From contig CM022670.1 of NCBI GenBank assembly GCA_012295275.1, positions 1,860,001-1,924,000 on the forward strand: a DNA stretch of 64,000 bases. The letters are read 5' to 3'. This stretch comes from Chrysomallon squamiferum (Eukaryota; Animalia; Mollusca). Positions 1 to 64,000 of the stretch are shown here, piece after piece (positions within the stretch are counted from its first letter, which is position 1; each line of letters starts with the position of its first letter). The translations under genes were made by a program, and so were the position numbers. The notes under the pieces are model-generated. The model did no database searches. It had not been told where the DNA came from and saw nothing but the letters and a program-made list of their open reading frames with translations.

Positions 1-295
1 CTCTCTCTGTATCTCTCTCTCTCTCTCTGTCTCTCTGTCTGTCTCTCTCTCTCTGTCTCCCTCTTTCTCTCTCTCTCTGTATCTCTCTCTCTCTCTCTGT
101 ATCTCTCTTTCTCTCTCTGTCTCTCTCTCTCTCTCTGCCTGTCTTTGTCTCGCTTTCCCTCGATCTATCTATCTATACATGCATAATACATACATACATA
201 CATACATAGATACCTACCTAGATACATACATACATACATACATACATACATACATACATACATACATACATACATACATACATACATACATACAT

Positions 296-365
<70 letters not shown>
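1..365. repeat. Compound microsatellite: (CT)n, (CATA)n, (CA)n
   Basis: Simple repeats directly visible; they explain ORFs 165..365 and 179..376. Confidence 0.95.
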
Positions 366-367
<2 letters not shown>

Positions 368-841
368 GACGTATAGAATTAATTGTAATCTCTCTGTCGC
401 TCAGTCTTTAATTTATAATTAGCCGTGAACCTTTTTCAAGTTTTTCAACAATCAAATAAGTGGCTAATTACTAAGCACAGCCGTAATACCAGAGATTACC
501 TCCTTCACATAGATCTTTAAGATCAAAGGTTACTCTTTGCTTTGATGTCCATATATTGTTTTATTTCCCTTTTTAATCCTATTAAAACAACAATTTTAAT
601 TAAGCTTGAGTGAATGATACTACAGGTACCCAGATTATTAGATACAGAGACTTTGAAGTAGAAATCCTGAAAGTCAGTTGCATAATAGTTTTACAGTTTA
701 CACCGATACGTGATCAAATACACAGAATGATGATAGTGATGATGATGAAGATGATGATAAATTTTAAAAAATTAAAAAATAAACAATCGTAAAATGTTAG
801 TTCTGATGTTTGTAATTATGTTGATGTGTGTCTGCTGTGAG

Positions 842-1216
842 AAAAATAAATAAATGAAGTGATATCTGAAGTATGCTATACTGATAAAAATAAATAAATG
901 AAGTGATATCTGAAGTATGCTATACTGATAAAAATAAATAAATGAAGTGATATCTGAAGTATGCTATACTGATAAAAATAAATAAATGAAGTGATATCTG
1001 AAGTATGCTATACTGATAAAAATAAATAAATGAAGAGATATCTGAAGTATGCTATACTGATAAAAATAAATAAATGAAGTGATATCTGAAGTATGCTATA
1101 CTGATAAAAATAAATAAATGAAGAGATATCTGAAGTATGCTATACTGATAAAAATAAATAAATGAAGAGATATCTGAAGTATGCTATACTGATAAAAATA
1201 AATAAATGAAGTGATA
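842..1216. repeat. 44-bp minisatellite, ~8.5 copies
   Basis: Unit AAAAATAAATAAATGAAG(T/A)GATATCTGAAGTATGCTATACTGAT recurs at 44-nt spacing (e.g. GAAGTGATATC at 856 and 900). Confidence 0.95.
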
Positions 1217-1869
1217 TATGTGTATGTTTGTATGTATGTATGTGTATGTGTATGTGTATCAGTGTGTATGTATGTGTGTATGTATGTGTATCAGTGTGTA
1301 TGTATGTATATTTATGTGTGTGTGTGTGTGTGTGTGTATATATTCGCAATTCAAGCAATTCAACAATCATAAACAAACTGAACTGCACCGCAGATAAATG
1401 ATTAGTCAGTCAGAAAGAACATCCATTAAAACATCTCACTTATTGCACACTTGTCTAGACCACAACGAAATTAACATTGAAGAAAAACTGAACGAGCTTG
1501 GAGTCTTTGTTAAATTGTCCAGAAAAAAAGAACCAGAAACACAAATTGCTAATTCCTTTATCTAGGTCCCACTGAAGTCATTCTTATCACATTTATAGTC
1601 TGGTATTCCATCTGGCGGTTATCTAATTAATCACATCCCAAGTCCCTCAGAGGTACTGAACTTCTAGCTGTACATGGTGATACAGAGATGTGGCTTGTAT
1701 ATATACATATTTAGTGTGTCAGAGTTGTTTTGTTGTATTGTTATTATGTAAACGCTTATAATTTGGAAGCTCTTTTGAATAGATGGCGTATCTATATTAG
1801 TATTACAGGCATATCTTATTATATATTTATTTATTTATTTATTATTATTATTATTATTATTGATTATTG

Positions 1870-1905
<36 letters not shown>

Positions 1906-1914
1906 GATTATTGA

Positions 1915-1971
<57 letters not shown>

Positions 1972-2375
1972 TTAAATAGTCTCTATTCCTCTTTTTTAAT
2001 TTTAACACCAGAACCAATTTTTTCTCGTTAAAATAAATTTCTCCTTTGAAGAGTCTTTCTTTTTGTTCTAATTTTCGTGTTAACTGTAACAGAGGGTCAT
2101 ATTTTAAAACAGAGAGCAATGTTGATTATCTGCAATAATGAAAGCGAAATAGAGCTGACAGCCGCAAATGTCCGCTGTTTGCTTTCAGATTTTATTAATC
2201 TGAGTTGCTGTAATAGAAGAAGATGAATTTTAAAAAATCCATTACTGCTACGCTGTAAAGGAAATATTATAACCAGAAACCGCGATTTTTTCTTTCTCAT
2301 TTTATGATCGACATATCGTACAGTTATGTTTAACTCGTAATAACTGAATTATAAATAATGCTTTCAATTTCTTTA

Positions 2376-2451
<76 letters not shown>

Positions 2452-2996
2452 AACACACACGCCAATCCATTTACTAAATAAATGTAGTAGTTTTAATTAA
2501 TGATAAGAACTGACAGCAAAAAGACATCCTTTTTTTCAGCTATTATTTATGATTTACTTATTTAATAAAATCGCTCAAAAAGATATATACAAATTCAAGC
2601 AATTAAAACGGGTTTAATATTACCATATATATCCTTTAAGCGATCAGTAACATTTCAAATTTAAGTAATTTTTTCTTATACCCGGTCATCAGTTAAAATA
2701 TTTAGATCGAAGACCGCATTGAATAGTTTCACCAATGTAAGCCTGATTTGTGTGTCATGAGATTTGTCTAGCTGAGTGTCACACACATTCAATACATTCC
2801 CATTAGCTGGCGAGACCGCTCAGAATCAGTTACACACAATGGCATGATCGTTATTGAGTGATATTTTTCTAACCAGACACAGATTTTCTCTTTCTCATTA
2901 TATAACGTTTGTAAAAAAAAAAAAAAAAAAAAAATATATAAAAAAAAAAAAACAAAATATTAGCTCGGGGCCAGGTACTTTATTAACAGTTTTCTG

Positions 2997-3028
<32 letters not shown>

Positions 3029-3178
3029 TTAAAAATGTGATCCATGAAATCTCTCATATATTCTGTGTATAATTATTTTTTGTTCTTTCGTCTGTTATAT
3101 TAAAATATTGTTTATCGGAGGTGATGTATACGTGTCTGTCTGTGTGTTTCAGTCAATCTTCCGCTCCATCCTGTTTGA

Positions 3179-3269
<91 letters not shown>

Positions 3270-3728
3270 AAACAATTCCTTGGATTTTACTCGAAACTTT
3301 GTTTCGTTACATAAATTCAAAATAAATAAATAAATAATGGAAAGATAGATAGATACACAGATAAGTTAAATTAAATAAAAACAGGAAAATCAATCGAACT
3401 GTTCTACCGTTTCGATTCAAGGGCGATAACTCGAAATGACAAACAATGAAATACTTCCTAATTGTCTGCCTTCGTTAAGTGACAAATCCCCCCATCCCAT
3501 TTGCCTCTGTCTGCCCCCCTCTCTTTCGCTCTATTTAACACTTCTATCATTATATATATATATATGTTTATAAATAATTCATGGTTTTATTTGTAAGTAA
3601 ATTATTAAACGCATTTATGACTAAAGTAGAAATTAAGCACTATGTTCACGATTAGAAAGAAATATCTGACATTAATTTACTTGTGCTTTAGTTTAGTAAA
3701 GACGAAACTTAATATCTGTGATTTTCTA

Positions 3729-3787
3729 GATGCATAGAAATGAAAAGACTTGCCGTGGCGAGGTCAACTGCACCCAATCCAGTGTAC
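3729..3787 (-). pseudogene. Degenerate fragment of the GCNT last exon
   Basis: acttgccgtggc-gaggtcaactgcacccaatccagtgtac aligns with 5853-5893 (acttgccgtggcaggggtcaactccaccccaccccgcgtac) at ~34/41 nt with a 1-nt deletion; it corresponds to YAGWGGVDPCHGK. Confidence 0.6.
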
Positions 3788-4635
3788 TGCTTTGACCTTG
3801 AGGTTTTTTTTTTTCTTCTTTCTTCTTCTTCTTCTTCTTTTTTTCCTGTGGTTTTGGCTTTTCAGAGTGACTCATAATGACAGAAATAAACTGAAACATT
3901 TCAGACTGACTTAAAATGATTATTATAATTTTATATTTCACTGAAAGAAACCCACTGGTATAGATAGCTGAGATGCTGGGAGACATTATTGTCGCGACAC
4001 CAGGCAAACAATTTTTTAATTTTACGGTACGGAAATCAGTCATATTTTGTCTGCAAGCTGTGTAGGAGTTTTGTGTACAACTTCTTCTCGGGAAGGAAAT
4101 CGCTCGTCATGATCTTTGATAATTAGTCGTTAAGAACTAACTGAAACTGAGACCCGTAGATAAGTCGACCGTGGTGCTACTGTCACATTATTATTAAACA
4201 TTTTAAAATGATTTATTTATTTATTAATTTATTAAACATTTTAAAAATTAATTGTTGTTATTTATTTATTTATTCATTTTTGTAGTTTTCATTTATTTCT
4301 TTGTTTTCGTGAGGGAGAGTATTTATTTATTTTTTTAATATATTTATTTATTTATTTATTTATTATATTTATTTTATTATCTAGACAGACTGTACTTGAA
4401 TGTTCTCTAAGTATTTTCAAGTGTGAGTAACACCAACATATTCAAATCAGTGATTTGTCTCACAAGAAATGAAACGTGTGATCTGAAATAAAATACAACA
4501 CACGAGATTAAAAAACTTGTGAAACCTGTTAAGCCTGTGTATCACGTGACCACTTCTACACCTGAAGAATAAAACTGTGTCAAATTTCTGCTTAAATTTA
4601 GGTTAAATGCAGCTTTAAGTTCTTTCGTTCCCTGG

Positions 4636-4671
<36 letters not shown>

Positions 4672-5358
4672 TCTTAGATTTTATATATTTTTTAGTTTTT
4701 GCATTTGCACAATTCAAGACGTACAGATAACAGTAGGTATTCGAGCAGTGGCATGCGGAAGGTGGGGTGGGGGCGAAGGGGCGGTGGCTCCGGGTATCCA
4801 AATGGGAGAGGGCATCAATTTGGGGAAAAGAACTTAATCAATTTCGTTGATTTATATATTAAAATCGAATAAAATGTTTATTTTATGTTTCATCTGTGTC
4901 TACATATTCAAAATATCTTTCTTTCTCATAGTGTTTCTCAGTACTAGGTCTTATACTTGAGTCTTTAGGGCGTACAGTCAAGCTGATAATAAAAAAAAAT
5001 TTGTGACTCATCCTTTGTAATGGCGTGCACAATGGCGTGTTTGTTATTCGCAGCGGACATTTGAAATAAAATATGTAAATGGCTTCGGTATCAATTTCAG
5101 ACATCTGTGCACTTTGTGATTTGATTGTATCGTTAACTCCACTGCCATGAAATATGTAACAGTGCTCTGAGAAATCGTATTGATTTATATATTTATTTAT
5201 TTTATTTTATTTTATTTTATTTTATTTTATTTATCTATTTATTTATTTTATTTTATTTTATTTTATTTTATTTATCTATCTATTTATTTATTTATTTAAA
5301 TATTATTTATTTATTTATTTATTTATTTATTCATTTCTTCTTCTTCTTCTTCTTTTTA

Positions 5359-5409
<51 letters not shown>

Positions 5410-5643
5410 ACTTTCTCTAGGCACACTGTTCTGTACAGATTAAACATTTCGAAACTTTTAATTTTTAATTTATTTCCTTTTAATAAAAATTTTCATGTCA
5501 TGTGATCGACATCCCAAGACAAAGAAGAAACTGTACAAAACACATTCATTTATTTCACGAAACGTACGTAACACAAATACTCCAACCAGAATGATCAAAC
5601 TGACAGACGAACTGGTTCCAGCCTCAGTCACAAAACAACGGTG

Positions 5644-5938
5644 CTAGTTCGACTTCTTATTAACAAACGGCAGACTGCGATAAGGACCTGTACTAAACGG
5701 AATAGACGCTGTTGTTTTGTTTCGAATCCACTGTTCCATGCAGTGCAAACCTGCAGGCTGGAAATCGAGATAGAATTTATTCGCGAATAATTCCTTCTTC
5801 GTCATCAGCAACGGGAGGTCGCCAACACCAAAGATGCAAACTCCATGGACGAACTTGCCGTGGCAGGGGTCAACTCCACCCCACCCCGCGTACGTTGCTA
5901 GCCACGCCTTTTTATCAGGCTGACCTACAGTAAGCCAA

Positions 5939-5972
<34 letters not shown>

Positions 5973-6057
5973 AATAATAATAATAATGATAATAGCGATA
6001 TTATTAATAGATCTAAAGCTGTAGTGTATATCTACAGTAAGCCAAAAAAACAAAAAG

Positions 6058-6088
<31 letters not shown>

Positions 6089-7391
6089 ATATAATAATAA
6101 TGATAATAGCGATATTATTAATAGATTTAAAGCTGTAGTGTATATCGTTTCTTATTCAATAGAAATCTGTTAAAAGATTACAGAGTTTTAGCTTAGTATT
6201 GACAAAAGATAAAACTCACTAAGGCAACAAATTACACGTGAATTTACTTAATATTTATTCAGTCTTACCTGAATAGCCGCCAGGTATCTCCAGGTGTGTA
6301 TTATGATTTAGCGTGGCCCAAAAATATTCATCTGGACTTGAAATGTCTTTGCACCACTGTAAGAAGTCTTGAGATATTTCGCTCTTAATAACAAATTGCA
6401 CAAACTTTCTTGAAAACACGCCGTACGCACTGCCTTTCACTATAGTAATATTATGTGGAGGTGCGGATTTTAACTGATCTGTTCGTACCAGAACAGTTCT
6501 TCCATTTTTAACAGGAATATACTTATACTTATATTTATAACGAAGAGGCAACATTCTTTTGCCTGTTATACCTTCGATATCGTTCGACCCGTTGTAAATT
6601 TTCAATATTTTGACAATTTCCAGATTAGTTTTCAAGGGAAATTCTTGACCAGGCAGATTAATAAAATAATTCCATTTTCGTTTTTTGGACAGCAGGTCAG
6701 TCATGCAGTTAATGTCAGCCTGCAGACGAGAGAACCCAGCGTACGTGACGTACTCCAGTCGCGAAGCAAGGAACACGTTGTTGAAGCAAGCTACGAGGGA
6801 TTTCACAGCATTCCGCACAGAATCTGGAGCATAAGAATCTAAGTGGAGACAGTAGAAATTCTGTGGCCGATAGATCGATCTCAGCAAAATATTAATTTGC
6901 GCCACATCCTTGTAAAACACAATGCTGTACGCAATGGGAAAATCAGTCTCTTCTTTTGTGTTGGGGATAGAATTGTAACCGTAATAGTCTCGGAACTGCT
7001 TGCAGTTGTGTGCCTGTTTTTCAATGGTTTGATCTTTAAATAAATTGGTGTAGCGTTCAACTTTTAACTTTTTAGCTTTTGATATGGAAGCTTCGTCATC
7101 TTCGAAAATCGCTTTGCAGTCGACATGGACAAACTCTGGGAAACTAGGATTAAACGCAGGAACGACTTGTTCTTGTCCTGAAAGATTTGAAACATTGGGA
7201 AAGATTACGCAGCTGGCTATGGTGCTGTCCAGGAACTGTTGGCCACGGATACTTTCCAGTTCCCAAGCAACGTACACGAGTTTGACTGACATGTAGCTCA
7301 CGACAACAACCATGAGAAGCAACAGGGCTGACTTCGGCTTTAACCTCATTTCTAAAAACTGTAAACTCTGCATTAATGCAAGGATGACCAT
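5644..7391 (-). CDS. Core-2/I-branching beta-1,6-N-acetylglucosaminyltransferase (GT14/Branch family, GCNT-like), ~467 aa, 2 coding exons
   Basis: Exon 7391-6269: N-terminal TM anchor, EETDFPIAYSIV, IYRPQNFYCLHLD, SRLQADINCM, WNYFINLPGQEFPLKTN, KGSAY, SPDEYFWATL; donor TCAG|GTAAG. Exon 5924-5644 (acceptor CTGTAG|): GQPDKKAWLATYAGWGGVDPCHGKFVHGVCIFGVGDLPLLMTKKELFANKFYLDFQPAGLHCMEQWIRNKT...KKSN*. Phases join in frame (1123+281=1404 nt). The start could be a downstream ATG (7370 or 7349). Confidence 0.93.
5925..6145. repeat. ~107-bp tandem duplication at the 3' end of the GCNT intron
   Basis: ctacagtaagccaaaa...(AT)n...aataatgataatagcgatattattaatagat(c/t)taaagctgtagtgtatat occurs at 5925-6031 and 6032-6145. 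Confidence 0.85.
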
Positions 7392-7481
7392 AGTTCACTT
7401 TATCTGAAAAAAAAAAAAAAAAAATAAATAAATAAATAAATAAATAAAATTAAATAATTAATTAAAATAAATAAGTACATA

Positions 7482-7525
<44 letters not shown>

Positions 7526-7943
7526 AATAAAAGAAATATATATTAGTATGTAAATATGTATGTATGTATATGAACAATTATATAATAAATAAATAAAAAG
7601 AAAGACAAACAGACCAAAAGGTTTATCTGTTTGTCTGTGTGTCTATTTATATGTCAATCTGTATCTACATCTGTCTATATAGATATAGAGAAATAAATAT
7701 CTACAAATATATAGCTAGAGAAATAAATAGATCAGAAGTTGATAGTTATATAAATAAGAAAACAAACACGATCAGCGCTGAAATAACATGAAAGTTTGTA
7801 AAAGTCGTAGCTTTTACGTGAAGTCAACGACAGAATGTTAATTTGCTCGGTTATATATACATTTTACAGTTTCTTTTCAAAAATCCAGTTCTCCATTTTG
7901 GTATTCTGGTTCATTATTTTCTCCTTTTAATATCACCAAACTA

Positions 7944-8001
<58 letters not shown>

Positions 8002-10350
8002 GTGACTTTTTAAAAAACATTTCAAAGATACTTCTTTTCTTTATTCTTTTTTTAAAAAAAGAAAAAGAAAAGATCTTTAAATAAATGTTAACTTTTTTAT
8101 TTTGACATTCATAGAGTGGTTTTTTTTATTACACCTTCTATATATTCAGTGTGATTACTACAGACAGCAAAACTCTTCTTCATAATTTTATAAAACAAGT
8201 ATAGAGAATTGATGTTAATGAAAAGGAACTTTACGAAACTTTTAGCAGCCAGTTAATTAGTCTAAAAGTATTCTATAATAATTAGAAAAGAAACATATTG
8301 CAAGTAAACATGTATAAATCTGGGCAAAAATAAAAAATGAGACGTATTTCTGCATACAGAAATAATACAATTGTTTTGAGTATAATATAATGTAGTATAC
8401 TTTAACGTAGAGTATTGTATAGTACACTACATCATAGTATGGAATTGCTCAGTGGCCTGTTTTATAATATAGTACAGTACGATATAGTGTAGCATGGTAT
8501 AGTGCAGTGTACTTCAGTACAGATTTGTATAAAATTTAGTAAAGTTTAGCGCAGAAAAGTTCAGTATTAACACCGGACTGACTGTATACGCTTTCTAAAT
8601 ATTCATTCTGTCTGTTTGTCTTTCTGTCAGTTTATATATCCCGCTGTCTGTCTTTCAATCTATCTGTCTCTATTTATTTATTTGTCTATAAGTCTATAAA
8701 TATCTGTACACGATTTCTTATAAGAAATGGACATTTTCAGTGCATTTAATCGAATTAATTCGTTAGTCTTAATACGGCGCTTCGTTACATTATTTTTATT
8801 TATGCATAGCAGTCGCTATCTCTGACTGTTAAAACTGTATCTTATTTTACTTGATAAGCGTCAGACTAGCTCAGACATGTAGATGTAATACAGTAGTGTT
8901 AAATCTTTACGACAGATTAAAATGATGCAGACAACCTGCACACTTTAATAATATAGTGTTGTATAGTGGCACTTATCCCGTAAAATATCTTACAGTTTTA
9001 ACAGGGTCAGACATAGTGACTGGTATGTGTGAAAAAAACCATAAATAAAAATGGATATTACATAGGCTACAGTTCAAGTTAAACAATGAAAACATCGCTT
9101 AACTTGTAAAACGTTAAATATGCAGTTATATAACAAGTGAGTATATTTAATTAAATTAATTCAGGGATGTAAAAATACGTCACATTGTTTTTATTGTTTA
9201 ATATGAAATTAGTATGACAACTATAAAAATATCAAGCTATAAAAACATCAGATAACAAATGTCAAATATACATACATATATACATACATACATACGTACA
9301 CAAACATATATATACACATACATACACACACACATATATATACACATACATACATACATACATACATATGTACACACATATATACACATACATACATACA
9401 TACATATATATATATACATACATAGATATATACATGCATACACACATACATACATATATATCTGCATTCCTACCTACATAATATATACATACACACATGC
9501 ATATAAACCTACAAAAACATACACAATTTTAGTAAAGAAATAAATACAATACTTACAGCCATTATTTTTAATAACTTGTTCAAATAAAATAGGCGTACGG
9601 ATGCGAACTTATCCATATCAGAAGAGGCGAACTTTGATAGTTTGATAGTTCTCCACTTATTGCTGTGAACAAAAGTTTCAGTCGTGTGAAAAAAGTGAAT
9701 ACGGTTTCCTCATGAATTTAAATAATATTTCTATTAGCTTGGAGCATTTTGGTGCATTTACTCCAGCTCACTGGATATCAACAATTCTTTTTGTCAATAT
9801 CGTATAAGCCACTTGAATTAGAAAAAAAAAAAAAAAAAATTATAATAAAAAGTCTTTAAATATTTTCATTTCTTTAACAATTTTTTGCTTATATAACTTC
9901 TTGTTCAGCCATTTTTGACTATTCATATTTGTATATCGCTTTGTGATTCAAATCGTTACAGGACATTATCAGAAGTGTCACTTACAACTTAAAAGGATTT
10001 ACGACTGCGTTGAGGAATATTTTTTATTTTTATATTATTTTTTATTTTTCATATGCTAAGCAAAATAAAGTTTCTTTGGAATTAAGGAATGTAGCATTAA
10101 TGATACCGTTCTTCATGAACAATAATGATATTTGTAAAAGTTTGAGAAATTTACGATTGTTTTTTCTATTTTTTTTTTTTTAATTATTTTTTATTGGTTA
10201 TCTACACTCTGAATGAATGAAAGTTTTAACTCCCGTAGTTTCATAATTTTACATGTCGTCTTTAGTAAGCGTACAGAGAGATTTCAATTTACTTACTGAA
10301 ATAATTTTTTTTTAATTATTATTATTATTATTATTATTATTATTTTTTTA

Positions 10351-10388
<38 letters not shown>

Positions 10389-10615
10389 TGACAATGTATA
10401 AACACAAGTTTAAACGACAGCTTCACTTATTTAATGTTTTGGTATCTAGTTTATTTTAATATTGACTTTTATTTGGCATCTGCGATTTATTCTACAACTA
10501 ACATATTTAAGATTGACTGTTACTATGTTGTTTTGGTATCTACTAACTCATAACATATTTAACACTGATTGTGCTTTGACAACACTAATATTAAATTTTT
10601 TTATTTCTCGTTAAA

Positions 10616-11150
10616 ACTGTATAGTATGGTAGAGAACAGTTCAGTACAGTCCAGTACAGTATAGTATAGTATAGTACTGTATAGAACAGTATAGTACAGT
10701 ATAATAAGTATAGTATACTATAGTATAGTACATTATTTCGACCATCTGTCACAGTTGACTCTGATATAGTATAATTTAGTATATAGTATATAGAACAGTA
10801 CAATGCAGTACAATACAGTACAGAATAGTATGGTACAGTAAAGTATAGTGTTGTATAGTGTTGTATAGTGTAGTATTGTATAATATTGTATAATACAGTC
10901 TAGTATAGAATAGTATAGATAGTATAATATAGCATAGCACAGCACAGCATAGCACAGTATATATAGTATAGTATAGCATAGCACAGCACAGCATAGCACT
11001 GCATAGCATAGCATAGCATAGCATAGTATAGTACAGATATATCACATGCCATATTTCGACTACCTGTCACAATAGTATAGAATAGTATAGTATAGTACTA
11101 TAGAACAGAATATAAAGTATAGCACAGTATAGCATAGTAAAGAATAGTGT
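10616..11150. repeat. Degenerate pentanucleotide satellite (TATAG/TACAG/CATAG)n
   Basis: 5-nt periodicity is visible; mirror at ~60640-61160; smaller related patches at ~8380-8560 and ~11540-11620. Confidence 0.9.
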
Positions 11151-11792
11151 ATTACTTACCATATTTCGACTGTGTGTCACGGTTAACTCTGATAATTTTT
11201 AATTAAAATTCCCTGTTTTCCACAGTAACTTCTTTTAGCCTGCACTGAAGCGACGAACTGTGAGAAACTGGTTTCAGCGTTCGTAATTTTCATCTTCATT
11301 TCAATAGGAAAGCCTGCAATAAAAAGAAGAGAATATAAAAAGAGGATATACGTACGTACTTAAGATTCATGTAAATGTGAGGTCGTAAAGTTCAGTGATT
11401 AATGTCGAGTTCAACACTTCTGGTGTATCCTGATATGTTATTACAATATCAAGTATTGAAACCACAAACTGCAAGAAACTGCATTCAGCATTCATTATTT
11501 TCTTCAGTAGAAAAGTCTTTTTTTGAAAAGATGTATATGTACACTATATTACACTAGGGTATGCTGTACAATGCTCTGCTATACTGTACTGTACTATACT
11601 AAGTTATACTATATTATATATGTTTCTACATAAGGCGGATTTAAATATGTAATATTAACTGAAACACAGATAAACACGAGTTCATTAACACTACTTCTAC
11701 ATCCTGGTTTATATATACAGTGTCAAGTATTTGTTTCGTTTATCTTTAATTCTGCTATCGTTTTTCTTTTTTTTTAGTACTATAACCAGTAT

Positions 11793-12250
<458 letters not shown>

Positions 12251-12743
12251 ACTGTCATATGTATCTCTCTTAAGCTGTTTCTGTTATTTTTTTTACATTT
12301 TTATTAAATAATTATTTCTGATATTTTCTGTCTAACTTAATCTTTGCACAGCGATACAGATTTCCTGCCAGTAATAGCTATAACAAGAAATCTGACAATC
12401 CTTACAAATGAATTATGTATCAACGCATGCATATTGAAACTAGATTACTAAGTCTCATGGAAAACAACGAGAACATTAACACGTTATTCAGTCGGACTAG
12501 TGTGATGTAATGAACGATAAAACATTAGCGTTAAAATGACTGCCGCAAAATTCACGAACAACGCCTTACCCTCAAACGCTTTTTCCCTCCTTGTTTTTGG
12601 ATTTTCCTCTCCGTGTTCCTTCGTTAGCCAAACGACCTTTTAATCCGAATGCTATTATTTCCTGCGCGAGGAAACTATGCAGCGCATTCCTTATTTCATC
12701 TAGGCGTGTGACCTGTTTCATATCAATGGAATATCGGCTTTTC

Positions 12744-12794
12744 ATTGGTTCTCGAGGCAAATAACATAATATATGCCATATCGTTGCTAGGGAC
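12744..12794 (-). promoter_or_regulatory. Candidate promoter: RFX X-box-like GTCCCTAGCAAC plus CCAAT box
   Basis: gttgctagggac at 12783-12794 and attgg at 12744-12748 in a locally CpG-rich patch upstream of a GTAAGG donor at 12569; mirrored at 58965-58976. Confidence 0.4.
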
Positions 12795-15700
12795 GACTGG
12801 ATGTCTTCACTTACTAGCAGACGTAAATCGATCGAAGTCAGGTTCGTCTGGTTTGGGGTTACTGTTTATAATTTAGTACGAGTCAGTTTTATTTATTTAT
12901 TTGTTTCTTTGTTTCTTTATTTGATCATACTGTAATTTATTATTATTATTATTATTATTATTAGTCGTAGTAGTAGTAGTAGTAACAGCAGCAGTAGTAG
13001 TAGTAGTAGTTAATGTAGTAGTAGTTGTAGTAGTAATAGTAGTAGTAGAGCAACAGCAGCACTTATTGTACTTAATTCTTTATTTCATTTTTGTTACTAG
13101 AAACTGTTTATTTACATATTTATTTATTGTCAACAAAGAGCCATGGCTGCTAGCAGTAAGTAACTATGGCGGTGGGTTTTCTGCACGTTTTATGCGTTAA
13201 TAGTATAAATTAAAGACATAAAGATGTATTAGCTGATTCACTGCCAATTAAAATGAAGTCTGCCAGGGTCGGAGTAAATTAATCGGGGCTATAAAAAGTC
13301 ATCCTGTCATGAATTAATGTACTGAAAATAATGATATTATTTGATATATCAGTTTAAAAATAGATCAACAAAAAAGTTATCAGGACAACAGTAATGATTT
13401 TTGTAGCATGCAAGTATTTAGTGCGGGATCCTCGAAACATTATGATAATTTTGAAGTGTCTTGCTTAATATTATAAATCAGAACGTTCTGGTATTGGTTT
13501 GCTCCGACCAGTTTGTAAGACTTCATCATTTGTTAATGGTATTTTAATTTGATTTATATATAATGTTTGTTTTTTTTGTTTTTTTTTAATTCTGTTTGTA
13601 TTTAGAACACTCGTTTTAACAGTTTGAACTTTTTATTCTAATCTCATTGCTTTACAATTCGTAGTATATTATATTTATCTTAATTGTGTTCCTTATCAGT
13701 GATAAAGAACGGGCTAAGAATTGTAAAAACATCACTGGTTTAATTTAAGACACCTCGGTGTATAGGTAAAGACATTTCTTTGTATCCAGTTTTTTAGATA
13801 AGATTATCTGAAAATATGCAACGGTTGCTGGATTTTACGGTTATTTACTTTTCCAAGAAGCAGATCACTTTTGATAACCTTCTTTCATTTTAACTGCCTA
13901 AGTTATGTTTTTTCGTCAGACGTTTTGCGATCACGTTTTTGAGAATATAACCGTATCTGCTTGACTCGTCGTGAACTTCCTGGTTGGCTTGTTCACGCTC
14001 GTTCTAAATGTAACACAATGTAAAGTAGCCTGGACGAAATATTTGCTTTTCTTCTCTTGAAGACAATAAAAATTTATTTTACACGTAAGTGGATATTTCC
14101 TTTATAAACGCGCATATGTTGTTTTTAAAAAAAACCCACCAAAACCCACACCAGTAAACTATGATTACATCAAGCTCAGGAGTGGCGATCCGCATTTAAT
14201 TACAACACTCAGATTCCTACTGACAAAATCTGTTTATTCAGTATGGTAAGTAACAAGGACAACATAAAGTTATAGTAACAGTAGACTTCGTCCAAGGCTA
14301 CTGGATGTAAAGTACAAGATAATATCTTGAAATGAGCTCAAAACAGTTTGCTTGTTGTCTATTCACTCAGCTGAAGAAGATGTGGTTCATTTAATAGGCT
14401 AAAACATGAATAAACTGACTGCATAAGCGTTCATATTCCATTCAACGAAACAATATAGCATTTATTTTGCAATCTGTAATTGCGTGATTTTGGAGGTGGG
14501 TTGTAACTCATATTTCAGAGAATATTCATCACTCTATCGTACGTGGCAAACAGAAGCTAAATAGCAGTTTGTTTAAACACGAGTAATTTAGTTCAGCACG
14601 TTCTGTAGTGTATGAATGGAAATCAGAATGAAACATTGTTAAATATTAAATCGTAATTAATACATTTATGATTATTGTTAGATACATTTTTTTCCCCTTA
14701 AATACTTCTTAATCAAATCACTGTAGGAATATTAGGTATATATATATTTCAGTCCAGATATTTAAATAACACGAATAAATTTATTTATGATTTCAGTAGT
14801 ATATATATATATATATATTTATATATATACTAGATTCCATTTCATAAGAATACAAAGCCAGATGGTTCTATTGGTCTCAAGAACATTCTACAGCTTATCC
14901 CTACCAACGCACAGAACCTGAAATATTATGAAACGTTATGGTAGCTATGGTAACCATAATGTAAGTTTTGCCGTTATCCGAATGAAATAGTGATTCAACA
15001 TTTGTTCAATAGCATTTAAAAATATATTTTTATCTAGTTCAGATATGTTTTATTATATTATTCATTTTGAAAGATTAGTGTCAAGATGCAACCATACTAA
15101 TCTTTCTGTTGTATAAAAATATATTTAAGCTTTTTTTTTCTTTCATTGCCATCATATATATACAGTTAATAGAATTAAGAATAAATCTAAATTTCAAAAA
15201 ATATTTCATTTCGGTTATAATATGTAAATATTATATATTTTTTTCCATTTCTAATTTACAGAGAAAGCTTAATAAACTAAAAATAAGCAGAATTCTAATC
15301 CGGTTTCCCAACAGAATTCATCCTGTCATTCAACACAGTTTCGACTAAAATCATCTAAGATTACAAGAATTCACGCAGCCATCCAGAACATCTCCAACAA
15401 ATGATCGCATGACGTCATTAGAATCAACCCAGTCTTCCAGTACAGTTCCAGCAGTTTATGACAAGAATCCACCCAGTCATCCAGTCATCCAGTCCATACA
15501 TTTAGAACTATTTATGTAAACTGTCGGATTATGACAGTAGAACACACCCAGTCTTTCAGCCCTTACCCTGCTCTTAACTGGATGACAACCTGATAAAGAT
15601 TCATTTAGGAATTCAGAAAGTATTCTGTTTGGAAGTCTGAAGACTCGGCAATGTTCCTGATAAATCGTTAAATGCAGAAATACAAAAATTCAAATACCTT

Positions 15701-16504
15701 TTTTTTATTCTTTTTTTTTTACGTCACAATCAGGATTGACGAACTTTCTTCTGCTTTTCAAGGAATTTAGAAATATCTCGTGACATTCAATCTAAAATAG
15801 TGAATTTCAATAACTAAGTTTTACTTTTACATTGTCTTTAGTTATATTGTAAAGATTTACAGTTGTTTCTTAATTTCAGATATTTACTAAACGTAAATTA
15901 TGTAAATTTTTGTAAATATATTTATATTTGGTTGTCTCCAAAGTATAAAAAGGTTTACTTACGATATGTTATATACTTGTTCTGATAAGTTAAAACATAT
16001 ATAATAAAATAAGCTTCATTATTAATGTTTTTAAAATATAGAATTAAAAAAGACAAGAAAAAGTAAAGAAAGAAATGATAAATCACTAAACACAATTTAG
16101 TGAAATTTTATTTTTCTTGTTTGTGAAAATGACATAAAATGTATCTGTAAATATATACAATAATAAAAATGTTAAAACATTGGTTATCTGTGTGTTATTA
16201 TATATAAAATGAATGTGCATTGTTACAAAACATTATTCTACATATATATATATATAAAACAAAAAATAAAGCAAGAAATGATACACACAAATGCGGCATC
16301 ATTGCTTACTCAGGTTAAATGATTGTGTTAAAAATTAAAAAACTACATTAAATGAAAACATATAGGCCTACATTTTAGTACTTTGTTTTTCCAATACCGT
16401 CAGAGAGATACCAGTTCACTGTCATCTTCACATTTACTCTTTAATAAAAACTGATATCTAATAAAATCAGTCCAACAAAGACGTCACATGTTTAAATTTT
16501 AATG

Positions 16505-17563
16505 TTACTCAGTGATGTATTTGATATCAGGACACAACATTTTAAAACAGTCTTTGCACGGTTCTCCGTTATCTGGTCCGCAACAGCCATCATGACCTGG
16601 AATCGATTTTAAGTAGTCGAATTCCCGTCCACAGTACACCCACCCTGACCAGCCCTGCCACCGCCCCTTTCCAGTGAAGTCGTCTGCGGTGTCGGATCTC
16701 AGCACGCGGCAGGCTGGACAGTTTGGACCGTTGTCCGGTCCGCATTTTTCATCCGTAGTTGTCGGACAGGGACGATTGTTGAACGACATGACTCGTCTTC
16801 TACAATAAAACAATCCACTTTTGGAGCCTCGTTTTGGTTCGTAACCCGGTTTCTTACACGGTGGGAAGACCAAGTTTAAACCGAGTTTATCGAGTTCGCT
16901 CAATTCCTCGTTAACCTGGTTTAAGGGTGTGATCATCCAGACTTTGTCCTGATCGGGCCTCCGTACAAGAACATTACTTTCTGGGTAGTGCATAACGCTG
17001 AACACGTCGTACCGAGTCAGAGCCAGAAAGTCAGCATCAGCGGCGAACTGTGGATACCAAGGATCATCTTTCTCCACTTTTATTTCAACAGGAGCATCTT
17101 GACGTTGATGTTCGTGCCCAAATCCTAGCGCGTGCAACAGTTCGTGAATTGGTGTCCTTTTAGAAACAGAGCGTTTAGTGCCGAGCGATACAACAGCCCT
17201 CTCGTTCTGATATATATTTCCTCTGCAAAACGCCTTATTGTTTTCTGCACCAACTATTGTAATTTTGGAATTCTCCGACGTGGACACTTGTAATACGAGA
17301 CCCGGAGCGGCCACACTGATTTCCTCTATTGCGTCCCATATTGGACATTTCCATTTCTCATCTACCGGCTCGCTGGTGCTCAGGTATACGTTGACAACGA
17401 CAGGATCGTCAGCCAGGCTGTGACAACTTTGTTTCTGGTAGAACTGAGCACATAGTTGAGAGAAATTATCAGTATTCAGTTCTTTAACGAATTGTGTAGC
17501 CTCCGTTTTTTTATCTTTAAGTGTCGCTGGTTCAGTTACCGCCAGAAATTGTTTGTCTGCCAT
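16505..17563 (-). CDS. Intronless astacin-like (M12A) zinc metalloprotease with two C-terminal Cys4 repeats, copy A, 352 aa
   Basis: HELLHALGFGHEHQRQD fits the astacin signature HExxHxxGFxHExxRxD; Met-turn SVMHY; C-terminal FYCRR...CGPDNGPNCPAC and VYCGR...CGPDNGEPCKDC; hydrophilic N-terminus without signal peptide; single uninterrupted ORF from ACAATGG. Confidence 0.92.
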   Translation of the reverse strand: MADKQFLAVTEPATLKDKKTEATQFVKELNTDNFSQLCAQFYQKQSCHSLADDPVVVNVYLSTSEPVDEKWKCPIWDAIEEISVAAPGLVLQVSTSENSKITIVGAENNKAFCRGNIYQNERAVVSLGTKRSVSKRTPIHELLHALGFGHEHQRQDAPVEIKVEKDDPWYPQFAADADFLALTRYDVFSVMHYPESNVLVRRPDQDKVWMITPLNQVNEELSELDKLGLNLVFPPCKKPGYEPKRGSKSGLFYCRRRVMSFNNRPCPTTTDEKCGPDNGPNCPACRVLRSDTADDFTGKGRWQGWSGWVYCGREFDYLKSIPGHDGCCGPDNGEPCKDCFKMLCPDIKYITE

Positions 17564-17627
17564 TGTTGAATCTCGTACAGACAGAATACCAGTCTGAGTA
17601 ACCTGTAGAGTTCTGCTCTAAATATCG

Positions 17628-17641
17628 TAGTCACGTGACTA
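17628..17641. promoter_or_regulatory. Palindromic E-box/CLEAR-type element TAGTCACGTGACTA upstream of protease copy A
   Basis: Perfect 14-bp palindrome ~65 nt upstream of the ATG, followed on the coding strand by a TATA-like TATTTAG; identical at 54108-54121. Confidence 0.5.
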
Positions 17642-18848
17642 TGGCAGTGCAGCAAGCCTTTGTGTATAAAATTACAAACATTATACACAGCTTAAATGGG
17701 TGTAGAAATAGTTGGCTTTCATATGATCAACTAATATTTGTATATAATTATCAGTGCTGTTACAGACTAAGATTAATAATATAAATAGCAACCACAATAC
17801 TGTATCAAGTTTAAAACAATTAGACTATTAACGATAAAAATGTGACCCGAAGGAAAAATAAAACTGAATGGAAGAAATAGAAAAAGAGACGCCGCGTTTA
17901 AAAGTACAGCAAATCTCATAAGACTGAGTACACATACGTTCATAATCCAATTAACGCAACACTATCGCATTTATTTTATAATTTGTAATTGCGTGAGGTG
18001 GGTTGTAGCTTATATTTTTATTGCTATTCAATGTAATATGAACGTTTTATCATGAATAGTATATTTTTGAGAGTAACAACATAATGTTTATAATTACTGT
18101 GTATATATGTGTATGTGTGTTTTCGCAAATATATATATATGTTCACACACGTATACATATAAACATTACTAGTAAAATGAAAATTACGAAAGAAGATATT
18201 GTGATACATGCTCTTCACATATACAGAAAAACTAATCTTGGAGTAAACAAGTAATATGAAACTGAGCTGGGACACAAATAAACCCAACAGGGGCGCTTAT
18301 GAGTACTGATCTTGCGACCCATTATTGTCCCAGGCTTCCTCTGTAACCATTGAACCTGAGCTGCTGTTTTTGCAGACACACCTTAAATCAAAATATCACG
18401 CATAATATTTAATGTATTTTACTGGGGCACATATAAATCCAACAAGGTTACTTAAGAGCATTGAAGTGTGTAATATAACATACAGTATTGAAAAATGTTC
18501 GTAATATATTATATTATAAAAGCATAATAAAGTATTAATGAAATTAAAGTATAATATGTTTCTTACGGTAACAGTATATTACTTATAATAAAACTTTTAT
18601 ATAGTACTTATTATAAATGATAGCATACAGTAGGCTTACTTATGAGAACAGTACTTTAAAAGAATAAAAGTCAGCTGATGTATATTTTATAATAAAGATA
18701 ATTTTGTTATTATTTTTTGTTTATGATAGTGTAATAAAATTAATATTATAATAATTGTTTAGTTAATAATTTCACAGGTTTTAATTGTGTTCTGAATACA
18801 TTACATAAACGTGATGTTAATGACGTTGAATCATCTTGATATTTCTAT

Positions 18849-18950
<102 letters not shown>

Positions 18951-20476
18951 GCCTTGTTTAAAAGTACAGCAAATCTCATAAGACTGAGTACATATGCGTT
19001 CATAATCCAATTAACGAAACATTATAGCATTTATTTTATAATTTGTAATTGCGTGAGATGAGCTCATAGTTCAGAGAATATTCCAATATGATTATATTTT
19101 TTTCCCTTAAATACTTCCTAATCAAATTACTGTAGGAACACTAGGTATATACAGTTCAGTCTACAAAATTAGAAAACACGAATAAATGAATTTATATTTT
19201 CAGTAGTATATGCGGGTTTGATAAAGTAAAAATAGTATAATCTGTATAAAATATATAGATGCTATTATGACAAGTTTGACAATCCTTATGTACAACGCTT
19301 ACAAATATAGAATGAACTGAACCCGTAAACACATACAAACACACACATGCAAGACAGATATAAACTCTTATATTCTTAATATATATATATATATATATAT
19401 CCATTTTTAAATATTTTCTTTGCGTTCGATATAAAAATCAGAATCTTTTACACAGGATAAACTGATATATAGCAAATCAACTGCTGCAATAATATTTAAA
19501 TGGTTTAGTTTGTGTTGGTGGTTTTGTGACGAAGATGAGTCTCCTCTTTAAGATGTTACCCTTAAAAATTACATAACCTAAGTGTATCTGAGACAGAAGT
19601 CTCCTGTTTAATACATCATAGATGTTAGATTTCCTTGAACATTATATACGCTATGGTTAGGTGTTGTTTTGTGGGACACACCGGTGCCTGCATGTCTACC
19701 AAAGTTCCAAACAGTCACATCACCACTCCCGGGACAGGAATGTTAAGAGACACCCTATGTAGTCTTCTCTAGGCAATAAAAGTAGAGATGGCGTTTTGGT
19801 TGACAGACAGAGACAGTTCAGTTTTACAATAAAATAAAAACTCTTTGTAATCGGCAGTGTAAGAATGGTAAGCTTACTCGGTAAATAGCTATTATCATAT
19901 AAAACATATATTCTTTAAATTCGCGTTATTGTGTTTCTACTGAGTTAACGTTGGCTGAATAGAAATACATATATGACTTGTTTCCTGAATACCCTTGGAG
20001 CCGAACCCAATCGGGTAGCTATCTACCCGACACAGGGAGATCTGTATGCGTAGTATGTGCTGATTTGGAGGTAGAGTGTAAAGGCCGTTGCGGTGTTCTG
20101 ATCTCGTTACGTCACGACAGTGCTAATTACGGGTCGAATGCGCCTGCGTTAGACGTCTCGGGACATGGATAGATACACTAGCCTCCATTTCATAAGAATA
20201 CAAAGCCAGGTCGTTCTGTTAGTCTCAAGAACATTCTACAGCGTGTCCCCACCAACGCACAGAACCTGAGTTAACGTGGTATGTTTTGTAGCTATGGTAA
20301 CCCCATAATGTAATACCTGCAGTTATCAACAGCTTCTTAAAAATAATTTTTATCTAGTTCAGATGTGTTTTATTATATTATTAATATTTCTATTGTTTTC
20401 TGAAGGCTACATGTGAATGATTGAGATTAGTGGTTTAAATATATCGTACATGATTAGATGTTTAAAGGATTAACCA

Positions 20477-20515
<39 letters not shown>

Positions 20516-20894
20516 CACAAACACATATACATGTATATGATTTTGCAGTCTGGGAAAAAACATTATGAATAAAATATTTAATTAAATAATGGCAGTTTCA
20601 AATTTGTAAAAAAAAAAAAAAAAAATATGTATAAAGAAAATAATATTGAGACCTGCTATTGTCGTAGTACTTAACATATTGACATATCATCATCATCATA
20701 TGTCATCATCACCATCATCATCATATCTGTTGTTTGAAGCAAGTCTGAAAACGTTTTATCTTTGGTGATAAAATTATACGTTTATTAAACGCCCCGAGAG
20801 TTGTGTGTCTGAACAGAAGTTCTGGAATTTAATATATTTCTTTCTGTTTAGTTATTTAATTTACTCATTTTTTTATTTATTATTGTTATTGATA

Positions 20895-20978
<84 letters not shown>

Positions 20979-21945
20979 TTATTATTATTATTATTATTAT
21001 TATTGTAGTAATTGTTATCGTAGTTTTTGTTATTTTTGTCGTTTATATATCATGCATGATTTGTAACATTATTTTATCCAGCTGACGTCATCAAACAGAG
21101 AATTTACCTCAATGGCCTGACAACAACATTCCGAATATCGTCATAAATATATATATGTATGTATATTCTAGGCGTTAATTACAAGACGCATTTGTTTAAG
21201 AAATTTACTAACGATATTTTGCCACTAGCTTCTGGTAGCTGAGAGTGAAGCAGTGATTTATTTAGTGTAAAATATGTCTCAGACTAAAGTTTCCACAAAC
21301 TCACTGCTGATGTTATACTTGTTCAAGGTAAATCATTGTATAATTTAATTTGTAATAATTATAATTGTTGGGAACTATTTATTTATTTATTTATCATCAT
21401 AATCATCATCATGATTATCAAAATGTAAGAAGATTATTTTCTTTTTGGCTCTTTTATTTCGTGTTTTTATTCAAAAGAAGAAGAAAAAAGGTAAATTCTC
21501 GGAACGGTATCTTTGTGTTTTATTTTAATACTTTTAAAGATTAGTGTCCAGATATAACGATACTAATCTCTCTGTTGTATAAAAATATATTTAAGCTGTT
21601 TTTTTGTTTGTGGGTTTTTTTTAAATCTAAGATTAGACAAATATTTCATTTCGGTTATAATATGTAACTATTATATATTTTTTCCATTTCTAATTTACAG
21701 AGAAAGCTTAATAATTTAAAAATAAGCAGAATTCTACTCCGGTTTCCTAATAGAATTCATCCTGTCATTCAACACAGTTTCGACTAAAATAATCTAAGAT
21801 TACAAAAATTCACGCAGCCATCCAGAACATCTCCAAGAAATGATCGCATGACGTCATTAGAATCAACCCAGTCTTCCAGAACAGTTCCAGCAGTTTATGA
21901 CACGAGATGACAAGAATCCACCCAGTCATCCAGTCATCCAGTCCT

Positions 21946-22058
21946 TGCAGCCATAGCTTTCCCAATGTCACGTCTCCATTCACTAAGTACCGGCTTGCTG
22001 GAGCTCAGTCGTATGTTGGCAGTGACAGGACAAGGCTGAACTGAGTTTGATTCTCGTA
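21946..22058 (-). pseudogene. Relic fragment of another astacin-like paralogue (N-terminal part)
   Basis: gtaccggcttgctggagctcag..gta.gttg.ca.tgacaggac matches 24336-24380; frameshifted, with no start and no active site. Confidence 0.75.
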
Positions 22059-22106
22059 GAGTATTCAGTAGTAGTAACACAAACTAATCTTTGTTTATAC
22101 TGCTGT

Positions 22107-22209
<103 letters not shown>

Positions 22210-23157
22210 ATTTTTATTATCATTCAATGTAATATGAAACAGTTTTGTCATGAATAGTATATGTGTGAGAGTAACAACATAATTCAGTGAACATAATGTT
22301 CATAATTACTGTGTATATATGTGTATGTGTGTTTTAGCAAATATACATATATATATGTATGTATGTATGTATGTACACATACGTACACATATAAACATTA
22401 CTAGTAAAATGAGAATTACGAAAGAAGATATTGTGATACATGCTCTTCACATATACAGAAAAACTAATCTTGCCGTAAACAGGTACTTTAAAACTGAGCT
22501 GGGCACAAATAAACCCAACAGGGGCGCTTATGAGTATTGATGTGTGAAATATATCATATATTACTGAAAAATGTTCATAATATAATATATTATAGAAGCA
22601 TAATAAAGTATTAATGAAAAAAAGTATAATATGTTACTTACGATAACAATATATTACTTATAATAACAGTATTGTACAGTGCTTATAATTTAAATGAATA
22701 TATCAGCTGATGTATATTTTATAATAAAGATAATGTTGTATTTAGTATATTTTAAAAAAGACAAGAAATAATAAATACAATTTAGTGAAAATATAATTTA
22801 TTTTCTTTATCAATTTTAATATTTTTTGTTTTTGAAAATGACATAAAATGTATGTGTAAATATTATACAGAATAATAAAAATGTAAAACATTTGATTATC
22901 TATATCTTATTATTATATATAAAATGAATGTGCATTGTTACAAAACATTATTCTAGATACCATTACATATACATATCTATATCTATATGTATATCTATAT
23001 ATCTATCTATCTATCTATCTATATATATATATATATATTTAACTCTTCTTTATATACATTATTTAGTGACACTGTAATGAGAACTGTTTTCAGATATACT
23101 TGTTAATGACAAATTATAAACAAAATGTTTCCTGTAAATTTAAGCTACGATAAATAG

Positions 23158-23215
<58 letters not shown>

Positions 23216-23227
23216 ATTCAAACACAC

Positions 23228-23263
<36 letters not shown>

Positions 23264-23472
23264 TTATGCACGCATCATTGCTTTCTCAGATTAAATAATT
23301 GTGTTTTTAAAATTAAACAAATCACTATAAATTAAAACATATAGGCCTACTTTTTTTTCCAATACCGTCAGAGAGATACCAGTTCATTGTCATCTTCGCA
23401 TTTACTATTTAATAAAAATTCGTATCTAATAAAATCAGTCCAACAAAGACGTCACATGTTTAAATTTTAATG

Positions 23473-24549
23473 TTACTCAGTGATGTATTTGATATCAGGA
23501 CACAAAATTTTAAAACAGTCTTTGCACGGTACTCCGTTATTTGGTCCACAGTGGCCATCATGACCTGGAATCGATTTTAAGTAGTCGAATTCCCGTCCAC
23601 AGTACACCCACCCTGACCAGCCCTGCCACCGCCCCTTTCCAGTGAAGTCGTCTGCGGTGTCGGATCTCAGCACGCGGCAGGCTGGACAGTTTGGACCGTT
23701 GTTCGGTCCGCATCTTTCATCCGTAGTTGTCGGACAGGGACGATTGTTGAACGACATGACTCGTCTTCCACAATAAAACAATCCACTTCCGGAGCCTCGT
23801 TTTGGTTCGTAATCCGTTTTCGCACACGGTGGGAAGACCAAGTTTAAACTGAGTTTATCGAGTTCACTCAATTCCTCGTTAACCAGGCTCGACGGTTTCA
23901 GCTTCCAGGCTGTGTCCTCGTCGGGCTTCCGTACAAGATCTTCACTTTCCGGGTAGTGCATGACGCTGAACACGTCGTACCGAGTGAGAGCCAGCACGTG
24001 AGAATCGGTGGAGAAGTCTCGATACCAAGGATCGTCTTTCGGCACTTTACTTTTAACAAAATCCCCAGCATCCTTACGTTTGTGTTCGTGCTCGAATCCC
24101 AGCGCGTGCAGCAGTTCGTGAATTACGGTCCGTTTAGAAACCGGGTGTTCGTCGCCGAGCGAAACGACGACGTCATCGTACTGAAATATACTTCCTTTAC
24201 AAAACGCCTGATCATTCTTGTCACCCACCATTTTAATTTTGGAATACTCCGATGTGGAAATTTGTAACACGAGACCGGGAACGGCCAAACAGATTTGGTC
24301 TATTGCGTACGTTATTTGACGTATCCATTTGCTATGTACCGGCTTGCTGGAGCTCAGCTGTACGTTGACAATGACAGGACGGTCAGACAGGCTGAGCTGA
24401 CTCTGACTCTGGTAGAACCGAACGCATCGTAGACGTGGATCGCTTCTGACGTCAACTTCGTTCAGTTTTCGAACGACGTCTATAGCCCTGTTGTGTATAT
24501 ACTGAAGCGTCGCTCCGTCAGTTTCGTCCTCCGAATTTTTGCCGGCCAT
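23473..24549 (-). CDS. Intronless astacin-like zinc metalloprotease with two Cys4 repeats, copy B, 358 aa from the first ATG
   Basis: HELLHALGFEHEHKRKD, SVMHY, FYCGR...CGPNNGPNCPAC and VYCGR...CGPNNGVPCKDC. The ATG at 24549 has the same ACAATGG context as copy A (the ORF-track start at 24573 is a non-ATG codon). Confidence 0.92.
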   Translation of the reverse strand: MAGKNSEDETDGATLQYIHNRAIDVVRKLNEVDVRSDPRLRCVRFYQSQSQLSLSDRPVIVNVQLSSSKPVHSKWIRQITYAIDQICLAVPGLVLQISTSEYSKIKMVGDKNDQAFCKGSIFQYDDVVVSLGDEHPVSKRTVIHELLHALGFEHEHKRKDAGDFVKSKVPKDDPWYRDFSTDSHVLALTRYDVFSVMHYPESEDLVRKPDEDTAWKLKPSSLVNEELSELDKLSLNLVFPPCAKTDYEPKRGSGSGLFYCGRRVMSFNNRPCPTTTDERCGPNNGPNCPACRVLRSDTADDFTGKGRWQGWSGWVYCGREFDYLKSIPGHDGHCGPNNGVPCKDCFKILCPDIKYITE

Positions 24550-24961
24550 TGTCGAGTCTCGCGTAAACAACACCGGTGTGAATAACCTGTAGAGTTATCT
24601 CTGAGAATCACAGTGGCGTGACCCAGACAGTACAGTGTACCTATCTGTTTACACTGAATAACACGCTGAACAAACAGCGTAAATAAGTGTAGAAACAAGT
24701 TGGTTTTCTTATATAATCAACTAACATTTTTATGTAACTATTACTGCTGTTAAGATTAATGATATAGATAGCAACCACAATAGAGTATCAAGTTTAAAAC
24801 AGCTAGACTATTTATGTACAAGATAAAACTTAATGGGGGAAATAGATAAAGGGATATATATATGCGTGTGTATGTATATATATATATGTGTATATATATA
24901 CACACACACACATACATACATACATACATACACACAAAAATACATACATATATATATATAG

Positions 24962-25054
<93 letters not shown>

Positions 25055-26106
25055 TATTACTTTTTAAAATTATTATTGAATGTAATTATATGAAAGTGTT
25101 ATCATGAATAGTATATCTGCGAGAGTAACAGCATAATTCAGTGAATGTAAATAGAACAAAGCTATGCTAACACAATTCAGTGAATATCGATATAACTATA
25201 ATAAAAATTAACATTAACTGATTTTTTTAGATAACGTTCACGCATTATTAACTGAATGAAAATTACGAAAGAAGAGACTGTGATACATGCTCTTCACATA
25301 TATGGGAAAACTAATCTTGCAGTAAATAGGTACTTTAAAACTGAGCTGGGCACAAATAAACCCAACAGGGGCGCTTATGAGTACTGATCTTGCGTCTCAT
25401 TATTGTCCCAGGCTTCCTCTGTAACCACCAAATCTCAGCTGCTGTTTTTTATAGACACATCTTAAATGAAAATATCACGCATAATATTTAAAGTATTGTA
25501 TTTATTAAATGCCATACGTTACTGTCTTTCTTGATGCTGATCTCGATTGTTTCTGCTAATCATAGCCTATAAATACTCTTAAACATAACCGGTATTATCA
25601 CATTATTTTATCATCTTAGTTAATATCCACTGCGTCATCATGACGTCCACCATCACCGTGGCATCATCATCATCATCGTCAGTATCCTCATTGCTATTGT
25701 TGTTTCTGTTATTATTATTATTATTATCATCATTATTATTTTTGTTGTTGTTACTGTTTTTCATCGTCATTATTATCTTTATTTTTTCATTATTATTATT
25801 ATTGTTGTTGATACTGTTGATGTTGTTATCGTTACTCTAAAAAAGCTCTAAGAATATAAAACTGTACCAGATATTTCAGCAGCATTCCTTTCATAGAAAA
25901 AAAAAAATTACAAGGTCATTTGTTTGAGAAGTATCATGTTTTAGACGTGTTTTGTATTTGCACCATCACGTCCAGCCATTCTGTGAACGTTGAAATGACA
26001 AGCGTGACAAAGGAGGCTGAACATTGTCGAAAGTAAGTGTTTTATTTTATTTCTTGTACACGAATATTTTAAATACATCTTTACATCTTTAATGTACTGT
26101 TCAGTA

Positions 26107-26320
26107 AAGTTATTAGTATTATGACAGTGAAATACTTATGTATGTTATTAGTAATATGACAGTGAATTACTTATGCAAGTTATTAGAAATATGACAGTGA
26201 AAAATACTCATGTAAGTAATTTGTAATATGACAGTGAAATACTTATGTAAGTTATTTGTAATATGACAGTGAAATACGTATGCAAGTTATTTGTAATATG
26301 ACAGTGAAATACTTATGTAT
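26107..26320. repeat. 35-bp minisatellite, ~6 copies
   Basis: Unit AGTTATT(A/T)GTAATATGACAGTGAAATACTTATG(T/C)A; ATGACAGTGA at 26121, 26156, 26191, 26228, 26263, 26298; mirror at ~45355-45565. Confidence 0.9.
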
Positions 26321-26869
26321 ATTACTGAATTTTAAATGTCATTAAAATTATTCGTCTTAATTTATTGTTAATGCTGTGAATACAAATGTACAAACACCCA
26401 CATAAACGTACTTTGTGATGCTGTCAGAATGGTAATATTGAACTAAGCTGTTTATTTTGAACATGACAACTACAAAAAGAACCAAAGAAAACAAATAATA
26501 ATAATCTAAGCTCTGAGCGTCTTAGAGTTATGACGGGTCGTATATTCAATCCTCTTTGCAGAACCAGTTTGGACGTTTTTCATTCCAGTCAGGTCCACGT
26601 GAAAACGTATCCCTGATCTTAGAGTTTTCTCTCTTATGGCAACGTGCACAGAAAATGACCGGTGCTGTTCGTGGAAAAGAGAGAGATGTAGTGTGACTTG
26701 CAAAAAGGCCTTCTCATTATTACAATTCAAAAACTTATATTCATATTAGACAAAAGTTAGAATGAAAACGAGCAGAGATATCGTCAAATGTAATAACATT
26801 CGCAACTTCATCTTAAGCTGATATAAATATAAAGCTTTGTTTTCTTAGTTCTTATCACAGATATATAAT

Positions 26870-27851
26870 ATGACGGAACGACGAGGTTTGAAACGTGAGC
26901 TTGGCCTCTTTCAAGTTATATCGTATATCACTGGAGGAATTATCGGAGTTGGTATATTCGTAAGCCCCAGTGCAGTCCTGCAGGGTTCAGGATCGTCTCT
27001 TGGTGTCTCCCTGATTGTGTGGATCTCGTGCGCCGTCATCAGTTACTTTGGTGCGCTTTGTTATGCAGAGCTAGGTATGTGCACCTTGTAGATGAATTTT
27101 TTTTTCAAGTTAAGGCAAAGCAATAATATTATAGTCGTTGGTGAATCATATATAATGAGTAAAATAAAGCAAATATCACAAGCTGTGGATAAATAAAAAA
27201 AAAAATTAAAAAAAAAAATGTCTTAACATATGTGTCGATTTACAGATAATTTTCATAGTCATATATATATATTGTTTTAAACTTGTATTTTGAAATAATC
27301 TAGCTGTCTTCTTTTTCATTGTCTCTTCCTTTTATTACTACTGTTACTATTACTGTTATTATTATTATTATTATGATTATTATGATTATTATTATGATTA
27401 TTATTATTATGATTATTATGATTATTATGATTATTATTATGATTATGATTATTATGATTATTATGATTATTATTATGATTATTATTATTATTATTATTAT
27501 TATTAAATATGAAAAAGTTATCTTATTCTTAGTTTTTAAATTATTTATAATCTCAAGTTTAATTAGCATATGAAAAACAATATAGATAGCTAAATAATAT
27601 ATATTATTAATATTATTATTTTCCAGGAATACTTGTTCCTAAATCAGGTGGTACGTATACTTATGTAAGAGAGGCGTTTGGCGACGTTTTAGGATTCATG
27701 TGCTGTTGGGCTCACTTGGTCTTGGTACGACCTCTTGCTTCAGTTGTAGCCAGTCTTGCAGCTGCAGAATATTTCCTCAGACCATTCTTTCTCTTCTGTC
27801 CTGAGCTGATTCCACCTAAAGCTACAAAGCTGCTGGCATGCGCTGTTTTAT
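26870..27851 (+). CDS. SLC7/LAT-type amino acid transporter, exons 1-2 only (mirror copy of 44801-43936, truncated by the gap)
   Basis: Exon 26870-27074 (LKRELGLFQVISYITGGIIGVGIFVSP...GALCYAELG|GTATGT) and exon 27627-27851 (GILVPKSGGTYTYVREAFG...LRPFFLFCPELIPP...|GTAAG). Confidence 0.88.
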
Positions 27852-28166
27852 GTAAGAACTGAGAAAAGTATCACCAATAACAACCTTATCATTGTCACAT
27901 TTAATACCACCACCGCCATCATCTCTATCACCGTCAGTGCTGTTCATGATATATATCTCTCGTGATTTCTTTGTAATTTACGATTATTATTATGATTTGT
28001 TCTTTGAAGTACGTGTATCATGATAACGGTGATGAATGATAATGTTCAAGTATTGTGATTCTTCTCTCTTCGTACAAATGTGTCCTGTGAGATACCAATG
28101 CCTTAAACTCTATGACGTATGAATCATTTTCTATTAGACTTGCAAGTGTTTTGTTCAGTGACGAAT

Positions 28167-28366
28167 NNNNNNNNNNNNNNNNNNNNNNNNNNNNNNNNNN
28201 NNNNNNNNNNNNNNNNNNNNNNNNNNNNNNNNNNNNNNNNNNNNNNNNNNNNNNNNNNNNNNNNNNNNNNNNNNNNNNNNNNNNNNNNNNNNNNNNNNNN
28301 NNNNNNNNNNNNNNNNNNNNNNNNNNNNNNNNNNNNNNNNNNNNNNNNNNNNNNNNNNNNNNNNNN
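28167..28366. other. Assembly gap (200 N)
   Basis: Run of N; the round length suggests an arbitrary gap size. Confidence 1.
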
Positions 28367-28762
28367 CAGTTTTTCCCGTTTATGCATTTAAAAGATATAT
28401 CATGAATGTAACTAATGCTTCAGTGAATCTGTCTTTGTATCCATAATCTATGCATAGCTGTTGGCCTATCTAGCTATTTACCTGTCTATTTTCAATCAAT
28501 CTCGCTTTTTCTATTTAAAAATATATACATTTTTGGTATATATATTTCTTTTCTATCTTTGATATATCCGAATACTTATATTTGTTAATGAATTAATTTA
28601 ATGAACTCACAATGATATACAGAAACGGTTCTTTTGGCCTGTCTGTCTATATATCAGTCAGTGTCATACATATCAAAAATACATGAATTTTTGTATATGC
28701 CTTTCTATCTTTGATATATCTGAATACTTATGTGTGTCAATGAATTAATTTAAAGAACTCAC

Positions 28763-29549
28763 AATGGTGTACAGAGACGGCTCTGGAGTTCTTCTCTTCA
28801 CGTTTACCATTCCCAGGAACAGTGGCAGAAGACCGTCACGCCCTCCCACGAAGTTGTATCTGCAGAACAGAGAGAGGTCTTTGTTTCCAGTGTTTACCGA
28901 GGGGCGTGGGTGTGATACAAAATGAACGTATGAGAAAGATATTCAGAGTAAATAACACTGGTGATGTTCCAGAATTAAAAGAAAAATCATTTATGTCGCA
29001 AACAATAAATATCTTAAGATAATTCTTTCTTCCTATGGATTCTTTTTTTTTTTTTTAATTATTATTATTATTATTATTATATCGATTATTATTTTTATTT
29101 ATTTATTTATTTTATTCATTTATTTTGTATTTTGTATTTTTATTTTTATATTTTTTGGTAGCCAATCAGTTTAACTGAACTGAGAGAACAACCTTAGTTA
29201 CACCAGTTACTGGGCACTGGTTTTTATGCAGAACTAGCGAAATGCATCCACCAACACGAATCAATCGAACATCCCACTGAATTTGAAAAACCTTTTATGG
29301 AAGTTCACTCAGCGTTGAGCGTAACTGACGTACCTGCTTGATATGAACGTGATTGTGTTGACAACACCGAAAGCAGAAACACCAATACACGGCACTATGA
29401 ACCACTTGGCAAAACCAAGACCTTTCTCTCCGAAAATCTAAAAAACCAAAAACAAATAACAATGACAAAACAAGCGAAAAAACTTTTAAAAAAAACAACC
29501 AATAAATAAAAAAAATAAAAAAAATAAATAAATAAATAAATAAATAAAA

Positions 29550-29588
<39 letters not shown>

Positions 29589-30986
29589 AAAAATAAAAAA
29601 ATAAAAAAATAAATAAAAAAAAATAAAAAAAATAAATAAAAAAAAATATATAAATAAAAAAAAATAAATGTATAAATAAATAAATAAAACAAAATAAAAT
29701 AAATAAAATAAAATAAAATAAAATAAAATAAAATAAATAAATAAAATTAAATTAAATTAATTAAAATTATATAAATAAACAAACAAATAAATAAATAATA
29801 AACAAATAAATAAATAAATAAATAAATATCTGTGTGATAATAATAAACATCTGTTGTAAAGACACTACTTAGATAACTAGAAATAGTCGTACAAATCTGA
29901 TAATACTGAAATAAAGACATTTTATAAATCGTTTTTTTTTCTCATACTCTTCTTCTGTAACCAATACATAAAAATATAAAAAATAAAAAAATAAATAAAT
30001 AAATAAATAACAATTAAAAAAATAAAGAAACAAACAAACAAAAACTGTTCATCTTAAGTAGTCGTATCAGTTTACGTATCAATTCGACTTCATCCTAAAT
30101 TGGGCGAATAAATGTTTTTTTTATTCATTATTCAGTTCAGATAATATTTACATTTTACTGAAATGAACTTGGATTAAACTTTTTAACTGAAATTAGTATG
30201 AACGTTATTAACGGCATATACTCTTTGTAAAATTATAATTTTAGATCGGATATAACATGATCAAAAACTATGTCCCAACCCACCCTAACTTTTTGTAAAG
30301 GAAAACGTAACGAACTGTTCAAACAGAAAGTTACTTACAACCGCAACAGCAACACCCGATAAAATCTCTTCGTTAGTTAGGACGACGTGGTAGGCAACGA
30401 TCACCAAAAGGTAGACGACTGCCGGCACAGAGAGTCCAACTAGGATTGCCAAAGGTAGCACTCTGTAAAATAATGAATGATGTCATTCGTTCATGCTAGA
30501 TTTCAAATAATGAACATTAAAATAGTAATGAAACAGAAAAAGAAAAAGAAGAAAAAGCCCAACACAAAAAAACCCCCTGCAAAACCGCCCCCCCCAAAAA
30601 AAACACACACAACAACAACAGATTAATTATTAATAATATACACGATTATACAGGAATGTTAATTTTAATGACTAGGACTCGAAAAGGATAAAATTTAATT
30701 ACGCACATTTTAATGGTTTTTATATAATTCTCGCAAATACATACATGCACATATATACGTACATTTAGACAGACAAACAGACAGAAAAACATAGACGGAC
30801 ACTCACGTCCTGAATCCTTTTTACTAACAAGGATTCTTCGTTTCGTACTCACTTTTTCGAGTTTCGAATTTCTTCCAGACCCGTGTTTGCACTGTCCCTT
30901 AAAATGATTTCATATAGTTCAAGTTTCATAATAATACTAATACTACTACTACTACGACTACTACTAATACTACTACTAATAATAAC

Positions 30987-31028
<42 letters not shown>

Positions 31029-31098
31029 CATAATAATAATAATCATAATCATAATCATTATGTATATAATAATAATAATCATGATCATAATAAAACAA

Positions 31099-31141
<43 letters not shown>

Positions 31142-32355
31142 GCTTCTGCTATTACTAAGACTACTTGTGTTTCGGATATTTCGGAATTTTCGGATTTTGG
31201 ATTGCAAGGTGAGAGAATATGATCTAAGTATAACCTGGAAATCGACGTGCATTTGATAATTTTGTACATAAAATAAAGTTTGGATACTCTTGTAAACCAT
31301 CGGAAAACCATTTGTTATCACTATTTTGGAGCTTTTTCTGATTTCGGAATTTCGAATTCCGGTAGAAATAGCAGTAGTAGCAGTAGAATCAGTGCTATAA
31401 TATAAACAGGAATAAAAACAGCTGTTGTAGTAATAATAGCAGTAAGTGTTGCTGTAGTAGTAATGGTAATTGCAGTATTATTACTAGACAATAGTTGTTG
31501 TATTGGATGTAGAATATCAATATCATGTTTTATGATTTTATCGTCAGAACCTATTATATCGTAATAATATTTAGCAGATAATAACTTGTGATGTACACAA
31601 AGCTTAAATGCTTTTGTTTTTGTCGACCTACAAACGTAAGTTGAATATGTTGTTTTCTCGGTCTATTGCCTTTCATCTTTTGTACAAAAAATACACAAAA
31701 AAACAACAATGTGCCAGCTTCCACTAACACTAATCAGCTTGTTATATTATTGTCAATTTGCAATGCTTTATTTGTAGGGAAAAAAGAACAAAGAGGAACT
31801 TTGCATATTAGTACTTGAAATAAAGCGCGGAGGTTTTTAGGTCAGTTATGTATTTATAGCACTGAATGAACGCAATAAGGGAATAATCAAAATCACCAGC
31901 CTAGAAACGCATACCAACACGAATAGAAAGCCATAGCAAGACCGCCTGGGGTAAGGTTCTCGGGTTCAAATGGGCGATACAAATTCTCGTTTTTACCTGA
32001 ATGAACGAGAAAACAAACCTGATTTGGATTCATCTCGATGACACACTCAAACTGCTCTCTGAATTTGTTTCTGTTATTGTATGCTGTATATATATATATA
32101 AATTAAATTAGGTATCTAGCAATATGAAAATTATAAACGCATAAATAAACAAACAAATAAGAGTGTATTTATGAACTATCTTCAACTAAGGTTGTTTCTG
32201 TTTTGCTGTATGACTTTTATATAATTTTTAAATCAAATTTATTATTTTGTATATTCTATAGCTTTCTATCTTATCCTCTACATAAATAAATGTTAAGTCT
32301 GAGAGAAAGAGAAATAGACAGAAATATATAGATAGTGATATTGTTAGCGAGACAG

Positions 32356-32439
<84 letters not shown>

Positions 32440-32773
32440 GAAATAGAGAAAGCGTTATCTAATCAACTCAGTACAAGATACAGCTTTTACCTTGTACAAG
32501 ATGTATAATTCCAGCAATAATTATTATTGCAAGAGCACACAGTTTGCATACTGTTGATAACACCTGAAGTTTGGATCCAATCTTAACACTTGCGCTGTTA
32601 GCCGCGATAATGATCACTAAATGTGAAAATTAATGTACATGTAATTTTTCTATCGTCATGTCAAAACAGAAAATCAATCTCTAAAACTCACTATCTCAAA
32701 ACTTATGACAAATAAAATGTTTCATGGCTTTCTTGATTGTTATAGTTCTTGTTGTAGTAGTAGCAGTAGTTAC

Positions 32774-32822
<49 letters not shown>

Positions 32823-32967
32823 TTCATGATAGGCACCAAAAAATATTTTATAATAACATTGCTATTGATAATAAGGCTGTAGACATAGGATGCTGAATTC
32901 AACATTAGAGCAAAGCATACGTCTCACTAACCAACCACTAACTATAGAAGAATAAAACAGAATGAAC

Positions 32968-33051
<84 letters not shown>

Positions 33052-33334
33052 ATGAACATTTTACTTAAAACAACTGCTGCCAGTAATTTTTTTGCATTAG
33101 ATGGAATCATTTCTGGGCAGAAAAGGAAAAACGGTCTGACCAAATACTCGGAAACTGCGACGCAGGCAACTATACAGCCAAGAGGTCGAAGCAGAATGAG
33201 GTTAGCCCAGGAACACATAAAACCCAAACCATCTCCGAAAGCTTCTTTTATGTACAGATAAGTTCCTCCTGACTTAGGAATAAGTGTGCCTGTAGAAATA
33301 TGTAATTGTATGTATCTATATATGTGTATATATA

Positions 33335-33375
<41 letters not shown>

Positions 33376-33777
33376 GAGTGAATGCGTGTGTTGTATTATG
33401 TATAAATATAATAATGTATATATATTTTAATGAATGTATGTTCGTCGCTGTTTGTATATTACTGATAATTTACATATGTATCATTACACAAATTCTTAAA
33501 TTCAGTTTATATAAATTTGGTATTAAGAATCTCCTTCAGTTAACAAACAAAATTTAAAATGTTTACCTAGCTCTGCGTAACAAACTGCACCAAAGTAGCT
33601 GATGACGGCGCACGAGATCCACACAATCAGGGAGACACCAAGAGACGATCCTGAACCCTGCAGGACTGCACTGGGGCTTACGAATATACCAACTCCGATA
33701 ATTCCTCCAGTGATATAAGCGGTGACTTGAAAAAAGCTGAGATGTCGTTTGATTTGTACAGGATGGTTGGCCGACAT
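28763..33777 (-). CDS. SLC7/LAT-type amino acid transporter, paralogue b, exons 1-8 (3' exons missing at the gap)
   Basis: GT-AG exons 33777-33567, 33289-33065, 32616-32491, 31996-31897, 30897-30853, 30462-30339, 29437-29334, 28859-28763 join in frame, with the same phases and near-identical lengths as the complete paralogue. Motifs: CYAELGTLIPKSGG, AFYSCWYAFLGWDSANTGLEEIRN, SSRYNFVGGRDGLLP. Confidence 0.9.
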
Positions 33778-35336
33778 TTTTTTTTAAGTCCTATGTCTAC
33801 GTATATCTACACAGGTATCTAGATATAAATTTAATAAATCTGATCCCTCTCCATTCATCTGTTGAACTAGAACTGCATTTAAAAAAAAGGCTTAGTGGTC
33901 CGTAGATACATACTATTTATACTATTTGAATATTCAGTTTTGGAAATGTAATTAACCAAAGTATTGAATTCGATTGTAGTTTTACCGGTGATGATTAAAA
34001 TAAGCACAGCACCGATACAGTCATTGCAATGGGACACATTATTCGTTACAAACAAAGCCATCTGCATTTCTGAATGTATTCTTGTATAGTGACAGAACAA
34101 AACTGAAACAGATGCGAACGTTATGCGTACGTGTCTTTTATCATTATTATTATTATTTCGGAGTACGTTTAATAGATGCACTCACCAAATATAATGTAGA
34201 ATTGATGTTATCCAGTACAATACGTGGAAACCACAAGTACTTTTACTAATTCGTTCAGTTCAGGAAAAACACTGAATTCACATCTGTCTTATCGCAGATG
34301 ATGTGTCAGTCAAAGTAAATCAATTTATAAGTTATCTTTTTTCCTTGATAGGCTATAATGAACAATAAAAAATGTCTCCCTTTTCTTCCCCCCCGTTTCC
34401 CATATTTCTCTTTTTTATAGATTTATCGAAAACCTTGTTTACAGACAAAGGGTGTTTCATACATACATACACACTAAACTAAAACACTGATATACACGCG
34501 TTTTCTGCACTTTTAATATATATGTTATCGTGTGGCTGTTTGGGTGTGTGTGTGTGCGTGCGTGTGTGTGTGTGTTCGTCTGTCTGTGTGTGTGTGTGTA
34601 TATGTCTGTGTGTGCATGTGTATATATATATTGATAATAGTAATTTCTTATTATTCTTTCTAGTCACAAAATATCAAGTTAAGCAGTTTCAACTGAGACT
34701 TGAGGTGTTTTCCCCTCGTCTTCCCTCGCTCTCTGATATGTAACGTTGTCGTGTTGTTGATATTTGTTTGTGTGCAGGTACCACGGTTAATAATAACAAT
34801 AACAAAATTAGTATTTCATCAGCGCAACGAATATAAGCTATACATTGTATCTTAAGCAAATCAGTCTGAAAAGATGTTTATGGTGAAGGGGCAAACGGCT
34901 CAGTAATTCAGACCTGTGTTAGGTTAGGCGTCTGGCCCCAGTCTCACAATCACACACAAATCAGATTTCTTGGCACAAGCAAGAGAAATTATTCACGTAA
35001 ATCTACGACAATCAACAGCTGAAACATTCCTTTCGCAGAAAAAACTTCCATAGTTTGATTCCTTTCCTATGAAAACGATGACACTAAATAAGGAGAAATG
35101 TGAATTTTGTAAAAATCAGAAAGAAAGCAATCAAAGAGATTTAAGGAACTATGTTTATCGGCTTCTTTTCTTGGGCTGGAAGGAAAGCTTTGAGTACCAA
35201 GTATATATTAGTCGCCGATTGGGCGAAATTGATTTATATAATTTATGTATTTGTTGTAAATTATTGTATATATTACATTTTATTCCCAACATATAACCCG
35301 TGTGGGGATGCATTTTGAAATACAAATAGATATCAT

Positions 35337-35430
<94 letters not shown>

Positions 35431-35432
<2 letters not shown>

Positions 35433-35800
35433 AGTATAGAAATATAATTAAAATCGCTTTTATGTAATGAATTATGAAATTATCAACTAAAAAATTATTA
35501 TAATATTTATTTTATTACACTATCAAGATTCAAAAATAATAATAACATTCTCTTTATTATAAAATATATATCAGCTGACTTATATTCATTTAAATTACCG
35601 TTATCATAAGTTCAATACAAAATTGTTCTCATAACTAAACCTAATGTGTTATCATTTATAACAAGTTCTATATAATACTGTTATTATAAGTAATATATTG
35701 TTATCGTAACATATTATACTTTTTTCATAAATACTAAATTATGCTTTTATCATATATTATATTACGAATATTTTTCAATAATATATGATATATTATACAA
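35431..35800. repeat. AT-rich dispersed repeat shared with the protease-cluster intergenic DNA
   Basis: Follows a (CT)n tract and aligns with 52843-53270 (agtatagaaatat...tcagctgacttatattc...ttattataagtaatatattgtta), 48920-49110 and the reverse complements at 18470-18850 and 22560-22740. Confidence 0.75.
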
Positions 35801-36374
35801 GTATTTTATTAAACTATTGTTCATGACGATAAACATTTTGTTTGATAAATACGAAAATAACTGTAATAAATATTTTACTCAGTATATATATATATATATA
35901 AAAAAGTAACTGTGCATGATACAATTTTGCATACAATTACATATTTTCGAAAATCAGAGAAAGGAAAAATAATTGCATATTCATCAAAGCACTGTCTTCG
36001 ATATTTTGGTCAAGGTTCACTCCTTGCACATTCATTTCATGTGCAGGGTGAAAAAATGTGTGTTTTGACTGTTTTGCTGCTACATGATATTTATACACGC
36101 TGTTTTTGAAAATGAAAAACACACAATGGTTGCTTCACCATTTGCAACTTTGAAAAGCTCGGCTGTTTAGCAGAATATGTCAGGCCACGTCTTTCTTGCA
36201 AAGCCTGTTTGAACGCTAATGGCGGTCACACAACATATTCACTCTACATAGTGTCTAGCGTTAGCACGTAAAGAGTTGACATTTCAGTAAATAAACATTT
36301 ATAACAGACTGCCAAACATCACCAGCTCACAGTTACTTTTTCCCCATTAGTACACACACACATACACACACACA

Positions 36375-36433
<59 letters not shown>

Positions 36434-36844
36434 ACACATATCCTGTGCGCAGCTAACAAAAATCAATAAATGTTGAACTTTAACCAATAAATATAGTCAG
36501 CTTTATATAAAACAAACAGTAATTACTTAACTTAACATGAAAATACATTCTGTCTTATTATATATACAAAAAATAAAATAAAATAAAATAAAATAAAATA
36601 AAATGATTCCGCTAAATTAAAACAGCAATGTTTAAATTATATTATGAATATTTTGTAATTAGTTTAAAAGTTAAGATCAGGTTTAAAAAACAAAACAAAT
36701 AAAACCATACGTAACAATTTTTAAAAAATACAGGTCCTGAACAATTCTTAGGACTACACAAACTTGATCAGAATCAAATATTTTGACTATACAAGGCTAT
36801 AAAATATGATGTTTTAACTCAAAAACACATAAGAATAAAAATGA

Positions 36845-44801
<7,957 letters not shown>

Positions 44802-46598
44802 ATTATATATCTGTGATAAGAACTAAGAAAACAAAGCTTTATATTTATATCAGCTTAAGATGAAGTTGCGAATGTTATTACATTTGACGATATCTCTGCT
44901 CGTTTTCATTCTAACTTTTGTCTAATATGAATATATAAGTTTCTGTATTGTAATAATGAGAAGGCCTTTTTGCAAGTCACGCTACATCTCACTCTTTTCC
45001 ACGAAGAGCACCGGTCATTTTCTGTGCACGTTGCCATAAGAGAGAAAACTCTAAGATCAGGGATACGTTTTCACGTGGACCTGACTGGAATGAAAAACGT
45101 CCAAATTGGTTCTGCAAAGAGGATTGAATATACGACCCGTCATAACTCTAAGACGCTCAGAGCTTAGATTATTATTATTTTTTTTATTTGGTTCTTTTTG
45201 TAGTTGTCATGTTCAAAATAAACAGTTTAGTTCAATATTACCATTCTGACAGCATAACAAATTACGTTTATGTGGGTGTTTGTACATTTGTATTCACAGC
45301 ATTAACAATAAATTAAGACGAATAATTTTAATGACATTTAAAATTCAGTAATATACATAAGTATTTCACTGTCATATTACAAATAACTTGCATACGTATT
45401 TCACTGTCATATTACAAATAACTTACATAAGTATTTCACTGTCATATTACAAATAACTTACATGAGTATTTCACTGTCATATTTCTAATAACTTGCATAA
45501 GTATTTCACTGTCATATTACTAATAACTTACATAAGTATTTCACTGTCATAATACTAATAACTTTACTGAACAATACATTAAAGATGTATTTAAAATATT
45601 CGTGTACAAGAAATAAAATAAAACACTTATTTTCGACGATGTTCAGCCTCCTTTGTCACGCTTGTCATTTCAACGTTCACAGAATGGCTGGACGTGATGG
45701 CGCAAATACAAAACACGTCTAAAACATGATACTTCTCAAACAAATGACCTTGTAATTTTTTTTTTCTATGAAAGGAATGCTGCTGAAATATCTGGTACAG
45801 TTTTGTATTCTTAGAGCTTTTTTAGAGTAACGATAACAACAACAACAGTATCAACAACAACAATAATAATAAATAATAATAATGAAAAAAATGAAGATAA
45901 TAATGACCATGAAAAACAGTAACAACAACAAAAATAATAATGATAATAATAATAATAACAATAATAATAACAGAAACAACAATAGCAATGATGATACTGA
46001 CGATGATGATGATGATGCCACGGTGATGGTGGACGTCATGATGACGCACTGGATGATATTAACTAAGATGATAAAATAATGTGATAATACCGGTTATGTT
46101 TAAGAGTATTTATAGGCTATGATTAGCAGAAACAATCGAGATCAGCATCAAGAAAGATAGTAACGTATGGCATTTAATAAATACAATACTTTAAATATTA
46201 TGAGTGATATTTTGATTTAAGGTGTGTCTGTAAAAACAGAGGAAGCCTGGGACAATAATGAGAGCAAGATCAATACTCATAAGCGCTCCTGTTGGGTTTA
46301 TTTGTGCCCCTGCTCAGTTTCGTAGTACCTGTTTACATCAAGATTAGTTTTTCTGTATATGTGAAGAGCATGTATCACAGTATCTTCTTTCGTAATTTTC
46401 ATTCAGTTAATAATGCGTGAACGTTATCTAAAAAAATCAGTTAATGTTAATTTTTATTATAGTTATATCGATATTCACTGAATTATGTTAGCATAGCTTT
46501 GTTCTATTTACATTCACTGAATTATGCTGTTACTCTCGCAGATATACTATTCATGATAACACTTTCATATAATTACATTCAATAATAATTTTAAAAAG

Positions 46599-46704
<106 letters not shown>

Positions 46705-47093
46705 GTATGTATTTTTTGTGTATGTATGTATGTGTGTGTGTGTATATATATACACATATATATATATACATACACACGCATATATATATCCCTTTATCTA
46801 TTTCCCCCATTAAGTTTTATCTTGTACATAAATAGTCTAGCTGTTTTAAACTTGATACTCTATTGTGGTTGCTATCTATATTATTAATCTTAACAGCAGT
46901 AATAGTTACACAAAAATGTTAGTTGATTATATATGAAAGCCAGCTTGTTTCTACACTTATTTACGCTGTTTGTTCAGCGTGTTATTCAGTGTAAACAGAT
47001 AGGTACGCTGTACTGTCTGGGTCACGCCACTGTGATTCTCAGAGATAACTCTATAGTTTATTCACACCGGTGTTGTTTACGCGAGACTCGACA

Positions 47094-48170
47094 ATGGCCG
47101 GCAAAAATTCGGAGGACGAAACTGACGGAGCGACGCTTCAGTATATACACAACAGGGCTATAGACGTCGTTCGAAAACTGAACGAAGTTGACGTCAGAAG
47201 CGATCCACGTCTACGATGCGTTCGGTTCTACCAGAGTCAGAGTCAGCTCAGCCTGTCTGACCGTCCTGTCATTGTCAACGTACAGCTGAGCTCCAGCAAG
47301 CCGGTACATAGCAAATGGATACGTCAAATAACGTACGCAATAGACCAAATCTGTTTGGCCGTTCCCGGTCTCGTGTTACAAATTTCCACATCGGAGTATT
47401 CCAAAATTAAAATGGTGGGTGACAAGAATGATCAGGCGTTTTGTAAAGGAAGTATATTTCAGTACGATGACGTCGTCGTTTCGCTCGGCGACGAACACCC
47501 GGTTTCTAAACGGACCGTAATTCACGAACTGCTGCACGCGCTGGGATTCGAGCACGAACACAAACGTAAGGATGCTGGGGATTTTGTTAAAAGTAAAGTG
47601 CCGAAAGACGATCCTTGGTATCGAGACTTCTCCACCGATTCTCACGTGCTGGCTCTCACTCGGTACGACGTGTTCAGCGTCATGCACTACCCGGAAAGTG
47701 AAGATCTTGTACGGAAGCCCGACGAGGACACAGCCTGGAAGCTGAAACCGTCGAGCCTGGTTAACGAGGAATTGAGCGAACTCGATAAACTCAGTTTAAA
47801 CTTGGTCTTCCCACCGTGTGCGAAAACGGATTATGAACCAAAACGAGGCTCCGGAAGTGGATTGTTTTATTGTGGAAGACGAGTCATGTCGTTCAACAAT
47901 CGTCCCTGTCCGACAACTACGGATGAAAAATGCGGACCGAACAACGGTCCAAACTGTCCAGCCTGCCGCGTGTTGAGATCCGACACCGCAGACGACTTCA
48001 CTGGAAAGGGGCGGTGGCAGGGCTGGTCAGGGTGGGTGTACTGTGGACGGGAATTCGACTACTTAAAATCGATTCCAGGTCATGATGGCCACTGTGGACC
48101 AAATAACGGAGTACCGTGCAAAGACTGTTTTAAAATTTTGTGTCCTGATATCAAATACATCACTGAGTAA
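47094..48170 (+). CDS. Intronless astacin-like zinc metalloprotease with two Cys4 repeats, copy B' (358 aa)
   Basis: Mirror of 23473-24549; the translations differ only at TTDE[R/K]CGP; ATG at 47094. Confidence 0.92.
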   Translation: MAGKNSEDETDGATLQYIHNRAIDVVRKLNEVDVRSDPRLRCVRFYQSQSQLSLSDRPVIVNVQLSSSKPVHSKWIRQITYAIDQICLAVPGLVLQISTSEYSKIKMVGDKNDQAFCKGSIFQYDDVVVSLGDEHPVSKRTVIHELLHALGFEHEHKRKDAGDFVKSKVPKDDPWYRDFSTDSHVLALTRYDVFSVMHYPESEDLVRKPDEDTAWKLKPSSLVNEELSELDKLSLNLVFPPCAKTDYEPKRGSGSGLFYCGRRVMSFNNRPCPTTTDEKCGPNNGPNCPACRVLRSDTADDFTGKGRWQGWSGWVYCGREFDYLKSIPGHDGHCGPNNGVPCKDCFKILCPDIKYITE

Positions 48171-48387
48171 CATTAAAATTTAAACATGTGACGTCTTTGT
48201 TGGACTGATTTTATTAGATACGAATTTTTATTAAACAGTAAATGCAAAGATGACAATGAACTGGTATCTCTCTGACGGTATTGGAAAACAAAGTACTAAA
48301 ATGTAGGCCTATATGTTTTCATTTAAAGTAATTTGTTTAATTTTAAAAACACAATTATTTAATCTGAGAAAGCAATGATGCGTGCAT

Positions 48388-48479
<92 letters not shown>

Positions 48480-49442
48480 ATGAGCCTATTTATTGAGAGA
48501 GAAAATTTCCTTTAGAGAGAGAATGAGGAAATAAATTTTGTTTTAATTTGTCATTAACAAGTATATCTGAAAACAGTTCTCATTACAGTGTCACTAAATA
48601 ATGTATATAAAGAAGAGTTAAATATATATATATAGATAGATAGATAGATAGATATATAGATATACATATAGATATAGATATGTATATGTAATGGTATCTA
48701 GAATAATGTTTTGTAACAATGCACATTCATTTTATATATAATAATAAGATATAGATAATCAAATGTTTTACATTTTTATTATTCTGTATAATATTTACAC
48801 ATATATTTTATGTCATTTTCAAAAACAAAAAATATTAAAATTGATAAAGAAAATAAATTATATTTTCACTAAATTGTATTTATTATTTCTTGACTTTTTT
48901 AAAATATACTAAATACAACATTATCTTTATTATAAAATATACATCAGCTGATATATTCATTTAAATTAAAAGCACTGTACAATACTGTTATTATAAGTAA
49001 TATATTGTTATCGTAAATAACATATTATACTTTTTTTCATTAATACTTTATTATGCTTCTATAATATATTATATTATGAACATTTTTCAATAATATATGA
49101 TATATTTCACACATCAATACTCATAAGCGCCCCTGTTGGGTTTATTTGTGCCCAGCTCAGTTTTAAAGTACCTGTTTACGGCAAGATTAGTTTTTCTGTA
49201 TATGTGAAGAACATGTATCACACTATCTTCTTTCGTAATTTTCATTTTACTAGTAATGTTTATATGTGTACGTATGTGTACATACATACATACATACATA
49301 TATATATGTATATTTGCTAAAACACACATACACATATATACACTAATTATGAACATTATGTTCACTGAATTATGTTGTTACTCTCACACATATACTATTC
49401 ATGACAAAACTGTTTCATATTACATTGAATAATAATAAAAAT

Positions 49443-49545
<103 letters not shown>

Positions 49546-49593
49546 ACAGCAGTATAAACAAAGATTAGTTTGTGTTACTACTACTGAATACTG

Positions 49594-49713
49594 TACGAGA
49601 ATCAAACTCAGTTCAGCCTTGTCTGACTGTCCTGTCACTGCCAACATACGACTGAACTCCAGCAAGCCGGTACTTAGTGAATGGAGACGTGACATTGGGA
49701 AAGCTATGGCTGC
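49594..49713 (+). pseudogene. Relic astacin-like paralogue fragment (mirror of 21946-22058)
   Basis: Reads YENQTQFS/LSDCPVTANIRLNSSKPVLSEWRRDIGKAM (1-nt frameshift) versus copy B YQSQSQLSLSDRPVIVNVQLSSSKPVHSKWIRQITYAI. Confidence 0.8.
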
Positions 49714-51052
49714 AAGGACTGGATGACTGGATGACTGGGTGGATTCTTGTCATCTCGTGTCATAAACTGCTGGAACTGTACTGGAAGACTGGGTCGATTC
49801 TAATGACGTCATGCGATCATTTCTTGGAGATGTTCTGGATGGCTGCGTGAATTCTTGTAATCTTAGATTATTTTAGTCGAAACTGTGTTGAATGACAGGA
49901 TGAATTCTGTTGGGAAACCGGAGTAGAATTCTGCTTATTTTTAATTTATTAAGCTTTCTCTGTAAATTAGAAATGGAAAAAATATATAATATTTACATAT
50001 TATAACCGAAATGAAATATTTGTCTAATCTTAGATTTATTCTTTACTCTGTTAGCTGTATATGTGTGATGGCAAAAAAACAAAAAAACCAAAAAAAACCA
50101 GCTTAAATATATTTTTATACCACAGAGAGATTAGTATCGTTATATCTGGACACTAATCTTTAAAAGTATTAAAATAAAACACAAAGATACCATTCCGAGA
50201 ATTTACCTTTTTTCTTCTTCTTCTTTTGAATAAAAACACGAAATAAAAGAGCCAAAAAGACAATAATCTTCTTACATTTTGATAATGATGATGATGATTA
50301 TGATGATAAATAAATAAATAAATAGTTCCCAACAATTATAATTATTACAAATTAAATTATACAATGATTTACCTTGAACAAGTATAACATCAGCAGTGAA
50401 TTTGTGGAAACTTTAGTCTGAGACATATTTTACACTAAATAAATCACTGCTTCACTGTCAGCTACCAGAAGCTAGTGGCAAAATATCGTTAGTAAATTTC
50501 TTAAACAAATGCGTCTTGTAATTAACGCCTAGAATATACATACATATATATATTTATGACGATATTCGGAATGTTGTTGTCAGGCCATTGAGGTAAATTC
50601 TCTGTTTGATGACGTCAGCTGGATAAAATAATGTTACAAATCAGTTACTACAATAATAATAATAATAATATTAATAATAATAATAATAATAATAAAATAA
50701 TAATAATAATAAAATATCAATAACAATAATAAATAAAAAAATGAGTAAATTAAATAACTAAACAGAAAGAAATATATTAAATTACCAAAAAAAATCCAGA
50801 ACTTCTGTTCAGACACACAAATCTCGGGGCGTTTAATAAACGTATAATTTTATCACCAAAGATAAAACGTTTTCAGACTTGCTTCAAACAACAGATATGA
50901 TGATGATGGTACTACGACAATAGCAGATCTCAATATTATTTTCTTTATACATATTTTTTTTTTTTTTTTTACAAATTTGAAACTGCCATTATTTAATTAA
51001 ATATTTTATTCATAATGTTTTTTCCCAGACTGCAAAATCATATACATGTATA

Positions 51053-51128
<76 letters not shown>

Positions 51129-52655
51129 TGGTTAATCCTTTAAACATCTAATCATGTACGATATATTTAAACCACTAATCTCAGTCATTCACATGTAGCC
51201 TTCAGAAAACATTAGAAATATTAATAATATAATAAAACACATCTGAACTAGATAAAAATTATTTTTGAGAAGCTGTTGATAACTGCAGGCATTACATTAT
51301 GGGGTTACCATAGCTACAAAACATACCAAGTTAACTCAGGTTCTGTGCGTTGGTGGGGACACGCTGTAGAATGTTCTTGAGACTAACAGAACGACCTGGC
51401 TTTGTATTCTTATGAAATGGAGGCTAGTGTATCTATCCATGTCCCGAGACGTCTAACGCAGTCGCATAAGACCCGTAATTAGCACTGTCGTGACGTAACG
51501 AGATCAGAACACCGCAACGGCCTTTACATTCTTGCTCCAAATCAGCACATACTACGCATACAGATCTCCCTTTGTCGGGTAGATAGCTACTCGATTTGGT
51601 TCGGCTCCAAGGGTATTCAGGAAACAAGTCATATATGTATTTCTATTCAGCCAACGTTAACTCAGTAGAAACACAATAACGCGAATTTAAAGAATATATG
51701 TTTTATATGATAATAGTTATTTACCGAGTAAGCTTACCATTCTTACACTGCCGATTACAAAGAGTTTTTATTTTATTGTAAAACTGAACTCTCTCTGTCT
51801 GTCAACCAAAACGCCATCTCTACTTTTATTGCCTAGAGAAGACTACATAGGGTGTCTCTTAACATTCCTGTCCCGGGAGTGGTGATGTGACTGTTTGGAA
51901 CTTTGGTAGACATGCAGGCACCGGTGTGTCCCACAAAACAACACCTAACCATAGCGTATATAATGTTCAAGGAAATCTAACATCAAAGATGTATTAAACA
52001 GGAGACTTCTGTCTCAGATACACTTAGGTTATGTAATTTTTAAGGGTAACATCTTAAAGAGGAGACTTTCGTCTTCGTCACAAAACCACCAACACAAACT
52101 AAACCATTTAAATATTATTGCAGCATTTGATTTGCTATATATCAGTTTATCCTGTGTAAAAGATTCTGATTTTTATATCGAACGCAAAGAAAATATTTAA
52201 TAATGGATATATATATATATATATATATTAAGAATATAAGAGTTTATATCTGTCTTGCATGTGTGTGTTTGTATGTGTTTACGGGTTCAGTTCATTCTAT
52301 ATTTGTAAGCGTTGTACATAAGGATTGTCAGACTTGTCATAATAGCATCTATATATTTTATACAGATTATACTATTTTTACTTTATCAAACCCGCATATA
52401 CTACTGAAAATATAAATTCATTTATTCGTGTTTTCTAATTTTGTAGACTGAACTGTATATACCTAGTGTTCCTACAGTAATTTGATTAGGAAGTATTTAA
52501 GGGAAAAAATATAATCATATTGGAATATTCTCTGAACTATGAGCTCATCTCACGCAATTACAAATTATAAAATAAATGCTATAATGTTTCGTTAATTGGA
52601 TTATGAACGCATATGTACTCAGTCTTATGAGATTTGCTGTACTTTTAAACAAGGC

Positions 52656-52749
<94 letters not shown>

Positions 52750-52758
52750 ATCTCTCTT

Positions 52759-52845
<87 letters not shown>

Positions 52846-53741
52846 ATAGAAATATCTAGATGATTCAGCGTCATTAAAATCACTTTTATGTAATGTATTC
52901 AGAACACAATTAAAACCTGTGAAATTATTAACTAGACAATTATCATAATATTAATTTTATTACACTATCAAAAAAAAATATAATAACAACATTCTCTGTA
53001 TTATAAAATATACTAATAACAAAATTATCTTTATTATAAATTATACATCAGCTGACTTATATTCTTTTAAATTAAAAGTGCTGTACAGTAGTGTTCTCAT
53101 AAGTAAGCCTACTGTATGCTATCATTTATAATAAGAACTATATAAAAGTTTTATTATAAGTAATATATTGTTACCGTAAGAAACATATTATACTTTTTTT
53201 CATTAATACTTTATTATGCTTTTATAATATAATATATTACGAACATTTTTCAATACTGTATGTTATATTACACACTTCAATGCTCTTAAGTGACCTTGTT
53301 GGATTTATTTGTGCCCTAATAAAATACATTAAATATTATGCGTGATATTTTGATTTAAGGTGTGTCTGCAAAAACAGCAGCTGAGGTTCAGTGGTTACAG
53401 AGGAAGCCTGGGACAATAATGGGTCGCAAGATCAGTACTCATAAGCGCCCCTGTTGGGTTTATTTGTGCCCAGCTCAGTTTCATATTACTTGATTACTGC
53501 AAGATTAGTTCTTCTGTATATGTGAAGAGCATGTATCACACAATCTTCTTTCGTAATTTTCATTTTACTAGTAATGTTTATATGTATACGTGTGTGTACA
53601 TATATATATATTTGCGAAAACACACATACACATATATACACAGTAATTATAAACATTATGTTCACTGAATTATGTTGTTACTCTCAAAAATATACTATTC
53701 ATGATAAAACTTTCATATTACATTGAATAGCAATAAAAATA

Positions 53742-53830
<89 letters not shown>

Positions 53831-54262
53831 ATATATATATATATATATATATTATAACACTTTCTCTATTTCTTACATTCAGTTTTATTTTTCCTTCGGG
53901 TCACATTTTGATCATTAATAGTCTAGCTGTTTTAAATTTGATAGAGTATTGTGGTTGTTATTTATATTATTAATCTTAGTCTGTAACAGCACTGATAATT
54001 ATATAAAAATATTAGTTGATCATATGAAAAAAGCCAACTGTTTCTACACCCATTTAAGCTGTATATAATGTTTGTAATTTTATACACAAAGGCTTGCGGC
54101 ACTGTCATAGTCACGTGACTAGGATATTTAGAGCAGAACTCTACAGGTTATTCAATCTGGTATTCTGTCTGTACGAGACTCAACAACGGCAGACAAAAAG
54201 TATCTGGCGGTAACTGAAGAAGACCACTTCAAAGTAAACCGAAAAAGGCTGCACAATTCGTT

Positions 54263-55243
54263 ATGGAACTGAATACTGGCGATAGCCAAGAACCGTGTGT
54301 TCAGTTCTACAAGAAACAAAGTTGTCGGAGCCTGGCTGACAGTCCTGTCATTGTCAACGTATTCCTGAGCACCAGCGAGCCGGTACATAGCAAATGGATA
54401 CCTCAAATAACGTACGCAATACAGGAAATCAATGTGGCCGCTCCGGGTCTCGTATTACAAATGTCCACGTCGGAGAATTCCAAAATTACAATAGTTGGTG
54501 CAGAAAATGATGAGGCGTTTTGCAAAGGAAATATAGGTCGGCCGGATGACGTTGTTGTATCGCTCGGCAATAAATTCCCTGTTTCTAAAGGGACCGCAAT
54601 TCACGAACTTATGCACGCGCTAGGATTTGGGCACGAACATCAACGTCAAGATTCTCCTGTTGATATAAAAGTGAAGACAGATAATCCTTGGTATCCACAG
54701 TTCGCCGCTAATGATGACTTTCTGGGTCTGACTCGGTACGACGTGTTCAGCGTTATGCACTACCCAGAAAGTGAAGATCTAGTACGGAGGCCCGATCAGG
54801 ACAATGTCTGGAAGCTGAAATCGTCGAGCCTGGTTAACGAGGAATTGAGCGAACTTGATAAAGTAGGCTTAAACTTGATCTTCCCACCGTATAAAAAACC
54901 GGGTTACGAACCAAAACGATGCTCCGAAAATGGAATGGCTTATTGTGGAAGACAAGTCATGAAGTTTAACAATCGCCCCTGTCCGACAAATACGGATGAA
55001 AGATGCGGACCGAACAACGGTCCAAACTGTCCAGCCTGCCGCGTGCTGAGATCCGACACCGTAGAGAAATTCACTGGAAAGGGGCGGTGGCAGGGCTGGT
55101 CAGGGTGGGTGTACTGTGGACGGGAATTCGACTACTTAAAATGGAATTCAGGTCATGATGGCTATTGCGGACCAGATAATGGAGAACCGTGCAAAGACTG
55201 TTTTAAAATGTTGTGTCCTGGTATCAAACACTTCAATGAGTAA
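54263..55243 (+). CDS. Intronless astacin-like zinc metalloprotease with two Cys4 repeats, copy C, 326 aa
   Basis: HELMHALGFGHEHQRQD, SVMHY, AYCGR...CGPNNGPNCPAC and VYCGR...CGPDNGEPCKDC; positional mirror of copy A and colinear with A residues 27-352. Confidence 0.9.
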   Translation: MELNTGDSQEPCVQFYKKQSCRSLADSPVIVNVFLSTSEPVHSKWIPQITYAIQEINVAAPGLVLQMSTSENSKITIVGAENDEAFCKGNIGRPDDVVVSLGNKFPVSKGTAIHELMHALGFGHEHQRQDSPVDIKVKTDNPWYPQFAANDDFLGLTRYDVFSVMHYPESEDLVRRPDQDNVWKLKSSSLVNEELSELDKVGLNLIFPPYKKPGYEPKRCSENGMAYCGRQVMKFNNRPCPTNTDERCGPNNGPNCPACRVLRSDTVEKFTGKGRWQGWSGWVYCGREFDYLKWNSGHDGYCGPDNGEPCKDCFKMLCPGIKHFNE

Positions 55244-58200
55244 CATTAAAATTTAAACATGTGACGTCTTTGTAGGAGTGATTCTATTAGATATGAGTTT
55301 TTATTAAAGAGTAAATGTGAAGATGACAGTGAACTGGTAGCTCTCTAGTGACGGTATTGGAAAAACAATGTACAAAAATGTAGGCCTATATGTTTTCATT
55401 TAATGTATTTTTTTAATTTTTAACACAATTATTTAATCTGAGTAAGCAATGATGCGTGCATTTGTGTGTATTATTTCTTTCAATATTTTTTGTTATATAA
55501 TGGTATGTAGAATAATGTTTTGTAACAATGCACATTCATTTTATATATAATAATACAAAGATAACCAATGTTTTAACATTTTTATTATTGTATATATTTA
55601 CAGATACATTTTATGTCATTTTCAAAAACAAAAACTGTGTTTAGTGATTTATCATCTCTTTCTTTGCTTTTTCTTGTCTTTTTTAATTCTATATTTTAAA
55701 AACATTAATAATGAAGCCTATTTTATTATATATGTTTTTACTTATCAGAACAAGTATATAACATATCGTAAGTAAACCTTTTTATACTTTGGAGACAACC
55801 AAATATAAATATATTTACAAAAATTTACATAATTTACATTTAGTAAATACCTGAAATTAAGAAACAACTGTAAATCTTTACAACATATCTAAAGACAATG
55901 TAAGAGTAAAACTTAATTATTGAAATTCACTATTTTAGATTGAATGTCACGAGATATTTCTAAATTCCTTGAAAAGCAGAAGAAAGTTAGTCAATCCTGA
56001 TTTTGACGAAAAAAAAAAAAAAAAAAAGGTATTTGAATTTTTGTATTTCTGCATTTGACGATTTATCAGGAACATTGCCGAGTCTTCAGACTTCCAAACA
56101 GAATAATTTCTGAATTCCTAAATGAATCTTTATCAGGTTGTCATCCAGTAAAGAGCAGGGTAAGGGCTGAAAGACTGGGTGTGTTCTACTGTCATAATCC
56201 GACAGTTTACATAAACAGTTCTAAATGTAAGGACTGGATGGATTCTTGTCATAAACTGCTGGAACTGTACTGGAAGACCGCATCGATTCTAATGACGTCA
56301 TGCGATCATTTCTTGGAGTTGTTCTGGATGGCTGCGTGAATTCTTGTAATCTTAAATGATTTTAGTCGAAACTGTGTTGAATGACAGGATGAATTATGTT
56401 GGGAAACCGGATTAGAATTCTGCTTATTTTTAATTTATTAAGCTTTCTCTGTAAATTAGAAATGGAAAAAAATATATAATATTTACATATTATAACCGAA
56501 ATGAAATATTTTTTGAAATTTAGATTTATTCTTAATTCTATTAACTGTATATATGTGATGGCAATGAAAGAAAAAAAAAGCTTAAATATATTTTTGTACA
56601 ACAGAGAGAATAGTATGGTTACATCTTGACACTAATCTTTCAAAATGAATAATATAATAAAACATATCTGAACTAGATAAAAAATATTTTTAAATGCTAT
56701 TGAACAAATCTTGAATCACTATTTCATTCGGATAACGGCAAAACTTACATTATGGTTACCATAGCTACCATTACGTTTCATAATATTTCAGGTTCTGTGC
56801 GTTGGTAGGATAAGCTGTAGAATGTTCTTGAGACCAATAGAACAATCTGGCTTTGTATTCTTATGAAATGAATCTAGTGTATATATATATATATATATAT
56901 ACACCTAATATTCCTACAGTGATTTGATTAAGAAGTATTTAAGGGGAAAAAATGTATCTGACAATAATCATAAATGTATTAATTACGATTTAATATTTAA
57001 CAATGTTTCATTCTGATTTCCATTCATACACTACAGAACGTGCTGAACTAAATTACTCGTGTTTAAACAAACTGCTATTTAACTTCTGTTTGCCACGTAT
57101 GATAGAGTGATAAATATTCTCTGAAATAAGAGCTACAACCCACCTCTAAAATCACGCAATTACAAATTGCAAAATAAATGCTATATTGTTTCGTTGAATG
57201 GAATATGAACACTTGTGCAGTCAGTTTATTCATGTTTTAGCCTATTAAATGAACCATATCTTCTTCAGCTGAGTGAATACACAACAAGCAAACTGTTTTG
57301 AGCTCATTTCAAGATATTATCTTGTACTTTACATCCAGTACCCTTGGACGAAGTCTACTGTTACCGTAACTTTATATTGTCCTTGTTACTTACCATACTG
57401 AATAAACAGATTTTGTCAGTAGGGATCGAAGTGTTGTAATTAAATGCGGCTCACCACTCTTCAGCTTGTTGTTATCATGGTTTACTGGTGTGGGTTTTGG
57501 TGGTGGGTTTTAAAAAACCATATATGCGCGTTTATAAAGGAAATATCCACTTACGTGTAAAATAAATTTTTATTGTCTTCAAGAGAAGAAAAGCTAATAT
57601 TTCGTCCTAGCTACTTTACATTGTGTTACATTTAGAACGAGCGCGAACAAGCCAACCAGAAAGTTCACGACGAGTCAAGCAGATACGGTTATATCCTCAA
57701 AAACGTGATCGCAAAACGTCTGACGAAAAAGCATAACTTAGGCAGTTAAAATGAAAGAAGGTTATCAAAAGTGATCTGCTTCTTGGAAAAGTAAATAACC
57801 GTAAAATCCAGCAACCGTTGCATATTTTCAGATAATCTTATCTAAAAAACTGGATACAAAGAAATGTCTTTACCTATACACCGAGGTGTCTTAAATTAAA
57901 CCCGTGATGTTTTTACAATTCTTAGCCCGTTCTTTATCACTGATAAGGAACACAATTAAGATAAATATAATATACTACCAATTGTAAAGCAATGAGATTA
58001 GAATAAAAAGTTCAAACTGTTAAAACGAGTGTTCTAAATACAAACAGAATTTAATAAAAATAAAAATAAAATTATATATAAATCAAATTAAAATACCATT
58101 AACCAATGATGAAGTCTTACAAACTGGTCAGATCAAATCAATACCAGAACGTTCTGATTTTCTAAGTTTATAATATTAAGCAAGACACTTCAAAATTATC

Positions 58201-58592
58201 ATAATTTTTCGAGGATCCCGCACTAAATACTTGCATGCTATAAAAATCATTACTGTTGTCCTGATAACTTTTTTGTTGATATATTTTTAAACTGATATAT
58301 CAAATAATATTATTTTCAGTACATTAATTCATGACAGGGTGACTTTTTATAGCCCCGACTAATTTACTCCGACCCTGGCAGACTTCATTTTAATTGGCAG
58401 TGAATCAGCTAATACATCTTTATGTCTTTAATTTATACTATTAACGCATAAAACGTTCAGAAAACCCACCGCCATAGTTACTTACTGCTAGCAGCCATGG
58501 CTGTTTGTTGACAATAAATAAATATGTAAATAAACAGTTTCTAGTAACAAAAATGAAATAAAGAATTAAGTACAATAAGTGCTGCTGTTGCT

Positions 58593-58626
<34 letters not shown>

Positions 58627-58628
58627 AT

Positions 58629-58664
<36 letters not shown>

Positions 58665-59741
58665 GACTAATACTAATAATAATAATAATAATAAATTACT
58701 ACTACTACTACTACTGCTGCTGCTGCTACTATTACTACTACAACTACTACTACATTAACTACTACTACTACTACAACCATTACTAGTACTACTACTACGA
58801 CTAATAATAATAATAATAATAAATTACAGTATGATCAAATAAAGAAACAAAGAAACAAATAAATAAATAAAACTGACTCGTACTAAATTATAAACAGTAA
58901 CCCCAAACCAGACGAACCTGACTTCGATCGATTTACGTCTGCTAGTAAGTGAAGACATCCAGTCGTCCCTAGCAACGATATGGCATATATTATGTTATTT
59001 GCCTCGAGAACCAATGAAAAGCCGATATTCCATTGATATGAAACAGGTCACACGCCTAGATGAAATGAGGAATGCGCTGCATAGTTTCCTCGCGCAGGAA
59101 ATAATAGCATTCGGATTAAAAGGTCGTTTGGCTAACGAAGGAACACGGAAAGGAAAATCCAAAAACAAGGAGGGAAAAAGCGTTTGAGGGTAAGGCGTTG
59201 TTCGTGAATTTTGCGGCAGTCATTTTAATGCTAATGTTTTATCGTTCATTACATCACACTAGTCCGACTGAATAACGTGTTAATGTTCTCATTGTTTTCC
59301 ATGAGACTTAGTAATCTAGTTTCAATATGCATGCGTTGATACATAATTCATTTGTAAGGATTGTCAGATTTCTTGTTATAGCTATTACTGGCAGGAAATC
59401 TGTATCGCTGTGCAATGATTAAGTTAGACAGAAAATATCAGAAATAATTATTTAATAAAAATGTAAAAAAAATAATAGAAACAGCTTAAGAGAGATACAT
59501 ATGACAGTACATACATACATACATACATACATACATACATACATACATACATACATACATACATACATACATGCATGCATGCATACATACATACATACAT
59601 ACATACATGCATACATACATACATACATACATACATACATACATCCATGCATGCACATAAACATACGTATGCGTACATTTATACATAGAGAGAAACTGAA
59701 CGAAAGAACGGTATGAGACAGAGAATGAGACACATCCTAAC

Positions 59742-59914
<173 letters not shown>

Positions 59915-61386
59915 TATAAATAAGTTTCTTTTATCTTCCCCTATTAAAACAATACTTAGATCTAGTCTCTTTGTTGCATCATCCACCATAAAATACCAGC
60001 CCAGTCAATACTGGTTATAGTACTAAAAAAAAAGAAAAACGATAGCAGAATTAAAGATAAACGAAACAAATACTTGACACTGTAAATATAAACCAGGATG
60101 TAGGAGTAGTGTTAATGAACTCGTGTTTATCTGTGTTTCAGTTAATATTACATATTTAAATCCGCCTTATGTAGAAACATATATAATATAGTATACGTGG
60201 TATATCTTAGTATAGTACAGTACAGTATAGCAGAGCATTGTACAGCATACCCTAGTGTAACATAGTGTGCATATACTTCTTTTCAAAAATTAGAAAAAAA
60301 TAATAAATGCTGAATGCAGTTTGTGGTTTCAATACTTGACAATGTAATAACATAGGATACACCAGAAGTGTTGAACTCGACATTAATCACTGAACTTGAC
60401 GACCTCACATTTAAATGAATCTTAAGTACATACGTATATCCTCTTTTTATATTCTCTTCTTTTCAATGCAGGTTTTCCTATTGAAATGAAGATGAAAATT
60501 ATGAAAGCTGAAACCAGTTTCTCACAGTTCGTCGCTTCAAAGCAGGCTAAAAGAAGTTACTTTGGAAAACAAGGAATTTTAATTAAAAATTATCAGAGTT
60601 AACCGTGACACACAGTCAAAATATGGTAAGTAATACACTATTCTTTACTATGCTACACTGTGCTATACTTTATATTCTGTTCTATAGTACTATACTATAC
60701 TATTCTATACTATTGTGACAGGTAGTCGAAATATGGCATGTGATATATCTGTACTATACTATGCTATGCTATGCAGTGCTATGCTGTGCTGTGCTATGCT
60801 ATACTATACTATCTATACTATTCTATACTAGACTGTATTATACAATATTATACAATACTACACTATACAACACTATACTGTACGATATTGTACTATACAG
60901 TTCTATACTATACTATATTTTACTATATTAAACTATACTTTACTGTACCATACTATTCTGTACTGTATTGTACTGCATTGTACTGTTCTATATACTATAT
61001 ACTAAATTATACTATATCAGAGTCAACTGTGACAGATGGTCGAAATAATGTACTATACTATAGTATACTATACTTATTATACTGTACTATACTGTTCTAT
61101 ACAGTACTATACTATACTGTACTGGACTGTACTGAACTGTTCTCTACCATACTATACAGTTTTAACGAGAAATAACATATTTTAATATTAGTGTTGTCAA
61201 AACATAATCAGTGTTAAATATGTTATGAGTTAGTAGATACCAAAACAACATAGTAACAGTCAATCTTAAATATGTTAGTTGAAGATTAAATCGCAGATGC
61301 CAAATAAAAGTCAATATTAAAATAAAGCAGATACCAAAACATTAAATAAGTGAAGCTGCCGTTTAAACTTGTGTTTATACATTGTC

Positions 61387-61448
<62 letters not shown>

Positions 61449-61864
61449 TAATAATAATAATAATAATTTAAAAAAAATTATTTCAGTAAGTAAATTGAAA
61501 CCTCTCTGTACGCTTACTAAAGACGACATGTAAAATTATGAAACTACGGGAGTTAAAACTTTCATTCATTCAGAGTGTAGATAACCAATAAAAAATAATT
61601 CAAAAAAACAACAAAAAAACAATCGTAAATTTCTCAAACTTTTACAAATATCATTATTGTTCATGAAGAACGGTATCATTAATGCTACATTCCTTAATTC
61701 CAAAGAAACTTTATTTTGCATAGCATATGAAAAAAAATTAATATAAAAATAAACAATATTCCTCAACGCAGTCGTAAATCCTTTTAAGTTGTAAGTGACA
61801 CTTCTGATAATGTCCTGTAACGATTTGAATCACAAAGCGATATACAAATATGAAGAGTCAAAAA

Positions 61865-63013
<1,149 letters not shown>

Positions 63014-63070
63014 ATTAGGAAGTAATTTGTGTTTTTTATTACTGTTGTAATTTTAAATCATTTCTCACAG

Positions 63071-63291
63071 CTGGATGATGATGTTGAGACTCTGAAGATT
63101 GCTCATCCAATCATTGGAATAATAGTCACAGTCCTCGTTTTCTTCAATGTGAGTTGTTATTGTTGTTGTTGCTATTATTATTATTATTATTTCTATTATT
63201 AGTATTATTATTATTATGATTATTATCATTACTATTATGATGATTATTATTATTATGATTATTATTATTATTGTTATTATTGCCTTTATTA

Positions 63292-63343
<52 letters not shown>

Positions 63344-63677
63344 TGCTTTAATTGCTTTTGTTTTTGCCATTGCTATTATTATTATTATTACTGTTGTTAG
63401 TGTCCTTATTATCCTTGTTATTATTAAAGGTTTTAATACTGCTACTAATATTACCACAACTACTAATTACTACAAGTACTACTGCTACAACTTCTGCTAC
63501 TTCTATTACTACTGCTGATACTACTATTATAATTCCATTTCTGGTACAGTTAACATATTAAGTATTTTCCTTTGCAGCCTATAATGGCAATATTTCGACC
63601 TCATCCTGGGACAAAGAACAGACCAATATTCAACTGGGCTCACTGGGGAGTTGGGACAGCAGCTCATATTTTAGGAG
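63071..63677 (+). CDS. FRRS1: Two internal exons of a cytochrome b561 / ferric-chelate reductase 1-like protein
   Basis: Exon 63071-63148 (TCACAG|LDDDVETLKIAHPIIGIIVTVLVFFN|GTGAGT) and exon 63578-63677 (TTGCAG|PIMAIFRPHPGTKNRPIFNWAHWGVGTAAHILG|GTAAGC). HPxxG and FRP...R..FNW.H...G are haem-ligand motifs of DOMON-cytochrome b561 proteins. Confidence 0.8.
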
Positions 63678-63754
63678 GTAAGCCTGGTTTAATACATGTA
63701 ACAGTGTAAGTGTACAAACACAACCGTTACACATTTGAGTAAAATTGTTTTACT

Positions 63755-64000
63755 GCTACTAGTATTGCTACTGCTGCTGCTTCTGCTCCTAATGCTACTA
63801 TTACATCTACTACTAGTACTACTACTAATACTGTTACTACTACTACTACTACTGTACTACTACTACTGTTACTACTACTACTAGTACTACTAATACTGTT
63901 ACTACTACTACTACTACTGTACTACTACTGTTACTACTACTACTACTATTATTACTACTACTACTATTACTACTACTACTACTGTTACTACTACTACTAC
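63755..64000. repeat. (TAC)n microsatellite
   Basis: Directly visible. Confidence 0.95.

Follow-up and report, generated by a model that had tools for sequence, protein, structure and literature searches.

Astacins are described as secreted enzymes. Members of the family (Pfam PF01400, M12A), such as crayfish astacin, the hatching enzymes, BMP1 and the meprins, share a HExxHxxGxxH zinc motif followed by Glu, a SIMHY-type Met-turn with a Tyr ligand and a common fold, and the available part of PMC9848320 gives among the astacin traits an FXGDI propeptide motif with the aspartate switch. Here we describe an astacin locus in a 64-kb window, i.e., the whole stretch of DNA that was analyzed. The window is AT-rich and contains a Pfam Astacin match in four intronless ORFs, named A, B, B' and C. 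Gene C (54263..55243, + strand) encodes 326 aa, with an astacin-type catalytic domain and two YCG..CGPxNG..CxxC modules, and gene A (16505..17563, − strand) is an intact ORF of 352 aa. Gene B (23473..24549, − strand) encodes 358 aa, evolves slowly and is nearest to the best database homologue, P0001. Gene B' (47094..48170, + strand) differs from B at 4 nt, 3 of them silent, and, as a preliminary description of this DNA had reported, at 1 of 358 residues. We propose that A and C are highly divergent versions of one astacin-fold protease gene predicted to be cytosolic, likely alleles and likely under diversifying selection; our confidence in this combined reading is about even.

The structural model of A, built with a 60-sequence alignment (pLDDT 89.8, pTM 0.91), has an astacin fold over approximately residues 53–237, including the five-stranded sheet and the backing, active-site and C-terminal helices. 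Fold searches, conducted with A residues 17–238 only, matched crayfish astacin 6saz_A (Z 15.4, rmsd 2.8, 176 aligned residues). A single-sequence model of C reached a pLDDT of 32.5. The HEXXHXXGXXH zinc motif reads HELLHALGFGH in A and HELMHALGFGH in C; the Glu after the third His (E151 in A) occurs in 44 of 45 motif-complete homologues, and the SVMHY Met-turn with its Tyr is present in all four copies. Within the XXRXDRD motif, A, B and C retain R-x-D and have the final RD replaced, with ExxRxD present in 31 of the 45 homologues. Unlike the astacins in the available part of PMC9848320, the A/C protein has no signal peptide, no FXGDI and no conserved disulfides, its ExxRxD is shortened, and its Cys-rich C-terminal module is outside the astacin domains named there. 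No N-terminal hydrophobic stretch was found in A (best 11-residue hydropathy 0.75), and none of the 45 motif-complete homologues had an N-terminal hydropathy above 1.8, both by a simple proxy rather than a signal-peptide predictor. The propeptide FxGD was not found in A, B or C, and no Cys was present among the columns conserved at ≥85% over A residues 53–235.

The tail of A, B and C consists of two YCG..CGPxNG..CxxC units and may bind zinc through its cysteines. Neither Pfam nor the protein atlas contained a family for this tail, and the whole protein led only to astacin clusters in the atlas. The tail module gave 220 matches among cluster representatives, from which 59 carriers, mostly longer ones, were chosen for a domain scan. 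Among these chosen carriers, 32 have an astacin domain (2 also a caspase-like domain and 1 also ubiquitin), another 14 combine the module with RING, U-box, B-box, PHD or Roc domains instead of astacin, and 13 had no Pfam match; CUB, EGF, MAM and ShKT, the extracellular partners of astacins, occurred in 0 of the 59. Proteins P0161, P0202 and P0027 are family members fused to caspase-like domains or ubiquitin, and the Cys-rich module, which has no Pfam model, is also found repeated beside RING, U-box, PHD and Roc domains. Because A has no N-terminal hydrophobic stretch, no FxGD and no conserved Cys pairs, and because the module partners are of intracellular type, the A/C protease is predicted to work in the cytosol, possibly within a ubiquitin or cell-death setting.

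A database search for the signal-less astacin plus CGPxNG family returned 82 matches. The coral members are named only 'uncharacterized' or 'metalloendopeptidase', including the Acropora 'uncharacterized protein' XP_029199726.2. These relatives share the architecture of A and C at 30–56% identity and have no annotated function; their close protein pairs are mostly 94–99% identical (10 of 13). The best six metagenome loci of the family are single open frames, two of them within a three-copy cluster on one contig, and are distant (best 36% identity), too far for dN/dS. That cluster, with L003 (1303-3813) and L006, comprises three family members, not all in the same orientation, on a metagenome contig of 29 kb; local clusters therefore recur in the signal-less astacin family. 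No description of a signal-less astacin carrying this Cys-rich module turned up in a literature search, outside which most subscription journals fall, and within that scope the family looks undescribed.

Genes A and C are located in an apparent 18-kb inverted repeat. Its left arm (9912..28166) ends exactly at a scaffold gap of 200 N (28167..28366), the sole gap of the window, inside an amino-acid-permease gene, while its right arm (43621..61864) runs without a gap into a noisy, purine-only GA array (61865..63010), likely a misjoin or an inversion breakpoint. Beyond this array are two late exons of an FRRS1-like ferric-chelate-reductase gene (63026..63706, + strand; profile positions 436–507 of 612), for which no upstream exons were found within the 64-kb window using 15 homologues and their profile. 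Two tandem SLC7-like amino-acid-permease genes are encoded on the minus strand at 37604-44822 (−) and 28367-33783 (−), the second cut by the gap. Of the first SLC7-like gene, the left arm carries just exons one and two, at 26849-28166 (+), and the third exon of this arm-end gene is present only on the right. We also observed a degenerate tandem repeat of ~1.3 kb (41801-43130) within a permease-gene intron and, outside the inverted repeat, a Core-2/I-branching glycosyltransferase gene (PF02485; 5647-7391, −) that consists of a single long exon plus another that is likely the last.

The mirror positions of A and C, noted in the preliminary description, do exist as inverted arms in the assembly; they are likelier to hold alleles than mirrored paralogues. 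Because one arm ends at a gap and the other at a GA array that precedes an orphaned gene tail, the mirror is probably an artefact of assembly in which two haplotypes, and not a duplication, are displayed. According to the available part of 10.1101/2020.05.22.110833, assemblies of heterozygous genomes commonly contain erroneous duplicates next to gaps, and our locus resembles the false heterotype duplications described there in having a diverged duplicate beside a scaffold gap and high haplotype divergence. However, that part describes them as tandem or separate, whereas the arms are inverted here, and an inverted false duplication also requires a misjoin or a heterozygous inversion. A less likely alternative is a real segmental duplication in inverted orientation, with A and C as true paralogues, with positive selection acting on the gene and with conversion or youth keeping the arms at 2–3%. 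The same layout would arise if a contig broke off within a true palindrome, and the gapless right outer junction is in line with it. Arm-versus-arm non-coding substitutions amount to 1.7–3.3% away from C and 4.2–6.7% adjoining C, with 85 indels, and the divergence peaks at 11.9% on the A/C gene, a contrast that the available part of PMC3924837 presents as a signature of selection against conversion. Against paralogues, the arm stops exactly at the gap and within a gene, the FRRS1 tail is orphaned, and only four identical tracts of at least 200 nt are shared between the arms.

Further evidence on alleles and paralogues came from other animals. Four of the nine public runs listed were compared with C, i.e., three DNA runs from two studies (X1, X2 and X3) and one RNA run, with X4, X5, X6, X8 and X9 left out; the depths given are contig depths rather than copy numbers, contigs drop variants, and 40 of 249 variant rows were examined. 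X2 yielded one C-like contig of 529 nt with 15 differences from C, compared with 71 for A over the same stretch; this contig continues without a break through two segments, of 46 and 41 nt, in which A equals C. X3 yielded one A-like contig over 54578-54934 with 41 differences from C, where A has 39, and a flank stretch of X1 had 0 differences from C in 254 nt. The depths of A/C-type and B-type contigs approximately add up to that of their shared 3' end in X2 (11.4+6.4+7.2 vs 24.7) and in X3 (13.5+15.2 vs 29), so that no depth is left for a second A/C type; each of these runs thus shows one gene-body type, which argues against paralogues. Nevertheless, both an A-like and a C-like N-terminus were present in all three DNA runs, which favors paralogues, and three A/C-type classes seem to be present in X1 and in X3, more than a single diploid locus can yield unless the runs were pooled. 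A-like, C-like and further types differ among the three DNA runs of the two studies, which may be pooled. By hand count, the three letters absent from A, B, B' and C among the variant rows listed all alter an amino acid, as do 10 of the 11 listed differences between the X2 contig and C. Contigs of the RNA library, which had no DNA carry-over control, cover A-like, C-like and B-like coding sequence; the flanks had no RNA cover, to which no weight was given. Taken together, we consider it probable that A and C are alleles of one locus displayed twice by the assembly, and possible, at rather low probability, that they are true paralogues.

The same comparison bears on whether one copy is a consensus artefact of sequencing or polishing errors, which the preliminary description had named as a refuting outcome and which we regard as very improbable. 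There is noisy sequence nearby, and none of the four runs compared shows the 3' letters peculiar to C, an absence given no weight as contigs drop minority bubbles. However, other animals carry stretches within 0–3% of C as well as A-like stretches, and errors would neither spare conserved columns nor keep 326 codons in frame. For the gene body, an artefact is largely refuted.

At the 5' end, C is not the intact enzyme it had been taken for, at least as assembled, since A's first 26 codons are missing from its ORF. Their counterpart (54186..54262, + strand) has ACG at 54186 in place of the ATG start of A and is one base short, near 54225, and hence out of frame. Due to the ACG and the missing base, the ORF of C begins with a different ATG, at the position of A codon 27. 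An extra base at 54225, which puts C in A's frame, occurs at about half of the contig depth in the three DNA runs (50.8/104.6 in X1, 7/14.5 in X2 and 3.5/6.9 in X3) and was not seen in the RNA contig (0/4.2 depth). With the RNA contig and half of the DNA depth lacking this base, the N-terminally truncated form of C may be real. C also alters some conserved positions (C236Y, S249N and F252A).

The first reading's count of 81 residue differences between A and C over 326 aligned positions was confirmed; at the nucleotide level, the two differ at 117 of 978 nt. The reported clustering into patches also held, with 33 adjacent pairs of changed residues vs 19.9 expected (p=0.0003), as did the invariance of the zinc ligands and Cys motifs: neither the zinc motif nor the Met-turn is altered between A and C, nor is any Cys of the two CGPxNG motifs. 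To call the change near-exclusively non-synonymous was an overstatement, as the Nei-Gojobori method counts ~18 silent vs 99 replacement changes gene-wide and a codon count gives 10 silent-only vs 81 replacement, the neutral expectation being 74% replacement. The 53 codons at 54614-54772, which had been singled out, do contain eight differences that are all non-synonymous. With a neutral replacement fraction of 0.74, the probability of 8/8 is 0.09 for that segment alone, and such a segment arose in 382 of 1000 neutral simulations (38%); as stand-alone evidence it is at chance level and was rejected.

Selection was evaluated with our own codon-model fits on two or three sequences only (A and C, or A, C and B). 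A whole-gene dN/dS clearly below 1 had been set beforehand as the outcome that would speak against selection, and it came out at 2.1–2.2: omega between A and C was 2.13 (p=0.005), and 2.19 (p=0.017) when double and triple hits were allowed. The Nei-Gojobori dN/dS was 1.55, with a bootstrap interval of 0.99–2.71. When codons were split by conservation across 57 homologues, the 175 family-variable codons had an omega of 3.2–3.9 (p≤0.0015), compared with 0.88 for the 151 conserved codons. Columns conserved at ≥70% accounted for 8 of 80 changed residues vs 91 of 245 unchanged residues (p=1.4e-6). For A, C and B together, the site model M2a, which has a positively selected class, was preferred over the neutral M1a (p=5e-8, or p=0.003 when multi-base hits were allowed), placing ~11% of sites at omega 7–9 and 74–76% of sites as neutral; for the 5' part alone with multi-base hits, the p value rises to 0.056. 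Branch omegas were 3.2 for A (p=0.011), 1.6 for C (p=0.18, not significant) and 0.72 for B. In two codon segments of C picked after the data had been seen, codons 13–175 had a dN of 0.164 and a dS of 0.036, while codons 176–250 had an omega of 0.87 and a dS of 0.18. For A-B and C-B, dS was 0.22–0.25 and omega 0.7–1.0.

Multi-base mutation can inflate such selection tests, and conversion together with multi-base mutation can inflate those on A and C. This leads to another explanation, which we find improbable, that there was no positive selection: a redundant daughter gene would have come under relaxed constraint, with C decaying and omega inflated by multi-base mutation and by mosaic conversion, the donor being either B or a paralogue not seen here. 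The loss of A's start and frame at the N-terminus of C fits this account, as do the 49 of 117 nucleotide differences that adjoin another difference, the better fit of the multi-hit model by 10 lnL units, the tracts in which A equals B, the conserved-codon omega of 0.88, which is not low, and the large neutral share of sites. However, omega stays above 2 even with multi-base hits, the signal is strongest on the branch of the intact A, and all catalytic and Cys residues are retained. Neutral conversion from an old paralogue, another of the outcomes named in advance, would not give what was found in codons 13–175, where dS is at the non-coding background of the arms (1.7–3.3%) and dN is ~4.6 times higher. 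The A-C selection signal is real but moderate, and the replacement excess is likely due to diversifying (balancing) selection. This part of the preliminary description is thus supported by the whole-gene omega, the site model and the sparing of conserved columns, with the qualification that part of the 3' difference is conversion with B.

The likely tract of this conversion is in the Cys-rich tail of A (16586..16800, − strand), with almost no difference between A and B. Two stretches of the tail, 149 and 54 nt long, are identical in A and B, and the likeness of the two genes continues beyond the stop codon; these features point to gene conversion between them at the 3' end, in which case some of the 3' difference between A and C is B sequence in A. 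As for the origin of A/C, B shares 229 of 331 residues with P0001, compared with 190 of 325 for A and 178 of 325 for C, and B groups with P0001 in a protein tree. In relative-rate counts against P0001, unique catalytic-domain changes numbered 42 vs 11 for A vs B and 43 vs 9 for C vs B, i.e., A and C have ~4 times as many as B. The tree alone is no proof; the flanks of A and B are ~82% identical and their dS is 0.22, which argues for a younger split with acceleration. A/C would then be a young, accelerated daughter of B, as far as these sequences indicate. Each arm also carries two copies of an element of 300–450 nt, one downstream of the A/C gene and one downstream of the B gene (15046-15495, 21622-21944, 49716-50181 and 56244-56664); this element may have belonged to the unit first duplicated from B to A.

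Returning to A and C as likely alleles, we propose the following mechanism. A local duplication of B would have left B conserved and its daughter sped up approximately fourfold. Selection would then favor new residues on the N-terminal helices, within the lower subdomain and in the loops next to the strand that lines the cleft rim. Judged from secondary structure and astacin topology, strand 111–114 would form the upper rim of the cleft, with the YQNERA/GRPDDV patch (A118–123) directly after it; MITPLNQ/KLKSSSL (A210–216) would belong to the lower subdomain past the Met-turn, and the other patches to the N-terminal and backing helices. Residues so placed would change the substrates of the enzyme or its sensitivity to inhibitors, and conversion with B would homogenize the Cys-rich tail and reshuffle the patches. 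Given that the partners of the Cys-rich module in other proteins are RING, U-box, B-box, ubiquitin and caspase-like domains, this module would tether the protease to targets in the cytosol. By analogy with these domain partners, the protease may have a role in defence, or in allorecognition or host-parasite conflict as the preliminary description suggested, and an arms race with intracellular microbes or parasites might be the likeliest driver, an assignment we make tentatively and with somewhat less than even confidence.

A conserved signal-less branch joined to a module associated with E3-ligase and caspase-like domains would represent a new setting for the astacin fold. If A and C are alleles, a 25% amino-acid divergence within one species would indicate a strong, ongoing selective pressure, and the gene would provide a small, intronless handle on invertebrate intracellular defence. 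The locus also calls for caution, as an eye-catching palindrome may consist of two haplotypes and not of a duplication. A broader reading, which we hold as doubtful, is that an undescribed family of cytosolic astacins, common to marine animals and protists, is tethered to a mobile zinc-binding module of ubiquitin and cell-death proteins and is represented here by a single defence locus with MHC-like alleles that differ at a quarter of their residues, fed by conversion from its conserved neighbor.

Nematode hyper-divergent haplotypes, reportedly under balancing selection, are a comparable system. With the hyperpolymorphic loci that undergo conversion in the available part of PMC3924837 (MHC, plant SI and R genes), A/C has in common a replacement excess, a divergence peak that decays into the flanks, mosaic haplotypes and a neighboring paralogue as donor. 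In contrast to MHC, SI and R loci, A/C encodes a predicted cytosolic enzyme and not a receptor. The evolutionary pattern is therefore of a known kind, as the same part of PMC3924837 describes it, and the new part is the predicted cytosolic astacin.
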